Counted from the stretch's first letter, positions 1 through 64,000 are shown. The stretch: 64,000 nt of DNA from Chthonomonas calidirosea (GCA_945859975.1 CAMAPH010000001.1:64001-128000), one strand, 5' to 3'. Notes: generated from the sequence alone by a model not told the origin. Translations and numbers: made by a program.

Positions 1-1
1 C

Positions 2-1000
2 AAACCGGTAACGCTCACCCGAAAGTACATCCTCGGCGAAAAGGCGGCCTACCGAGTGCGTGCGGACATCCAGATTCAAAGCCGCGAGGGTGAACTCCGA
101 ACATTCATTCCCGAAGACGAGGGCCTCGAGTACGACTTCACCACCGAAGTCAAGCAACTTAAGCCGGACGGGATTGCCGACATCATCTATCGCCGTCCGA
201 CGATCAAAATCATCCAGGGGGAGACCTTTGATTCGGGCATCAAAACAACGACCGAAAAGATCAACTTAAACTATCTCCTGACTCTGTCGCCTATCAACGA
301 GGTCCTGGCGGATAAAGACCTGAATCCACCGAAGAAGGAGAAGGCGGGGCCGGACAAACTGAATCTAGCCAACAAGGCGGCAGTCACGCGAAAAGCACAG
401 GACTTTTTCGACGGGTTTATCGAAGAGGTTCAGCGCCTTTCCGTTTTCATCGGGTCGCTCGACTCTTCTCTGGACTTCAATCCGAAGTTCCCGTTTGATG
501 AAGTCGTCGCGGGAGACACTTGGAAGCGTACCGTTGGGTTCCAACCACAGAAGCTGAAAGGCACCGACGGGAAGCAGGCCGTGCAGCGGCTCGACATCAC
601 CTACACCTTCAAAGGCAGCACAAAGCGCGGACCGAAGGACGTCTACCGGATCGAGGCTGACCTGAATCACGAAACGGACTTGAGTCAATTCTTGAACCAG
701 CTTGCCGAAGTAGATTCGGAAATCACAGGAATTAAGCGCTTCCCCCTCCGGTTAAAGGCGAAGGTCACCTACGACATCGATCCGGCAACCGGCCGCACGC
801 TTGGGGCCGTTGCCGAGTCGGAAGGCGGCTACGAGGTCGTCCTCACGAGCAATGAGAACGATCCTATTGTCGAAGAAAAACTCAAGGGGCGAACCGTCAT
901 GTCGCTACTCAGCGTGACCAACCCGTCGTCGACCAAGAAAGCACCAGCCAAAAAGACTCCGCCGCCCAAGGGCAAAACCAAGGGCAAATCGAAAGGCTAA
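2..1000 (+). CDS. Hypothetical protein, 5'-truncated by the window edge, with a Lys/Pro-rich C-terminal tail
   Basis: The frame is open from position 2 (KPVTLTRKYILGEKAAYRVR...) into the 314-aa ORF. No family motif recognised. Confidence 0.7.
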   Translation, partial: KPVTLTRKYILGEKAAYRVRADIQIQSREGELRTFIPEDEGLEYDFTTEVKQLKPDGIADIIYRRPTIKIIQGETFDSGIKTTTEKINLNYLLTLSPINEVLADKDLNPPKKEKAGPDKLNLANKAAVTRKAQDFFDGFIEEVQRLSVFIGSLDSSLDFNPKFPFDEVVAGDTWKRTVGFQPQKLKGTDGKQAVQRLDITYTFKGSTKRGPKDVYRIEADLNHETDLSQFLNQLAEVDSEITGIKRFPLRLKAKVTYDIDPATGRTLGAVAESEGGYEVVLTSNENDPIVEEKLKGRTVMSLLSVTNPSSTKKAPAKKTPPPKGKTKGKSKG

Positions 1001-1015
1001 GTACACTGCCGAATC

Positions 1016-2692
1016 GTGAATTCGCCGAAGAAGCTCAACCTGTGGATCGCCATCGGGCTGTTTATCCTCGCCCTTGGCCTCCGCGGCTTTGGCATCGGTT
1101 GGGGACTGCAAAACGATCTCCACAATCAGAGCTATCACCCGGATGAACTCCCGATCTTTGCTGCTTCGCAACAGATCGTCCCGACCCAAGGCAAGTTCAC
1201 GCCCGGGTTTTACAACTACGGAACGCTGTATCTCACCGTCCTGCGGGTTGCGTCCGATGCCGTGACCGCCTACACCGGTGGACCCGCAGAAAATGATGCA
1301 AACAGCACCTGGGCCTGGGTGTCCCGCATCCACCTCGTTGGCCGATGGCTGAGTGCGCTTTGCGGAGCCGGAACGGTGGTGTTCGTATTTCTGACGCTGC
1401 GCCGTTTCATTGGTCAGTTCGGGGCGGTTTTTGGCGCGCTGGTTCCGCTCGTAGCTCCGGCGTTCGTGGTCCATTCCCGGTTCCAGACCGTCGACGTGCC
1501 CGCCACTTTCCTTCTCGCGGCTTCGACCTTCTTTGCCGTTCTTTTGCTCCCGACCGAGGACGATCCGGAGCCAAAAAACCTGATGCGCTGGGCGATGCTC
1601 AGCGGACTCTTCGCTGGCCTCAGTGCGGGCACCAAGTACACCGGCATCCTCGTTCTCGCGACTCTCATAATTGCCGCGTTCTTTGGCGCTAAGAAAGATT
1701 GGCTAAAGCTCTCCGCCGCCGCTATCGGAGTGGCGCTTCTTTCGTTCGTCATCTGCACCCCGGGCGTCCTGCTGGATACGACCGAGTTTCTCACCGACTT
1801 CAAATACGAAATGGCTCACACCAGCACCGGGCACGGTCTGGTGTTTGTCGGAACCTCGTCCGGGTTCCTCTATCACGTCAGCAACCTTCTCGTCGGCGTT
1901 GGTCCGCTTCTAACGCTCCTCGGAATCCTTGGTCTCGGAATCGGGGCCCGGCAGAAGCAGCCTTGGATTTTCGCGATCATCGCGTTTGCGTTGCTTTACT
2001 TCGTCCTTATCGGTCGTGCCGAGGTGAAGTTCCTTCGCTACACTTTCCCTCTTATCGTCGGCCTCGCCGCAGGGTTTGGGGTGTTCATGGACTACTGCGA
2101 GAAACAGCCGAACCTCGGTCGGATCGGCGCCGCCCTCGGCATTGCCGGAATCGGCGGAATCGATCCGGGAGGGATGCGGCAGGCGATTAACCTGACCCTT
2201 TGGATGACCGGAGACGACCCCCGAGATAGTGCGGTTCAATATTTGCGCACTCAGCAGGGCAACGTAGGGATCGCTAGCCTGCCGTGGTTTTATACGGCGC
2301 CCACCTATCGCAACGCAACCCTCGGCCCTCAGGCTTCGCTCAGCTCAAGTCTTGGCGAAATGCAAGAGACCGCAAATCCTCCAACCGTCTTCTTCGCGCA
2401 ATCACCCGATGACCCGTATGCGTTTAACTTAGGGTTGCTGGAGCAAACAAAACCAGACCGCATCGCGATTAGCTCATTCGAGTATGGCGATCCGCTTCGG
2501 ATCAAAGCGGCCGGAATTGAACCGAAAGATCCGGTGGAAAAGCTCCTCGTGGACCGGGCCGTAACTTTCATGGAAGCGATCAAAAAGGACTACGAAATCG
2601 ACAAAGCCTTCGGCATCGATGGGATTCGCATCCATGACTTGGAGTACATCCGTCCAGAGTTGATGGTATGGAAACGAAAGTCGACGAACTGA
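1016..2692 (+). CDS. GT-C membrane glycosyltransferase (ArnT/PMT-like, GT39/GT83)
   Basis: 558 aa, many TM segments, HPDE motif after TM1, plus HSRFQTVD and GLSAGTKY motifs. Confidence 0.8.
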   Translation: MNSPKKLNLWIAIGLFILALGLRGFGIGWGLQNDLHNQSYHPDELPIFAASQQIVPTQGKFTPGFYNYGTLYLTVLRVASDAVTAYTGGPAENDANSTWAWVSRIHLVGRWLSALCGAGTVVFVFLTLRRFIGQFGAVFGALVPLVAPAFVVHSRFQTVDVPATFLLAASTFFAVLLLPTEDDPEPKNLMRWAMLSGLFAGLSAGTKYTGILVLATLIIAAFFGAKKDWLKLSAAAIGVALLSFVICTPGVLLDTTEFLTDFKYEMAHTSTGHGLVFVGTSSGFLYHVSNLLVGVGPLLTLLGILGLGIGARQKQPWIFAIIAFALLYFVLIGRAEVKFLRYTFPLIVGLAAGFGVFMDYCEKQPNLGRIGAALGIAGIGGIDPGGMRQAINLTLWMTGDDPRDSAVQYLRTQQGNVGIASLPWFYTAPTYRNATLGPQASLSSSLGEMQETANPPTVFFAQSPDDPYAFNLGLLEQTKPDRIAISSFEYGDPLRIKAAGIEPKDPVEKLLVDRAVTFMEAIKKDYEIDKAFGIDGIRIHDLEYIRPELMVWKRKSTN

Positions 2693-3570
2693 AGCAAGAC
2701 GTTGCCTGGTTCCTCGACCACTTGAAGCATGAACGAGGAGCCAGCGAACACACCCTCCTCGCCTATCAGAACGACCTCCACGCCATCGCGATCCACTTCG
2801 CCGGTCAAGAACTGCCCCACTGGTCTCAACTGACCACGCCGATGCTTCTGAGCTTTGAAGCAACGCTTGGCGCCCCAATGGCGCGAACAAGCGCCCAGCG
2901 ACGCGTGAGTGCCCTACGATCCTTCCTAAAGTTCCTGAAGCGGAACAATGCGGGGCCAACTATTGACCTCCCCAGTACCGGAGGATTTAAGCCACCGAAG
3001 ACCCTTCCTAAAGCACTGACAAAGCCAAAGGTCAATGAGCTTCTTGCCGCGGCGGTCCCGGAAGAAGCCGCGACCTACCGAGACCGGGCTCTTTTTGAAC
3101 TCATTTACGGAGCAGGACTGAGAATCTCCGAAGCCGTCGGAATAACCCTGGATGCCGTCCGATTGAACGATCAGGTCATTCGGGTGACCGGAAAGCGCGG
3201 CAAGACCCGCGTGGTTCCACTTCCCGATGAAACCGCGCGGTGGCTTCGACAATATCTCGATGAAGCGAGACCCAAGCTCCTCAAAAAGCCGATGGAACAA
3301 CTCATCATCAGCGATACCGGAAAGGTGATGGCACGCCAGACTGCGTACCAGCGCATTCGGCGAATGGCCACCCTCGCGGGCATTGAGGGCCATTTGTCGC
3401 CGCACACCCTACGGCATACCTATGCCGTGCACCTTTTGCAGGGCGGCGCAGACCTCCGGGCCGTTCAAGAATTGCTTGGGCACGAGTCGATCGCCACGAC
3501 CCAGGTTTACACGCAATTGGAAATGGACGAGATTAGGAAGCGGTACCTCGATGCCCACCCGCGCCAATGA
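2668..3570 (+). CDS. xerD: Tyrosine recombinase XerD/XerC (housekeeping type)
   Basis: N-terminal SAM-like domain (SEHTLLAYQNDL) and full catalytic set: GLRISE, GKRGK, HTLRH, LGH, TQVY. Confidence 0.85.
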   Translation: METKVDELKQDVAWFLDHLKHERGASEHTLLAYQNDLHAIAIHFAGQELPHWSQLTTPMLLSFEATLGAPMARTSAQRRVSALRSFLKFLKRNNAGPTIDLPSTGGFKPPKTLPKALTKPKVNELLAAAVPEEAATYRDRALFELIYGAGLRISEAVGITLDAVRLNDQVIRVTGKRGKTRVVPLPDETARWLRQYLDEARPKLLKKPMEQLIISDTGKVMARQTAYQRIRRMATLAGIEGHLSPHTLRHTYAVHLLQGGADLRAVQELLGHESIATTQVYTQLEMDEIRKRYLDAHPRQ

Positions 3571-3576
3571 ATCCCG

Positions 3577-3789
3577 TTAGGCCGCTTGACTCACATCGGC
3601 GTCAATAGAGAACGCCGTTTCTCCCGTCAGAAGCATTTTCGTGATGTACGGCCGGCAGGTGCCGCACTTCGTGCCGCAACCAAACCTCTCGCTGGCTTCT
3701 TCTAGGGTAGCAACTCCCGCTTCCGATAGCTCCTCAAAGGTTACGTTAAAGCAGACGCAACGTCGAATGGGAGTCGGATCGAAGACCAC
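3577..3789 (-). CDS. BFD-like [2Fe-2S]-binding protein
   Basis: CVCFNVT...CGTKCGTCRP cysteine pattern, 70 aa. Confidence 0.8.
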   Translation of the reverse strand: MVFDPTPIRRCVCFNVTFEELSEAGVATLEEASERFGCGTKCGTCRPYITKMLLTGETAFSIDADVSQAA

Positions 3790-3807
3790 ACTGACAAATT
3801 ACGAAAC

Positions 3808-4845
3808 TTAGACCGGATTCGCATCCCAAATGTCCGCATTCGGTAGCGCATCTAGGCTGAAGTCGGATCGCTCGCCTCGCTCGAGGCGCCAAGACCCGGC
3901 CAGACCAATCATCGCGGCATTGTCTGTGCAAAGCGAAAACGCTGGCACGGCAAAGGCGGTGCCTCGCTTCCGAGCCTCTTCTGAGAGTCGCTCGCGAAGT
4001 GCAACGTTCGCCGCCACACCACCCACGAGCGAAAGGGCACGCACACCCGTTTCATCGATCGCGAGAAATGTCCGCTTGACCAGCACGCTGACAATCGCCT
4101 CCTGAAGGCTCGCAGCAGCGTCGGAAATGTTGATTTGATCCCCTTCGAGCTCGGTGAGCCGAAGCATGGCCGTCTTCAGACCGCTGAAACTAAAATCGGT
4201 CGTATCTCCGCGCAAGCCAACCGGAAGCTTATATCGCTTTGGGTTTCCCTCTTTGGCCGCTCGCTGGACGGCGAGCCCACCTGGATACCCGAGTCCCAAA
4301 AGGCGCGCCCCCTTATCGAACGCTTCACCGGCGGCGTCATCGATCGTCGCGCCGATCAGCCGATAATGGCCCGGAGCTTGAACGTGAACGAGCTCGGTGT
4401 GCCCACCCGAAACCACAAGCGCGACGTGCTCCGTAGGGAAATCCTCGTGTTCCGCGAAGATGCTGCAAAGGTGCCCTTCGAGGTGATGAACGCCCAAGAA
4501 CGGAATGCCAAGCGACATTGCGAGCGCTTTTGCGGAAGTCACCCCAACGCTTAACGCACCCACCAACCCCGGGCGATTAGTGATCGCAATTCCGCCAATT
4601 TCAGAGAGCGCGACTCCAGCCGAATCTAAAGCTTCACGAACAACCGGAATGATCGCCTCGACGTGCGCCCGGGACGCAGCCTCCGGCACGACACCGCCCC
4701 ACTTGGCGTGGAGTTCGATCTGGCTGGCAATTACGTTCGAGCGAATCTCGCGGCCAACCAACACGGCGGCACTGGTTTCGTCGCAACTCGACTCGATGGC
4801 GAGCAAGCGCTTCGTGAAGAAATTCAGTTCACGAACGAGGCTCAC
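3808..4845 (-). CDS. tsaD: tRNA N6-threonylcarbamoyltransferase TsaD
   Basis: LAIESSCDET, HHLEGH, VSGGHT, DDAAGEAFDK and TDNAAMI motifs. Start placed at GTG 4845 (GTGA overlap with the rimI stop) rather than the ORF-track start at 4884. Confidence 0.95.
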   Translation of the reverse strand: MSLVRELNFFTKRLLAIESSCDETSAAVLVGREIRSNVIASQIELHAKWGGVVPEAASRAHVEAIIPVVREALDSAGVALSEIGGIAITNRPGLVGALSVGVTSAKALAMSLGIPFLGVHHLEGHLCSIFAEHEDFPTEHVALVVSGGHTELVHVQAPGHYRLIGATIDDAAGEAFDKGARLLGLGYPGGLAVQRAAKEGNPKRYKLPVGLRGDTTDFSFSGLKTAMLRLTELEGDQINISDAAASLQEAIVSVLVKRTFLAIDETGVRALSLVGGVAANVALRERLSEEARKRGTAFAVPAFSLCTDNAAMIGLAGSWRLERGERSDFSLDALPNADIWDANPV

Positions 4846-5321
4846 CGGAACGGCGGCTCCCAACTCTTCAGGTCGTACAGCCACATCACGACGGCGTCTT
4901 CCTGATTATCGGGGTAGTACTTGCGCCGAACGGCGGCCCGTTGAAATCCGAGTCGCTCGTAAAGCCGGATCGCCACGTCGTTGCCAGCTCGTACCTCGAG
5001 CGTGCTGCAAAGCATGCCTTGATCTCGGGCCGCCGAGAGCAACTCGATCACGAGTCGACGCCCGATTCCTTGTCGCTGGACCTCAGGCTTCACCGCCACC
5101 GTCGTAATGTGCGCCTCGTCGATCACGAGCCAGACGCCGCCGTACCCGACCACCTCACCGTCCTGAATCGCAACTCGAAAAATGCCGTTGTCGTGGTTCA
5201 GCTCGTTGCGAAAAGCACGCTCGGACCATGGTGCGGTGTTCACCGTAGGCTCAATCAACAAAAGAGCAGACAAGTGCGACTCGTCGAATTTCTCAAGTCG
5301 AAGGGTGGATTTAACGGACAT
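4842..5321 (-). CDS. rimI: Ribosomal protein S18-alanine N-acetyltransferase (GNAT)
   Basis: QRQGIG acetyl-CoA motif, LEVRAGN..A..LY..LGF, R.KYY..EDA; adjacent to tsaD. Confidence 0.9.
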   Translation of the reverse strand: MSVKSTLRLEKFDESHLSALLLIEPTVNTAPWSERAFRNELNHDNGIFRVAIQDGEVVGYGGVWLVIDEAHITTVAVKPEVQRQGIGRRLVIELLSAARDQGMLCSTLEVRAGNDVAIRLYERLGFQRAAVRRKYYPDNQEDAVVMWLYDLKSWEPPFR

Positions 5322-5339
5322 GGGGATCCTTACTCGGCG

Positions 5340-6041
5340 TTATCCGCCCAGATACGCTTCTTTGACCTTTGGATTCGCGAGGAGCGACTTACCGGTATCG
5401 GAAAGGACAATCTTGCCCGTTTCCAAAACGTAGGCTCGGTGCGCGATTTCTAGCGCCCGGTTCGCGTTTTGCTCAACGAGAAGGATTGTCGTGCCTTCCT
5501 TGTTCAGGTCAAGCACGATGTTGAAAATCTCGGTTACGAGGTTCGGGGCCAGTCCAAGGCTCGGCTCATCGAGAAGCAAAATTTCAGGGCGAGCCATGAG
5601 CGCGCGACCAATAGCGAGCATTTGCTGCTCTCCGCCGGACATCGTCCCGGAGTTCTGCTTGAATCGCTCCCGAAGGCGAGGGAATCGTTTCAGAACGTGC
5701 TCCATGTCGTCCGCAACTCCGGCGTCCTTCCGAATGAAAGCGCCAAGTTGCAGGTTCTCGTGAACCGACATGTTCGTAAAAATGCGTCGGCCCTCGGGCG
5801 AGTGAGAGATTCCCGCGCGCACGATGTCGTGCGGAGCCATCGTCGTCAGGTCCTTACCCTTGAAGCTCATCGTGCCCGTTCGAGGGCGGAGAAGCCCGCT
5901 GATCGTGCGCAACAGGGTGCTCTTTCCGGCACCGTTACTGCCAATAATTGCCACGATTTCGCCAGGTTCAACTTTGACGGTGACGTCTTCTAGCGCATGA
6001 ATAGCGCCGTAGTAAACGTTGATGTTGCGAATGTCGAGCAT
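5340..6041 (-). CDS. livF: Branched-chain amino acid ABC transporter ATP-binding subunit
   Basis: GSNGAGKST, PEGRRIF, SGGEQQML, LLLDEPSLGLAP, LVEQN motifs. Confidence 0.9.
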   Translation of the reverse strand: MLDIRNINVYYGAIHALEDVTVKVEPGEIVAIIGSNGAGKSTLLRTISGLLRPRTGTMSFKGKDLTTMAPHDIVRAGISHSPEGRRIFTNMSVHENLQLGAFIRKDAGVADDMEHVLKRFPRLRERFKQNSGTMSGGEQQMLAIGRALMARPEILLLDEPSLGLAPNLVTEIFNIVLDLNKEGTTILLVEQNANRALEIAHRAYVLETGKIVLSDTGKSLLANPKVKEAYLGG

Positions 6042-6081
6042 CGGGAACCTTTGGTGATACCAGAACCGGGCGTTGGTTCGG

Positions 6082-7293
6082 CTAAAGCCGGTCCAACCAG
6101 CGGGTCAGAAATTGCCGTTCCAGCATATTTTGCGTGCTCGCCAGGGCCAAGTTGAGCGAGTCCCGTGCCTCCATAGGTCGGCCCATCCTCTCCAATAGCC
6201 ATCCGTGGATGGTGTGGGTATGAACGTAACCGACGAGGCTTCGCCGGTCGGCACTTACGACTGCTTCCCATCTCTGTAGGCCCGCGATCGGTCCCTCTGC
6301 CATCGCAATCGCGACGCACTCGTTCAGGCAGGCAATGGGTGACGGAAACCGTTCTACGAGATCGCCAAAGTACTGCCGAACTTCCACCCAATCCGTCGCC
6401 TCAAAGCTGGCAGCTCGGGCGTGGCAGCCGGCGATCGCTGCCTCAATGTGATACCGGCTGAGGATATCTCCCCGCAAAGAGGCTTCCAGGTACCAAAAGC
6501 CAGCCGCGATCCGCTCCCGATCCCACAAAGATCGATCCTGATCTGCCAACTGAACTAGGCTGCCATCTTCGGCCACTCGCGCCGGAAACCGGGAACGGTG
6601 AAAGTGAAGGAGCGCCAGCAATGCATCCGCAGCCGGATCGTCTCCAATTCGGGAAGCCCGAAATCTCTCGACTAACAGGATTGCCTCGTCACAAAGGTCA
6701 GAACGCACAAGCTGGCTGCCAGAAGACGCCAAATGCCCCTCGTTAAACATGAGATAGATCGATCTCAGGACCACGTCCTTTGCGCTGAAGAGCTGATCTC
6801 CGGTCGGGAGGCTGAAGGTGGCTCCGGTCTCCCGTAAGCGTCGCTTTGCTCGGACAATCCGCTGAGAAATGGCTTCGCTAGTGGTAAGCAGTCCTGCCGA
6901 AATTTCAGCGACGCTCATTCCGCAAAGGGTGTGAAGAATGAGACAAGTCGTCGACGCCTCGTCTAGGCTGCGATGGCAGCACATGAAGAGCATCTGCAAC
7001 TCCGCGTCCTCCAGCGCATCCGGGTCAAAAGTCGGAGCGGCGAGTTCCTCTGATTCGGGCGCATAAATCTGCTCCCGTCGCAAGCCGTCAATCAGGGCAT
7101 GCGTTGCGACTACATAAAGCCAAGCGCCTGGGTTCTGAGGAACGCCACTCGCGGGCCAGGATTGGGTTGCCTTTACAAAGGCCGACTGGACGGCATCCTC
7201 CGCGCGATCCTGATTCCCAATCCCAAATCGAGCCACTAGCCGAGCAAGAATCCTGGAGGATTCGCGGCGAAACGAAACCTCCAGTTCTTTCAA
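6082..7293 (-). CDS. ECF sigma factor with C-terminal TPR extension (ECF42-like, DUF6596)
   Basis: AEDAVQ.AF..A...WP..GVP.NP.AWL, LFMCCH, YLMFNEG, LADQDRSLWD and AAIAGCHA motifs; directly downstream of a YCII gene. Confidence 0.85.
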   Translation of the reverse strand: MKELEVSFRRESSRILARLVARFGIGNQDRAEDAVQSAFVKATQSWPASGVPQNPGAWLYVVATHALIDGLRREQIYAPESEELAAPTFDPDALEDAELQMLFMCCHRSLDEASTTCLILHTLCGMSVAEISAGLLTTSEAISQRIVRAKRRLRETGATFSLPTGDQLFSAKDVVLRSIYLMFNEGHLASSGSQLVRSDLCDEAILLVERFRASRIGDDPAADALLALLHFHRSRFPARVAEDGSLVQLADQDRSLWDRERIAAGFWYLEASLRGDILSRYHIEAAIAGCHARAASFEATDWVEVRQYFGDLVERFPSPIACLNECVAIAMAEGPIAGLQRWEAVVSADRRSLVGYVHTHTIHGWLLERMGRPMEARDSLNLALASTQNMLERQFLTRWLDRL

Positions 7294-7299
7294 TTGACC

Positions 7300-7632
7300 T
7301 CAGTAGCTCATTTGAGCGCGAAGTTCGATGTTTCCGCCGTACTCCAAAGACGGACAGTCCTTGGCAATTGCGGTCGCTTCATCCCAGTCAGCGGCCGTAA
7401 AGACGTAGTAGCCGCCGATCATCTCTTTAGCTTCTGCGAACGGACCGTCGGTGGCAACCCCTTCTGCTCCGATCCGAACAATCTTTGCGTCCAGTCCTTC
7501 AGCGTCAACGAACCGCCCTTCTTCTCGAAGTCGAGCCGCAAAAGCCTGGTACTTCTGCAAACCTTCCTGCATCTGGGCGGGCGAAAGCTCGGCCCACTTA
7601 TCTTCACCTTTGATCAAGATCACGAATTTCAT
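7300..7632 (-). CDS. YCII/DGPF-domain protein
   Basis: TDGPFAEAKEMIGGYY signature. Confidence 0.9.
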   Translation of the reverse strand: MKFVILIKGEDKWAELSPAQMQEGLQKYQAFAARLREEGRFVDAEGLDAKIVRIGAEGVATDGPFAEAKEMIGGYYVFTAADWDEATAIAKDCPSLEYGGNIELRAQMSY

Positions 7633-7669
7633 GTTTTTTCCTGCGAGCAGATCGGCTCGTCACTAGCTT

Positions 7670-7696
7670 GCCGAACGGGAGTCCACAAAACCGACA
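7670..7696 (-). promoter_or_regulatory. Putative ECF42-type autoregulatory promoter for the YCII-ECF operon
   Basis: Minus strand reads TGTCGG-N17-CGGC (TGTCGGttttgtggactCCCGTTCGGC), close to the TGTCGA...CGWC consensus for ECF42 targets; about 40 nt upstream of the YCII start. Confidence 0.55.
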
Positions 7697-7703
7697 AGCA
7701 TTT

Positions 7704-8852
7704 TCAGACTTTTTCGAGAACGGGCAAAATTTCCTCGACGACCGTTTTTTCGCCGACGCCAAAACTCAGCGTCATCCCCGCTCCGCCGATCGCGCCGACC
7801 ACAAAGACGTTCGGCTCAGGTTTCAGAACGAGATAGGGCTCCGTCGGGTGTTTGCCGTACACACCTTCCCACCGTTGCGTGATCGCGAGTTTGTCCGTTG
7901 GAAGGAACGTATCCAGATAGCCGAGAATCATGTCGTCCACGGCTTCGCTGGAATACGGCATGTGGTGCGGGCCGTAATGGTGCGAGTCGCCAATCGTGAC
8001 CGAGCCATCGGCATGTTGACTCACCAGCACATGAACGCCGTTCTCCAACAGCGGCGCATGATCGGCCTCGAGCCGTGCCCGAAGCTGCGGAAGAGTTGGG
8101 CAGTCTCGGAAGCTTTGGTAATGAAGCGAGGTCAAACCAGCACACAAGTGGGTTCCGATCCGATAGCTAGCTTCCTGCGGCGTGGCCCGAAGCATTTGCA
8201 AACGAACCTGAACCATGCCGTTCTCGACAAGTAGCGGACCGTAAACACCCGAAACTCCGGCACCGGGACAGACGACAATGGCCCGGGCTGAGATCCGCGC
8301 GGAATCGGTGACGACCTCACCTTGATCCACCACGAGCGCCGAGTCGCCAAACCGAAAGTCGACATCGAACTTTGTCGTGAGATACGACGCGATTTCCGCG
8401 ACCGCAGTCCTCGGATCGACGCAAAGCTCATGCGGTGACCACAAACCGCCTAGGAGGCCTTCCTGACGCAGTTGCGGGGCTTTTTGAAGCGCCGCGTCAT
8501 GCGAGAGAACAACTCCAACCTCTTCTCCCGCACTGGCCGCGAACTCGTTAAGAACTTGCAGTTCGTCCTCGTGGTAAGCGACGTGGAGCGACCCGCACGC
8601 TTCGAACCACAATCCGGCATCCTGGCAAACCTCCCGCCATAGGTCTCGACTTTGGAGCGCTAAGTCACGCATCGGGCCAAGAGGTTGCCCAATGGGCCAG
8701 ACCATTCCAAAGTTACGCACCGAGGCCGAAGACGCGAAGGGGTGCCGCTCGATGACCGTGACCCGATGGCCACGTTTGGCGAGGGCATAGGCATGGGCAA
8801 GCCCGACAATTCCCGCCCCTACCACCACCGCATCGGTCTGCTGACGAATCAT
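7704..8852 (-). CDS. FAD-dependent oxidoreductase, TIGR03364-like (DAO family, phosphonate-cluster associated)
   Basis: VVGAGIVGLAHA Rossmann motif, ASVRNFGMVWPIGQ, IGDSH, GGAGMTLSF. Start set at ATG 8852 (MIRQQTD). Confidence 0.85.
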   Translation of the reverse strand: MIRQQTDAVVVGAGIVGLAHAYALAKRGHRVTVIERHPFASSASVRNFGMVWPIGQPLGPMRDLALQSRDLWREVCQDAGLWFEACGSLHVAYHEDELQVLNEFAASAGEEVGVVLSHDAALQKAPQLRQEGLLGGLWSPHELCVDPRTAVAEIASYLTTKFDVDFRFGDSALVVDQGEVVTDSARISARAIVVCPGAGVSGVYGPLLVENGMVQVRLQMLRATPQEASYRIGTHLCAGLTSLHYQSFRDCPTLPQLRARLEADHAPLLENGVHVLVSQHADGSVTIGDSHHYGPHHMPYSSEAVDDMILGYLDTFLPTDKLAITQRWEGVYGKHPTEPYLVLKPEPNVFVVGAIGGAGMTLSFGVGEKTVVEEILPVLEKV

Positions 8853-8905
8853 ACAACGGATTTTACTAAGGCAGATATCGTGAGTTCGCAAGGTACAACG
8901 CGTGC

Positions 8906-9592
8906 ATGTTCGATTTGGCAGTTTTCGATTTGGCGGGCACAACGGTGATGGATGATCCAAATGGCGTGGCAAAGTGCCTCGTGGATGCGGTCGTTGCCGG
9001 CGGGTTTGAGACCAGTTTTGAGCAGGCCAACGAATACATGGGCATCAAGAAGATCGTTGCGATCCGGAAATTAGCTCCCACCGCATCGGACGAGGCCGTC
9101 GAAGCGATGCACGAAGACTTTCGGCAACGAATGCTGACCTACTATCGAACCGAACCTAGCGTCGGCGCCTATGCTGGAATCGAGGTTCTGTTCTCAGAAC
9201 TCCAATCTTGCGGGGTCAAAATCGGAATCGACACCGGCTTCGATACTGAAACTGTGGACACCATTTTGGACCGCCTCGGATGGCACGACAAGCTCGATGC
9301 TCGGTCTGCCAGCGACCGAGTGCCCGAAGGACGCCCCGCGCCATTTATGATCCAAGACCTCATGGCCCAGGTCGGCTGCCAAGACCCCGGTCAGGTGATC
9401 AAAATCGGCGACACTCCCAGCGACCTGCACGAAGGCACCAATGCCGGATGCGGCTTGGTGATTGGCGTTACTTACGGTACGCATACTCGGGAGCAGTTGC
9501 AGCCACATCCCCACACCCACCTTGTGGACAGCGTTGAAGAGCTACACACGCTCCTTTTGATGATGCTCGCTAGTTCACTTCTGGACTTGTGA
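8906..9592 (+). CDS. Phosphonatase-like HAD hydrolase (TIGR03351-like)
   Basis: FDLAGTT motif I, MGIKK cap lysine, [21 protein letters not shown]. Confidence 0.8.
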
Positions 9593-11455
9593 GCCTGCGA
9601 CCACGCCCCGAAGGTAGCCCACAAGGAGCGCGATATCGGACGGGCGCACACCAGGCACGCGCGACGCTTGTCCAACGGTGACTGGCTTGATGCGCGACAG
9701 CTTTTCGCGACTCTCGTAGCTCAGGCCATTCATCGCGTGGTAATCCCATTCCGACGGAATCGGCATATCATCGAGCTTTCTTGACTGGTTCGCCAGCTTC
9801 GTTTGCTTATCGATATAGCCGTCAAATACGGCGGCAAGCTCGATCTGCTCCAGCACGTCTCGATCGGTCGAGATACCGAGGTTTGGGAACATCTGAAGCA
9901 CCCCGGCGAGACGCAATTCGGGACGCTTGACCAAATCGAAAAGTGATGCTTTGCTCGCGAGCGGCTTACTTCCGAAGGCAGTCAGCATTTCAGAATCAGC
10001 TGGGAATACGAAGCGATTTTCGAGCTCGGCGCGACCACGAGCGATCGCCTCTTGCTTCGTCTGGAATCGCTCCCAGCGCATTTCTGAGCACAGGCCAAGC
10101 TCTCGCGCCATTGGGGTTAGCCGGACATCGGCATTGTCGTTCCTCAAAAGCAGGCGATGCTCGGCGCGAGCCGTGAGCATTCGGTACGGATCGTCAACGC
10201 CTTTCGTGACAAGGTCGTCGACCATGACGCCGATAAAGCTGTTATCTCTCGGGAACCAGACGGGCGCCTCGCCTTCGGAATACTTGGCCGCGTTGATGCC
10301 CGCCACAATGCCCTGCCCGCCCGCTTCTTCGTAGCCGCTTGTACCGTTCAACTGCCCTGCCAAAAATAGGCCAGGAACATGCTTCGCCATGAGCGCAGGG
10401 GAAAGTTGAAGCGGATCGACCATGTCGTACTCAACCGCGTAGCCTGGTCGGATCATCTCAACATTCTCGAGCCCACCGATGGTCTTCAGAAGAGCAAGCT
10501 GAACATCAGCCGGGAGGCTGGTGGAAACGCCCTGAACGTACACTTCTTCGCCCGTCCAGGTCTCCTGCTCCAGCCAGACCGGGTGGGAATCCTTGTCTGC
10601 AAACCGGACAATTTTGTCCTCGATGCTGGGGCAGTATCGCGGTCCAACGCCTTCGATTTGGCCACCGTACATGGCGCTTTGGTGCAGGTTCTCGTGCACG
10701 ACCTCGTGAGTCGCGAGAGACGTGTGCGTTTGCCAACACGGCAACAGGTCGTGCTTCGGCATCGTTCGAGAGTGAAGGAAGCTGAACGGACCCGCGTCGT
10801 CTTCGCTCGGGGTTTCAAGCGTCTTCGTGAAGTCAACGCTCGAAAGCCTAATCCGCGGCGTTGTTCCGGTCTTGAACCGGCGGATATGAAAACCTAGATC
10901 GTGCAGCGATGCGGATAGCCCGATTGAGGCTTGATCGCCGTGACGCGCCGCGACGGTCTTCTCTTTTCCGAGATGGCAAAGCCCGTTCAAAAAAGTTCCG
11001 GTCGTCAGAACGACGGCTCTCGCGGAGATCACCGTTCCGTCAGCGAGTTCCACTCCGGTTACCGCTCCATTTTCGGTGACTACCCTCTCCACGCTTGCGG
11101 AAATCAGCGTGAGTCCGAGTTGGGTTTCGACCACCTGTCGCATGTACTGCGGATAGAGGTCCTTACAAACGTGAGCTCTGATCGTCTGAACCGCTGGTCC
11201 ACGTCCGGTTCCAACCCGGCGGATATGGGTCAGCGTGTGATCGGTCGTCACGCCCATCTGGCCACCGATCGCATCAATCTCGCGAGCAATGTGGCCCTTT
11301 GCCGGCCCGCCGATGCTGCAATTACACGGGAGATATCCAATGCGATCAAGACGCATTGTGATGCACGCCACTTTTCGGCCCATCCGGGCGGCGGAAAGTG
11401 CGGCTTCGATGCCCGCATGGCCAGCACCGACCACAATGACGTCGAACTCGTTCAC
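9575..11455 (-). CDS. mnmG: tRNA uridine-5-carboxymethylaminomethyl(34) synthesis enzyme MnmG (GidA)
   Basis: [44 protein letters not shown] motifs; 626 aa. Confidence 0.97.
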
Positions 11456-11478
11456 TTGGAAAGTGTACTAGGTTAGTT

Positions 11479-11991
11479 CTAACCGACCGACGTTTCTCGA
11501 CCTTCAAGGCAAGCCAACATCACCGCCGCCGCGAGTCCGAGCCGACGATCGAACTGACTCGCCGGCACGAGATATCGAACGGTTAGCCGATACGTGAGCG
11601 GATTCCAGTTCTGGGAGTACCGCGCAACCTTTTTCCCAGCGATCTTCAGGTCGTACTTCTGCGGGATCAAGTTGAAAAGCAATTTACGGACGATGGACAG
11701 GAGCAAGCTGTCCTCCCTGAGTTCGCCAATTTCCCGCCCCCAAGCATCGTAAATCCGAAAATCATCGTTTCCGATCTTGTGGATCACGCCGATCTTTTGG
11801 TTCGACATGAGGTCAACGATGTCGTGCGGTTGGTAGCCAATCACTTGCGGCGCCGTGAACGCACCCAGGACAGGCCGGGTTTGCGCTTCGTCGAGAAAAA
11901 CTCGGATCGGTGCTTTGATCATGAGCCCTTCCTGCTCAACCGTCAGCACGACTTTGCCGCGCTCCAGGATTCGGAGTTTCTTGCCAAGCAA
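11479..11991 (-). CDS. LURP-one/scramblase (tubby C-terminal-like) family protein; paralog of 12122..12748; true start uncertain
   Basis: Shares YDAW.REIG...ED.L.L..VR..L.NL.PQ, NP.TY.L and QFDRR.GLA.A..L.C.EGR with the upstream gene. Confidence 0.7.
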   Translation of the reverse strand: MLGKKLRILERGKVVLTVEQEGLMIKAPIRVFLDEAQTRPVLGAFTAPQVIGYQPHDIVDLMSNQKIGVIHKIGNDDFRIYDAWGREIGELREDSLLLSIVRKLLFNLIPQKYDLKIAGKKVARYSQNWNPLTYRLTVRYLVPASQFDRRLGLAAAVMLACLEGRETSVG

Positions 11992-12121
11992 GCGTACGAC
12001 CTGCTTCTTCAGGAGAAGATCAGAGGCGTTGAGGATCGCAGAAAACTGCGCCTCATCTCGGGGTGAAGGAACGAGCGGTGGGTAATTGATTGAAAAGCTC
12101 CACCGCTCGCGGATTGAGTAT

Positions 12122-12748
12122 TTAGTTCTGGCGGCCTTCGATGCAGCCGAGCAATAACGCCCCGGCCAGCCCGATCCGCCGGTCGAACTGCTCCGGCGGG
12201 ACCATGAACTGGATCTTAAGGTTGTAGGTGAATGGATTGAACGTCTGCTTCAAGTCCACCGTTCTGGCACCACCAATCGTCAGGTCAAAGTTCTGCGGAA
12301 CGAGGTTCGAGAGGAATCTTCGGACCAACGCCAGGATCAAATGATCCTCTTTGATCTGGCCAATCTCCCGCTCCCAGGCATCATAGACAATCCAGGTGTC
12401 TTGGATGATGCTCTGGAGGCCCTTCCGCTCGAACACGCCGATGCGCTGGTTCGTTTCCAAGTCGACGACGTCGTACTTTGCGGAGAAGTCAATAATCTGG
12501 CGCGCAAAGATTCCGATGACCGGAACTTGGCAAGGCTCGTCGAGGCAAATACGCAACTCTTCCTTAAGCTTGAAGCCCTTTTGCTCCGCGAAAAGGACTG
12601 GCTGCTCGCCCGCCAAGAACTTAAATTTTTTGCCAACCAGCTTCAAGATCTTCCGCTTCATGAAAAGCTCGGGTTGGTTGAGGGCCGCGACCAGTTGGGA
12701 CTGGTTCGCGGACAAAGGCTGATTTTGCGAAATAATTTCGGGCTGCAT
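12122..12748 (-). CDS. LURP-one/scramblase-like protein
   Basis: QKGFKLKEEL, ARQIIDFSAKYDV, RKGLQSI..D.W pattern ending in a hydrophobic helix. Confidence 0.7.
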   Translation of the reverse strand: MQPEIISQNQPLSANQSQLVAALNQPELFMKRKILKLVGKKFKFLAGEQPVLFAEQKGFKLKEELRICLDEPCQVPVIGIFARQIIDFSAKYDVVDLETNQRIGVFERKGLQSIIQDTWIVYDAWEREIGQIKEDHLILALVRRFLSNLVPQNFDLTIGGARTVDLKQTFNPFTYNLKIQFMVPPEQFDRRIGLAGALLLGCIEGRQN

Positions 12749-12750
12749 CG

Positions 12751-13098
12751 CTACTCATCCACGCGGGAGAAGTAGATCACCGTCACCCGATGCTCTGGCG
12801 TGATCAGCTCACCGTAGATGCGGCTCATCATTGCAAGAACGTCGTCTCCGGATCGAAACTCTGGGTTCTCTCGCTCAATATCTCGCGGACTGAGTTCCGC
12901 AATTGTTTTGACTTCTACCCGATCTAATATTGCACTGTAAAGCTTTTGCCGTCTTCCAAACCTTGGGCCGACCGTAATCCAAACAATCATGCCGGTCTTG
13001 TACTTGTCCGACTTGTCGCCAAGTCGAATCGTGACGGTTTTGCGGTTGTTCCGAAGCACGTCACCGTAGAGGTCAGTGTAAAAGTTCAGGGCGTACAT
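12751..13098 (-). CDS. ASCH/PUA-like domain protein
   Basis: LNF...Y......RKTVTIRL motif and C-terminal VTVIYF strand. Confidence 0.75.
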   Translation of the reverse strand: MYALNFYTDLYGDVLRNNRKTVTIRLGDKSDKYKTGMIVWITVGPRFGRRQKLYSAILDRVEVKTIAELSPRDIERENPEFRSGDDVLAMMSRIYGELITPEHRVTVIYFSRVDE

Positions 13099-13310
13099 AA
13101 GACTTTGGTCACAGGCGGACTGTCCGGCGGACTGCCCATTCTGAATGTTTTTTCAGGATATCGCAACCAAATCCCGCAGAAACGGGACCACGCAACGTCT
13201 GTTTGAATACGTAGAGTAAAGTCATATCGGTCGGAATACGCACGAAGCTGTGCCCGCCGCTTGTCAAAATAACGGTTCCGAATGCAACGCCGCGTTCAAC
13301 TGCACACGAC

Positions 13311-13823
13311 ATGTGGAAACAAATCGCTCCTTGGCAACTGAAGCAGTTGCAGCGTCTCTCTTCGCTTGATCCCGAGCGATGCGAAACGTTTCTTAACACC
13401 CTCTTCCGGCAGGTGCCTGGGTTGTACGAGGATCTTGTGATCATGGCCGTGGATGCGAACGAACTGTCTGCCGAGAAGGCGGGTGAGCTTCTTCAAGTAC
13501 CAAGTGCCGAGATTGATGCGCGGCTGCAAGTATTCCGCCGGCTTGAAGCCGTGGCCGAGCAGCAGATCACCCGCGATGGAGAATCGCAAATTGCTCGCTT
13601 GCAGTCAGGCGGCGTTGCGATTTGGGAGATTGTTCGCGAGCTACGAAAGCTTGGATCGGTCGAACGACTCGAATCGAGCTTCCCTTCCCTTTCTCGCGGC
13701 GACATTGCGGCTGCCTTGCGCTACGCCCAAAATCACCCCGAGGAAATCGAGTCTCAGATTCGACGCTACGAGGACTCGCTGACCTTCCGACGCTCGATGT
13801 ATCCCAACGTCGTTCACCAATAA
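13311..13823 (+). CDS. DUF433-domain protein with an N-terminal UPF0175-like HTH
   Basis: LSAEKAGELL helix-turn-helix, then VAIWEIV...FPSLSRGDIAAALRYA..HPEEI. Confidence 0.7.
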   Translation: MWKQIAPWQLKQLQRLSSLDPERCETFLNTLFRQVPGLYEDLVIMAVDANELSAEKAGELLQVPSAEIDARLQVFRRLEAVAEQQITRDGESQIARLQSGGVAIWEIVRELRKLGSVERLESSFPSLSRGDIAAALRYAQNHPEEIESQIRRYEDSLTFRRSMYPNVVHQ

Positions 13824-13880
13824 CCGCATAGGCCCGAGGCCTTTGGCGGGCAAAAAGGTCGCTGGTACACTCCGCTTTCC

Positions 13881-14684
13881 ATGTTCCCGACGCTCTTTAA
13901 GTCCGGCTCGTTTGAGCTACCGAGCTTCGGGCTCTTGATGGTCATCGCGTTCTTCTCGGGTCTGTACATCGCCCAAAAGCGCGCTCCCCGCTTCGGCTTG
14001 ACTTCGGAAGATGTGATTGACTCGTTCCTTCCGATGCTCTTCGCAGGCGTCTTGGGAGCAAGAGTTATCTTTATCGCTCAAGAGTGGGGCTACTACAAAG
14101 ACCACATGAGCGAGCTTCTCACGCTGCGCTTCCAGGGGCTCACCAGTTTCGGCGGAATCCTGTTTGGCCTGATCGCCTGCATGATCTGGTGCAAGCGTAA
14201 AGGCTTCAGCTTTCCGCTTTACGGCGATCTCATCGCTCCTGCGTTCTTGCTTGGTCATGCGATCGGTCGCGTTGGCTGCTTCTTGAATGGGTGCTGCTTC
14301 GGCGGCGTTTGCCCACCCAATTTTCCGCTTGGAGTCAAGTTTGTCGGGCAGGAACTGCTGCACCACCCGGCCCAGCTTTACGACACGGCGATGAACCTAG
14401 CTGGCTTTGCCTTGCTACTCGCGTATGAGAAGCGGCCACATAGCCCAGGACAGACTTTCGGCTTGATGTTTATCCTCCACGGGACCGCGCGCTTCATCTA
14501 TGAGTTCTGGCGAGCAGGATCGGTGGAAGACGTTGCGCTCGGAAAGGCGAGTTCAACGTACATGGGTTCTTTGCCGATCACGGAGGCGCAAGTTGCAGCT
14601 CTCGTTCTGGTGGTCATTGGCGCCGTCCTCATGGCCGTGTTTGGCAGGAAAGGCATGGTTCAGCAAGAGTTGCGCACGGCATGA
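13881..14684 (+). CDS. lgt: Prolipoprotein diacylglyceryl transferase
   Basis: MFPTLF, GARV, GLTSFGG, GRVGCFLNGCCFG, HPAQLY, RFIYEFWR motifs. Confidence 0.93.
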   Translation: MFPTLFKSGSFELPSFGLLMVIAFFSGLYIAQKRAPRFGLTSEDVIDSFLPMLFAGVLGARVIFIAQEWGYYKDHMSELLTLRFQGLTSFGGILFGLIACMIWCKRKGFSFPLYGDLIAPAFLLGHAIGRVGCFLNGCCFGGVCPPNFPLGVKFVGQELLHHPAQLYDTAMNLAGFALLLAYEKRPHSPGQTFGLMFILHGTARFIYEFWRAGSVEDVALGKASSTYMGSLPITEAQVAALVLVVIGAVLMAVFGRKGMVQQELRTA

Positions 14685-15652
14685 CTTTTCGAGAACTACT
14701 CCACTCGTTTCAAGACCGCTCGGTTCTCGTCATCGGCGACGTGATGCTGGACGAGTACATCTACGGAACCGCCACCCGCATTTCGCCCGAAGCCCCGGTG
14801 ATGGTCATTCGTCACCGAGAAACCTCAGCAGTTCCGGGCGGAGCCGCCAATGTTGCGCTGAACGTTCTGGCCCTCGGTGGCCATGCGGCGATCATCGGCG
14901 TAACGGGGGCGGACGCTGCGGCGAAGGACTTCCAAGCCGCCATTTCAAACTCTGGGCTCGGCGGCAACTTTTTGGTCCAAGACCCTTCCCGACCGACCAC
15001 CAGGAAAACCCGGGTAGTTGCGAACTCCGCGCACCAAGTGCTTCGGATTGATCAAGAAGTCACCGAAGCCATTGATCGTGATGTCGAAGCGGCCCTGCTG
15101 GATCGCTTAGACTCCGCGATCGCTAATCAACGGCCAGATGCGATTTTGGCGTCGGACTACCAAAAGGGGTGCCTCACCGATTTCGTGATCTCAAGCGCAA
15201 AGGCGCGAGCGCATGACCTTGGCATTCCGTTTATCGCGAACGCAAAGCCCTCCACCGCGCATCGTTACGCCGGGGCGGCCCTCGTCAGCCTGAATAAGCC
15301 CGAGTCGGAGGCCCTGCTCGGACGCGAAATTCATCGTGAAGATGCCGTGCGTGCGGCTGAAGAGTTCAAGCAAGTAGTTGGTTGCCATCACGCCCTCGTG
15401 ACTTTAAGTGGTGACGGTATGGCGACCGAAGAGTTCTTGGTCGATCCGATTTCGGTGAATGTATTTGATCCAGCCGGCGCCGGGGACACCGCGATTGCGA
15501 CGATTGCGCTAGGACTCGCAGCCGTTGGATTCCAAAAAATCTGCTTCGATCTTGCTGCCCAAACCGCGGGTGCAGTGGTTCAGCGTATCGGAGTCGCCGT
15601 TCCAACGTCGGAAGATTTGGAACGAATAGCCTCACGAGGGTATCCTTTCTGA
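14681..15652 (+). CDS. rfaE1: D-glycero-manno-heptose-7-phosphate kinase (HldE/RfaE kinase domain only, PfkB family)
   Basis: IGDVMLDEY..G...RISPEAPV, GGAANVA, PTTRKTR, SDYQKG, GAGDT motifs. Confidence 0.85.
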   Translation: MTFRELLHSFQDRSVLVIGDVMLDEYIYGTATRISPEAPVMVIRHRETSAVPGGAANVALNVLALGGHAAIIGVTGADAAAKDFQAAISNSGLGGNFLVQDPSRPTTRKTRVVANSAHQVLRIDQEVTEAIDRDVEAALLDRLDSAIANQRPDAILASDYQKGCLTDFVISSAKARAHDLGIPFIANAKPSTAHRYAGAALVSLNKPESEALLGREIHREDAVRAAEEFKQVVGCHHALVTLSGDGMATEEFLVDPISVNVFDPAGAGDTAIATIALGLAAVGFQKICFDLAAQTAGAVVQRIGVAVPTSEDLERIASRGYPF

Positions 15653-15674
15653 TCCAAGTTCAAGGGAACAATTT

Positions 15675-15839
15675 ATGAGAGTTCGAAACAAAGAAATTCG
15701 GCAGCGACGACATCGCAAGCTGCAAAAGATCAAGGAATCTATCAAAGAAGCGATCGCAAACAAGGACGAGAAGAAAGCGTCCGCTCCTAAGGCTGCTAAG
15801 CCAGCCGCAAAGAAAGCTCCAAAGAAAGCGGAAGCCTGA
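15675..15839 (+). CDS. Small basic protein, 54 aa (below the ORF-track cut-off)
   Basis: Hand translation MRVRNKEIRQRRHRKLQKIKESIKEAIANKDEKKASAPKAAKPAAKKAPKKAEA; AAGGGA SD-like motif upstream; fills the gap between rfaE1 and the next gene. Confidence 0.75.
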   Translation: MRVRNKEIRQRRHRKLQKIKESIKEAIANKDEKKASAPKAAKPAAKKAPKKAEA

Positions 15840-15844
15840 TTCAG

Positions 15845-18007
15845 ATGCTAGGCCTCGTCTTGGGTTTAGCGGTTCTGCCCTTTGCTACGGCAAGCTCCCA
15901 GACAGAGTCGGCTTCCTTTAGCCGCGCCCAAGATACGCATATCGTTAGCCTCGAGCCGGATGAAAATTTCGGGGGCAGCGCAACACTCAGCGGCGGACCG
16001 GATCGAACTATTCTGATCCGGTTCCCCGAGATCTCTACCCTTAACGGAAACAGAGTCAAAGTCAAGTCGGCGACGCTTCGTCTAACGATCGTCGCCGGAG
16101 ACAAACCCGAGTTTCGCCAGATCGGTGCGATTAAGTCCCCGTGGTCAGAAGGTCCCTTACGGACATTCATCAAGAACTTTCAGGCCAAGCCAAACCTACC
16201 CGTTGGTACCAAGACACCTGCCCCTATCAATGCGGCGACTTGGCGTGAGCGTTTCGGCCAACGAGCGGGCTGGCAACGACCTGGAGCTCAAGGTAACAAC
16301 GACGCCACTGAAATCCCTAACGTCCAGGTGACCTCTTCGGAATCGGAGGTCCTCGTCGGTGGTCTTGGCCCTACCGTCCAGAACTGGATTTCAACTCCAG
16401 AGCAGAATTTTGGGATCGCGCTGAAGCTTGCGAACAAATTTGAGTTCGCCAGCGCGCAGTCCACGATCGGTCAGCCCACGCTAATCGTGGAGTTTGAGCC
16501 AGCCACGAGCGCGACGGGCCCTGATCTGGCGATTGACTCCGTCGAGTCAGCGGCGGACGGACTAAGCATAACCGTTACGAATCTTGGTACCGAGCCTGCC
16601 AAGTTCAGCCTGAGCGCCAACGGCGATGAGCGAACCGGAAGCGAGATTGGTAGCGCCGCTCCACTTGCCCCCGGAAAGAGCGAAACGGTTAAGGTTTCGA
16701 AGCCTGCAATATCGAAGCTTGGTGAAGATTTCGCAAAACCCATTCGAATTCAACTGGTCACTGAGGGCGCAGACGCGAATCCGGAGGACAACCATTGGAC
16801 GTTCTACGACGGCGCGCCGAGCGTACGTGTAGCCCCAGAGCAATGGGCTCAACTCAAAAAGACGACGAGCTTGTTCAACGAGCTTTTGCTACCCATGAGC
16901 CGATACTCGTGGTGCCCCTCTGGGACGTCGGCGCGGGTAAATCCTTCGCGCTCCGCTGAGGCGACCTTGCTCCCGGACGGGTCCATCAAATCCGTCGCTC
17001 TCAGCCTCGGAGCACCAGACTTTTCTGCCACCAACTTCGATCAGACGAAGCCGCCATTCTCGACATCTCGTCGAGGGTCATCAGACTTGGCTCCGGGCTT
17101 AACGGGTTACGGCGACACCCGGTTCGAGGGAACGCTGCCGGGAACGCTCACGATTCCGTACGAGCCGTCATCCAGCCCAATATTCGATGTCACGCCGCTT
17201 TCGGTCCAAGCGTTGCTACCCGCAACGGACATTGCATTTATTGACGCGAAGCACAGAGGAAAGGCGGTCGAGTTACCCAAGACCACGATTATTCGAGTGC
17301 TTGACCTCGTAGGGCGCCCAATTTCGGGAGCCGATTACATTCTGTTGAACCCGAGCACTGGCGTACCTTTTGCCGAAGGAAAAACGGGAACCGGCAGCGT
17401 GGTGCTTCCCGCAACAACGGCTGGAGAACCTGCTGGCATGCGACTCCTTCGCGTTACCAAAAATGGAGTCTCCGACGATTTTTGGATCAAGACCTGGCAA
17501 CTCGTGGACACAGCGGCTCGCGGAAATCAGGCGGTGGCGTTCCTAGAGGCGAGACTCAACCTGCCTGATCTTTCGATCGAGCAATCCGATCTTGCCAAAG
17601 GAAAATCCATTTCCAACTCGGAAAACGATCCTCCAGCAAAACTTGTTTCCTTGGTTGGGAACGGTGCACCGTCGGGCGTTACTTTCGTCGGTAAGGATCG
17701 TGCGTGGGTCGAAATTGATCTCGGGCGAGACAGAACCATCGCGGAGATTGCGCTCTTTTCTGAGGGCGATTTTTGGAAGTCATTCCAGATTCTCGGATAC
17801 GGCACCGGGCAACGCGTGGACGAAGCTTCGCCCTTCGCCATCGAAGCAGACTTTCGGTGGGCTTTTGCGAACCGAAAAGACGCCGACGGCGCGGTTCGAT
17901 ACCGAGGACCGGCACCACGAGTGCGATTCATCCGCATCATCAATCGTGGCAAGTCAGACGGCCGATTAAACCGAATTGAAATCAAAGCTGCCCAACTGCC
18001 CGGCTAA
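15845..18007 (+). CDS. Secreted multidomain protein (DNRLRE-like, CARDB-like and C-terminal discoidin/F5/8-like domains)
   Basis: Signal peptide; QDTHI..PDENFG..RTILIRF..VKSATLRL; PDLAI..VTNLG..DANPEDN; WVEIDLG..RFIRI. Confidence 0.65.
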   Translation: MLGLVLGLAVLPFATASSQTESASFSRAQDTHIVSLEPDENFGGSATLSGGPDRTILIRFPEISTLNGNRVKVKSATLRLTIVAGDKPEFRQIGAIKSPWSEGPLRTFIKNFQAKPNLPVGTKTPAPINAATWRERFGQRAGWQRPGAQGNNDATEIPNVQVTSSESEVLVGGLGPTVQNWISTPEQNFGIALKLANKFEFASAQSTIGQPTLIVEFEPATSATGPDLAIDSVESAADGLSITVTNLGTEPAKFSLSANGDERTGSEIGSAAPLAPGKSETVKVSKPAISKLGEDFAKPIRIQLVTEGADANPEDNHWTFYDGAPSVRVAPEQWAQLKKTTSLFNELLLPMSRYSWCPSGTSARVNPSRSAEATLLPDGSIKSVALSLGAPDFSATNFDQTKPPFSTSRRGSSDLAPGLTGYGDTRFEGTLPGTLTIPYEPSSSPIFDVTPLSVQALLPATDIAFIDAKHRGKAVELPKTTIIRVLDLVGRPISGADYILLNPSTGVPFAEGKTGTGSVVLPATTAGEPAGMRLLRVTKNGVSDDFWIKTWQLVDTAARGNQAVAFLEARLNLPDLSIEQSDLAKGKSISNSENDPPAKLVSLVGNGAPSGVTFVGKDRAWVEIDLGRDRTIAEIALFSEGDFWKSFQILGYGTGQRVDEASPFAIEADFRWAFANRKDADGAVRYRGPAPRVRFIRIINRGKSDGRLNRIEIKAAQLPG

Positions 18008-18025
18008 TCGCCAAAACTCCGGAAT

Positions 18026-18065
18026 AAAAAAAGTCTTCCTTCAACGGATTACCGGAAGGAAGACT
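18026..18065 (-). terminator. Intrinsic terminator downstream of tRNA-Ile
   Basis: 11-bp perfect stem AGTCTTCCTTC/GAAGGAAGACT with a 12-nt loop, followed on the minus strand by a T-run. Confidence 0.8.
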
Positions 18066-18141
18066 GGTGGGCCCGACAAGACTCGAACCTGTGACCTCAC
18101 CCTTATCAGGGGTGTGCTCTAACCAACTGAGCTACGAGCCC
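18065..18141 (-). tRNA. tRNA-Ile(GAT)
   Basis: Reverse complement GGGCTCGTAGCTCAGTTGGTTAGAGCACACCCCTGATAAGGGTGAGGTCACAGGTTCGAGTCTTGTCGGGCCCACCA; 77-nt cloverleaf with encoded CCA. Confidence 0.97.
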
Positions 18142-18161
18142 ACGCGATTTCAGAAGATACC

Positions 18162-18848
18162 TCAAAGTCCGACGCGCTGCAACAGGGGACGGACCCAAAT
18201 CTTGTAGGTCAGCAAAGGGGGACCATCCCGAAAGCCCACTACAACGCGAGGCAAGCGAAGAGGATCTGCCCCTTCAGGGACCAATCCCTTCGATAACGTG
18301 ACGCCTCTATCTAGACCGATCCGCTTCGCCACGCGAACCGTGAGATCATTGTGCGAGCCAAATGGGTAGCAAACCGATGTGATTGTAAGCCCTTCATCAA
18401 CGAGTGCTTGTTGCGCCAGAAGAAGCTCCTCAAGCACGATTCGTCGGGTTAAGCCGGCCAAGTGCGGGTGCCGATAGGTGTGATTCCCGATTTCGTGCCC
18501 GCCCCTTTCAAGCTCAAGCAGTTTTTCCATAGACGCAAGCTTTCTGGCTCGCGTCCCGTCCCAAGATGATTCCTCCAACCCGGGGACTGCGTAAAAGGTG
18601 GCCGAGAGCCCGTGAGGCTTGAAAATTTCCGGAACGTGATCGGTGGCGCATTGGTATGCGTCATCGAACGTGAAGGCGATTTCTCGAACGTTTGGGGCCA
18701 ATGCCAAGCCGCTGACGGTGCGGCCCTGAAATCCGCGTCGAAAGAAAAACTTGACGTGCTTGGCCAAAGTTTCGGGCGAGACGTTCAAAAATCGACCTTC
18801 GGCCGACTCCGGTCCGACCTTGTGATAACAAAGAATGAGGCTCGGCAT
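18162..18848 (-). CDS. Polysaccharide deacetylase (CE4/NodB-like)
   Basis: ILCYH, FTFDDAY, EIGNHT..HPHL, YPFG, LPRV motifs. Confidence 0.88.
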   Translation of the reverse strand: MPSLILCYHKVGPESAEGRFLNVSPETLAKHVKFFFRRGFQGRTVSGLALAPNVREIAFTFDDAYQCATDHVPEIFKPHGLSATFYAVPGLEESSWDGTRARKLASMEKLLELERGGHEIGNHTYRHPHLAGLTRRIVLEELLLAQQALVDEGLTITSVCYPFGSHNDLTVRVAKRIGLDRGVTLSKGLVPEGADPLRLPRVVVGFRDGPPLLTYKIWVRPLLQRVGL

Positions 18849-18982
18849 CGCTCAAGCGTGACGCGGTGACCGCTTCGCGCGTCCCAAGTATGACTGAGTG
18901 TGTCCGGTAGACATCCCGGACGGGCTCTGTCTACAATGTACGGGGGAGTTTTCCCCGGAGACGAACGGTTACGATGCGAAAA

Positions 18983-20746
18983 ATGCGCACTTTCACAACC
19001 GGCTGTATGGCCCTCTTCGCTACGGTCGCTATGGCCCAACTTGACGGACCGGCACCGCTCGCGTGGCGATGGCTGTACCCAACGACGGTCGCCCCCAGTG
19101 GCGCACCGCTGGTGGATGGAGACACCATGTACACCAGCGTTGGTGGTCGAGTCTTTTCGATCGAAAAGGCGTCTGGGAATCTGAAGTGGCGATATCCGCA
19201 ACTGGATCCAATTGCAGGCGCTTTCCGTTCTGCCCCAGTAAAGGCTGCAGGCATCATCGTCGCGATCGGCGACAACAAGATTGCCTACGGAATTGACCCC
19301 GCGAAGGGCGAACCGAAGTGGACCATCAACACGCCAGGCTCACCCATCGGTCAGCCAATCGTTGTTGAAGATAAATACGTTGTCTTCGCTCAAGCAAACA
19401 ACACGCTGGTAGCACTTGATGCAAACACCGGCGAAACGGCTTGGACGGCACCTTTGGCTGTTCCGGGTGGAATTTCCGGCGGAATTGCTGGCTTTGCAAA
19501 CAACATCCTTGTTTTCAACACGCAGCAAGAACTGCTTTCGATCAACATCGCGACCCAAAAGGTGAACTGGAAACAGCGATTCGAGCGAGTTGTTTCCGGT
19601 GCGGTTCCAATCGTCGCCGCGGATACGATTTACGCAAACTCGGGCGGCGTTTTGGTCGCACTAAACGCGGCAACCGGCAGCCTGAAATGGCAAGTCGCCA
19701 CAGGACTCCAACTGATCTACTCTCCGGCGGTTTCGTCTTCAGGAATTCTGGTCACCAGTTCCGAGGGCATCTGCAAGATTTATGACCTCAACCGAACGCT
19801 GATTTCGAAGGTTCCGGTGAAACTGGGCAGCGGTCCTATCGCAACACCGACTTCATCTGGCAGCAAGTACGTGGTTCTTACCGCGAACGGCGCCGTAAAT
19901 TTGGTGGACCCGACGCAGAGCAAGCCAATCTGGAGCTACGTGATTCGTCCACTTGAAGAGCCAGCTGGCGGTGCGGTCGGTGGTCGCGGACCAGGTGCCG
20001 GTGGTCCTGGCGCAGGCGGTCCTGGTGGCGGCTTTGGTGGCGGCGGCGGCGCTGGTGGATTCGGCGGTGCTGGTGGCGCCGGTGGATTCGGCGGTGGCGG
20101 TGCTGGCGGCGGCCGAAACGGCGGCGGCGGCCAAGGTGCTGGTGGCGGCGCCGGACAAGGCGGCCCTGGCGGCGGCGGTCCTGGTGGCGGTGGTCCTGGC
20201 GGACAGGGTCAGAACACCCTTCCTCCAGTGTTCGTGCAAGCTTCCGGAGCGGCTACCGTTTCTGGAAACACCCTCTTGGTCCCAGCAAAGGATGGCAGCG
20301 TCCTAGCCTTCGACAATCTTCTCGGCGTAGACCTCACGGCTCCACAAGTCACGATGCTGTTCCCTAACCCGGGAGACCAGGTTTCCGGGCAGCCTCCGCT
20401 GTTCCTCGCGTTCAAGATTTCCGATGAGGCATCTGGATGGAACGAGAGCACGCTCAAGATTGAAGTTGATGGCCAGAAATTGGATTACACGATTGGCCGA
20501 GATGGACTGATCGTCGTGCGATTCAGCACCGTCGGTGCAAACCGAGTCCTCACGAACGGTCGCAAGAAGTTCGTAGTCACGGTTCTTGACTGGCTCGGCA
20601 ACGAAGCAAAGCAAGACTTCGCGCTCACCATCGATAACTCGCTCGCTCCGGTTAAGTTGCCAGGATCGCAGAATAATGGCCAGCCTGGCGGAGCCGGTGG
20701 CGGCGGAATCGGCGGCGGCGGTGGCGGTGGCGGAATCGGCGGCTAA
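18983..20746 (+). CDS. Secreted PQQ-like (BamB-type) beta-propeller protein with a Gly-rich insert and C-terminal Ig-like domain
   Basis: Signal peptide and repeated ALDA.TG...W blades. Start placed at ATG 18983 (ORF track gives 18974). Confidence 0.8.
   Translation: MRTFTTGCMALFATVAMAQLDGPAPLAWRWLYPTTVAPSGAPLVDGDTMYTSVGGRVFSIEKASGNLKWRYPQLDPIAGAFRSAPVKAAGIIVAIGDNKIAYGIDPAKGEPKWTINTPGSPIGQPIVVEDKYVVFAQANNTLVALDANTGETAWTAPLAVPGGISGGIAGFANNILVFNTQQELLSINIATQKVNWKQRFERVVSGAVPIVAADTIYANSGGVLVALNAATGSLKWQVATGLQLIYSPAVSSSGILVTSSEGICKIYDLNRTLISKVPVKLGSGPIATPTSSGSKYVVLTANGAVNLVDPTQSKPIWSYVIRPLEEPAGGAVGGRGPGAGGPGAGGPGGGFGGGGGAGGFGGAGGAGGFGGGGAGGGRNGGGGQGAGGGAGQGGPGGGGPGGGGPGGQGQNTLPPVFVQASGAATVSGNTLLVPAKDGSVLAFDNLLGVDLTAPQVTMLFPNPGDQVSGQPPLFLAFKISDEASGWNESTLKIEVDGQKLDYTIGRDGLIVVRFSTVGANRVLTNGRKKFVVTVLDWLGNEAKQDFALTIDNSLAPVKLPGSQNNGQPGGAGGGGIGGGGGGGGIGG
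19964..20209 (+). repeat. In-frame Gly-rich low-complexity repeat (GGPG/GGAG/GGFG units)
   Basis: Repeated ggcggc/ggtggc codons encoding about 80 aa; a second Gly-rich tract lies at the C-terminus. Confidence 0.9.
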
Positions 20747-20757
20747 GCCCACCTAAC

Positions 20758-21786
20758 ATGACGACGGAGTTCATTCAACAACTCCTCGCCAGCGAAGTAT
20801 CGCCCGCCAAAGCGCGGGCGATACTTGCGTCTGAGGATGATTTTCTCGCTAGCCCTCTACTCACTGAGGTTGAGCGGAATCGTGCCCGAAACGCGCCCCT
20901 AGACGCCCTAACGGACGCGCTTCGCAACGGAGCCGAGCCGATTCGGCCAGCGGAGATGCCCGAGTTACTGCACGAACTTGAGATTCCCCCGCCGGCACTG
21001 TTCGGTTGGGGCGATTTGAGTTGCCTGCATCGACCGACCATTGCCATTGTCGGAACCCGCGGCGCCAGCACTTACGGCAAGGCATGCGCCCAAAAGTTTG
21101 CGGAAGCCTTTGCCCAACGCGGAGTGACGGTGGTCAGTGGCGGTGCGCTTGGAATTGATGCCGCCGCCCATAAGGGTGCCCTGGCGGTTGAAGGCGCCAC
21201 GGTCGCTGTCCTCGCTTGCGGAGTTGACGTGACCTACCCGGCTGCCCATGCCGGACTGTTTATGCAAATCCGGGAGCGAGGCGCGATCCTAAGCCAGTTT
21301 GCCTGCGGCAGCAAACCGAACGAATACAAGTTCCTGCAAAGGAACAGCCTCATTGCGGCGCTGAGCCTCGCGGTGCTGGTGGTTGAAGCGCCGGCAAGAT
21401 CGGGTGCTCTGAGCACGGCGAACATTGCAAACGACATCGGCCGTCCGGTGTTTGTCGTTCCTGCAAACATCAATAATCCGAACTTTCTGGGCTCGTTTGC
21501 GCTTATTCGAGACGGAGCCACCCTGGTCGATCACCCCGACCAAGTGCTGGAATCCCTGGATTTGGACACTACTCCTTCCCTCTTCACCGGAAGTAGTTTT
21601 GCGAAGACCGACTCCGATTCCTTGGCAGGACGAATCCTTGCCGTGCTTACGGTTGAGCCGCAGCCAACCGACAAAATCGTCGCTGCGGTAGGCGCAACGG
21701 CTTCAGATGTCCTTGGAGAACTCACCATGCTGGAGCTTGACGGCAAAATACTTCGGGACGGTCCGGGCTACGCTATAAAGCCATGA
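20758..21786 (+). CDS. dprA: DNA-processing protein DprA
   Basis: AIVGTR.AS.YG, VVSGGALGIDAAAH, F..RN.LIA, SGAL.TA motifs and C-terminal winged helix. Confidence 0.93.
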   Translation: MTTEFIQQLLASEVSPAKARAILASEDDFLASPLLTEVERNRARNAPLDALTDALRNGAEPIRPAEMPELLHELEIPPPALFGWGDLSCLHRPTIAIVGTRGASTYGKACAQKFAEAFAQRGVTVVSGGALGIDAAAHKGALAVEGATVAVLACGVDVTYPAAHAGLFMQIRERGAILSQFACGSKPNEYKFLQRNSLIAALSLAVLVVEAPARSGALSTANIANDIGRPVFVVPANINNPNFLGSFALIRDGATLVDHPDQVLESLDLDTTPSLFTGSSFAKTDSDSLAGRILAVLTVEPQPTDKIVAAVGATASDVLGELTMLELDGKILRDGPGYAIKP

Positions 21787-22820
21787 AGGGCACTTTCCGC
21801 GCAATCGGTCCGTCGGGATTTGGGACATACGACGTTGACCTCGATTCCGGAACCTGGACACCCACCGATGCCCAGGATGCGCCGCTCCTTGCTCCAGGAT
21901 TTGTCGACATCCATTTCCATGGAGCCTTCGGTATCGACTTCATGACCAGCGACGCCGAGCAACAACTCGAACTCGCGCAGCAACTCGACGCGATTGGTTA
22001 CGACAAAGTGCTCTTCACCACCGTCACCGCGCTCGTTGAAGACGTGACGCGAGCGATCGAAGGGCTCCCGAGCCATCCCGTCGTTGCCGGTTTTCACTTG
22101 GAAGGTCCGTTCATTTCGCCGGTTTTTCCCGGTGCTCAGCCTGCTGCCTTCATTCAAAACCCTGCCGAGCACGGCGACAAGTGGGAAGAAGTTCTCAACC
22201 ATCCTCGACTCAAGCTGGTCACTCTCGCCCCAGAAATCCCGGGGGGATATGCGCTAATCGCGCAACTCACGGAACGCCACGTCGTCTCCAGCCTTGGGCA
22301 CACGAATGCCACTTTTGAAGAATGCGTAATGGCGGCCGACGCCGGGGCGCGGCACACGACCCATACATTCAACGCAATGCGGCCCTTGCATCACCGAGAA
22401 GCCGGAACGGTTGGGTTTGCGTTGCTCGACGATCGAATCCGAACGGAGCTGATCTACGATCGGATCCACGTATCGCCTCCGGCGGCCAGGGTTTTGGTTC
22501 GCGCAAAGTCCGACAAGATCGTCGCCGTCAGCGACTCGACGATGGCTTCTGGCCTGAAGGAAGGGACAGAACTCTTCATGTGGGGACTTGAGTGTGTGGT
22601 AGGAAAGGGCCAAGTGCGACTCAAGAACGGGACACTAGCTGGAAGCGCGATCACGCTAGCAAACGCGTTCCAAAATTTGGCGCAGGACTTTGGACCGGAG
22701 CTCGCCATTCGAAGCTGTTGTCTGAACCCGAGATCGGTGGTTGGGAATCCCCCCATCCGGCAGTGGCTGGTCTTTGACGAACAGTTTAAGGTCGTCGATC
22801 GGTATCGGCTCGAAGCCTAA
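21783..22820 (+). CDS. nagA: N-acetylglucosamine-6-phosphate deacetylase
   Basis: PGFVDIHFHG, HLEGPFI, LGHTNA, THTFNAM..LHHR, LAGS motifs. Confidence 0.9.
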   Translation: MKGTFRAIGPSGFGTYDVDLDSGTWTPTDAQDAPLLAPGFVDIHFHGAFGIDFMTSDAEQQLELAQQLDAIGYDKVLFTTVTALVEDVTRAIEGLPSHPVVAGFHLEGPFISPVFPGAQPAAFIQNPAEHGDKWEEVLNHPRLKLVTLAPEIPGGYALIAQLTERHVVSSLGHTNATFEECVMAADAGARHTTHTFNAMRPLHHREAGTVGFALLDDRIRTELIYDRIHVSPPAARVLVRAKSDKIVAVSDSTMASGLKEGTELFMWGLECVVGKGQVRLKNGTLAGSAITLANAFQNLAQDFGPELAIRSCCLNPRSVVGNPPIRQWLVFDEQFKVVDRYRLEA

Positions 22821-23701
22821 CCCACCATTCGGTTGAGACGGTCCCAAACTGCTGCCCACTCCAAAGTTCGTGGCGGGGTCTGGATCTCAATCTCGGGCGG
22901 GTTCATTTCTTCCATCTGATGCAGGGCGGCGTAGAGTCTCGCCGCGTAGGCTCTTGGCTCTCGGGGCATCGGTATCTGCTTGATCGTCGCGGACAGGATG
23001 GTAAGCCCGTACGCTTCCGGTGTGGGGACTCCCACGAGTCGCACGGGAATCTTCGGAGCGTAGTGCCGCTTGTACTGACCGGGAACGCGGACGTCGGCAT
23101 CTGAATCCACGACCGGGATGAATTGCTCAATATCTGCCCGAGAAATTGAACCGGATCTCAGAATCGCAACAACATCCGAGCGACGGCAGTCGACGATCGT
23201 CGACTCAATACCAACTTCACACGGGCCCCCATCGAGGATCGCGAACACCTTCTGGGAGATTTCCGAGGAAACGTCCTCCGCGCGGGTTGGGGAAAGTCGA
23301 GTAAAAACGTTTGCGCTTGGAGCGACGATTGGTTCGCCAACCAGCTCAAGCAGCCGAAGCGCAACCGGATGCGCAGGCATTCGGATTGCGACCGTTCCTA
23401 ATTCCGAGTCTGTCGGCAGGACGATCGTCATGGGGCCAGGCCAGAATGCTGCGGTTAGCTTGTCACCGGAATAAGTCCACGTTGAAGCGATATTTTTTGC
23501 GTCATCGATGCTGCCGACGTGAACGATCAGAGGGTTATTGGAGGGGCGGCTTTTGACCTCGTAGATTTGGCGATTGGCTGCAGAGCTTCGGGCCAAACCC
23601 GCCAAGCCGTACACCGTTTCGGTCGGCATCACTACCAGCTCTTCGCGAAGCAGGGCGGCGGCGCAATGAGCGAGATTTTCTGAAGACGCCTCCAGAATCA
23701 A
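22817..23701 (-). CDS. sua5: Threonylcarbamoyl-AMP synthase, Sua5 type (TsaC2)
   Basis: PTETVYGL, K.RP..NPLIVH, APSAN, GIEST and linker PGQ..RHYAP. Confidence 0.92.
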   Translation of the reverse strand: MILEASSENLAHCAAALLREELVVMPTETVYGLAGLARSSAANRQIYEVKSRPSNNPLIVHVGSIDDAKNIASTWTYSGDKLTAAFWPGPMTIVLPTDSELGTVAIRMPAHPVALRLLELVGEPIVAPSANVFTRLSPTRAEDVSSEISQKVFAILDGGPCEVGIESTIVDCRRSDVVAILRSGSISRADIEQFIPVVDSDADVRVPGQYKRHYAPKIPVRLVGVPTPEAYGLTILSATIKQIPMPREPRAYAARLYAALHQMEEMNPPEIEIQTPPRTLEWAAVWDRLNRMVG

Positions 23702-24492
23702 AGTCCAACCGCCCGCCGCATCGGCTCTCGCGGGACGGGGCGTCCAAGCCAGAATTCCATGGCAAGCGCTCCTTGCGCCACCAGCATCGCGCGGCCATCG
23801 AGCTTTGGGCGCGATCCGGCAGCAGCTAGAAATGCCGTCGGCTCGGAACTGTACATGAGATCATAGGCCACTGCCTCGGGGTCTGCGGCGGTCCAATCGA
23901 GCTCCAGCACAGCTCCGGTTAGCGATGCACTGGTCGCGTTGATGACGATGTCTGCGTCTGCGACGGTTGGCTCGGCTAGGACCACCACTCCTGGGATAAC
24001 GGCGGCAAGTTCGTGAGCCCTTGCCTCGGTTCGGTTCCAGAGCCGGACCTCGTAACCAGCCGCGGACAATGACAGCACGATGGCTCGGGCAGATCCGCCT
24101 GCACCCAGAACGGTGGCGCGTCGGCCGGGAAACTGGGAAATTGTTTCCAAAAAGCCGGGACCGTCCGTGTTATTTCCTTCTCGCCCTTGAAGGGCAATGG
24201 TGTTAACTGCTTCTGCCGCGGAGGCGAACTCAGACACCCTTTCGCACCATTGGCGCGCGGCCGACTTGTTGGGCACGGTCACGTTGATGCCTTCGAATCC
24301 GAGGCTCGAAAGGTGGTCCAGCGCTTTTCCTACTTCGGCTTCTGGCACCTGAATTGCCACGTACTCCCCTCGTTCACCGAGTTCTCGAAGAACCGCGTTC
24401 TGCATTTTTGGCGACAGCGAATGGCTTACCGGATATCCGATCACGGCGAACCGCGCGGCCGGTGCGTCTCGCCAGGGGTACACCTGGTTCAT
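23698..24492 (-). CDS. aroE: Shikimate dehydrogenase
   Basis: G.PVSHSLSP, NVTVP.K, AVNT, NTDG.GF, GAGGSAR motifs. Start at ATG 24492 (ATGA overlap with the upstream stop). Confidence 0.9.
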   Translation of the reverse strand: MNQVYPWRDAPAARFAVIGYPVSHSLSPKMQNAVLRELGERGEYVAIQVPEAEVGKALDHLSSLGFEGINVTVPNKSAARQWCERVSEFASAAEAVNTIALQGREGNNTDGPGFLETISQFPGRRATVLGAGGSARAIVLSLSAAGYEVRLWNRTEARAHELAAVIPGVVVLAEPTVADADIVINATSASLTGAVLELDWTAADPEAVAYDLMYSSEPTAFLAAAGSRPKLDGRAMLVAQGALAMEFWLGRPVPREPMRRAVGL

Positions 24493-25547
24493 TCTGCCGG
24501 GGCTCGGAAGGCGTAGTACCGCTGGCCCAGGAAGTTCCAAACTGCAACGATTGCCGCGGCAAGGACGTTCGCCAACAAAACGCTGTCACCAGGCAAGACG
24601 TTGTAGAAGAACGAGAATAGGCCGATGTTCAACAGGGCAGCAACCGTCGTGATGACATAGAATTTCCGCACCTGAACGGCGCGAGGTGCCTTGCCAACGG
24701 CTTCAAATGTCCACGACCGATTAAAGATCAAGCTGTTGAAAGTCGCAATTCCCCACGCGATCAGACCTGCAACGGGTGAGGCCAATTTCAGCGGAGCCGA
24801 ACTGCGCATGATTTCCTGAACAACCGTGCCTTGCAACGCACCGCCAATCGCGAGGCCCAGGCCGGTGAAGCGCATGATCACAAGCTTGACGAAACTGTCG
24901 ATGACAAACGACGTTCCCCCGACGACGATGAAACGTGTGAGCTGCTTTAGGAGCGTTCGCTCCTGAACTTCCGGACCACCCGCGCCTTCCTTTCCTAGGA
25001 TTAAGGCCTTGTATATTTGTGTTTTCAAGAATCCCTCGATGGCGCGGTTCACGGCTGTTCCCTTGAACTCCGGGCCTTCCATCTTTTCAACCCAAATTGC
25101 ATCGATTCCGCTCCGGTTCGCGCCAAAAATATCGGTAACCAGTTGATCGCCGATCATGATTGCCTCTGACGGCGCGCACTGGAACTTAAGTAGAGCCAGC
25201 CGAAACATGGCGCGGCTTGGTTTCATTCGGCCCCGCACTACGGCGACATTGAGCGATTCGGACAGTCGCATCAACCTTTCCGGCCGACGCGTGTTGCTGA
25301 TGAGGCATAACTGGAAGCCCATTTCTTTGGCCTTCGTTAGCCATTCGGACACTCCTGGGGCCGGGGCTTCGCCTTTCCATTCGACCAAGGTGTGGTCAAC
25401 GTCGAGAAGGATCAGCTTCTTTCCGCGCTCTTTGAGTCGGTCCAGATCGACGTCTTTTAGGCCATGCACGGCCTCCGCGGGTGTGAACTTGCGGAATCCC
25501 CGACCGACGCGGGCATGATCGAATTCGCCGGTTATCCAAGTTTTCAT
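24489..25547 (-). CDS. YqeG-family HAD-IIIA phosphatase fused to a GtrA-like membrane domain
   Basis: LLDVDHTL, ISN, KP, MIGDQLVTDIFGANRSG; then RFIVVGG..F.ID, FNRSWTF and WNF...RYYAF (GtrA pattern). Confidence 0.85.
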   Translation of the reverse strand: MKTWITGEFDHARVGRGFRKFTPAEAVHGLKDVDLDRLKERGKKLILLDVDHTLVEWKGEAPAPGVSEWLTKAKEMGFQLCLISNTRRPERLMRLSESLNVAVVRGRMKPSRAMFRLALLKFQCAPSEAIMIGDQLVTDIFGANRSGIDAIWVEKMEGPEFKGTAVNRAIEGFLKTQIYKALILGKEGAGGPEVQERTLLKQLTRFIVVGGTSFVIDSFVKLVIMRFTGLGLAIGGALQGTVVQEIMRSSAPLKLASPVAGLIAWGIATFNSLIFNRSWTFEAVGKAPRAVQVRKFYVITTVAALLNIGLFSFFYNVLPGDSVLLANVLAAAIVAVWNFLGQRYYAFRAPAE

Positions 25548-26566
25548 TCTGTCAAACCTTGTCGAAGTTGCCGCAACGCTCGTTGGGCGGTCTTTCGCGC
25601 TCGGAAGTTCACGTTGTGCTGCTCAATCGTCGCCGCGAACCGAGATTCCCCGCTTGGCATGGCAACGTAATACAAGTATGAATGTTGGGCAGGTTTCAGA
25701 GCGGCCTGGATACTTGCCACCGTCGGTGAGCAGATTGGGGTTGGCGGGAGTCCGTCGTTGCGGTAGAGGTTGTAGGGCGAGTCGATGCTCTTATACTCGC
25801 TCCGGAGCAGTGGCCGCCACTTTTGAATTCCGTAGTTGATCGCGGCATCGATCTGCAGCCGCATTCCCTTTGACAGTCGATTCTCGATCACTCCCGCGAC
25901 GATGGGGCGCTCGTTATCCTCTTTGACTTCGAGCTCTACCAGCGAGGCAACGGTGATGACGCGATGCAGATTCTCAGGCTGATCTAGCCCTTGCCAGACC
26001 TTTTTTTCAAAGTTGGCAAGCTGACGAACAATGACACCGCGGGCGCCTAGGAGGGGCGGGAAGTCGTAGGTGTCGGGGTAGAGATAGCCTTCCAGAGACT
26101 TCTCCGGAAGTGGGAAGTTGACGACATCCTTAAAGGCGCTCGGATTGTTGACAAGGGCCATGTATTCGGCGGCGGTGCAGACGTTCGCTTTTGCGAGTAA
26201 GTTCGCCGAGCGGCGGGCCCAGTTGGTTTCGGGCATGCGGACCATTTGGCTGATTGGCTTTTGGAGAACTCGGAAGATTTCGCCGAGTTCCATTCCGGGG
26301 CGGAGTTCGTAGGTGCCGGTTTGGACGGTTTGCGGGGTGCGTTCTAGTCGGGAGAAAAGGTGGGCGGCGAAGGAGTCGGTGACAAAACCTTCGGTTTGCA
26401 GCCTTCCTAAAGCTCGCTCCAAGCTCGTTCTGGACTCGAAGCGGATGAGCTTGGGTTCGCCGTTTGGCTTTGGCGCGAGGCGGGTTTTGAACCAGACGCT
26501 GACGAGAATGAGGTCAACGACCAGAAATACGCAGACGATCAGAATGATGCGCGGCCGGCGGTTCAA
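25544..26566 (-). CDS. mltG: Endolytic transglycosylase MltG
   Basis: N-terminal TM helix, LEGYLYPDTY, ASLVELE, LQIDA, SPYNLY...GLPPTPI motifs. Confidence 0.92.
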   Translation of the reverse strand: MNRRPRIILIVCVFLVVDLILVSVWFKTRLAPKPNGEPKLIRFESRTSLERALGRLQTEGFVTDSFAAHLFSRLERTPQTVQTGTYELRPGMELGEIFRVLQKPISQMVRMPETNWARRSANLLAKANVCTAAEYMALVNNPSAFKDVVNFPLPEKSLEGYLYPDTYDFPPLLGARGVIVRQLANFEKKVWQGLDQPENLHRVITVASLVELEVKEDNERPIVAGVIENRLSKGMRLQIDAAINYGIQKWRPLLRSEYKSIDSPYNLYRNDGLPPTPICSPTVASIQAALKPAQHSYLYYVAMPSGESRFAATIEQHNVNFRARKTAQRALRQLRQGLTE

Positions 26567-26973
26567 GATTGCCCCCGGAAGAATCGCTCAAGGATTCGGC
26601 AAGCGGCTTCGCCGTCTCGGCGTTTGCGGCGCTCGGCTTCGGTCATGTCGAGTCCGGCCATGGCGTCGGTCGCTTCGACGCTCGTGAAGCTTTCATCGAC
26701 CATGTGGACTTTGTAGCCCAAGGCTTCAAGGTTTGCCCCGAACTGTCGCATCACCTTTGCCATGCGGCCTTCGGTGCCGTCGAGTTCTACCGGTAGGCCA
26801 ACGACGATGGCGTCGACTTGTTCAACCTTTGCCTTTGCGGCGACTTGTTCGGCGTCGAGGGTCAGCTTTCCCCGCGCGGTCAATGCCGGGCGGGGCGAGA
26901 CGACTTGGGGCGAGCTTTCTCCGATCGCCAAGCCGATGCGCTTTGTTCCCAAATCTACGCCGAGCAGTCTCAT
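26563..26973 (-). CDS. ruvX: YqgF/RuvX pre-16S rRNA nuclease
   Basis: LGVDLGTKRIGLA, VVGLP, DESFTS, D..AA..ILE motifs. Confidence 0.92.
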   Translation of the reverse strand: MRLLGVDLGTKRIGLAIGESSPQVVSPRPALTARGKLTLDAEQVAAKAKVEQVDAIVVGLPVELDGTEGRMAKVMRQFGANLEALGYKVHMVDESFTSVEATDAMAGLDMTEAERRKRRDGEAACRILERFFRGQS

Positions 26974-27743
26974 GCAGCTCGGAACATCTCGACCAGCTCG
27001 TCGTGAACCACGCCGTTCGTAGCGAGGGCAGCGTAGCCTCCCTTGTCGTCGATGGGCGTGTAGCCGTCGGCGCCGTCGGGGGTCGTGAACTTGCCGCCGG
27101 CTTCGGTGACGATGAGTCCGACGCTACTGACATCCCAGAGGGCGACTCGGGGGTCGATCATGGCTTCGGCTTTGCCCCAGGCGACGAGGGCATAGCCGTA
27201 GGCGTCGCCCCAGGTTCGGACGTCCATGGCGCGCTCGCCGGCTTTTAGGTACGGATCGAGGCGGTTGAGGCGCTGCATGGTGCGGAGGCTGCCGCAGCAG
27301 AGGATGCTGCCGTCGAGTCCTTTTTCGCTGACGTGGATTGGGCGACCGTTGACGTAGGCGCCTTCGCCCGTTTCGGCGAAGAACATAAGGTCTAGCCCTG
27401 GGAAGTAGGCGATGCCTAGGACGGGTCGGCGGTCCACTTCGTAGCTGAGCAGGGTGCTGTAGCTTGGGACTCCGGCGACGAAGGCTTTGGTTCCGTCGAT
27501 CGGGTCGATGACCCAGCGGTCGGCTACGGCGGCGTCGCCGCCTTCTTCTTCACCCAGGATGTGGTCGTTCGGGAACTGCTTTTCGATCAGTTCGCGAATG
27601 ATTCGCTCGGCGCCGCGGTCGGCGGCGGTTACCGGGGTGTCGTCGCTTTTGGTATCCACCATCGTTCCGGTTTGGAACAGGGAGAGGGTGAATTTGCCAG
27701 CTTTGTGGGCCGCGTCTAGGGCAAAAGCGAGTCTTGGCGACAT
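26970..27743 (-). CDS. hisN: Inositol monophosphatase family protein, probably histidinol-phosphatase HisN
   Basis: K.D.TPVT.AD..AE, GEE, WVIDPIDGT, R.WGD.YGY, WD motifs. Confidence 0.7.
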   Translation of the reverse strand: MSPRLAFALDAAHKAGKFTLSLFQTGTMVDTKSDDTPVTAADRGAERIIRELIEKQFPNDHILGEEEGGDAAVADRWVIDPIDGTKAFVAGVPSYSTLLSYEVDRRPVLGIAYFPGLDLMFFAETGEGAYVNGRPIHVSEKGLDGSILCCGSLRTMQRLNRLDPYLKAGERAMDVRTWGDAYGYALVAWGKAEAMIDPRVALWDVSSVGLIVTEAGGKFTTPDGADGYTPIDDKGGYAALATNGVVHDELVEMFRAA

Positions 27744-27802
27744 GAGCCTCAGTTTGACACCGATCTACTGAACTCTTGGCAAAATGGCCGGTCAATGCTG
27801 GC

Positions 27803-28570
27803 ATGCCATTTGTTGCGATTGCCTTGCTGCTTGCCGTTTCGACCGCCGAAGAGAAAGTGTATGACGTTGCCGGAGTTCAGCGGGAGGCGACGATCATCGC
27901 TCCTACGCGAACGACGGCGAATCCTCCGTTGATTTTCGGATTCCACGGTCATGGTGGTAACCGCCGGAATGCGGCGCGGAGTTTCCGGTTGGAGCAGCTT
28001 TGGCCGGAAGCGATCGTTGTTTACATGCAGGGCCTTCCGACGCCGGGGATGACCGATCCGAATGGCGAAAAAAACGGCTGGCAACAGAACGCCGGGGAGC
28101 AAGGTGACCGCGATTTGGCCTTCTTCGATACGGTTTTGAAGGATGTCTCCTCCCGATTTCGCGTTGCCCCTTCGCGGACTTTTTCGATGGGGCACAGTAA
28201 CGGCGGCCGGTTCTCCTACCTGCTTTGGTCGAAACGCGGCGACAAGTTTGCGGCGTTTGGTCCTTCGGCTTCCCCGGTCGGGTTGATGCCAATTGAACCT
28301 AAGCCGGCCTTCATCATGGCGGGTGAGACGGATGAAGTCGTCAGATTTGCCAGCCAGCAGCGGTCGATCAACCGAGTCCTTCGAATCGACGGCCATCGGG
28401 GAGACGGCAAGAAGATCGCGGAGTACACCACGCGGTACGACGGCGCGACGCCGGTGATCACTTATGTCCACCCGGATGGGCACCGATTCACTTCGGAGGC
28501 GATGCCGATGATGATCACTTTCTTTCGCGAGATCGTGAGTGGTACAATTTCAAATCGGTCGGGGGCATAG
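27803..28570 (+). CDS. Secreted alpha/beta-hydrolase esterase (LpqP/PHB-depolymerase-like)
   Basis: Signal peptide, FHGHGG, GHSNGG nucleophile elbow, G..D..V and GH. The stop codon lies inside tRNA-Ala. Confidence 0.8.
   Translation: MPFVAIALLLAVSTAEEKVYDVAGVQREATIIAPTRTTANPPLIFGFHGHGGNRRNAARSFRLEQLWPEAIVVYMQGLPTPGMTDPNGEKNGWQQNAGEQGDRDLAFFDTVLKDVSSRFRVAPSRTFSMGHSNGGRFSYLLWSKRGDKFAAFGPSASPVGLMPIEPKPAFIMAGETDEVVRFASQQRSINRVLRIDGHRGDGKKIAEYTTRYDGATPVITYVHPDGHRFTSEAMPMMITFFREIVSGTISNRSGA
28540..28548 (+). promoter_or_regulatory. Extended -10 element (TGnTACAAT), probable tRNA-Ala promoter
   Basis: TGGTACAAT ends 12 nt upstream of the tRNA 5' end, within the esterase ORF. Confidence 0.55.
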
Positions 28571-28636
28571 CTCAGTTGGTAGAGCATCTGCTTTGCAAGC
28601 AGAGGGTCAGGGGTTCGAATCCCCTTGCCTCCACCA
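28561..28636 (+). tRNA. tRNA-Ala(TGC)
   Basis: 76-nt cloverleaf, G3:U70 pair, anticodon TGC, GGTTCGAATCC T-arm, encoded CCA. Confidence 0.97.
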
Positions 28637-28665
28637 CTTCTCTTTCGGTCCGTTCTGGACCTTCC

Positions 28666-28687
28666 GCGGCCCCTTTCGGGGCGCTTT
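28666..28687 (+). terminator. Possible terminator hairpin after tRNA-Ala
   Basis: GCGGCCCC-TTTC-GGGGCGC followed by TTT; short U-tract. Confidence 0.4.
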
Positions 28688-28724
28688 GAGTGGCCTTGAA
28701 TGGCTTTGCGTTGCCTTGCGTGGC
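28681..28724. repeat. Degenerate 10-bp tandem repeat (consensus ~TGGCYTTGMG)
   Basis: gcgctttgag / tggccttgaa / tggctttgcg / ttgccttgcg / tggc. Confidence 0.7.
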
Positions 28725-28733
28725 GGGGATGCG

Positions 28734-28871
28734 GGTTCGGATTCGTTCGGGTTTGTTCGGGGGTTCGGGTTTGTTTGAACCATTCATGTTCTCCTGAACT
28801 TCCCGTCAATTCCGATGGGCGTCTGGTTCGGATTCGTTCGGGTTTGTTCGGGGGTTCGGGTTTGTTTGAAC
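28734..28871. repeat. Perfect 47-bp direct repeat, two copies (28734-28780 and 28825-28871), 44-bp spacer
   Basis: GGTTCGGATTCGTTCGGGTTTGTTCGGGGGTTCGGGTTTGTTTGAAC is identical in both copies and is built from GTTCGG sub-repeats. Confidence 0.95.
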
Positions 28872-29265
28872 GCCACGCTAGCGATCATTAAGATCGTTTC
28901 CTATGAAACCATTCTGTTCCCTCGATTCCGTAGGCTGGTGGGCGGAAAATTTATTTATAAATGCTCCCGCCTTAGGGCCGAGTGTAAATTTTCATTTCTC
29001 GCGCGGTTCGTCTCTCCATCTATAACGGGCGACGGACGTGAAAAGTCAACCTACGAATTTGGGAATCTAAAGCTAGATTAGGCAGCACGCTCTCATCTTA
29101 GAAAGCAAGTGTTACCTATGTGTTCGGAATAAATTGCATCGGATGCCCAGGAAGGGATGATTTGACACGAATTGGTGGCCCGGGATGCGGGGCTTAACGA
29201 GAAGTGGAGTGGACTCTTCAATCGATCGGTCAATCCTGTTAGACTCGGGTTTTAGGGATCGCCTG

Positions 29266-31536
29266 ATGATAAGCCTTATGTTTGCTGTGGTCGCCAACTT
29301 GCCCAGTGCCGGGCAGTATGTCGCGCCGATTTTGGATGTGGTGAAGCCGGTTGTTGCGGATCGGCAGGTTTTTCAGGTGCCAGACCGAGTTCAGTTATCC
29401 GGTTGGCTGGGGTCTCGGATTGATGCGAATACCCAGAATCGGCTCGAGAAAATTGATATCGACCGACTTTTGGAGGGATACCGGAAAAGGCCGGGGCGGC
29501 AGAGTTGGGACGGCGAGCATATTGGGAAATGGCTTCATGCCGCGACCTTAGCTTGGGTGAATTCTGGAGACCCAAAGCTTCGTAAGAAACTCGACCTAGC
29601 CGTACTTGAGCTTGAAAAATGTCAGCTTTCGGATGGATATCTCGGAACCTATTTAGAGAAGGATCGGTGGACGGAGTGGGATGTTTGGGCCCACAAATAC
29701 AACCTGATTGGCCTCCTCACTTACGTTCGCTACACGGGAAATCGGAAGCCGCTTGTGACTTGCCGAAAAATGGCAGACCTCCTTTGCCGCGAGTTCGGTG
29801 ATCAACCCGGGCAGCGTGATCTCATCCAGGCAGGCGCCCATGTGGGCATGGCACCGACCAGCGTTTTGGAACCCATGACGCTTCTTTATCGCGCGACGGG
29901 CGAGAAGCGGTATTTGGACTTCTGCAAGTACATCATTCGTACGTGGGAGCAACCGAACGGTCCGCAGATCCTTTCGCGACTTTTGGACCGGAAGGGAGTC
30001 GACAAAGTTGGGAACGGCAAGGCTTACGAAATGCTCTCGTGCCTCACGGGCGTTTTAGAGTTGTATCGAACCACCGGGGATAAGTCGCTTTTGCAGGCAT
30101 GCATTAATGCATGGGGCGATGTGGTCCGCAATCGGCTTTACATCACGGGTGCGGCAAGTAGTTTTGAGCTATTTCGCGGCGACTTTGATTTGCCAAACAA
30201 CGGCAACGTTGGCGAAACCTGCGTTACGGTTACTTGGATTCAGCTTAATGCGCAATTACTTCGCCTCACCGGCGAGGCTCGATTTGCCGAGCAGTTAGAG
30301 CACGTTTCACTCAATCAGCTTCTAGGCGCGCAGCAACCGGATGGTCGCGGTTGGGGTTACTACGTTCAGATGGAGGGCCGGAAGCCTTATAGCTCCACCC
30401 TCGACGGCCATTGCTGCCTTTCGAGTGGGCCACGCGGCATTGCTTTGCTGCCGACCTTTGCAATTACCACGGACGCAGACGGGGCGGTTGTTAACCTGTT
30501 TAACCCCGGAACCGCGCATTTGAAGCTGGCCGATGGAAGTCCGATTGAGCTTGAGATTGTTACCAACTTCCCTGCTGATGGCCAGGTTCGAATACACGTC
30601 AAGAATCCTAAGCAACGAGTTTTCTCGGTCAAGCTGCGCCAGCCCACTTGGAGTTCCAAACTGCCGTCTAACCTCGGCTGGGAAAGTAGCCCTGATGGCT
30701 ATCGAGTTATCCGAAAAAGGTGGACGTCTGGCGAAGTCGTTACCGTCAATCTGTCGCTCAAGACTCGGATCGTGAAGGGCGACCATTTGAACTTGGGCAA
30801 AGCGGCGGTGATGTATGGTCCGCTTGTGCTGGCCGCGGATGAGTCTCTTCTTTCCGGAGGACGACTAGCGAATTTTGGCCTCTCCAATGGGGGAAATCCA
30901 CTTGCGGTGAAGCCCGTGGTGGCTCCCGCGTCTCGAAAAACTTGGAAGGGGGCGCAAGTGTTTCGGCTGAACCCAAGGAAGACGCTGGTTCCGTTCTCCG
31001 ATGTGGGGATCACGGGGGCAAGATACAAGGTCTGGATTCCCATGGAGGACTCGTTCAGCTACAACGTTTTGTTGGGAGGGCAAGAGAGCTTCTCAAGACA
31101 GGGCAACGTCGCTGAATCGATTGCGGACGACGATCCGGAAACGATGGCGGTGACCTTCAATAGCGCGCGGGCCGAGGAAGATTGGTTTGCGATTTCCCTT
31201 TCCAAGGAAGTCTCCGCGCAAAGAATTGTTTTTTGGCCAGGTCGAGTTTTTCATGACGGGGGCTGGTTCGACACGCGAACCGGAAAGCCCAAGGTTCAAA
31301 TTCAACGCACCGCAGATGGTCCATGGGAAACCATTGGCGAGCTAGACGACTATCCGGCGGCGACGGATCGAGAGGTGAGCGACCCGAGACTGACGGCCAA
31401 GTCGGTCGGCTTTACGCTGAGCTTGGCGGCTCCGCTGCGGTTCCGCGCCGTGCGGATTCTCGGCGTGCCGGCATCCGGCGATAATCCCGCCCAGAACTTT
31501 TCGTCTTGCGGAGAGCTGCAGGCCTTCGCGAAGTAG
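29266..31536 (+). CDS. GH127/GH146-family glycoside hydrolase (beta-L-arabinofuranosidase-like) with C-terminal discoidin-like domain
   Basis: GEHIGKWL, DGYLG, GETC..VTW and HCC.SSG cysteine motifs. Start at ATG 29266 gives a signal-like N-terminus (ORF track gives 29185). Confidence 0.85.
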   Translation: MISLMFAVVANLPSAGQYVAPILDVVKPVVADRQVFQVPDRVQLSGWLGSRIDANTQNRLEKIDIDRLLEGYRKRPGRQSWDGEHIGKWLHAATLAWVNSGDPKLRKKLDLAVLELEKCQLSDGYLGTYLEKDRWTEWDVWAHKYNLIGLLTYVRYTGNRKPLVTCRKMADLLCREFGDQPGQRDLIQAGAHVGMAPTSVLEPMTLLYRATGEKRYLDFCKYIIRTWEQPNGPQILSRLLDRKGVDKVGNGKAYEMLSCLTGVLELYRTTGDKSLLQACINAWGDVVRNRLYITGAASSFELFRGDFDLPNNGNVGETCVTVTWIQLNAQLLRLTGEARFAEQLEHVSLNQLLGAQQPDGRGWGYYVQMEGRKPYSSTLDGHCCLSSGPRGIALLPTFAITTDADGAVVNLFNPGTAHLKLADGSPIELEIVTNFPADGQVRIHVKNPKQRVFSVKLRQPTWSSKLPSNLGWESSPDGYRVIRKRWTSGEVVTVNLSLKTRIVKGDHLNLGKAAVMYGPLVLAADESLLSGGRLANFGLSNGGNPLAVKPVVAPASRKTWKGAQVFRLNPRKTLVPFSDVGITGARYKVWIPMEDSFSYNVLLGGQESFSRQGNVAESIADDDPETMAVTFNSARAEEDWFAISLSKEVSAQRIVFWPGRVFHDGGWFDTRTGKPKVQIQRTADGPWETIGELDDYPAATDREVSDPRLTAKSVGFTLSLAAPLRFRAVRILGVPASGDNPAQNFSSCGELQAFAK

Positions 31537-31738
31537 AGTGCGGATCCCGAGAGTGCTGTCACTTCCTAGAGCGGATGTAAATGATCGGCTTGCGCACGAC
31601 CAGCTTGACAGGATTTGCGAGCGAAAGACACGAAATGGCAACCTGTGTTTTGCGCGGCTCCTGCGAAAAATCGCCTTTGGTGATTGAGAAAGGCGGGTTC
31701 AGGAACTGGATCGCGCGATAAGTTCGTAACATTGCGCT

Positions 31739-33478
31739 GTGCTTGTCAGTTTCATTGCTTCTCTTAGCTTGGTAATTCCAACTGCTGGCACCGGGCCTTT
31801 GGTGGATGGACCTTCCTCGGCGGTATGGTCGAAGGCTCTTGCAGCGGGTGATATTCCGGGGCTAAGCGTAGCCAAGGTTGAGGCGGGTTCGGTGAAGTGG
31901 AGCAATGCGCTTGGCCGTCGGGATGCGACCGACCGATCGGCGAATGCACAGAAGGTGAATTCTGAAACCGTGTTTGAAGCGGCATCGCTGGGTAAGCCGA
32001 TCGTGGCGATTGCGATTCTCTCACTCGTGGATCGCGGGGAGCTTAGCTTGGATGAGAAGGCTCATTCGATTGTGGAGCTGAAAGGGCTCATCGACTCACG
32101 CCGGACGGACATTACGCTTCGCATGCTGCTGAGTCATTCAAGCGGGCTATCGTTTAACCAGCCTCGGTTGGAGTCTAAACCGGGCACTCGATTTTCATAT
32201 TCGACCCTCGGATTCCGCTATTTGCAACAGATTGCGGAGAAGAAACTTGGCACGTCGCTGGAAGATTGGGCGCAACGCACGCTTTTCCAACCGTTGCAGA
32301 TGAACCGCTCGAGTTTTGTTTACGCCGAAAAGTTCGCGGGCAACCGCGCGAGTGGAGTGAACTGGCTGTTGCGCCCCCAGAGTCAGATGACGAGTGCGGC
32401 AGGCACCGGCGCTTTCGATCTGATCACTTGCGCAACGGACTATTCCCGGCTTTGGGCGGCGGTTTTGGATGGCAAAGTGCTCAAGGAAAGCTCGCTTCGC
32501 CAAATGTTCACGCCGCAAACTGGCATCACGGGCGAGTTCTTTGACTCCGCCGTTCCGAAAAAGAGCCGGGCCGAACTGGCGGCTGGTCTCGGCATTCTTC
32601 TTCAGCGACAGGGGAACAAGTGGATCGGATTCCAATGGGGCGATAACGGTGGGTCGAGCTCGCTGTTGCTAGCAAACCGGGAGAAGCGCGACGCATTGGT
32701 GTACTTAACCAACGCGCAAGACGGCTTGCATTCAGCCGAAGCGTTGGCTCGGATTGGCGGGATGAAGGACGTTGGCGCGAGTTGGGTTGGCTACGAGCAG
32801 ATTTCCACGACCTATCGAAGAGCGTGGAAGCGGATTACGCTTGCGCTTGATCGAGAGCCGAAGTCGGGCGTTGAGGAGTTTCGGAAACTGACGGCTCAGG
32901 ATGAGACGACAGCCAAGCAGGTGGCTCGGAATTTAGGTTATTTCAACGTGTTTCGGGGACAATCGGTTTTTGCCGAGCCATTCTTCCGAGTTGCTAGCAC
33001 TACTGATTTGGCCGACGGCTCACTTCTGCTGGAGTGGTCCAAGAGCTTGGTGCTGGCTGGCAAGGTGCGGGAGGCAGCCGAGGTTCAGGCACAAGCGTTT
33101 AAGAAGGATGCATCCATTCGTGGCGTTCCAAGCCTTGCAGAATGGGTGAAGCTCGCGGAGGCGGATTTGAAAGAAGAGGTTCCGATGTCCACAACGGCAG
33201 TGATGCGAGGTGGAAAGTTTGGTAACTACCGGATCGAGCTTGAACCTACCGGTCAGCCGGTCCTTGTTGCTCCATCCGGCCGCCGCCCTTTGGCGCTCCT
33301 GGGTTCGGGTGAGTTCTTGAGCCGAGACTTGGCTTACCGGGTGAAGTTTGAGCGGGAGAAGGTGTTGGTTACCCTGGCTGGGCAGGCAACGGAGACGTTG
33401 CAACCGGGTGGGGGCGGAAAAGAGAGGCAAAACGGTGAAGACTCCTCGCAAAATGGTCCCGAGTCCTACTCACTTTAA
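31739..33478 (+). CDS. Serine hydrolase, beta-lactamase/PBP-like family, with C-terminal TPR-like region
   Basis: FEAASLGK (SxxK), LLSHSSG, PGTRFSYS, QWGDNGG motifs; signal peptide. Confidence 0.85.
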   Translation: MLVSFIASLSLVIPTAGTGPLVDGPSSAVWSKALAAGDIPGLSVAKVEAGSVKWSNALGRRDATDRSANAQKVNSETVFEAASLGKPIVAIAILSLVDRGELSLDEKAHSIVELKGLIDSRRTDITLRMLLSHSSGLSFNQPRLESKPGTRFSYSTLGFRYLQQIAEKKLGTSLEDWAQRTLFQPLQMNRSSFVYAEKFAGNRASGVNWLLRPQSQMTSAAGTGAFDLITCATDYSRLWAAVLDGKVLKESSLRQMFTPQTGITGEFFDSAVPKKSRAELAAGLGILLQRQGNKWIGFQWGDNGGSSSLLLANREKRDALVYLTNAQDGLHSAEALARIGGMKDVGASWVGYEQISTTYRRAWKRITLALDREPKSGVEEFRKLTAQDETTAKQVARNLGYFNVFRGQSVFAEPFFRVASTTDLADGSLLLEWSKSLVLAGKVREAAEVQAQAFKKDASIRGVPSLAEWVKLAEADLKEEVPMSTTAVMRGGKFGNYRIELEPTGQPVLVAPSGRRPLALLGSGEFLSRDLAYRVKFEREKVLVTLAGQATETLQPGGGGKERQNGEDSSQNGPESYSL

Positions 33479-33729
33479 GGAACTTAATCTTTTCGTCTTG
33501 CTGGCAGGCCGTTCCTTTGCAGACGGTGCGCCCACGTCGGACTGTTACTCCACGGCAGACAGGTTATGAATGTCCAACTAAAGGAAGACACCTATGCTGG
33601 CTAACCCTGCTTCCGTTCATTTGTTGGCCGTTTTCGCTTTTCCTAGCACTCAACGCTCCTTCTGAGCGACCCACGCTCTTGGCTAGGTTATTGCGCGGCA
33701 GGCCCAAAGGTGGGCCCGCCTTGGCGTTA

Positions 33730-35670
33730 CTACTGAACGGCCGATTCGGTTGACTTCTTTGTCGCTTTCGGAGTTAGAACCAGGGTGATGACGCTTCTGG
33801 AAGGGACTTCTACCGAGGCTAAGGAAGGGATGCGGAGAGGGGCGATGTTGTGGCCTGGTCGGTCGGAGGTGATCCACGCTTTGGCGTTGTGCTTCCCTTC
33901 TACCGATACTTGCACTCGGTCCGACTGGGTTGCCGGGTTCACAAGGATGACGACTAACTCGGAAGTCTGCGGATTCTTGTAAGCGCTGACGAGCGTTGCG
34001 GTGACATCCGAGAACGGTCCATTGATACTGATTCGCTGATAGCCTGGGCGAACGAAACGAGCAAACTGTCCCATTACCCACAACGATTTTGATGCATAGA
34101 CTGAACCGTTGGGTTGGTACAGATCATCGACATAGACAAGGCCATCCTTAAAGTCGGCATCACTAACGGCTAGCCACCATTGCCAGGCAGACGCACCGAC
34201 TTCGGTGATGTCTAGCTGCATGAGCCGAGCCATGTTGAGGGCGGTAGACATGCCGAGGTCGCGACCACGGCCGCCTTCTCCGTGTGGTCCTTGCAGGTGA
34301 CAAAACTCAGTCATCCAGACTTCTAGCGGGCCAGCCTTCTTGAGCTCGATTCCGAGCTTTGTTCGCACCGACTTCATATTCTCCAGTTTTTCAACGAAAT
34401 AGGAGTGGTAGCCATAGATAGGCGCAACTTCCTTTCGCCACTGCTTTTGATCGGCAAAGAGGGACGAATAGTCACCATATTCGGCCCCGTACTTTTTGCT
34501 GATTGTCGGGTTCCTGTCGTATCCGATATAGGGGCTGGTTGCTTCTGGAGTCACAACTTTAACTCCTAGGCCCTTGCTCTTTGCTTCGTTCGCCAGCGCG
34601 GTTGTGATCTTAACGAGGTCATCGTTGCTTGCACGGCAGCCTTCTTGGGTGGTCGGGTTTGGGGCGCCGTTCCATTCGTAGTCTGGTTCGTTTATCGGAC
34701 TGATGAACTTGAAAGGATAGCCTTGATCGACAAAGTGCTTAACGGCCCCAACAAGGTATTTTGCGAAGGCGCCTTCGGCACCTTCCTTTAAGTTCGTTGT
34801 GCCTAGGCCATCCGTGCAGTTGGTTAGCCCGTTCTTCGTCAGTCGCGTTGGGGGGCTGACGGCGTAGGCTAACATGCTCTCAACGCCGTAGTCTTTGGCC
34901 GCTTTCAGCATCCACCTTTGTCCGGGGACCTTTGTAAAGTCGAACTTGCCATCACCAGCGTCGTAGGTGTCGGCTTGGCGAAGGGCCATGGTGATGGACA
35001 CATCGTTTAGCCCGCCGCCGAGGTTATGCCTCCAACCCGTGAGACCTGCGCCAGTCTTCTTATCAAACAGTAAGCGCGCCACTTCTTTCCGCTTGTCTTC
35101 TGACCAGTGGATTAATGGTTCAACGGTCCATGAGTCTGAGGCACCAAAGTTACTCATGGTTTGGTGGGTTTCTCTCGGAAGCAGGGTGAGCGGCTTTTTG
35201 TATCGTGTGGGTTCTGGCTTGTTTCCTTTATAGGTGAATGAAGTATCGAGCCAGTTGCCGTGATCTTCGGCATCGCCGATTCCGCCATCGGAGGTGACCA
35301 ACGTCAGTTGTTTGACTCCGGTGAGATCTACATCAAACTTTACGGGGTCTGAACCGCCCCGTACGAGTCCGCTCGTCCAGAGCTGCTTCGAATCTCCCCA
35401 AACTGAAAATTCGACGGAACCATTTCGACCAGTATCGTTGATTGCCACCATGCCTTGGATGGACAGCACTTGTCCATCTAGAGCAAAACTTGCTCCGCCA
35501 TGGGCATGAGTTCCAATACCGTTGGCATAGGACACCCCTTTCACGAGTAGAGGTCCTCTTCCGACTGCTCGATTCAACTGGGTTTTATCGAATCCAGATT
35601 GCCAATGTTCTACACCAATATCTGTAAGGAGAAGGATCTTCATGGTCGCTAATGCAAGGAGAGTGGTCAT
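33730..35670 (-). CDS. GH30 glycoside hydrolase with N-terminal NPCBM/NEW2 module
   Basis: GIGTHA..DHGNW (NPCBM), NFGASD.W, INEPD acid/base, WMTEF nucleophile, FARFVRPG. Confidence 0.85.
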   Translation of the reverse strand: MTTLLALATMKILLLTDIGVEHWQSGFDKTQLNRAVGRGPLLVKGVSYANGIGTHAHGGASFALDGQVLSIQGMVAINDTGRNGSVEFSVWGDSKQLWTSGLVRGGSDPVKFDVDLTGVKQLTLVTSDGGIGDAEDHGNWLDTSFTYKGNKPEPTRYKKPLTLLPRETHQTMSNFGASDSWTVEPLIHWSEDKRKEVARLLFDKKTGAGLTGWRHNLGGGLNDVSITMALRQADTYDAGDGKFDFTKVPGQRWMLKAAKDYGVESMLAYAVSPPTRLTKNGLTNCTDGLGTTNLKEGAEGAFAKYLVGAVKHFVDQGYPFKFISPINEPDYEWNGAPNPTTQEGCRASNDDLVKITTALANEAKSKGLGVKVVTPEATSPYIGYDRNPTISKKYGAEYGDYSSLFADQKQWRKEVAPIYGYHSYFVEKLENMKSVRTKLGIELKKAGPLEVWMTEFCHLQGPHGEGGRGRDLGMSTALNMARLMQLDITEVGASAWQWWLAVSDADFKDGLVYVDDLYQPNGSVYASKSLWVMGQFARFVRPGYQRISINGPFSDVTATLVSAYKNPQTSELVVILVNPATQSDRVQVSVEGKHNAKAWITSDRPGHNIAPLRIPSLASVEVPSRSVITLVLTPKATKKSTESAVQ

Positions 35671-38276
35671 GGATTGTGTCGGAAGAGAAGGTCAAACTGG
35701 CCCAACTCGACCGTTTGCTGCGGGCTGAAACTAGACGAATTGAGGTAGCTCCTTATTGAGCGCTCGAGTTGTCGCGCTACGACGCGATCTGGGGTTTCAA
35801 AATCGATACATGTTACGAGAACAGAAGCCGAGCCGATCTTTGCTTCGAAGATGGAGCCCAACTTATAGTTACGCTCATAGCGATCGATTACCTGAAGTAC
35901 CGGCGAGAACTCTGCCGGGAAGGAGCTAAGATTGAGCGACTGCGACTTCATGAGGATCTCCCACCAGTGCCAATCGGAATGGTTCTCGATTGGGAACTCG
36001 GCAAAGGCGGGATGCTCTGACTGAATGAGGGTGCCTAGCGTGCCAATTTGCTCGACAAAATGAATTGGCGACCAAAAGGCGGGGGCGAAGCGTCCCGCGA
36101 TTCCCATATGGCTCTTACTTGGGTTAAGGCGTAACCAGACTCTCTCGCCATTCAGAATTGCCTGTCGAGCATCGGCGCGATACCAGTGGAATACCTTTGT
36201 GGTAGTTACTTCTGGAAGTTCGGGTTCGGGTTCAAAGTTCCAGATGGTCCAGACGTTCTCATGCTGGCCAACGGCAACTCTTACCTCATAGCGCGCCGGT
36301 GCGGGTAAATCGGTGAGCGCAATTTCTAGCGTGCCGACCTCGTTTTCGTTGAAGGCCTTAATGTCAAACCGACCGAAGGAACCGGAGCGCAAGCACTGAT
36401 TGTTCTCATTGGATAGCGACCACGTCGCTTCTTCATTGATGCTTGGTCCACTGTGTGCAATTCTCACGGTCCCATTTAGCACCTCGTCCCTCTTCCAAAC
36501 AAACTTCGGGAGACTGAGCAACGGAACCGTTGGGGATACGAAGCGCCGGAATTCCTCCCCCGAGACAAAGCCTTTGGGTTCCCAAAAGGCGTTTAGCATT
36601 CCGATTGTGGCCGTACCTTGACCCGGGAAATCGGATAAACCAAGCAGTTGGTATCCGGCAAGGTTGGATGTGCGCATTAGCGTCTCGATTTCTTCTTTGT
36701 AGAGCTTAGCGCTAAGATGGCCAGAGGCGTTGGTGAAGTCGGCGGCTTGATCAATCATGCCTCGCTCCTTCAGTTGCTCGGCGATCTTCTTGAAATTCCG
36801 TGGTTCCAGAACACCGTCGTACTTTGGTATCTCAGCAAGATCAGGGAAAACGGCCCATTCGCCAACTTCATGCGCAATAACCGGCCGATCAAACTGATTT
36901 GCTGCCTTATCACAATTGAGGATGGAACTTGGCGCTTCGCGGTCGAACCTTGAACCAACGCCGAACCAGGTACTGCCGCGTAGTGGCTCATTCTCGGCGC
37001 CAGGCTTACCGTTGTCGGCTTGCACATAGTAATCGCAAGCCGGGCTCAGATGCGTTCCGTGGCTCGAGAAGTTGAAGAGAATATGCGGATATTTCGCCTT
37101 TAGAGAATTTAATAGTTCATCTACCGGAGGCTCTTCGCCATAGAATGACATCTCATTCCCAAGGCAGAACAGGACGAACGAGGGATGGTGGGAATAGGCT
37201 TCCAAGATTCGGAAGGCTTCTTCTCGGATGAAGCGCATCAGCTCGGGATCGGAGCTAAGCGCCCAGTGACCGGTCCACAGTGGGCATTCGACTTGAAGCA
37301 GGACTCCTACTTCATCTGCAGCCAGGAAGGCGGCTTCTGGCGGGCACCAAGAATGGAACCGAACGTGGTTGAGACCGAACTCTTTCACTCTCTTAAAGAT
37401 TCCGGCCCATGACTCGGTATCCATCGGAGGATAGCCAGTCTTAGGGAATATGCAGCATTCAAGCGTCCCGCGGAGGAAGACGAATTGGTCATTCAACTTG
37501 AAGAATCGGCCCTCGGCGACGAAGGTCCTCTGTCCCAAGGAAAGTGAACAGGATTCGGTTCCGTTATTCAGTCGAAGGTGAGTTAGAGACGGGTTTTCGT
37601 CGCTCCATTCGGGCAAATTGTTTAGCGGAATGTCGATCTGAAATTCACCACTATCGGTCGACTTTGAGTACAGCGTTTCGCCACCGGACAACGCAATGTG
37701 AACCTCCCCAGTTGCCTTGCCACGAATGGAGAAATCGCTTTGGGTCCGGCTGACACTCTTTAGTTTGATTCGGTTATCAATCGACTTTATGCTCATTTCG
37801 CCGATGATGCCGTTCCAATTTGTTTGGGTCCAGTCTGTGAGTGCGTGTCCAATTCGACCGATAGGAATGATTGGCGTGTTGTCAATCCTGATCGTGAGTT
37901 CTACTTGCTCACTTTCGGTAATTTCAAACTCATAGTGGTGCGCGACACTCAGGCTCTCTCTGCGTCCCATGTGCACACCATTGACCCAAAGATCGGAGAA
38001 CCAGTGGCACCGTTCTAACACTAACTCAACAGTTTGGTTACGAATCTCGGCGGGAACTGCTACGGTTTTGGTAAACCAGGCTGGGCCAACATAGGAGACC
38101 TTTCGAGAGAGTCCTCCTAGATACCCTTGTTCGAGATTGACTTCGCCAATTCCGCTCTCATCTAATGAGCCAGGCAACATGGCCGATCGAGTTGGAACAT
38201 TCTTGATTTGACTTTCGCTGAACTCCCCTTTGGGATCAAGTACAACTTGCCAGCTACCGGCGAGTGATATCTGCAC
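35667..38276 (-). CDS. GH2-family glycoside hydrolase
   Basis: SLAGSW, LERCHW, FLRGTLEC.IFP.TGYPP, GLNHVRFHSWCPP, LGNE, AHEVG motifs. Confidence 0.85.
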   Translation of the reverse strand: MQISLAGSWQVVLDPKGEFSESQIKNVPTRSAMLPGSLDESGIGEVNLEQGYLGGLSRKVSYVGPAWFTKTVAVPAEIRNQTVELVLERCHWFSDLWVNGVHMGRRESLSVAHHYEFEITESEQVELTIRIDNTPIIPIGRIGHALTDWTQTNWNGIIGEMSIKSIDNRIKLKSVSRTQSDFSIRGKATGEVHIALSGGETLYSKSTDSGEFQIDIPLNNLPEWSDENPSLTHLRLNNGTESCSLSLGQRTFVAEGRFFKLNDQFVFLRGTLECCIFPKTGYPPMDTESWAGIFKRVKEFGLNHVRFHSWCPPEAAFLAADEVGVLLQVECPLWTGHWALSSDPELMRFIREEAFRILEAYSHHPSFVLFCLGNEMSFYGEEPPVDELLNSLKAKYPHILFNFSSHGTHLSPACDYYVQADNGKPGAENEPLRGSTWFGVGSRFDREAPSSILNCDKAANQFDRPVIAHEVGEWAVFPDLAEIPKYDGVLEPRNFKKIAEQLKERGMIDQAADFTNASGHLSAKLYKEEIETLMRTSNLAGYQLLGLSDFPGQGTATIGMLNAFWEPKGFVSGEEFRRFVSPTVPLLSLPKFVWKRDEVLNGTVRIAHSGPSINEEATWSLSNENNQCLRSGSFGRFDIKAFNENEVGTLEIALTDLPAPARYEVRVAVGQHENVWTIWNFEPEPELPEVTTTKVFHWYRADARQAILNGERVWLRLNPSKSHMGIAGRFAPAFWSPIHFVEQIGTLGTLIQSEHPAFAEFPIENHSDWHWWEILMKSQSLNLSSFPAEFSPVLQVIDRYERNYKLGSIFEAKIGSASVLVTCIDFETPDRVVARQLERSIRSYLNSSSFSPQQTVELGQFDLLFRHNP

Positions 38277-41200
38277 TAGCTTAGCTCCTGCGATAGATCG
38301 AGGGCGAATGGGCAGTATGGATCATTTGCTAGCGCTAAGTTCAGCACTAGCCGTGCAGATTCAAAGTTGCCTAATCCCGCATAGGCTTGAGCAAGCATAA
38401 GATCGGCAGACTTGTTTTGTCTAGCCTGTAGATTGTCTTTAAACAGAAGCATTGTTGGTAGAGATGTTGCGAAGTAGTCGATTTTGGCCGTCATGGTCCG
38501 AAGCTGAATGGCGTAGTTCTTCAGGGCTAGAAGCATCTCCTCTGCTTCCACCGCTCTCCCTAGTGCTTGCAGAGACCTTGCTTGGAAGTAGGAGAGTTCC
38601 GAGTGCTGTAGAACGCTCATTTCTTGAAAGTCGCCCTTGAAGTTGGCTGCTCGTTCATAGTGGCTACGAGCCGCCGCATGGTCTCCCAGTGCCGCGTAGT
38701 GGGTCGCAGCTTGATACCAGAGGTTGCTGGCGTTGGCGAGTGCATGTCGACTTTCGCCGAGATTATCGGGGGGATTGATTGCGGCAAGAATATGTTGGAG
38801 TTTTTGCTCAGGTGCCTCGGCTTCTCGGCTTAAAAGTTCTTGTGCTCTTGCCCAGGCACCAAGGGCGATACCTTCTCCGCCTTCCCAGGGGGTGAAAGTC
38901 TTGCTACTCAGAACCTCTACGGCTCGGCGTGGATTGCCAGTGATGTTGAGTAGAGTGGCGTACTCTAGCGTTAGATCATCTCGCTTTGAGTTGAGATCCG
39001 GCTTTGATTCCAAGCGGGCGAGTCGTTCTATGGCGGCCGATCCTAGTCGTTTGTCGAGTTGGTCTCGTTCGTAGAGGAATCGTGCTTCTGCTGGCTCGGC
39101 CTCCATCGCTTTTTCATAGCACGTCATGGATGCGGCTGCGTCACCTTGGATATTGAACTTGCCGATTCCAAGGTTCCTCCAGGCAACGGCCAAACTTGGA
39201 TTTGCTTCTACTGCCCTTTCCCAACATGCGATGCCATCAAGGTGTCGCCGACGGTCGTAGTAGAAGTTCCCGAGCAACATCAGGGCGACGGCGTCGACTG
39301 GATATCGCTCGACGTGGGATTCAAGTTTTTTAAGTTCTTGAAGCCGATTTGGGAAAAGGTCAGCCAGCTTCGCCGTGTGTGGACACTTTTCGCCAAGAAA
39401 CACTTTAGCCATCGGATCTTGGTCAGCGACTTGTCCGATGAGTACGCGGGCTTCGGATTCGGCACCTACTTCTTCTAGGTTAATCGCCAAGTCTAAACGT
39501 GATTGGAAGTTATCCAGCACGGCCGTGTTATAACGCCGCGTGATCTCATCCGTGGTCGAATCCGGGAGCATGTGGAGTTCATAGAGCGCCCAATGGTCAA
39601 GCGGATCGACTTTGAGTACAGAGTCGAGAACTTCTTTTGACTTGGCTTGCTCACCGAGTTTGCGGTAGCAATGAGCTTCCATGCAATGCAAGTCGTTCGC
39701 ATCTGCTAGAGAGAGCTTCGCGGTGGAAAGAAGGCTTAGTGCATGATCGTACTTGCCTTCTCTCATTGCAATACGGGCCATTGCCATATGCGAAGCTCCT
39801 TTCGTGGCGTAGTTCCAGGCGGCTTTGCCGAAGTGGTTATAGGCAGACCGATACTCGCCCCCCAGTTCCTCCGTTACCCCTAGCAGATAGTAGGCTTCTC
39901 CAGAATTTGGGTTCGGGTTCAGTTTTGTCTGTAATTCAATCGCAGATTTGAACCGAGTCTTAGCTTCCGCCCACAGACCTCGCTGCAGGGCTCGTTTGCC
40001 AAGGCAAACGTGACTCTCAACGTGTCCAGGGTCACGACGGAGAGCCTCGTGCCAGTAGTCCTCAGGTGCTCGAGTCGCGTGGCGGTACTGGTCTAGATGG
40101 ACTGCAATGCGATGAAGCTCAGAAACGGAATCAACTTCTGACGGTAATTTTGGCTCTTGTGCCTGCACCGGAGCGGGCTGCTCACTCAGCTTTGAAAAGT
40201 CAAATGAAACAAGTTCGACTCCGTCTGCGGACACCAATGATGCTGAAAGAATTTCGGAATCGAAGGTCCGGAGGAGCGGATCCTCTAGCGATACATTTAC
40301 CGTCTCTTCCCGAGTCTGATCTCCATATCGGACGGTCAGGAGCGCTCCTGCTACGGGGGCGGAAGGGCAGATGCCTAGACGATTACCGTCGACCGATAGG
40401 GCAGCATGTCGGGTTGCGTTTGCGGCTGGGCCAATTTTTCGGATAGGGTACCAAAACTGACTGAATACCTTTGTCTCGTATGGCGCAATGAAAGAAAAGT
40501 CGGGTTGGTTGTCGGTGTAAACACCCGCCATTAGCTCAACGTAGGGCCCACCTTCATCGGTTAAGTTACGATCCCACGCGTATCCGAACTCGTGATTTCC
40601 CCACGTCCATTGCTTCTTGCCGGGCGAGATTGTTCGGTCGGCTACGTGGATAAACCCAGCCTCAGCCTGATGATCGTAGCCACCGAAGAACTCAAAGTCG
40701 GTCGCCGTAACCATGTACGATGTGGGAACGGGAATATTGGCGTACCAGTCAAGCCGATTCGGATCAACGTCTGCGAGGGGATTGAAGTGACTTGGCACCT
40801 CATTCTCCGGAATCCCGTTTGAAGGACGCTCGCCGTAAGCTACGCCGTAGTACGATGTATCGCAGGCAGGAAAGCTTGAAGTAGCTCGCTTTGCATGATC
40901 GGCAACCGACGCGACATCTTTCGGAAAGAACGATTGATAGAACTCGTGAACGCGGGCTGCCACGTTTGCCCACCAAAGAAAGGTCTGCGTTAGCGGCGTT
41001 CGATTGTAGAGCCTTGCCTTGAGTTCAATGAGGCTACTCTCAGGTCGCAACTTGAGACCATGCATCCCTTTCATTCGATTCATCGGCTCGTGCTCACTTA
41101 GCCAGTAGATCTTCGAACCATCTTCTTCAACCTCAAGGCACCATTCGCATGGCATGTAGGTGCTCGGACGGTGATGTTGGGGCCAGTTGAATTCGACACC

Positions 41201-41551
41201 ACCCGAGATCCAAGGACCCGCAAGTCCGACGAGAGCAGGCTTAATCACTTCCTGTCGATAGAAAAAGTCGTAATTCGAAACCTTGTCGTATCCGATGTGG
41301 ATGCGTCCTCCAATCTCAGGAAGGATCATTAGCTCGACGTACTTATTTGCGAGCGAGAGTGCTTCATAGCTCTTGGGACACTTGGTTGTTGAGACTGAAC
41401 TATAGAATGGAAGAGGATAGACTCGTCCACTGCTTCCCTGATACACCCGAGTTTCAAGGAACATTGGAGCTTGCTCAGGAGCGCCAACCGAGTATGTATC
41501 GAACGTTACGGTATGTGATTTCGCGGTGACCTGATCTTTGGAAGTCATCAT
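38276..41551 (-). CDS. DUF5107-domain protein with long TPR array
   Basis: LPEIGGRI, IKPALVGLAGPWISGGVEFNWPQHHRP, PGKK.WTWG, YVELMAG.YTDNQPDF, then TPR repeats. Start at ATG 41551 (ATGA overlap). Confidence 0.85.
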   Translation of the reverse strand: MMTSKDQVTAKSHTVTFDTYSVGAPEQAPMFLETRVYQGSSGRVYPLPFYSSVSTTKCPKSYEALSLANKYVELMILPEIGGRIHIGYDKVSNYDFFYRQEVIKPALVGLAGPWISGGVEFNWPQHHRPSTYMPCEWCLEVEEDGSKIYWLSEHEPMNRMKGMHGLKLRPESSLIELKARLYNRTPLTQTFLWWANVAARVHEFYQSFFPKDVASVADHAKRATSSFPACDTSYYGVAYGERPSNGIPENEVPSHFNPLADVDPNRLDWYANIPVPTSYMVTATDFEFFGGYDHQAEAGFIHVADRTISPGKKQWTWGNHEFGYAWDRNLTDEGGPYVELMAGVYTDNQPDFSFIAPYETKVFSQFWYPIRKIGPAANATRHAALSVDGNRLGICPSAPVAGALLTVRYGDQTREETVNVSLEDPLLRTFDSEILSASLVSADGVELVSFDFSKLSEQPAPVQAQEPKLPSEVDSVSELHRIAVHLDQYRHATRAPEDYWHEALRRDPGHVESHVCLGKRALQRGLWAEAKTRFKSAIELQTKLNPNPNSGEAYYLLGVTEELGGEYRSAYNHFGKAAWNYATKGASHMAMARIAMREGKYDHALSLLSTAKLSLADANDLHCMEAHCYRKLGEQAKSKEVLDSVLKVDPLDHWALYELHMLPDSTTDEITRRYNTAVLDNFQSRLDLAINLEEVGAESEARVLIGQVADQDPMAKVFLGEKCPHTAKLADLFPNRLQELKKLESHVERYPVDAVALMLLGNFYYDRRRHLDGIACWERAVEANPSLAVAWRNLGIGKFNIQGDAAASMTCYEKAMEAEPAEARFLYERDQLDKRLGSAAIERLARLESKPDLNSKRDDLTLEYATLLNITGNPRRAVEVLSSKTFTPWEGGEGIALGAWARAQELLSREAEAPEQKLQHILAAINPPDNLGESRHALANASNLWYQAATHYAALGDHAAARSHYERAANFKGDFQEMSVLQHSELSYFQARSLQALGRAVEAEEMLLALKNYAIQLRTMTAKIDYFATSLPTMLLFKDNLQARQNKSADLMLAQAYAGLGNFESARLVLNLALANDPYCPFALDLSQELS

Positions 41552-42408
41552 TTTAATCCCGTGGTGGAAATGCCTTGCACAAATGCCTTTTGGGCGACGA
41601 AGTAAACAATAATCACTGGCGCGATGACCATCAGCGACGCGGCCATCAGAAGGTTCCAGGGCGTTCCGGTGTGCTGGTTTTGGAAAGCTTGCAATCCGAG
41701 CGAGACGGTGAAGTTTCGCTGATCCGTTAGATAAAGTAGGGGTCCCAGGAAGTCGTTCCAAGACCAAAGGAACGTGAAGACGGCCACGACGGTAAGTGCA
41801 GGCTTCGCAAGCGGGATGATGACTTTCAGAAACACACCAAACGGGCTGGCACCGTCAAGGACGGCAGCCTCGCTTAGCTCCTTCGGAATTGCCATGAAGA
41901 ACTGGCGAAGGAGGAAGATGTTAAAGGCACTACCGAAGAAGGTAGGAACCCACAGGGGCCTGAAGGTTCCAATCCAACCAAAGTCGCGAAACAGCTTATA
42001 GAGAGGAACGATTAGAATCGGACCGGGAACCATCATGGTTGCCAGGGTTAGCGCGAAGAGCCATCTCTTCCCTTTCCACTCAAGGCATCCAAACGCATAT
42101 CCAACGAGACTGTTTGAGATCACCGATCCGGTGATGCACAGAATCGCTAAAAGAACAGAGTTCTGCGCATAGCGCAGAAACGGGATGTATCCCAACTCTT
42201 TGGAACCATACGTCACCGCATCGGAGTAGTTCGAAACCTGAATTTTGTCCGGGATCCACTTTGGCGGACTCGTCATCGTCTCATCCAGCGGCTTCAAAGA
42301 CGTCACAACCATCCAAACGAGCGGAAGCGCAAACAGGAAAGCTAGAACGAGCAGCGCTCCAAGCTGAAGAGCCTTTGTTAAAAGTATTTTTTGTTCCTTT
42401 GAAAGCAT
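41548..42408 (-). CDS. Carbohydrate ABC transporter permease (MalG-like)
   Basis: IPKELSEAAVLDGA (EAA loop) and WNDFLGPL. Start at ATG 42408 (TAATG overlap). Confidence 0.9.
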   Translation of the reverse strand: MLSKEQKILLTKALQLGALLVLAFLFALPLVWMVVTSLKPLDETMTSPPKWIPDKIQVSNYSDAVTYGSKELGYIPFLRYAQNSVLLAILCITGSVISNSLVGYAFGCLEWKGKRWLFALTLATMMVPGPILIVPLYKLFRDFGWIGTFRPLWVPTFFGSAFNIFLLRQFFMAIPKELSEAAVLDGASPFGVFLKVIIPLAKPALTVVAVFTFLWSWNDFLGPLLYLTDQRNFTVSLGLQAFQNQHTGTPWNLLMAASLMVIAPVIIVYFVAQKAFVQGISTTGLK

Positions 42409-43289
42409 TACGCGCCACCTCCGTAGTGGACATGCCGATCTCCCAACCGCAGGGAGACCAAAGAGAGGATCATCGTGGCAAGGAAGAGCACCCAACCCAT
42501 GGCGCTCGCATATCCCATGCGCTGATAGAGGAATGCATTGTCGTACAAGTACATTGCCACGACGTAAGTTGAGCGGGCCGGTTGACCTCCCGGGAACATA
42601 ACGAAAGGCAGAGCGAAGGTTTGCAGTGACCCAATGATGCCCATGATCACGTTGAACTGAATGACGGGAGAGATCATTGGTAGCGTGATGCTCTTGGTCT
42701 TTTGCCACGCCGAAGCACCGTCAAGCTCGCCAGCCTCATAGAGAGATTGCGGAACGTCCTGTAAACCAGCTAAGTAGATCACCATGGCATTTCCGCAGCC
42801 CCACATCGAAATCATGATGAGGGTAGCTTTGGCCCAGCTTGGATCAGTTAACCAAGGAACCGCTTTGATTCCGAACTTTGATAGCCCCTCATTAAGCAAT
42901 CCATATTGACCATTAAATATCCAGAGCCAAAGGACCGCCAAGGCAACCGTCGGGACGAGAGACGGAATATAGAATAGGGTTCGATATAGGCTGATCCCTT
43001 TCCGTTTCGTATTGAGCAACAAGGCAAGACAAATGGCAAGCGCAGTTGTGAGAGGGACACTTGCGGCACAAATGATCAGCGTGTTAGATAGCGCTTTCAG
43101 GAAGATTTCATCCTGCATCAACTCCTGATAGTTACTCAGCCCAATCCAAACTGGTGGCTTCAGGATCGAATAGCTGGTAAAGCTAAAGTACAATGAGGAT
43201 ATCACGGGATAGAACAAGAATATTCCCATCCCAAGAATCCACGGGCTGGCAAACAACAGCCCAATGACATTTTGGCGGTTGCTTCTCAT
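42408..43289 (-). CDS. Carbohydrate ABC transporter permease (MalF-like)
   Basis: GLSNY, YLAGLQDVP.SLYEAGELDGA, MGYASA motifs. Confidence 0.92.
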   Translation of the reverse strand: MRSNRQNVIGLLFASPWILGMGIFLFYPVISSLYFSFTSYSILKPPVWIGLSNYQELMQDEIFLKALSNTLIICAASVPLTTALAICLALLLNTKRKGISLYRTLFYIPSLVPTVALAVLWLWIFNGQYGLLNEGLSKFGIKAVPWLTDPSWAKATLIMISMWGCGNAMVIYLAGLQDVPQSLYEAGELDGASAWQKTKSITLPMISPVIQFNVIMGIIGSLQTFALPFVMFPGGQPARSTYVVAMYLYDNAFLYQRMGYASAMGWVLFLATMILSLVSLRLGDRHVHYGGGA

Positions 43290-44596
43290 TTACCCAAGAC
43301 CTGCTGTTGATACTTGGCCCACATGGCAACCAGCCTCGACTGCGCTTGATCCAAGGCGGCTTGGGGAGTGAGTTCACCGAGTTCCATTTGGTCAACCGCA
43401 TTTCCAACTTCGGAACCAATCTGGGCTCTAATTCCGAGCGGTACGGGTGGAACCGCCCGCGAACTCTTGGCTAGCTTATCGAAGAGAACGATGGCTTTGT
43501 TCGGATGACTGGTTAAGAACTTCTGGCTTGAGTTGGATAGTGGTGAGTTGCACTGCTGATCCATGCAGAGTTGTTCCATGTTCTTCTGTTCCTGCACAAA
43601 AGCCAGAAACCGAAAGGCTTCACGCGCATGCTTCGCGCCCTTTGGAATGACAAGCGTATTGAGATTCATCGTTGAAAATCCTGCTAGTTCGGGGTGATTG
43701 TCGGGGTGTGGAAATGGCACGGCGAACCAGTCCATCGAAGGTTTAAACATTCGGATGTAGTTACTAAACCAGGGCCCATCAGCATAGGTGGCTAGCTTTC
43801 CACTCAAGAACGGGTTCTGCGGCGAGGAGTAGTTGCCAAATCCACTCCGAAAGGACTTTGTTTCCGTCACTCCATAACGGTCGGTAAAACTTTTTACCCA
43901 CGTCCACGCTTCCAGATCATCTTTGCCATTAACATTGATCTGGCCATCTTGCAAGAATCCATCGCCAAAGACATAAGGCATATTCCAAAGTCCCCAGCCA
44001 TCGCGTGGCATAAACGACGCAACCAGCAGTTTGCCGGAAGAATCCCGCCGGTCAGTTTGCTCCGCAAACTTATTGAACTCCGAGATCGTTTTGGGGAACG
44101 TCTCCGGACTTGCGTATTGAGGCGGAACTAGTTGACGGTTTACATACAGCGCGCCCGACCCGGGAGATGTCGGAAGCGCATACAAGCGACCGTAGGCCGA
44201 GCAGATGCTCCAGTAAGCCGGAATATAGTTCTCTTCAACGACCCCAGCGTCTTTCGCCAGATCGGAGAGGTCGGTTAGAGCATTAAGGTCAACGAACTGC
44301 ACCACCTGATCTCCCCAGAGCCCGGCGATGTCTGGTGGTGTACCGCCACTCGTTGCGAGGAGCGTCTTGTCCGCAATTCCAGAAACGCTCAAGTACTTGA
44401 CGTGAATTTCAGATTGGGAAGCGTTAAACTTATCGACGATCCGCTTCATCGCCTCCATCTCCTCTCCCGTCCACTTTTCCCAGTACTGAACCTCGATCCT
44501 ATCGGTTTTGCTCACAGACACCTGGGACGACTCAAGCCCGCATGCGCATGCGATGCCAAGGAGGACACAGAGTACGGTTGGTAGTAAGTTATTCAT
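43286..44596 (-). CDS. Sugar ABC transporter substrate-binding protein
   Basis: Signal/lipoprotein-like N-terminus, WEKWTG.E, GTPPDIA, YALP, F.SGK.A...DGPW motifs. Confidence 0.88.
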   Translation of the reverse strand: MNNLLPTVLCVLLGIACACGLESSQVSVSKTDRIEVQYWEKWTGEEMEAMKRIVDKFNASQSEIHVKYLSVSGIADKTLLATSGGTPPDIAGLWGDQVVQFVDLNALTDLSDLAKDAGVVEENYIPAYWSICSAYGRLYALPTSPGSGALYVNRQLVPPQYASPETFPKTISEFNKFAEQTDRRDSSGKLLVASFMPRDGWGLWNMPYVFGDGFLQDGQINVNGKDDLEAWTWVKSFTDRYGVTETKSFRSGFGNYSSPQNPFLSGKLATYADGPWFSNYIRMFKPSMDWFAVPFPHPDNHPELAGFSTMNLNTLVIPKGAKHAREAFRFLAFVQEQKNMEQLCMDQQCNSPLSNSSQKFLTSHPNKAIVLFDKLAKSSRAVPPVPLGIRAQIGSEVGNAVDQMELGELTPQAALDQAQSRLVAMWAKYQQQVLGK

Positions 44597-44836
44597 GAGA
44601 GCAGCCTAGAGCATCAAGACTTCGGCATTCTGTTAATTCATAACCCACAGAATATCGGCAATGCGTGTGCCATGAGCAGATGACCGAAGATTGCCGAAGG
44701 GATGTTATGTTGGCCGGCAACCGTAAGCACTTGCAAAGACCATTTTGCAACGTACTTTTCTCCGATATTTGCCCTTCAAAAGCGACGGCCAAGCTCGTTT
44801 GACTTTCCAAATCACAGCTGTTTTGAAGTTGAGCCG

Positions 44837-45895
44837 TCATGATTCACTGTTTGTCATGCGTGACGTTCCACTCGTTGTGCCCTGCACGAAATGAACCGGG
44901 GACAGTTCGTGGCGTACCGGGCAGTAAGGGTTGAGGATGACGTCGTCTAACAGCTTTGCCCCGACTTGGGCGAGGTGCCGCAGATTGACAGAAACCGAAG
45001 ACACAACGTGCCTTGACGTGGATGGCCAATGAATGGCGTCGTAGCCAAATACGGCTAGCTGATCTGGAATTTCGATTCCTAGCTCTTCACAAACTTCGAT
45101 GAAGGCGTAAGCGCGCCGGTCATGCCAGCAGAATGCGGCAGTGGGAAGCGTGTTGGATTCTCGCATCTCGGAGAGTTGCCGGCGCATCTGTTCCGACTCA
45201 CCGTTCCAACACGCGACCTGGGTGACGACACCTTCCTTTTCAAGACGCGAGCTTAAAAGTCGAATTCGCAGGTCAGCATCCCGGATATCCGAGTGGTCCG
45301 ATGTCACGGCAAGGACAGATCGGTGCCCTTCCCGAACGATCTGGTCCGCCACCGATTCCATGCCAGAGTAGACATCGTCCCCAACAGAACTGTACTGACC
45401 AAGTGGATCGTGACTGTTCAGAATGACCACGGGAGTGATGGAGCTCCGCAGCAGTGCAACCAATGGGTCATCAGCAGCAGGTGCGAACATGAGCACCCCT
45501 TCAGCAATTCCACCGTTCAAGAACTCAAACGTTTCTTGAATGCTTCGGTTGAAGTTGCACTGGATCAGTACGTCGTAGCCAATTTCGCCGCATGCCGTTT
45601 CAACCGCCGAGGAGATCTGGTCCATGTAAATGTCCCCCCATTCGCGGTGGCGGAATGTGCTGTAGAGCGAAACAATATGCGTTCTGCCCTTTCGAAGGGA
45701 TCTCGTGAGCATGTTGGGAGCAAATCCCTGAAGGGCAGCGGCGGCTCGGATCTTGTTGGCCGTAGCTTCAGAGATTCGTCTCTCGGTTGATTTTCCACTC
45801 AGTACAAGGGATGCCGTAGAAACTGAGACGCCAGCCGCAATTGCGACACTTGAGAGCGTCGGTCGATTTTTGTCTCTATCAGTTGGCATCATCAT
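44837..45895 (-). CDS. LacI-family transcriptional regulator
   Basis: TLSSVAIAAGVSVSTASLVL HTH and IPDQLAVFGYD. Confidence 0.92.
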   Translation of the reverse strand: MMMPTDRDKNRPTLSSVAIAAGVSVSTASLVLSGKSTERRISEATANKIRAAAALQGFAPNMLTRSLRKGRTHIVSLYSTFRHREWGDIYMDQISSAVETACGEIGYDVLIQCNFNRSIQETFEFLNGGIAEGVLMFAPAADDPLVALLRSSITPVVILNSHDPLGQYSSVGDDVYSGMESVADQIVREGHRSVLAVTSDHSDIRDADLRIRLLSSRLEKEGVVTQVACWNGESEQMRRQLSEMRESNTLPTAAFCWHDRRAYAFIEVCEELGIEIPDQLAVFGYDAIHWPSTSRHVVSSVSVNLRHLAQVGAKLLDDVILNPYCPVRHELSPVHFVQGTTSGTSRMTNSES

Positions 45896-45897
45896 CG

Positions 45898-45961
45898 TTG
45901 CTCAAACATTTGACCTGATGGGAACGAATTTTGGCACAGATTTTGCTCAAACATTTGACCT
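45898..45961. promoter_or_regulatory. Two identical LacI-type operators (45898-45916 and 45943-45961)
   Basis: 19-bp direct repeat TTGCTCAAACATTTGACCT with palindromic core TCAAA-CA-TTTGA, 45 bp apart, immediately upstream of lacI. Confidence 0.8.
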
Positions 45962-46277
45962 CAGCACAGAATTTTTCGAATGTTTTCCTCATGCCATTAG
46001 CATCCTTTGTATTAAGACTGTGAAGTGACCGTGTCCACCCTGCAATATCCTGGCTGTATTTGGGCTCAAAACAGCCTGAAGTCAATGTAGGCGCCTCTAA
46101 GTGGATGCTCATTTCCTAACTAGTTTAGGGAATTCGACGCAGACCTGAAAGGACCAACAGAACTTTAAAGCATCACGATGCATGGCCTAGCCGGACGCAA
46201 CGCGAGCGTATGGACGATGGTGGAATCGGAATCTCCAAAATCTCCCAGTTGACAACCAGAGAGAACCTGAGTCCGAG

Positions 46278-46799
46278 TCAGCCCACGATCGCCGCGACGA
46301 TTTCGTGGTAGCGCTCCTCATCGATCCCATTCCGCTGCTCTATGGCCAGCGGGTGGGTTGAGTCGGCCGGGAGGAAGAAGCTGGGACGGAGGTCGGGGGG
46401 GCCGAATTGGATCTCGACGGGCAGGCCGACGGAGTCCGGGAAGAGGGAGATTTTGCAGGCGATTTTGCCAAACACTCTCGGCTCGTTTGAACCGTCGAGT
46501 TCCCAGATTTCGGAGTACCGTTTCAGTACCGATTCACTGACTTCGGCCCAGAGGCCCCATCCCCAGCGGCCGGGTCCGAACTTGTACGGCACTTCCAGCA
46601 TTCCCCGGACGAACCAACGGCCGTCGACAAAGGACATGTCCTCGGACCATTCGAGCATCTCGTTTCGGTGCTCTTCACCAGCCGCCCAGACGTCGTCGGG
46701 CAGTTTCCATGCGTAATCCGAAATGGCGCCCTCATGGGTTTTCCCGCAAACACCGCACACCCACGAGCTCTGAGGCTTCTCTTTCTTCCACGGCCACAT
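46278..46799 (-). CDS. DUF2199-domain protein
   Basis: C..CG..H, FVRG.LE.P, WG.W..VS, RP...L....HPLA.EQ..GI motifs. Confidence 0.8.
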   Translation of the reverse strand: MWPWKKEKPQSSWVCGVCGKTHEGAISDYAWKLPDDVWAAGEEHRNEMLEWSEDMSFVDGRWFVRGMLEVPYKFGPGRWGWGLWAEVSESVLKRYSEIWELDGSNEPRVFGKIACKISLFPDSVGLPVEIQFGPPDLRPSFFLPADSTHPLAIEQRNGIDEERYHEIVAAIVG

Positions 46800-46849
46800 G
46801 CGTGCATTTTACGCAATGGGTCTCTGGTGAATTGGGTTGGTTATTCCCT

Positions 46850-47257
46850 CTAGTCGGTGACCACAGCCACTTCGAGCGCAGACTGTTGGACGAACGCTAA
46901 CGGTGACTTTTTCTCGTCGAGGACGGCGAGTAACTCACACACGCGATCAGTGGTCATTTCCCCCGACAATCCGCGACCGTCGAAGATGCTGCCCGCGTCT
47001 TCCGAGGTGTATGGGCCATAGAGCACGAAGCTGACCCTCGAATCCTTGCCGGTGCTTTCTCCGAAGTAGATCTCCAAGTTGAATTCGTGATTGGTCACGA
47101 TGATCCAAGCGTGGTGGCCACTTGCGCCGGTTCGGTAGCTGCTGACGGATGGAGCCGCGGCGAGCTGCTTGACCAAGCTTTTGAGTTCGACCAGCGTGTG
47201 GGCAGTGAAGCTAACTTGGTTTTCCAAGTGCCATTGGCCGTGGAACGCGTCCAGCAT
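46850..47257 (-). CDS. Hypothetical protein
   Basis: 135-aa ORF filling the gap, GAGGA upstream; no recognisable motif. Confidence 0.55.
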   Translation of the reverse strand: MLDAFHGQWHLENQVSFTAHTLVELKSLVKQLAAAPSVSSYRTGASGHHAWIIVTNHEFNLEIYFGESTGKDSRVSFVLYGPYTSEDAGSIFDGRGLSGEMTTDRVCELLAVLDEKKSPLAFVQQSALEVAVVTD

Positions 47258-47288
47258 TCCTCAATATTGACAGGCTCTGACCAAACGC

Positions 47289-47621
47289 CTAACGAATCGT
47301 CAGCCGTTCGATCTTCCCTTTTTGCAGCACAAAATCGTAGTCGAACTCGATGGGGCTACCGGGGAAATCGCCGGAAACGAGGGCGGTTACGGTGGTTGTA
47401 TCGCCTTGCTCTTCGTGGCGAAGAATCTCGGTCGAAAGGTTGTAGTCGGCGGTGGTTCCGGATAGCCATTGAAGGATCTGGTCCTTCCCGGTCAGCTCGG
47501 CATTCTCGCCGGTGTCGTTCACTACGGCATTCTCGGAAAAGCAAGCGAGCACTTCATCGTGCTGTCCTGAGGACTTGGCGCGGAAGTACGTGGCGATGGG
47601 TTCTTTAAGTTCGATGCTCAT
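47289..47621 (-). CDS. NTF2/SnoaL-like protein
   Basis: I..YF.A...D....CF...AVV.D.G...G...I..W and VSGDFPGSP..F.Y.F motifs. Confidence 0.85.
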   Translation of the reverse strand: MSIELKEPIATYFRAKSSGQHDEVLACFSENAVVNDTGENAELTGKDQILQWLSGTTADYNLSTEILRHEEQGDTTTVTALVSGDFPGSPIEFDYDFVLQKGKIERLTIR

Positions 47622-47659
47622 GGTCGTTGTTGTTTGATGTTGTGCGCTATGATTTCTTT

Positions 47660-48052
47660 ATGTCAAGTACTCACCAAAAAGTAAGTGCCTTGGATACGGC
47701 GACCGGGCGGCCCGATTACACGCCGGAAACGGCCGCGCGGGGAGTGATGGAGGCGGTGCGGATTTTGGAAGGGCGATGGAAGCTCTCCATCCTGTTTCAC
47801 TTGTTCGATAAGGGAACGCTCCGCTTTTCCGAACTGTCGCGGGCGATTCCGGAGATTTCCGAGAAGATGCTGATTCAGCAGTTGCGCCAGCTTGAGGCGG
47901 ACGGAGTCGTCTCGCGGCACATTTATCCGCAGGTTCCGCCAAAGGTCGACTATTCGTTGACGGAGGTCGGCAAAGCCCTGTGCCCGGCGCTGGACGCGAT
48001 TTTGCTTTGGGCGGAGCAGCGGGAGCGGTTACGGGCTTGTGCCGGCGATTGA
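47660..48052 (+). CDS. HxlR-family winged-helix regulator
   Basis: GRWKLSIL..L, RFSEL.R.IP.ISEKML.QQLRQLE.DG.V.R..Y..VPPKVDYSLT. Start at ATG 47660. Confidence 0.9.
   Translation: MSSTHQKVSALDTATGRPDYTPETAARGVMEAVRILEGRWKLSILFHLFDKGTLRFSELSRAIPEISEKMLIQQLRQLEADGVVSRHIYPQVPPKVDYSLTEVGKALCPALDAILLWAEQRERLRACAGD
47661..47686. promoter_or_regulatory. Putative HxlR operator next to a perfect TTGACA (-35, minus strand) for the SnoaL-like gene
   Basis: ACTCAC-N6-GTAAGT inverted repeat (47669-47686); tgtcaa at 47661-47666. Confidence 0.6.
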
Positions 48053-49153
48053 ATCCAACCGCTGACCTTTGATCGCCTTTGCCATGAGTTCCGGGAACAT
48101 TTCGGGCGTGCAGGCGAAGGTCGGAATATCGATGGAGGCCAGGAAGGCGGCGTTGTTTTTGTCGTACATCGGCGAGCCTTCGTCGCTGAGGGCGAGGAGG
48201 CAGATCAGGTTGACGCCCGACGCTTTGATGGCGGCGGCGCGCTTGAGGAACTGCTCGTTCTCGCCCCCTTCGATGAGGTCGCTGATGAGGATCATGATGG
48301 TGTCACTCGGGGCGCGGACGAGGCCCTGGGCATAGCGAAGCGCCTGCTCGATATCGGTGCCGCCGCCGAGTTGAACGCTAAACAGCATTTCCACCGGATC
48401 TTCGACGACGGAGGTCAGATTGACGACGGACGTATCGAAGGCGATGACTTGGGTGTTGACGGCGCGGATTGACGCGAGGGTGGCACCGAAGACGCCGGCA
48501 TAGACGATGGAGGAGGCCATCGATCCGCTCTGGTCGAGGCAGAGGATGACATCGCGCAGGGCACGGCCGGTTCTGCCGTAGCCAACGAGGGTCTCCGGGA
48601 TGATGGTTTTGTAATCGGCTTGGTAGTGCCGGAGGTTGGCGCGGATGGTGCGGTTCCAGTCCATCTCGCGCAGCTTTGGCCGCAGGTTTCGGACGGATTT
48701 CGAAATGCTTCCGGCGACGGCTTGGCGCAGCGGGTTCGAGAGTCGTTTCTCGAGGTCTTCGACCACTTTGCGGACGACCATCCGGGCGGTATCGCGAGTT
48801 TTCGCCGGCAAAACGTGGCTGAGGGACATCAGGGTTGCGACCAAGTGGACATCGGGCTCGACGACGGCGAGGCACTCGGGTTCCAGTAGCATTTTGTGGA
48901 GGTTCAACCGGTCCATCGCGTCCCGCTGCATGATTTGGACGACGCTTTGCGGGAAGTATTCGCGGATATCGCCGAGCCAACGCGCGACGTTTGGCGAGGA
49001 CGGGCCGAGGCCGCCGCGTTGCTCGCTATCGTAAAGCGCTTCCATGGCTTGGTCGAGTTGGGCGTCTCTTCCGGCGAGGGTGTAGCCCGTGCCGTCCGCA
49101 TCGCTTCCGCCCAAGATGAGCCGCCATCGGCGTATTCGTTCTGTCTCAGTCAT
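48029..49153 (-). CDS. vWA-domain protein (YehP/CoxE-like)
   Basis: RRWRLILG N-terminus, MIDAS DQSGSM, GGGTDI, LISD motifs. Confidence 0.9.
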   Translation of the reverse strand: MTETERIRRWRLILGGSDADGTGYTLAGRDAQLDQAMEALYDSEQRGGLGPSSPNVARWLGDIREYFPQSVVQIMQRDAMDRLNLHKMLLEPECLAVVEPDVHLVATLMSLSHVLPAKTRDTARMVVRKVVEDLEKRLSNPLRQAVAGSISKSVRNLRPKLREMDWNRTIRANLRHYQADYKTIIPETLVGYGRTGRALRDVILCLDQSGSMASSIVYAGVFGATLASIRAVNTQVIAFDTSVVNLTSVVEDPVEMLFSVQLGGGTDIEQALRYAQGLVRAPSDTIMILISDLIEGGENEQFLKRAAAIKASGVNLICLLALSDEGSPMYDKNNAAFLASIDIPTFACTPEMFPELMAKAIKGQRLDSIAGTSP

Positions 49154-51386
49154 TTGCTAGCCCCAAAATTTGTCGGATCACGGGAAGGACGCGGTTTGCC
49201 CGCGCTTCATCGATGTCGGATTCTTGTGATTGGATGGAGATGCCGCCGGTTAAGCGCTCGCCGATTTGGCGGCGTTCGGGCTTGGTGAAAAGCGAGAAGG
49301 TCCGCCGGATGAGCGGAAGGATTTCGTCGACGGTCTCGGTGTCGAGGTCGGTTACCCAGGCATCGACCGCTTCGAGAAGCGGGGTTTGGTGGAGCAAAAT
49401 GGTGCCAGGACCGTCGAGAAGGCCCTCTACGAACATCGCGGTTTCGAGGGCGGTTGCGCCGGAGGATGCCTCTTGGCCCAAGCGGATGGCCAGAGTTTCA
49501 CCCTCAATCGCGCCGAGATCGAATCGGACGCGTTCGGCCTTGCCTTGCACGAGGCGATGAATGCCGTTCAGTTCCGCAATTTGTCGGAGCGATTCTAGCC
49601 AGAGGTCGGTTTTTGCCGGGTCGCCAAATAGCGCGACGACGCCGGTCACGCCGCTAATGCGTTCGGCCATCACGCGGGCGGCGGCATCATCGAGCGAGTG
49701 GCAGGCGTGGGGTAACCCGATGCAAAGCCGGGTGAAAATGGCATCGAGCACAGGGACGACGAGGTCGGATCGGGTGCCTCGCACGGAGCCGTACCGGACC
49801 ACAGCGGCAAGGGGCGGGAGGGCGCTCGCGAGGTCGGCCACGTCGGCGGTGACGGCAGAAATGGCCTGGAGTTGGGTGACGGTTGGTTCGATGGCACCGG
49901 AAAGGTCGGCCTCCAGCACGCGCTCGACGAGCCGGGCGATTTCTGCGAGGCTCTCTGCTTCAATCGCGTTGGCGATGGCGCAGCTGGTGGCGGCAGATTC
50001 GACGGTGTTGCCGTAGAGGCTCGCTTCGATGAGGGCAATCGTGAGTTCGGGCGTCCATCGCAGGAGCCAGTGCTCATGAAAGGTGCCGCGCTTCCCTTTT
50101 GCCTGTTCGGGAATGCCCCAGTCAACTTTGAGCAGCGCGAGGCGGTGCAGGAGCTGACTGCGTTCTAGGTCGGTGGCGTTTCGGAGGTCGAGTTCTAGCC
50201 TCTGCTCGCCATCGCTCACCTTCATCCGCAATCGCTTTTGGAGGGCGGCGAGGTTGGCCTGCAGCGGAATCATCGGGATCGACTCCGGCACGTGGCCCAT
50301 GCGCTCGCCGACGATGAGGCGCTTGCCGATGAGGTTCCAGACGACGGAGTCGCGAATGAGGACGGAGTTTGCCGCGTCGCGAAGCTCGCGCAGCCCGGGC
50401 TTCGGGCGGCCCCGGAGGGAGGCGAGGGCGTCGGCAAGGCGGACGGCTTCGATGACGCTGGCGGGAGAGGCGTCGAGGTCTTCTTCTCGCATGAGGCGGG
50501 CAACGGAGAGGAGCCAGTTTGCGGAGATGTCTTGCGGATCTGACTTCCAGATTAGGTCGTAGAAGGCGGGCGACCTTGCGCCGGCACCGTAGCCGGAGGC
50601 GAAAGTGAGCCGCTCATAGGTCCACGGGACGACGGTCGAGCCAACTTTCAGCTTCGGCAGGCCCTTGAGGAGGGCGTCGTCTGGTTTTGCGGTTTGGAGT
50701 TCTTTCAGCGCGGGCACATGCCAGGCTCCGCAGACGACGGCGATGCGCTCGTGTCCGGCGGCGAGGGCAGCGCGGATGGTGCGCCGCATGAAGGCTTCTC
50801 GGAGCTCATTGAATTCAGCGTCGGTGACTTTGCGGCGGTCATCGTCTTCGTTAGCGTCCTCGTCTTCGGTTGCATCTTCGCTCGATGCTTCTCGGAGCGC
50901 GCACATGAGGGTGTCGATTCCGGCGAAGAGTTCGCTCGCGTCGGATCGGTGCTCGACGAGATGCTCCCACCAGTCCTCGCCGTCGTCGAATCCGGCGGCG
51001 GTGGCGATTTGCTCCATGACGTCCGAGTTCGGCTTGCCCACGACATTTAGGGCGAGCATGGTGGCGGCGGGCAGGTCCATGAACGTCACCGGCACTTCGT
51101 GCGCGGCGGCCCAGCGGAATGCCTGCAGCTCGGGCGAGAACTCGGCGAGGGGATAGTATGAGGCCAATCGCGGGGTTTCGAGAGCGTATTCCAGCATCGC
51201 GACCGGGGTCTCTACCGCCGGGTCGAGCAGGAATGGGATCAGTGATTCGGAGCCGGAAGGGCCCTCGACGAGGACGGCTTGCGGCTGCCACTCATTGAGG
51301 GCGGCGACGAGTGAACGGGCCGAGCCGGGCCCGTGGTGCCGAATTCCGAACAGGCGGACCGAACCGCTTACAGAAGTTCTCGACAT
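49146..51386 (-). CDS. DUF5682 (YehM-like) protein
   Basis: GIRHHGPGSAR, VLVEGP, P.AEFSPE, FMDLP, REAFM, VVCGAWH, SGYGAG motifs. Start uncertain (51386 or 51407). Confidence 0.85.
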   Translation of the reverse strand: MSRTSVSGSVRLFGIRHHGPGSARSLVAALNEWQPQAVLVEGPSGSESLIPFLLDPAVETPVAMLEYALETPRLASYYPLAEFSPELQAFRWAAAHEVPVTFMDLPAATMLALNVVGKPNSDVMEQIATAAGFDDGEDWWEHLVEHRSDASELFAGIDTLMCALREASSEDATEDEDANEDDDRRKVTDAEFNELREAFMRRTIRAALAAGHERIAVVCGAWHVPALKELQTAKPDDALLKGLPKLKVGSTVVPWTYERLTFASGYGAGARSPAFYDLIWKSDPQDISANWLLSVARLMREEDLDASPASVIEAVRLADALASLRGRPKPGLRELRDAANSVLIRDSVVWNLIGKRLIVGERMGHVPESIPMIPLQANLAALQKRLRMKVSDGEQRLELDLRNATDLERSQLLHRLALLKVDWGIPEQAKGKRGTFHEHWLLRWTPELTIALIEASLYGNTVESAATSCAIANAIEAESLAEIARLVERVLEADLSGAIEPTVTQLQAISAVTADVADLASALPPLAAVVRYGSVRGTRSDLVVPVLDAIFTRLCIGLPHACHSLDDAAARVMAERISGVTGVVALFGDPAKTDLWLESLRQIAELNGIHRLVQGKAERVRFDLGAIEGETLAIRLGQEASSGATALETAMFVEGLLDGPGTILLHQTPLLEAVDAWVTDLDTETVDEILPLIRRTFSLFTKPERRQIGERLTGGISIQSQESDIDEARANRVLPVIRQILGLAND

Positions 51387-52450
51387 GCGCGATAAAGGTC
51401 CTTCCACTCGCTCCGTTCCTTCACCACGGTTTCGAGATACTCCTTCCAGGCCAGGGTGTCTTGGCTGGCGTCTTTGATCACGGCTCCGGTGAGGGCACTG
51501 GCGAGATCGGCGGCGCGGAGCTTGCCGTCGCCAAAGTGGGCGGCCATGGCAAGACCGCTGTTTAGGACGGAGATCGCTTCGGCGGTGCTGAGGGTTCCGG
51601 AGGGGACCTTCAGTTTCGTTTTCTTGTCGAGCGTCATGCCTTCGCGGAGCTCTCGGAAGATGGTGACGAGGCGCTTGATGTCTTCTAGGGCGGGTGGTTC
51701 GGCGGGGAGTTCAAGGGCTCGGCCAATGGCTTCGGAGCGCTGGCGCACGATCTCGGCTTCTTCCTCAAACGTGTCGGGAAGGGGCAGGTGGACGGTGTTG
51801 AAGCGGCGTCTTAAGGCCGAAGACAGGTCGTTGACGCCGCGGTCTCGGTCGTTGGCGGTGGCGATGACGTTGAAGCCTTTTCGCGCTTGGACTTCGTCGT
51901 TCAGCTCGGGGATCGGGAGCGACTTTTCGGAGAGGACGGTGATGAGGGCGTCTTGGACGTCGGATGGGATTCGGGTGAGTTCTTCGACGCGGGCGATTTT
52001 GCCGGTTTCCATCGCGCGCATGATGGGCGAGGGCACGAGGGCGGAGCGGGATGGGCCTTCGGCGAGGAGTTTGGCGTAGTTCCAGCCGTAGCGCAGGGTT
52101 TCTTCGCTGGTGCCGGAGGTGCCTTGGACGAGGAGGGTGGAGTCGCCGGAGGTCGCGGCGGCGAGGTGCTCGGCGAGCCAGGTTTTGGCGGTTCCGGGGA
52201 CGCCGAGCAGGAGCAACGCGCGATCGGTGGCTAGGGTGGCGATGGCGACTTCGACAATCGTCCGCTTGCCGATGTACTTCGGCGTGACTTCGAAGCCGTT
52301 TGGCAGGGTGCCGCCGAGAATGTACGTTGCCACCGCCCAGGGGGACAGCTTCCAGCTTGGCGGACGCGGCCGGTCGTCGGCCTTGCCTAGCTCGATGAGT
52401 TCGGACTGAAAGGCCTGTTCGGCGTGTTGGCGGAGGATAGGTTCATTCAT
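51368..52450 (-). CDS. MoxR-class AAA+ ATPase (YehL-like)
   Basis: Walker A GVPGTAKT, Walker B ARVEELTR, ATANDRDRGV..LSSALRRRF. Confidence 0.9.
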   Translation of the reverse strand: MNEPILRQHAEQAFQSELIELGKADDRPRPPSWKLSPWAVATYILGGTLPNGFEVTPKYIGKRTIVEVAIATLATDRALLLLGVPGTAKTWLAEHLAAATSGDSTLLVQGTSGTSEETLRYGWNYAKLLAEGPSRSALVPSPIMRAMETGKIARVEELTRIPSDVQDALITVLSEKSLPIPELNDEVQARKGFNVIATANDRDRGVNDLSSALRRRFNTVHLPLPDTFEEEAEIVRQRSEAIGRALELPAEPPALEDIKRLVTIFRELREGMTLDKKTKLKVPSGTLSTAEAISVLNSGLAMAAHFGDGKLRAADLASALTGAVIKDASQDTLAWKEYLETVVKERSEWKDLYRACRELL

Positions 52451-52482
52451 GGTTCTGTACTCAGAGAATTAGGCGGGGAGGT

Positions 52483-53865
52483 CTAGGCGAGGGAATCTAG
52501 GCTGGATAGCAGGCGTTTTCGGAGGCTCAAAATGTTGCGCACTTCGAGGCGGGTGTCTTCGAAGACGTGGTGCTGTTCGATTGGCATCTCGGTCCGCGAG
52601 ATGGCATCGACATGCATGTTGAGGGCGAAGAAAGGAAGAATGACGTGGGAACTGCTGCTCGTTTTCAAAGTGTCAATTAGGGCGCAGGAGAGCTCGAAGG
52701 ATAGGGGACGCTTTGACGCAATGATCATCTGCACGATCAAGTCCGATTGATACTCCACGCCGCGAAGACCCTTGAGGGCAATTCGCTCGAACATTTCCGT
52801 ACTGGCGTGGGCGGCAAGCGCTCTACCCTTGAATTTGTAGATGTCCGAGCGAGAAACGAGTAATTCGTACAAAGCATCGAGCCAAGGCTGATCCTTAAAG
52901 CGAACGGCGGCAACGATGAGGCCTTCCAGCATCGCCCTATGATAGTCAGACTTACTCATGTGCTCAAAGAACTTCTCGCGGGCCCCGTTGGTGCCCCATG
53001 TAGACGGTGGGACATAGCTGACGACGTCAATGAGAGCCATGGCCTTCGGGCCCATTCCATCGATCTCAGGCGATTTGGGCAGCCACTTTGGAAGCTCACT
53101 TCGCTCTGGGGCTTCGATGATAAGGCTTGTGCTCAGGAACGATTTCTTCCAGTTTAGGATCGGGGCCGCGAGCAGGGCTAGTTCGTGCGCTACTTTGAAC
53201 GATGCTTGGGACGTGAGGAGCTCGAGTGCCGCCTCGCGGACCTCTTTTCGGCGATCCTTGAGTGCGACTTCTAGGATGGGTTCGTCGTGGATGCTGAGTT
53301 GGATTTGCAGTTGATTGACGGCTTTCAGGCGCTCTTTCCAATCCATCGTTTCGTACTCTGCCGTGAGCCACTCGCGGTAGGCGGCGGGGTCTTCGGTGCG
53401 CTTTGCGGCGAGCTTTTCGTCTTCGGATGGAGAGAGGTCAAGCCCTTGAAGCTGGGCGAGCCAGTGGCCGCGCTCGCCGATGACGGGAAGCAATTCCTCT
53501 CGGTGCTTTTTGATTAGGGGAAGGATCGCGGTGAGCAAGGCAGGCGGCAGGACCGCCCGACGCTGCTTCGCTTTCGCGGCCCATTCCAGGACGACGGGGG
53601 TCATCTTCTTATCTAGGGCCTCGCTCAGCGGCGCCTCAGATGCTTCGGCCACGTGGCCGATTTCCTGCGGTGCGGTGGGGAGCGGTTTAACTGAATCTAT
53701 GCCGACGACTCCGGCGCGGCGCATGAGATCGAGGGTGCCAGCTAGGACCAGGGCCTGCTTTTCAGATTTCTCGCCGGGCGTTTCGGGCAGGAAATCAACG
53801 GTGGGCAACGAGGCGCGCTGGGTGCCCACTTGGATGACGCTTGCAACTTCGTTAAAGGTCTTCAT
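52483..53865 (-). CDS. DUF5691-like helical (HEAT-like) protein
   Basis: VGTQR N-terminus, LPP.LL..IL, GERGHWLA, DE..LE.AL.DRRKEVR.AA..LL, VPP..W motifs. Confidence 0.75.
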   Translation of the reverse strand: MKTFNEVASVIQVGTQRASLPTVDFLPETPGEKSEKQALVLAGTLDLMRRAGVVGIDSVKPLPTAPQEIGHVAEASEAPLSEALDKKMTPVVLEWAAKAKQRRAVLPPALLTAILPLIKKHREELLPVIGERGHWLAQLQGLDLSPSEDEKLAAKRTEDPAAYREWLTAEYETMDWKERLKAVNQLQIQLSIHDEPILEVALKDRRKEVREAALELLTSQASFKVAHELALLAAPILNWKKSFLSTSLIIEAPERSELPKWLPKSPEIDGMGPKAMALIDVVSYVPPSTWGTNGAREKFFEHMSKSDYHRAMLEGLIVAAVRFKDQPWLDALYELLVSRSDIYKFKGRALAAHASTEMFERIALKGLRGVEYQSDLIVQMIIASKRPLSFELSCALIDTLKTSSSSHVILPFFALNMHVDAISRTEMPIEQHHVFEDTRLEVRNILSLRKRLLSSLDSLA

Positions 53866-53869
53866 TGCA

Positions 53870-55144
53870 TTACGTCCAAGGGTCGTCGGAGCCGCAGAGA
53901 ACGTTCAGGCTGGAGCCGTTCCATTCTCCAACGATTTCGATGGGTTGATTGCCAAATAGGGCAACGAGATACCAAGGGTCTTCTCCGTTTAACGGAAGGG
54001 CGCGACCTGAGGAGTCGATGACGAACCAGTCGGAGTCTTTTTGGCCGAAGCTTCCGGCGCTGATGGGAATGGGGACGCGCTCCGCCCACGGATTCTGGGA
54101 CCAGACATCCGCCGCGAACTCTAAGCCTTCCGCAATGAGGCCGCCTTTGCGGGGCTGGAAGGGTTGAGGTTCTATTTCGGTTAGATTGACCCGAAGGGGA
54201 TAGGCGGACGGGTAGTACTGCGCTTTCGCATGGAATGCCGTTCCAATGAGCGGCTGAAAATCGAACGGTTGTCCCGCGGCGGAGAACGCGAGGTGCAAGG
54301 CCCACTTGCCGGTAGAGCGTGCCTGGAGCCAGCTTCGGCAGGTGGTGATGCGATCTTCGGTTTCGATGGCGCTTCCGAGCACGTCCCAAACGTCTTCGAC
54401 CGGTTCGCCGGTGAGGTCCTCTTTTCGGAATGGAATTCCGACGGCAGTGCGGACGTCGGCCTTCAAACCTTCGGGGAGGGTTTCGATTCGCTTTGCCGCT
54501 TCAAGGAGTAGCGTTAGGTTGCCGAGCTGACCGGCAACATTGGGTCCCCAGGCCTCGCCGACGCCGATGGCGTTTCCGATTCGCTTAAGTCTGGTTGCGA
54601 TTCCGGGAGCTTGGGCGTCGACCATGCGCGCGGCCATTTGGTCCCAGCTTCGGGCAGATTGCGACGCATAGAGTCCTTGGGAGACCGCGTCTTCGAGGAA
54701 CGACTCGCACTCTTCGATCCCGGCGAGGATTTTGCTCCAGCGCTTTTCGGTTCGCTTTTCGGCGTCTGCGGGAGACGCGGCGGGGGTGGCGGCGGCTTTC
54801 TCGGCCTTTTGCTCGGATCGCTCCGCTCGCTTATCTAACCATTCTTGGACCCAGGTTGGCGGGGTTCCCGGTTCGATTTCGCTCTTAGCGTGGCGGAAGA
54901 GGAGTCCGAGGGCGTGCTTGCAGGGGAGTTTTCGGCTGGGGCAGGAGCACTTGTACGCGAGGTCCTTCAGATCGACGGCGGTTTGGTAAGGGTTCTTGCC
55001 GCTTCCCTTTGCTTCTCCCCACGCGGCGAGGTCGGTCTCGCCGATGCTTGCCCACTTGGCGGGGCTAGCCAGTTCTCGCCCGGCGCTGGCCGCCGCAGCG
55101 TCCGGGGCAAGCGCGATCACTTGTTCCGGGGTTAGGCGGGGCAT
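53870..55144 (-). CDS. SWIM zinc-finger protein (YehQ-like)
   Basis: LAPD, WGE.KGSG..PY, CSCPSRKLPCKHALGL, AARMVDAQAPG motifs. Confidence 0.88.
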   Translation of the reverse strand: MPRLTPEQVIALAPDAAAASAGRELASPAKWASIGETDLAAWGEAKGSGKNPYQTAVDLKDLAYKCSCPSRKLPCKHALGLLFRHAKSEIEPGTPPTWVQEWLDKRAERSEQKAEKAAATPAASPADAEKRTEKRWSKILAGIEECESFLEDAVSQGLYASQSARSWDQMAARMVDAQAPGIATRLKRIGNAIGVGEAWGPNVAGQLGNLTLLLEAAKRIETLPEGLKADVRTAVGIPFRKEDLTGEPVEDVWDVLGSAIETEDRITTCRSWLQARSTGKWALHLAFSAAGQPFDFQPLIGTAFHAKAQYYPSAYPLRVNLTEIEPQPFQPRKGGLIAEGLEFAADVWSQNPWAERVPIPISAGSFGQKDSDWFVIDSSGRALPLNGEDPWYLVALFGNQPIEIVGEWNGSSLNVLCGSDDPWT

Positions 55145-55360
55145 TCGACAGTTTTACTCTACTGGAAAATCATTTCGGGCAGAATCCTGGCCTCATTTTC
55201 GGTCTGATCGATTCGAGGTTGAACGGGAATCACCCTTGAGATTTGCGTGTATCGAGCTTGTCACGCAAGGAATCCGAAAGTGTCACGCCAGTGTCCTGCC
55301 AGTGTTACGGGCGAGGGATTCAATACATCCATCGGAGCGAAACCACTCCGGAAGGAACAC

Positions 55361-56116
55361 ATGAGAACATCCTTGATCGCCAGCGCTTTCGTAGCCATCG
55401 CCGCTATCTCGTCGTCCATCGCCGTTTCCGGGAACGTGGCAAAGAAGGCTACGAGCACCGACCCGCTTCACCTGACCCTGGCCAATGAGCTGGTGGATGG
55501 CATCCTCGCTCAGGCCGCCAACGGCGAAACCGAGGACGCCAGCGGAACCTTGACCAATCGGTACGGTGGCGCCGTGGGTAGCTACTACATCACCTTTGCC
55601 GACGCAAATGTGGAGGGGTCGATGTATTCCAACTTCACGCGCTGCGCTCCGTTTTTGACGCAACTCTTCAAAGCGGCTTACGGCTGGACGCCACCAACGG
55701 CGATTGGCAACAGCCCGGACCCTAAGAAGTACTACAACTCGATCGTGGATAACAAGAACGGATTCTCGAAGCGAGCCAAGTTCACCGACTGGCAGCCAGG
55801 TGACATCCTTGCGAGCCCCTATTACGATCCGAATCCGAACATCGGGCACGTGATGCTGATCCTAGGTGCGCAGGAGATTTCGAACAATGCAGAGACGAAA
55901 ACCCGTGAGTACGCAGTTCAGGTGCTGGACTCATCGTCTGATCAGCATTCTAGCGACACACGCACATTGTTTGGCAGCTTGCCGAAGGGCGTTGGTCGGG
56001 GAGTTATCAAGGTGAAGACCGTTGATGACCAAATCACGCAGTGGGCTTGGAAAGTGACCAACAGCTACTACAGCGGCAAGGACCGCCCGCTGGCGATCGG
56101 CAAGATCAACCAGTAA
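55361..56116 (+). CDS. Secreted protein, NlpC/P60-CHAP-like papain-fold hydrolase
   Basis: GGAAGGA SD before ATG 55361, signal peptide, RCAPF...PGDIL...GHVMLI...VLDSS motif order. Confidence 0.6.
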   Translation: MRTSLIASAFVAIAAISSSIAVSGNVAKKATSTDPLHLTLANELVDGILAQAANGETEDASGTLTNRYGGAVGSYYITFADANVEGSMYSNFTRCAPFLTQLFKAAYGWTPPTAIGNSPDPKKYYNSIVDNKNGFSKRAKFTDWQPGDILASPYYDPNPNIGHVMLILGAQEISNNAETKTREYAVQVLDSSSDQHSSDTRTLFGSLPKGVGRGVIKVKTVDDQITQWAWKVTNSYYSGKDRPLAIGKINQ

Positions 56117-56258
56117 TCGGCATGCATCGTCCGAGATTGAGTTTGAGCGGGCCAAGTTTGGTTCCGCTCAAACTTCCTTTTCTCTCAGCACTCGTTACAT
56201 TTACGGGTAAATATACGGCTCTCGGACGGGCTCGGACCGGCGTTGAACGAAGAAGATC

Positions 56259-57839
56259 ATGCTTGTAGCACTGTGTCTCTGCGGGGCGGTAGCGTTGGCT
56301 CACGCCATGACAAATCTTGATCTGGAGACCGCGACAAAAGCAGCGAATCCAATTCTATGGGCAGATGTGCCGGATGTTTCGATCGTCCGAGTAGGCAAGG
56401 CTTACTACATGGCCAGCACGACGATGCACATGAGTCCCGGGCTGCCGATCATGAAGTCGACCGACCTGGTGAACTGGAAGCTCGTGAGCTATGCCTATGA
56501 GACCCTGGGCGATAACGACGCTTTGACCCTGCGGAACGGGAAAAGCGCCTACGGAAAGGGCTCTTGGGCACCGAGTTTGCGCTACCACAAGGGCACGTTT
56601 TACGCGACAACTTTTTCCTCGACGACCGGAAAGACTTACATTTTCACCACCAAGAATCCCGAAAAGGAGCCTTGGAAAGAGATTTCTTTCTCGCCATCTT
56701 TTCACGATCATTCGCTTTTCTTTGACGACGATGGGCGGGTGTATTTGGTGTACGGAGCGGGGGATATTCGGCTCGTCGAACTGAACGAGGATCTCTCGGG
56801 GGTTAAACCGGGCGGGACCAACAAGGTGATCATAAAGAACGCGACGGCGGTAGCCGGTGGTCAGCCGGGGTTGCCGGCGGAAGGCTCGCAGCTGTTCAAG
56901 GTCAGCGGCAAGTACTACATTTGCAACATCACCTGGCCGAGGGGCGGGATGCGGATGGAGTTGGTCCATCGTGCGGACACGATTGATGGTCCGTATGAAG
57001 GTCGCGTGATGTTCAAGGATCAGGGCATCGCGCAGGGTGGGATCGTCGACACGCCGGACGGGCGGTGGTTTAGTTACCTATTCCGCGATACGGGGGCGGT
57101 TGGACGGATTCCATGGTTGGTGCCGATGACGTGGGAGGATGGCTGGCCAGTGGTTGGGATTGACGGCAAAGCTCCGGCGACCTTGGACTTGCCGGATGCG
57201 AAGCTCGGAGTTTCCGGCATTGTCGCTTCTGACGAGTTCTCTCGACGTCGCGGCCAGCGCGCGCTGCCTTTGGCTTGGCAGTGGAACCACAATCCAGACG
57301 GCGCTTCATGGTCACTGAGTGCTCGGCCGGGGTTCTTGCGGTTGATTACTGGGCGAGTGGATTCGTCGGTGGTGGAAGCCAGAAACACGTTGACTCAGCG
57401 CACCTTTGGGCCGGTGAGTTCCGCCACGACGCTGCTTGATGCTCAAGGATTAAAGGATGGAGACGTCGCCGGGATGGTGGCGTTGATGGGGCGCTACGGC
57501 TACGTTGGCGTTAAGAAGTCGGGTGAAGAGTTTTCGGTTGTCGCGGTGAGTGCGGTTACGGGATCGCCGGTGGAAGTGGAGTCGGTTCAGGTTGGTTCTA
57601 GCCGGGTTTATCTTAAGATTGAGTGCGACTTTCGCGACGGTCGCGATGAGGCGACGTTCTTTTACAGCCTTGACGGCAAAACTTGGACCTCAATAGGCAA
57701 GACGGTAAAGCTGCGTTACGATCTAACTCACTTCATGGGCTGCCGATTCGGACTGTTTACGTACGCCACCAAGACTGCGGGCGGTCATGCCGACTTTGAC
57801 TTTTATCGGGTCAGCACCGAGCTTTCTGCAAGACCTTAG
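56259..57839 (+). CDS. GH43 beta-xylosidase/arabinofuranosidase with C-terminal ConA-like domain
   Basis: NPI..DVPD.S, STDLVNW, WAPS, HD.SLFFDDDG, EGS, QGG, WQWNHNP motifs. Confidence 0.9.
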   Translation: MLVALCLCGAVALAHAMTNLDLETATKAANPILWADVPDVSIVRVGKAYYMASTTMHMSPGLPIMKSTDLVNWKLVSYAYETLGDNDALTLRNGKSAYGKGSWAPSLRYHKGTFYATTFSSTTGKTYIFTTKNPEKEPWKEISFSPSFHDHSLFFDDDGRVYLVYGAGDIRLVELNEDLSGVKPGGTNKVIIKNATAVAGGQPGLPAEGSQLFKVSGKYYICNITWPRGGMRMELVHRADTIDGPYEGRVMFKDQGIAQGGIVDTPDGRWFSYLFRDTGAVGRIPWLVPMTWEDGWPVVGIDGKAPATLDLPDAKLGVSGIVASDEFSRRRGQRALPLAWQWNHNPDGASWSLSARPGFLRLITGRVDSSVVEARNTLTQRTFGPVSSATTLLDAQGLKDGDVAGMVALMGRYGYVGVKKSGEEFSVVAVSAVTGSPVEVESVQVGSSRVYLKIECDFRDGRDEATFFYSLDGKTWTSIGKTVKLRYDLTHFMGCRFGLFTYATKTAGGHADFDFYRVSTELSARP

Positions 57840-57857
57840 GAACGAATTCCTTCGGTT

Positions 57858-59480
57858 TTGAATGTGCAAAACTTGCTCATGCTCTTCGCCGCCGCCATTC
57901 TTCCTCCGCCGACTGCCGACCTGTTGGTCGTCAACGCAAAGATTTGGACGGACGGTGCGCTGACTCAGAACTCGGTGCTTGGCGTTCGGGCGGGAAAGAT
58001 CGTATACGTTGGAAAGAGCACGCAGGGACTGCGCGGGCCAAAGACGCAGGTGCTTGATGCGAAGGGGCGCCTGCTCACACCCGGAATTATTGATGCCCAC
58101 ACGCATCTTGCCCGGGCCGGGGTCGGTTTCAAGTACGGCCTGGACCTGCGGGTTGCGACGTCGAAGGCACAGTTCATCGAGTTGGTTCGCAAGAAGGTGA
58201 CTACCTTGCCCGCCGGTGCTTGGCTGAGCGGACGAGGCTGGTCGACCGAGAGCTATACGGTGAAGGAGACCCCGCACCGGAACTGGATTGATGCCGTGAC
58301 CGGGGATCGACCCGCGGTGCTTACTCGGATGGACGGGCACAGCCTGCTGGCGAACTCCGCAGCGCTGAAGCTTGCCGGGATCTCTAAGGATGGCCCGGCA
58401 GATCCGCCGGGAGGAAGCATTGAGCGGGATCCGAAGACCGGAGAGCCAACCGGAATTCTTGTCGACGCTGCAATGCCGCTGATCCAGACGCCGGGCGCAA
58501 CTCGCGAGCAGCTTCGAGAGGGGCTCAAGGCGGTCGTGGCCGAAGCGAATCGATTTGGTGTTACGGCAGTCGGCGACATCATGGACCCACTCGCGGTTGC
58601 GACGGTTCGGGAGTACGCGGCAAACCCGAATCGCACCATTCGATTCGGCGTGTATTTGCAGTCCGAGTCACCGCTCGTCGTCGGTCTGGCAAAGCAAGCA
58701 AAGCCGATTCCGGGCTGGTTTGAACCTCGTGGAATCAAGTTGTACATGGATGGTTCGCTCGGATCGCGAAGTGCCTTCATGGCAGCGCCGTTTACCAAAC
58801 CGCTTCCGACGCAGCCCGCCGATTGGCGCGGCCTCCCTCGAATCGGCGCGACCAACGGCCAATATGCGTCGCTGATCAAGCAGGCCGCGGATGCCAACTT
58901 GCAGGTGATCACCCATGCGATTGGTGACCAAGCGAACAAGGATGCCCTCGACCTTTATGGCCGCGTTCCGAATTTGGCGCAACGCCGATTCCGAATTGAG
59001 CACGCGCAGCACCTGCTGCCTTCCGAGATCGGACGATTTGCGAAGCTCGGAGTGATCCCTTCGATGCAGCCGTTCCACAAAGCAGACGACGGCCGGTATT
59101 GCGACGACGTGATAGGCAAAGCGCGCAGCGAAAGCAGCTACACGTTCAAAGACCTGATCAAATCTGGAGCCAAGCTCACCTTCGGCAGCGACTTTCCGGT
59201 AGTTACCATCGATCCTTGGATCGGGATTCATACCGCCGTTACGGGCGAAATTCTCGGTGGCTCGGTCTGGATGCCGCAGCAGAACATCAGCTTCGATCAG
59301 GCACTCGACGCTTACACCCGAACAAGTGCGTATTCGATCTTTCGTGAGAAGGATCTCGGGCGGCTCGTTCCAGGCTATCAAGCGGACTTTGTGATCGTCG
59401 ACGGCTGGCCGTACGCCAAAAATGGCACCAAAAACCTTCGCGCAAACGCGACCTACGTCGCAGGACACAAAGTGTTCTAG
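57858..59480 (+). CDS. Amidohydrolase_3 (YtcJ-like) metal-dependent hydrolase
   Basis: PG.IDAHTH, K..MDGSLGSR, HAIGD, RIEHAQ, GSDFPV motifs. Confidence 0.9.
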   Translation: MNVQNLLMLFAAAILPPPTADLLVVNAKIWTDGALTQNSVLGVRAGKIVYVGKSTQGLRGPKTQVLDAKGRLLTPGIIDAHTHLARAGVGFKYGLDLRVATSKAQFIELVRKKVTTLPAGAWLSGRGWSTESYTVKETPHRNWIDAVTGDRPAVLTRMDGHSLLANSAALKLAGISKDGPADPPGGSIERDPKTGEPTGILVDAAMPLIQTPGATREQLREGLKAVVAEANRFGVTAVGDIMDPLAVATVREYAANPNRTIRFGVYLQSESPLVVGLAKQAKPIPGWFEPRGIKLYMDGSLGSRSAFMAAPFTKPLPTQPADWRGLPRIGATNGQYASLIKQAADANLQVITHAIGDQANKDALDLYGRVPNLAQRRFRIEHAQHLLPSEIGRFAKLGVIPSMQPFHKADDGRYCDDVIGKARSESSYTFKDLIKSGAKLTFGSDFPVVTIDPWIGIHTAVTGEILGGSVWMPQQNISFDQALDAYTRTSAYSIFREKDLGRLVPGYQADFVIVDGWPYAKNGTKNLRANATYVAGHKVF

Positions 59481-59482
59481 GG

Positions 59483-59746
59483 CTATCTCATCGGACTAAT
59501 GAGGGCAACGAAAACCAGAACGCTTATGGCCGCCGTGATCCAAAACGCGACCTTGAACGAGCCCTTCTTGGTCTTGTGGCGGAACAGCTGCTGCGCGAGA
59601 AACGACCCTGGCCACCCTCCGAGGACGGCGGCAAGGAGCAGATTCTTCTCGGAAATCCGCCACCTGCCCTGCTGGGCCAATTGCTTGTCTAGGTAGATCA
59701 ACCCAAACGAAACGACGTTACTGGCAATTAGCAAAATCCAAATCAT
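59483..59746 (-). CDS. DUF1294 small membrane protein
   Basis: DK..A...WRISE..L......GGWPG......LFRHKT.K..F motif. Confidence 0.9.
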   Translation of the reverse strand: MIWILLIASNVVSFGLIYLDKQLAQQGRWRISEKNLLLAAVLGGWPGSFLAQQLFRHKTKKGSFKVAFWITAAISVLVFVALISPMR

Positions 59747-59918
59747 TTATGTTCCACAGCCAGCATACAATCCTCACGTGCGGATGCAACTGATCACGCA
59801 TCCTGCATCAAGGATCAGATTCATCTCACCGGCAGTTTTCATATCCGCCAGAAAACCAGTACAAAAGGCTGAATGACGCACGACGTTCTCGCGATTTTGC
59901 CAACGATACAATATAAGT

Positions 59919-62846
59919 ATGCTTTTTGCTTTAACATGCCTGACTGTACTTTCGATATCGAACGACATCGGCACGAACGAAAATTTGCGCGATTTTGATC
60001 AAGCTCCTGGCCTTTTTCAGCAAGTCGAGCGAGCCGAAAGAAAGTTTGAGAAGTCTGGCGACAACTTTCTTGCGCAATCTCCGAGACAACAATATTCCGC
60101 ATCTTTTGCTCGCAGCGGGCAGGTAACGCTCTCGAGTGATTCAGCAAGATTGAATCTAAAAATTACTTCCTTTGGATTCGGGTCGGATGCAAAACCGACC
60201 TTGGCACCTTCACCCCTCATTGGTGCCGACGCTAGAGGCTGGCCGAAGCTGACCTACTCACGTCCGGGCATCTCGGAGTGGTATGTCAACGAAAAGAACG
60301 CGTTGCACCACTGGATGCAGGTTGCGGAACGACCGCGCTCTGCGAGCGGAAATCTTTGGGTGAAGTTGAGCGTGTCTGGCGCAGACGGCATTCGATCGCT
60401 GTCCGATGAAAGCGTAGAAGTTAAATCCAACGGCACAAACCTCACCTATCGAGACCTGAAAGTTTGGGATGCGGCTGCCCGCCCGGTTCCGGCAAGACTT
60501 GAGGTTTCGGGCCAGTCGATTTACTTCAACATCGAAGATTCGAACGCGCGCTATCCCATCACAATCGATCCCATTTGGACCCAGGAAGGCAAACTGACGG
60601 CCAGCGATGCGGTGGCGAGCGACAATGCGGGGCACGTGGTTGCCCTTGATGGCGATACGGCAGTTGTCGGCTCGCTCAATGCCGATCTCGGAGTGAACTT
60701 TGGTAACGCGGGAGCGGTCTATGTGTTCAAACGCACGGGCACTACTTGGGCCCACCAGGCAAAACTCACGGCAAGTGCTTCGGGCAGGAATGCTCGGTTT
60801 GGTACGTCTGTTGATATTGATGGAGACAAAGTTATTGTTGGTGCTCCAGGAGTGGTTGTTGGGATCGCAAGAGATGCCGGACTTGCCTATGTTTTCACTC
60901 GATCTGGGAGCACTTGGAGCCAAAGCGCCATTCTTTCCGCGCCTGATATTGCCCAATCTGACCTCTTTGGCTCATCGGTCGCAATCAGCGGGTCGACCGC
61001 AGTCGTCGGTTCGCCTCAGGAAGATCCAGGGAACATCTCCAATGCAGGTTCTGCGTATGTCTTCACATCAAGCAACGATACGTGGTCCTATCACTCCAAG
61101 CTTGCAGCAAGTGACGCAGCGGCTGCGGATAACTTCGGCGTTTCGGTCGATATCTTAAGTACGCGGATCGTTGTTGGCGCAAGTGGCGCAAGCGCGGCTT
61201 ACACCTTCAACTTTCGGAATCCGAACTGGGAGCAAGAAGCCATTCTTGTCGGCACAGACACGCTGTCGGATGACGGATTCGGTCGATCTGTAGCCCTAAA
61301 CGGCGATCGGTGCGTCGTCGGGGCAAACAATGCAGACCCAAATGCCGCCAGCAATGCTGGCGCAGCTTACGTTTTCAAATACACGACTCCGGCTTGGTCC
61401 CAAGAGGGCAAACTGATCGCCTCTGATTCTGCGGCCGGTGCTCAATTTGGGTGGGACGTAGCTATTTCTGGTTCCACCGTTGCCGTGGGAGCCTACTTCG
61501 CCGATCCAGATGGAGTAGCCGACGCAGGCTCTGCCTACGTCTTCACCGAAGCTAGCGGCACCTGGACCCAGGATGCCATTGTGGTTTCATCGGACAAGGC
61601 CAGCGGTGACCGATTCGGACATTCGGTAGATATTGACGGCACAACCCTCCTGGCAGGCGCGCCATTCGCGAACCTAGGTTCGACATCCGACGCGGGTGCC
61701 GCCTATTCCTTCCTGGCAACAACGCCGATCTCCACAACCGTCACTTTTCCAACCGCCGGGATCACCGGAACGAAAGCCGCCGTTGGCACGGTCACGTTGG
61801 CCAGCCCAGCCGCCACGGACACCGTGGTTAGCCTCTCCAGCAACGTGTCGGCGCTGATAGTTCCTGCAAGCACAACCGTGCTCGCTGGGCGATCGACCGC
61901 AACCTTTGCCGTGAGTTCAACTGCGGTTACAAGTGACACCCTGGCGACGGTATCGGCATCTGGAACGGGCCTGACGAGCAGTCAAGGGTCCTTGATTGTC
62001 AGAACGCCGCGAGTCGGCAAAGTGGCATACGACAAGGGCTCCCTCATCATGGGACAAACGGCAACCGGTACGGTCACTTTACAGGCGGTGGCACCGACGG
62101 GAGGCACTCTCGTGTCGCTGACCTACAGCGGACTTGGAATTACCGGACCGTCGAGCATCACGATCCCGGCTGGAGCATCAACAGGAACGTTCAGCGTTTT
62201 GGCGGACACCGTTCTGAGCGAAACGGTCGTTAAAACCGAAGCATTCCCGAGCTTTAGCGAAAAGTCCGCCACCCTTACCGTCAGCCCACTCGTATTCGGA
62301 ATCAGCAGTTCGAGTAGCGTCTTGCTACAAGGCCAGGCAGGAACAGGAACGATCACCCTCGCAACCCCTGCTCCGGCGGAAGGTTTCTCGTTTAGCTTGA
62401 GTTCGACTCAAAATCGGTTTATCCTTCCGGCATCGGTTACCGTGCCGGAAGGAGAGTTATCCGTTAGCTTCCCGGTTGTGGCTGGCTCGCTGCCCATTCC
62501 ATCCGGAAAGGTGACGGCAACAATGGGCGGACTTTCTCAGGCGATGACCATTTCCATTATCGAATTGGACGTGCAATCGATTGCGCTGAATCCGAGCACG
62601 GTCTCCGCGGGTTCATCGACAACGGCAACCGTAACGCTCACCGCGCCGTCTCCGACCGACACGGTTGTCTTCTTGAGCCTTCAAAAGCCAACGCTTGCGA
62701 GTGTTCCGGCGTCAATCGTGATTCCAGCCGGAAGCACATCGGGAACGTTTACCGTGAACACGTTCGTCGGCAAGACCGGATTCTTTTCGGTGTACGCGCG
62801 GATCGGAACCAAGGGCACGAAAGGCACGAAGATCACGATCAACTGA
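59919..62846 (+). CDS. Secreted/surface FG-GAP (integrin-alpha-like) beta-propeller protein with C-terminal Thr/Ser-rich Ig-like repeats
   Basis: About 7 repeats of KL.ASD....FG.SVAI.G...VVGA.....AG.AYVF; about 4 repeats of TGTVTL..PAP....V.LS. Confidence 0.85.
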   Translation: MLFALTCLTVLSISNDIGTNENLRDFDQAPGLFQQVERAERKFEKSGDNFLAQSPRQQYSASFARSGQVTLSSDSARLNLKITSFGFGSDAKPTLAPSPLIGADARGWPKLTYSRPGISEWYVNEKNALHHWMQVAERPRSASGNLWVKLSVSGADGIRSLSDESVEVKSNGTNLTYRDLKVWDAAARPVPARLEVSGQSIYFNIEDSNARYPITIDPIWTQEGKLTASDAVASDNAGHVVALDGDTAVVGSLNADLGVNFGNAGAVYVFKRTGTTWAHQAKLTASASGRNARFGTSVDIDGDKVIVGAPGVVVGIARDAGLAYVFTRSGSTWSQSAILSAPDIAQSDLFGSSVAISGSTAVVGSPQEDPGNISNAGSAYVFTSSNDTWSYHSKLAASDAAAADNFGVSVDILSTRIVVGASGASAAYTFNFRNPNWEQEAILVGTDTLSDDGFGRSVALNGDRCVVGANNADPNAASNAGAAYVFKYTTPAWSQEGKLIASDSAAGAQFGWDVAISGSTVAVGAYFADPDGVADAGSAYVFTEASGTWTQDAIVVSSDKASGDRFGHSVDIDGTTLLAGAPFANLGSTSDAGAAYSFLATTPISTTVTFPTAGITGTKAAVGTVTLASPAATDTVVSLSSNVSALIVPASTTVLAGRSTATFAVSSTAVTSDTLATVSASGTGLTSSQGSLIVRTPRVGKVAYDKGSLIMGQTATGTVTLQAVAPTGGTLVSLTYSGLGITGPSSITIPAGASTGTFSVLADTVLSETVVKTEAFPSFSEKSATLTVSPLVFGISSSSSVLLQGQAGTGTITLATPAPAEGFSFSLSSTQNRFILPASVTVPEGELSVSFPVVAGSLPIPSGKVTATMGGLSQAMTISIIELDVQSIALNPSTVSAGSSTTATVTLTAPSPTDTVVFLSLQKPTLASVPASIVIPAGSTSGTFTVNTFVGKTGFFSVYARIGTKGTKGTKITIN

Positions 62847-62852
62847 GGCTTT

Positions 62853-63968
62853 CTAGTCTTCTTCTAGGACGTACTTCCCTCGTCGGCTTCCGCCGACGAG
62901 GACGGTTTCGCCGTCGTTCTTTTCTAGCGGCAGGAACTTCACTTCGGGCATTCGTTTCAGGTGTTGGGCGAGTTCGGTGGAGTGGGTGGTTACCCAGATT
63001 TGGCTCGACATTGAGGCGTACTCAAGCATTCTCGCCAGCGGCGCGATGGCGGCAGAGTTGAGGCTGGCTTCGGGCTCGTTGAAGAACATGAGTTGCGGCG
63101 GGTGCGGGTGGTAGCAGGCGGCAGCGAGGCAGAGGAATTTCAGGGTTCCGTCCGAGAGTTCGTGCGGCTCGGTTGCGCGCATTAGGCCCTGATGCAGCAT
63201 CTTGAATCGGATCCGATCCACGCTCAGGTCAGATTCTGGCAAGGCTTCCTTCACGCAGTCGACGAGGGCATCGTAGTTCCCAATCTCGTTGATGAGATAG
63301 AGGGAGGCACCCAAGTTGCTTCCATCCGAGGCAAACCGACGCGGGTACGTATCTGCGCTCAGCGCGCGAGCCGGAGAGCTCTCATCGGTTCGAAACTCGT
63401 GATAAAGGACCCACCGCTCCGCCGCTTGTCGAATGGCTTGGAGGTACGGATAGTCCTCAGCGTTTTCTATCTGCGCAAAGATCGATAGGGTTTCGATGAT
63501 CTCTGGATGCTTGACTTGCTCGCCCGTCAATTTTCGGAGCATGGCGGAACGGCTACCTCGGTCGACCATGACGCGGCCACCGAGCTTAATCACTTCCTTT
63601 TTGACCATTGGGTCCATGGGAAACATTGGCGGCACCATTCCCCAGGGCGGCTTGTTCGCAGCGGTAGTTTGAGTTTGAAACCCAAACTCGACTTCGTACT
63701 CAAAATCGTCGCTCACCACGTGCAAGCCGATCCGCTGGTTTGGCGCAACTTTCCGCGGCCCCGCCCAGAAGACGGAACCGAGTCCACCCTCGGCAACCAG
63801 CCGCTCGTTGAGCCGACCCAAAATCGTCTCCTTCACAAGCCGAAAGGCGTTGAACAGGTTGCTCTTGCCGCAGCCGTTTGCGCCGGTTACGACGTTGATG
63901 TGCTTCAGCCGCACTTCCAAGTCGTAGATCGACCGGTACTTTGAAACGCTGAAAGATCGAATCTGCAA
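62853..63968 (-). CDS. ABC-type ATPase (AAA_21 / COG4637-like)
   Basis: GANGCGKSN, LSDGT signature, FFNEPE (Walker B variant), TTHS motifs. Confidence 0.8.
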   Translation of the reverse strand: MQIRSFSVSKYRSIYDLEVRLKHINVVTGANGCGKSNLFNAFRLVKETILGRLNERLVAEGGLGSVFWAGPRKVAPNQRIGLHVVSDDFEYEVEFGFQTQTTAANKPPWGMVPPMFPMDPMVKKEVIKLGGRVMVDRGSRSAMLRKLTGEQVKHPEIIETLSIFAQIENAEDYPYLQAIRQAAERWVLYHEFRTDESSPARALSADTYPRRFASDGSNLGASLYLINEIGNYDALVDCVKEALPESDLSVDRIRFKMLHQGLMRATEPHELSDGTLKFLCLAAACYHPHPPQLMFFNEPEASLNSAAIAPLARMLEYASMSSQIWVTTHSTELAQHLKRMPEVKFLPLEKNDGETVLVGGSRRGKYVLEED

Positions 63969-64000
63969 GGCTTAACTCTCCGTTTCTAGAAACGCGCGGA

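Follow-up and report, generated by a model that had tools for sequence, protein, structure and literature searches.

We find that five co-oriented genes on the minus strand of a 64,000-nucleotide stretch of Chthonomonas calidirosea DNA (hereafter the window, meaning the whole stretch analyzed) form one conserved, tightly coupled cassette. Its 753-residue DUF5682 protein is probably a previously unrecognized TraB/erythromycin-esterase-like hydrolase, as predicted from a structural model; the TIKI/TraB/Ere-type fold and the catalytic-type residue set in the N-terminal domain of DUF5682 are new here. The best explanation of the data, to which we assign a probability of roughly 0.4, is that the five gene products make up a single ATP-driven machine in the cytoplasm, belonging to the YehL class of MoxR systems; in it, a DUF5682 hydrolase would be gated by the MoxR and vWA proteins and a SWIM-HEAT arm would serve in recognition.

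A conserved five-gene cassette

The cassette occupies positions 48029-55144 and comprises open reading frames for a SWIM zinc-finger protein (53870-55144; 424 aa), a DUF5691 protein of the HEAT-like alpha-solenoid type (52483-53865; 460 aa), a MoxR-type AAA+ ATPase of the YehL subfamily (51368-52450; 360 aa), a DUF5682 protein homologous to YehM and proposed as the catalytic subunit (49146-51407; 753 aa), and a CoxE-like vWA protein homologous to YehP (48029-49153; 374 aa). This list matches exactly the five genes with 4-bp, 32-bp, or overlapping junctions that had been noted in a preliminary description: The SWIM and DUF5691 genes are 4 bp apart and the DUF5691 and MoxR genes 32 bp, the MoxR and DUF5682 genes overlap by 40 bp, and the DUF5682 stop and vWA start overlap by 8 bp. 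With residue 8 (position 51386) as the start of DUF5682, which is possibly the true one and is used in database copy P0001, the MoxR/DUF5682 overlap falls to 19 bp. The operon promoter is presumed to lie in the 102-bp region (55145-55246) that separates the SWIM gene from its divergent upstream neighbour. A consensus scan of the minus strand found no sigma-70-like site in this region and no terminator-like site inside the operon.

The composition of the operon is atypical for the window. Its GC content is 0.617 compared with 0.559 for the window, the top value of all 7.1-kb windows, and its GC3 is 0.69-0.79 compared with 0.52-0.69. The flanking genes encode glycoside hydrolases, a sugar ABC transporter, and LacI, HxlR, and SnoaL-like proteins. 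The sole defence-candidate gene in the window, for an AAA_21/HEC-01A-like ATPase, lies 7.7 kb away at the window edge, and the accessory neighbourhood put forward in the preliminary description is not borne out.

The genes co-occur across genomes, as had been expected: Of 80 related loci, which span about ten phyla, 63 have the five families side by side. Eleven of the remaining loci are cut by contig ends and six are without a part despite room for it, so the cassette is complete in 63/69 uncut loci. The order SWIM-DUF5691-MoxR-DUF5682-vWA (SHMTV), with the SWIM gene first, was called in 52 of the 80, in distant phyla; the median gaps along the cassette are -14, -4, 10, and -4 bp. Since the Pfam scores (given below) are accompanied by a gene order kept in other genomes, a chance arrangement is excluded. 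We detect no conserved sixth gene: Among 621 flanking ORFs, no family occurs at more than eight of the 80 loci, the largest being a generic ABC ATPase. These 80 loci, those with the highest similarity among at least 592, were collected by means of patterns that include both His motifs of DUF5682; they therefore over-represent this subtype and are unfit for measuring motif conservation.

Departures from this layout are seen. The SWIM and DUF5691 proteins are fused into a single protein in four of the 80 loci. One fusion (L059) was checked directly, and has a SWIM part with 38% identity (E 1e-76) and a DUF5691 part recovered by hhalign with 100% probability (E 3e-49). In four of the 80 (L009, L011, L066, and L067), DUF5682 occurs without an adjacent vWA or MoxR gene; because the vWA gene is not adjacent there, DUF5682 may not always need the ATPase.

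The MoxR and vWA proteins

The ATPase scores 135 bits against Pfam AAA_5 (E 2.2e-39; cut-off 22) and aligns with E. coli YehL at 40% identity over 360/362 residues (E 8e-80). This alignment locates Walker A (G83-VPGTAK-T90), sensor-1 (N200), and an arginine cluster (RRR, R214-R216). Walker B has the form hhhhEE (E156 and E157), with E-E rather than D-E, as does that of YehL. YehL is a named MoxR subfamily (PMC3893208), and pairwise identity and shared gene order place the window protein in it. Among NCBIfam models of other MoxR subfamilies, the nearest ATPase matches are to MadB and GvpN, far below their cut-offs.

The vWA protein matches Pfam VWA_CoxE (E 2.2e-44, 152 bits; cut-off 26.4) and is 33% identical to E. 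coli YehP (E 7e-71). Its MIDAS site, D207-x-S209-x-S211...T266...D292, is complete. D207, S209, S211, and D292 are invariant in 31/31 sequences and T266 nearly so, in an alignment with a mean column identity of 61%. Scores against the NCBIfam models for ViaA (17.3 bits; cut-off 500) and a putative cobaltochelatase subunit (14.9 bits; cut-off 779) are far below threshold, and Pfam detects no extra domain and no variable C-terminal effector domain in the 374 residues.

The SWIM and DUF5691 proteins

Pfam SWIM matches the first protein with 25.9 bits (E 6.9e-6; curated cut-off 19.6). The signature C66-x-C68-x6-C75-x-H77 is invariant in all 32 sequences of the orthologue alignment (mean column identity 44%). 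After this signature come a charged linker, a helical region bearing a conserved RMVDAQAPG motif, and a beta-rich C-terminal half. The SWIM, Walker A/B, and MIDAS motifs are thus intact in the alignments, as originally noted.

The DUF5691 protein matches its Pfam family above the curated cut-off (E 2e-54). With a mean column identity of 29% and only six invariant columns, it is, as judged from the alignments, the fastest-evolving component of the cassette. The earlier view of this subunit as HEAT-like is supported by matches of its profile to designed HEAT-like alphaRep proteins in the PDB (E 0.003-0.1), together with a sub-threshold match to Pfam HEAT_2 (E 0.35).

Fold and conserved residues of DUF5682

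The DUF5682 protein matches Pfam DUF5682 above the curated cut-off with an E of 2.4e-225, and a Pfam search at E<=10 returned this family alone. The full-length AlphaFold2 model (mean pLDDT 85.2, pTM 0.80) divides into an N-terminal alpha/beta domain (residues ~17-270; 50598-51359, minus strand), proposed as a TIKI/TraB/Ere-fold hydrolase domain, and a C-terminal all-helical repeat (alpha-solenoid) domain (residues ~280-750; 49158-50570, minus strand). In the C-terminal part, DSSP shows nothing but helices after residue ~455, and Foldseek returns only weak PDB matches of the importin-alpha/ARM/HEAT type (E 0.004-0.2). Near its end is an LPLxRRTF...PERRQxGE motif with invariant L697, P698, R702, and E711-R713.

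The N-domain model (pLDDT 87.5, pTM 0.88) has a predicted TIKI/TraB/erythromycin-esterase alpha/beta fold with a parallel beta-sheet core, an assignment that comes with modest scores. Foldseek places EreC (6xcq and 6xcs; E 0.014 and 0.024, probability 0.77-0.80), BcR135 (2rad), HopBA1 (5t09), and RRSP (5w6l) within the top 37 ranks out of 350,542 PDB chains. These superfamily members score E 0.014-0.56 with TM 0.12-0.39, and the PDB matches as a whole E 0.0045-0.6 with TM 0.2-0.39. In BFVD, the best match, and the only one at E <= 0.001, is a "TraB family protein" (E 1.3e-4, probability 1.00). Superfamily members are thus among the top matches of two independent libraries. Sequence profiles do not detect this relationship: HMM searches between the N-domain and the superfamily gave no match in either direction, and a search of PDB sequences with the N-domain HMM gave no relevant match. 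An hhalign comparison with the YbaP/TraB family reached a probability of only 0.14-0.15%, covering just the second G-A-x-H motif; the one member alignment compared is shallow (enterobacterial YbaP, 12 sequences).

The arrangement of conserved residues points in the same direction as the model. H24, H25, E48, R203, E204, R208, and H230 are invariant in 27/27 sequences. In the model, H24 and H25 follow the strand 17-22, E48 is at the end of the strand 44-50, R203 and R208 are in the helix 196-216, and H230 follows the strand 222-227. EreC, BcR135, ChaN, HopBA1, PMT, and RRSP are described as sharing one fold with catalytic His/Glu/Arg/His (PMC6254334, PMC7979712), and the DUF5682 set is collinear with the catalytic residues of EreC at similar spacing. 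H24/H25 and E48 are 23-24 residues apart and R203/R208 and H230 22-27 apart, compared with 28 and 28 for H50-E78 and R261-H289 of EreC (PMC7979712), and 26 and 24 for H41-E67 and R228-H252 of the E. coli TraB-family protein YbaP. This correspondence was made by eye from the tool outputs and reflects order, spacing, and modelled secondary structure. The His/Glu/Arg/His residues are retained in E. coli YehM, which is 27% identical to the window protein over about 550 residues (E 9e-41).

The modelled fold and the conserved residues support the idea that DUF5682 is an enzyme. The superfamily also includes non-enzymes, since ChaN binds haem (PMC7979712), so the fold does not prove catalysis; TIKI is metal-dependent (PMC7979712; reference titles in PMC6254334). 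DUF5682 resembles the TIKI/TraB/PrgY/ChaN/Ere superfamily in its predicted alpha/beta fold and in a collinear G-x-x-H...E...R...G-x-x-H at strand ends. It differs from the superfamily in its extra alpha-solenoid of ~470 residues, in the lack of detectable sequence-profile similarity, and in its operon link to MoxR and vWA genes, a linkage for which we found no description in the literature searched.

Comparison with E. coli

In E. coli K-12, yehL-yehM-yehP keep the MoxR-DUF5682-vWA order, with overlapping or tightly spaced genes that also include an 8-bp stop/start overlap. The identification of yehL/M/P/Q as the counterpart of the cassette holds for YehL, YehM, and YehP, which are homologues of the window proteins (40%, 27%, and 33% identity, respectively), but not for YehQ. 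The yehQ gene (614 aa) also encodes a SWIM-containing protein, positioned after the vWA gene rather than first, but the two SWIM proteins have just the SWIM motif in common (BLASTP E 1.2-1.8; hhalign probability 0.9%). No DUF5691 counterpart is detectable in E. coli; upstream of its cluster are instead the genes for a DUF4132 protein (YehI) and for YehK. Of 5426 complete E. coli genomes, 5353 carry the yehLMPQ cluster (median, one copy), and of the 5374 places where it lies, 5371 are on the chromosome. In keeping with the preliminary description, the literature searched contains no published function for either the cassette or yehLMPQ.

Alternative explanations

A stress or anti-phage role had been proposed as plausible. 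As a conflict system, the cassette would sense a component of an invader through its SWIM-HEAT arm, and the MoxR and vWA proteins would release or activate DUF5682 as a TIKI-like protease that cuts a host or phage protein in the style of abortive infection. This would be akin to the NTP-dependent MoxR-vWA ternary conflict systems, which, as described in PMC7159879, share with the cassette a MoxR and vWA core pair, further operon proteins, a patchy distribution, and an ATPase proposed to gate an effector. Such a role would fit a self-contained cassette that turns up in about ten phyla and in varied genomic settings, the atypical operon composition, the fast evolution of DUF5691, the toxin and effector members of the fold (RRSP and HopBA1), and the appearance of yehL and yehM in a study of how H-NS/Hha silence horizontally acquired genes (PMC3686432). 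Some loci also adjoin type I restriction genes (L037), a DNA methylase (L043), a SNF2 helicase (L032), or a beta-propeller-type MoxR (L034). However, a defence-like neighbour occurs in only about five of 25 other loci surveyed, whose flanks are heterogeneous, and the neighbours in the window are sugar-catabolic genes. PADLOC-DB v2.0.0, which dates from 2023 and therefore does not cover newer defence systems, gave no specific match for any of the five proteins: Four had no match at all, and MoxR had two weak IetA matches (E 8e-4 and 1.4e-3) at residues 71-100, the P-loop region. The cassette also departs from the ternary systems in its parts. Its MoxR scores 23.6 bits against their bpMoxR Pfam model (cut-off 27), its vWA protein is without the variable effector domains that theirs bears, and none of their third components (VMAP, iSTAND, FtsH, or beta-propeller) is found in it by Pfam; the words SWIM and YehL are absent from the main text defining those systems (PMC7159879). 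Finally, only one of 50,697 phage records contains a homologue, and the E. coli cluster is core and chromosomal, unlike variable defence cargo. We consider a conflict system unlikely, and the anti-phage part of the original proposal is not upheld.

The core status of yehLMPQ in E. coli would suit a housekeeping role, such as that of a maturation or cofactor-insertion chaperone. MoxR and vWA would then see to the insertion or removal of a metal or tetrapyrrole; DUF5682 would be a metal- or haem-binding large subunit or the client enzyme, and the SWIM and HEAT proteins would be assembly factors. CoxD-CoxE, NorQ-NorD, CbbQ-CbbO, RavA-ViaA, BchI/BchD/BchH, and CobS/CobT/CobN all combine a MoxR-type AAA+ with a MIDAS vWA protein, as the cassette does, and their large third protein is a client or catalytic subunit (general knowledge and PMC3893208). 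The three-part layout of AAA+, vWA, and large third protein is that of the chelatases, the vWA protein belongs to a CoxE-like Pfam family, the nearest NCBIfam ATPases are of the MadB and GvpN types, and most MoxR functions described in the literature belong to this category (PMC3893208, PMC11432383). The fold superfamily includes haem-binding ChaN and metal-dependent TIKI (PMC7979712; PMC6254334), and the invariant His-His/Glu/His site of DUF5682 could bind metal. Against this, no client enzyme gene is conserved beside the cassette, in the window or in the loci surveyed (the commonest flanking family being the ABC ATPase at 8/80 loci); DUF5682 has no similarity to the chelatase large subunits CobN/BchH even at the permissive Pfam threshold of E<=10; and the vWA protein is remote from ViaA and the putative cobaltochelatase subunit. 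The fast-evolving SWIM-HEAT arm would moreover be left without a role, and we judge a maturation function improbable. It is far less probable still that the genes are neighbours without forming one machine, with MoxR and vWA serving an unrelated client and DUF5682, SWIM, and DUF5691 acting independently. The four loci in which DUF5682 stands apart from vWA or MoxR, and the absence of DUF5691 and the different SWIM protein in E. coli, would be in line with separate action; but the shared order and tight spacing in distant phyla, the completeness of the cassette in 63/69 uncut loci, the MoxR-DUF5682-vWA triad kept even in E. coli, the 8-bp overlaps there and in the window, and the SWIM-DUF5691 gene fusion all argue against it.

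A proposed ATP-gated machine

The proposal of an ATP-driven system stands as regards the conserved cassette, the YehL, YehM, and YehP homologues, the enzyme-like DUF5682, and the HEAT-like DUF5691; its accessory and anti-phage part and its YehQ counterpart do not. In the machine that we favour, catalysis would be the task of DUF5682, acting as a hydrolase; by comparison with the active members of its fold, it is most likely a site-specific peptidase or esterase. By analogy with other MoxR-vWA pairs, whose general mode of action has been outlined (PMC7159879, PMC3893208), the MIDAS site of the vWA protein would bind a partner through an acidic residue, and ATP would power the remodelling of this bound partner by the MoxR ring. 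Through the remodelling, the DUF5682 hydrolase would pass between closed and active states or be given its substrate. Recognition of the target or trigger would fall to a second arm, made up of the SWIM zinc finger and the HEAT-like, fast-evolving DUF5691. We infer a conditional function for the machine, in housekeeping or in stress, and not that of typical defence-island cargo.

More tentatively than the machine itself, and with the odds against it, DUF5682/YehM may be the catalytic core of a new class of enzyme, an intracellular site-specific hydrolase gated by ATP. A dedicated MoxR-vWA motor would open or load this TraB/TIKI-fold peptidase, and a SWIM-HEAT recognition arm would direct it. 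If this is true, such a machine would be kept in bacteria as far apart as E. coli (yehLMPQ), Armatimonadota-like bacteria, Cyanobacteria, Actinomycetota, and Bacteroidota. In a bolder variant of this reading, what the His-His/Glu/His pocket handles would be a metal or tetrapyrrole, and the system would work like a chelatase whose large subunit is not related to CobN/BchH.

Gene content and organization of the operon

The ORF listing gives five minus-strand ORFs that agree exactly with the genes and coordinates of the preliminary description: a SWIM protein (53870-55144; Pfam SWIM, E = 6.9e-6), a DUF5691 protein (52483-53865; Pfam DUF5691, E = 2e-54), a MoxR-type ATPase (51368-52450; Pfam AAA_5, E = 2.2e-39), a DUF5682 protein (49146-51407; Pfam DUF5682, E = 2.4e-225), and a CoxE-like vWA protein (48029-49153; Pfam VWA_CoxE, E = 2.2e-44), each match being above the curated cut-off. 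The genes are separated by gaps of 4 and 32 bp and by overlaps of 40 and 8 bp; taking residue 8 as the start of DUF5682, the start used in the database copy, reduces the 40-bp overlap to 19 bp, and the vWA gene is translationally coupled to DUF5682. The motifs claimed at first reading are also in place: the SWIM zinc finger (C66xC68x6C75xH77), Walker A (GVPGTAKT), and the MIDAS site (D207xS209xS211...T266...D292), with Walker B reading E-E rather than D-E, as it does in Escherichia coli YehL. None of the five proteins has a specific NCBIfam model, and the 2023 PADLOC library gave no cassette match beyond two weak ones on the P-loop region. Since a consensus scan found no internal minus-strand terminator or upstream sigma-70-like promoter, with nothing above shuffled expectation, the case for an operon is built on intergenic spacing and conserved gene order.

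The GC content of the operon is 0.617 (0.559 in the remaining window), the highest of all 7.1-kb windows (mean 0.565, SD 0.025), and its GC3 ranges from 0.69 to 0.79, compared with 0.52-0.69 in twelve other long genes of the window; the least GC-rich operon gene is DUF5691 (0.575). This atypical composition hints at a horizontal origin. The "accessory neighbourhood" of the preliminary description did not survive gene annotation, in which the flanks are neither a defence nor an accessory island. They comprise glycoside hydrolases (GH127, GH30, GH43, and GH2-like), a sugar ABC transporter with a LacI regulator, a DUF5107-TPR protein, an amidohydrolase, an FG-GAP protein, and small HxlR, SnoaL-like, and DUF2199 genes, and the first 28 kb of the window are housekeeping (TsaD, MnmG, Lgt, DprA, Sua5, shikimate dehydrogenase, YceG, and RuvX). 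The sole defence-candidate gene near the operon, 7.7 kb away at the window edge, encodes a 371-aa AAA_21/SMC_N-type ATPase (62853-63968, minus strand) that matches PADLOC HEC-01A (E = 8e-44) and, more weakly, AriA and AbiLi; there is an open-ended ORF at 63700-63999, and any partner genes would fall past the window end.

Two other neighbours deserve brief description. The DUF5107 protein (38276-41767, minus strand; 1163 aa, with many TPR repeats) is encoded by the final gene in a cluster of sugar-uptake and glycoside-hydrolase genes, among them the ABC transporter, LacI, GH30 with NPCBM, and GH2-like genes. A 289-aa ORF divergent from the operon (55247-56116, plus strand) has no Pfam or PADLOC match and is not kept beside the cassette elsewhere.

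Conservation of the cassette

The DUF5682 family is large, with 8000 or more database members at E ≤ 1e-5, the closest named relatives among the matches listed being from Fimbriimonas (Armatimonadota; 61%-62% identity). By surveying one genome per species, we obtained at least 592 tblastn-confirmed places and kept the best 80 (numbered with the prefix L); these are the most similar loci, found by means of two peptide patterns that include the His motifs, and they represent this subtype rather than the whole family. They are distributed among Chloroflexota, Cyanobacteria, Acidobacteriota, Actinomycetota, Bacteroidota, Pseudomonadota, Myxococcota, Planctomycetota, Verrucomicrobiota, and others. 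Families were assigned by phmmer and one profile round over all ORFs.

Co-occurrence across genomes, which had been put forward as a check on the five-gene unit, is borne out: All five families are present in 63 of the 80 loci, a count that takes in split ORFs, two divergent Streptomyces arrangements, and four fusions. The order SWIM-DUF5691-MoxR-DUF5682-vWA on a single strand is found in 52 loci, where the median gaps are -14, -4, 10, and -4 bp (the ORF caller uses the first possible start, so overlaps are upper bounds). Mere co-location of five genes is a very improbable reading. A further 11 loci are cut by a contig end and are compatible with a complete cassette, and six lack a part despite having room for it. 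In two of these (L005 and L027) no SWIM gene could be detected, and four have DUF5682 without a downstream vWA gene (L009, 275-2539; L011, 10052-12259; L066, 177-2441; L067, 3196-5445); the partners of these orphan genes may lie elsewhere in the genome or may be unneeded. In L011 and L067, MoxR, SWIM, and DUF5691 are also missing within the fetched stretch.

When 621 flanking ORFs were clustered, no gene emerged as a conserved sixth member. The largest flanking families are a generic ABC ATPase (8/80 loci), a hybrid histidine kinase (5/80), and a DUF4132 protein (5/80); annotation of the flanks covered 100 of the 168 eligible nearest-flank ORFs (25 of 42 loci). In two Streptomyces loci (L051 and L073), SWIM and DUF5691 lie on the opposite strand, divergent from MoxR-DUF5682-vWA, so the cassette can be divided between two transcription units at the border of the proposed sub-complexes. 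In one uncultured Bacteroides genome, another MoxR system, this one of the beta-propeller ternary type, lies ∼1.5 kb downstream from the cassette on the opposite strand (L034, 14874-16421, minus strand; Pfam bpMoxR, E = 1.3e-52).

Relationship to E. coli yehLMPQ

The preliminary description had named yehL/M/P/Q as the E. coli counterpart, which holds for three of the four genes. MoxR and YehL share 40% identity (E = 8e-80), DUF5682 and YehM 27% (E = 9e-41), and vWA and YehP 33% (E = 7e-71); YehQ, in contrast, aligns with the window SWIM protein at the zinc-finger motif only (BLASTP E = 1.2-1.8; hhalign probability 0.9%). Profile comparison detected no similarity of DUF5691 to YehQ or to YehI/DUF4132. 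The core common to both systems is therefore MoxR-DUF5682-vWA plus some SWIM protein. The window cassette is a distinct, widespread subtype.

The K-12 gene order is yehI (DUF4132), yehK, yehL, yehM, yehP, yehQ, with yehI (6280-9912 in L001, the E. coli locus) just upstream of yehK-yehL. In five Bacteroidota loci, clustering places a DUF4132(+HEAT) gene of ∼975 aa directly after vWA. Pfam confirms DUF4132 in four of these, all Chitinophaga-type Bacteroidota with the gene on the plus strand (L039, 13411-16332; L042, 13440-16361; L046, 13450-16425; L054, 13421-16357), and HEAT repeats accompany it in L054. Its presence beside the core in both Bacteroidota and E. coli indicates that DUF4132 joins MoxR-DUF5682-vWA repeatedly.

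yehLMPQ is a core E. coli cluster: We found it in 5353 of 5426 complete genomes (5210 at ≥80% coverage), with a median of one copy and 5371 of 5374 places chromosomal. Among 72,556 plasmid records, 44 contain homologues (those listed are mostly large replicons, some of them chromosome-sized); among 50,697 phage records, a single unannotated 14-kb contig does. The cluster has been reported to belong to the genes that H-NS/Hha silence. The yehP gene (L001, 13968-15104) is reportedly named 39 times in a paper on the prediction of +1 ribosomal frameshifts (FSscan, PMC2790909).

Predicted fold and candidate active site of DUF5682

The AlphaFold2 model of full-length DUF5682 (27-sequence alignment; mean pLDDT 85.2, pTM 0.80) consists of an alpha/beta domain (residues ∼17-270) followed by an all-helical repeat (∼280-750). 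Against the PDB, the whole model gave weak matches to ARM/HEAT/importin-like solenoids only; since the C-terminal repeat dominated these, we modelled the N-domain alone (33 sequences; pLDDT 87.5) and searched 350,542 PDB chains with Foldseek. Ranks 1, 6, and 7 are a 383- to 384-residue Tetrahymena complex IV subunit (E = 0.0045-0.13), and ranks 2 and 3 are the erythromycin esterase EreC (6xcq and 6xcs; E = 0.014 and 0.024; probability 0.77-0.80). Lower in the list are BcR135 (2rad; rank 11, E = 0.23), HopBA1 (5t09; rank 29, E = 0.42, TM 0.33/0.39, rmsd 6.8 Å), and RRSP (5w6l; rank 37, E = 0.56). Sections of two published accounts place EreC, BcR135/136, ChaN, HopBA1, PMT, and RRSP in one fold, the TIKI superfamily (PMC6254334, PMC7979712). 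A search of an independent viral structure library gave a single match at E ≤ 0.001, which was also ranked first: "TraB family protein [Marseillevirus]" (E = 1.3e-4, probability 1.00). Tetrahymena complex IV contains a TraB-family subunit, according to part of its description (PMC10060162); the top PDB match, 7w5z_E, may be that subunit, but a YbaP profile did not match the chain.

The invariant DUF5682 residues fit the catalytic layout of this fold in the model. G21-x-R-H24-H25 follows strand 1 and E48 lies at the end of strand 2; R203-E204...R208 is within a helix and C226-G-A-W-H230 follows a later strand. The spacing is 23-24 residues from H24/25 to E48 and 22-27 from R203/R208 to H230, compared with 26 (H41-E67) and 24 (R228-H252) in the E. 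coli TraB-family protein YbaP and 28 (H50-E78) and 28 (R261-H289) in EreC (PMC7979712). All these DUF5682 residues are retained in YehM at 27% identity.

No sequence-profile link of the N-domain to the fold was found by HMM comparison with PDB sequences, by Pfam at E ≤ 10, by hhalign against YbaP alone or a 12-sequence YbaP family alignment, or by HMM searches in both directions. An ESM Atlas feature search gave no usable match, and when short stand-alone relatives were sought with a profile, only fragments annotated DUF5682 came up. The Foldseek scores of the structural matches are modest as well. We consider that the DUF5682 N-domain probably belongs to the TIKI/TraB/erythromycin-esterase fold. 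Actual hydrolase activity is predicted with less confidence than fold membership, since one member, ChaN, binds haem and is no enzyme.

The accompanying subunits

The primary classification of MoxR proteins is said to be that of Snider and Houry in 2006. Among the four components aligned (MoxR left out), vWA has the highest mean column identity (61%), followed by 44% for the SWIM protein; outside its zinc finger, the latter matched nothing known among PDB sequences and Pfam, and only SWIM clusters in the ESM Atlas. DUF5691 evolves fastest (29%, with six invariant columns). Its profile matches designed alphaRep proteins (E = 0.003-0.1) and, below threshold, Pfam HEAT_2, and on these profile matches we class it as HEAT-like.

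SWIM and DUF5691 form a single ORF of 925-994 aa in four of the 80 loci (L035, 6089-8938; L059, 5913-8774; L072, 5634-8618; L076, 1553-4330), the hosts being two Nocardia, Phytohabitans, and one Planctomycetota MAG; BLASTP and hhalign confirm the L059 fusion. The fusions are natural evidence that the two proteins act together. Complex prediction for full-length DUF5682 with vWA residues 130-374 scored 0.00 in two runs, made without controls, a result that is neutral as to their binding.

Proposed mechanism and alternatives

The proposal builds on what is directly established, namely, a conserved five-gene cassette, intact ATPase and MIDAS motifs, and a SWIM-DUF5691 fusion, and on a predicted TIKI/TraB/Ere-type domain with conserved catalytic-type residues and two or three solenoid modules. 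By analogy with MoxR-vWA precedent (in the relevant parts of PMC7159879 and PMC3893208), the vWA MIDAS site would grip an acidic residue of a partner, which the MoxR ring would remodel with ATP. Since the only conserved partner candidates are within the cassette, we propose that MoxR/vWA act on DUF5682, gating or loading the putative hydrolase, while the SWIM-HEAT arm may pick the target or sense a trigger. Specific cleavage would be the likeliest chemistry, given that the fold's active representatives are either site-specific peptidases (TIKI, RRSP) or esterases (Ere). We give this reading, in which association of the subunits is itself a proposal, a probability of roughly 40%.

The same mechanics could serve a conflict or abortive-infection system, as the mobility signals and the fast-evolving arm might suggest; however, the cassette has no specific match in the 2023 PADLOC library, is core in E. 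coli, is nearly absent from phages, and keeps ordinary neighbours (any defence-like neighbour in ∼5 of 25 surveyed loci), and we regard this role as unlikely. A cofactor-insertion or chelatase-like system seems equally doubtful: It has in its favour a vWA protein of CoxE-like type, precedent in most MoxR systems, and haem- or metal-binding members of the fold, but there is no conserved client and no similarity to CobN/BchH.

Significance of the cassette

Neither the MoxR-vWA theme nor the YehL subfamily is new; YehL is a recognised MoxR subfamily, for which parts of two papers give no function (PMC3893208, PMC11432383). The preliminary description called the machine functionally uncharacterised, and our literature search likewise found no paper on the five-gene cassette, DUF5682, or the DUF5682 fold: Searches for MoxR with SWIM and vWA gave unrelated work only, and those for yeh gene names incidental mentions only. 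In a catalogue of MoxR-vWA conflict systems (PMC7159879), the main text mentions neither SWIM nor YehL. What we propose as new is a MoxR-vWA system with a predicted TraB/TIKI-fold hydrolase as dedicated partner and a SWIM-HEAT arm; the window copy is an ordinary member of a widespread, unstudied family.

The YehL subfamily has thus far been without a known client or function, and yehLMPQ is an unexplained E. coli core cluster. Placing the largest subunit, DUF5682/YehM, in the TIKI/TraB/erythromycin-esterase fold with a full complement of catalytic-type residues would make the operon directly testable, as it names the residues to mutate and the reaction class to assay. It also suggests a likely division of labour among the five proteins, which the SWIM-DUF5691 fusion supports. 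If the proposal is true, a hydrolase would be a new kind of client for the MoxR-vWA chaperone theme, and an ATP-driven regulator would be tied to the fold of Wnt processing, pheromone control, macrolide resistance, and bacterial toxins.
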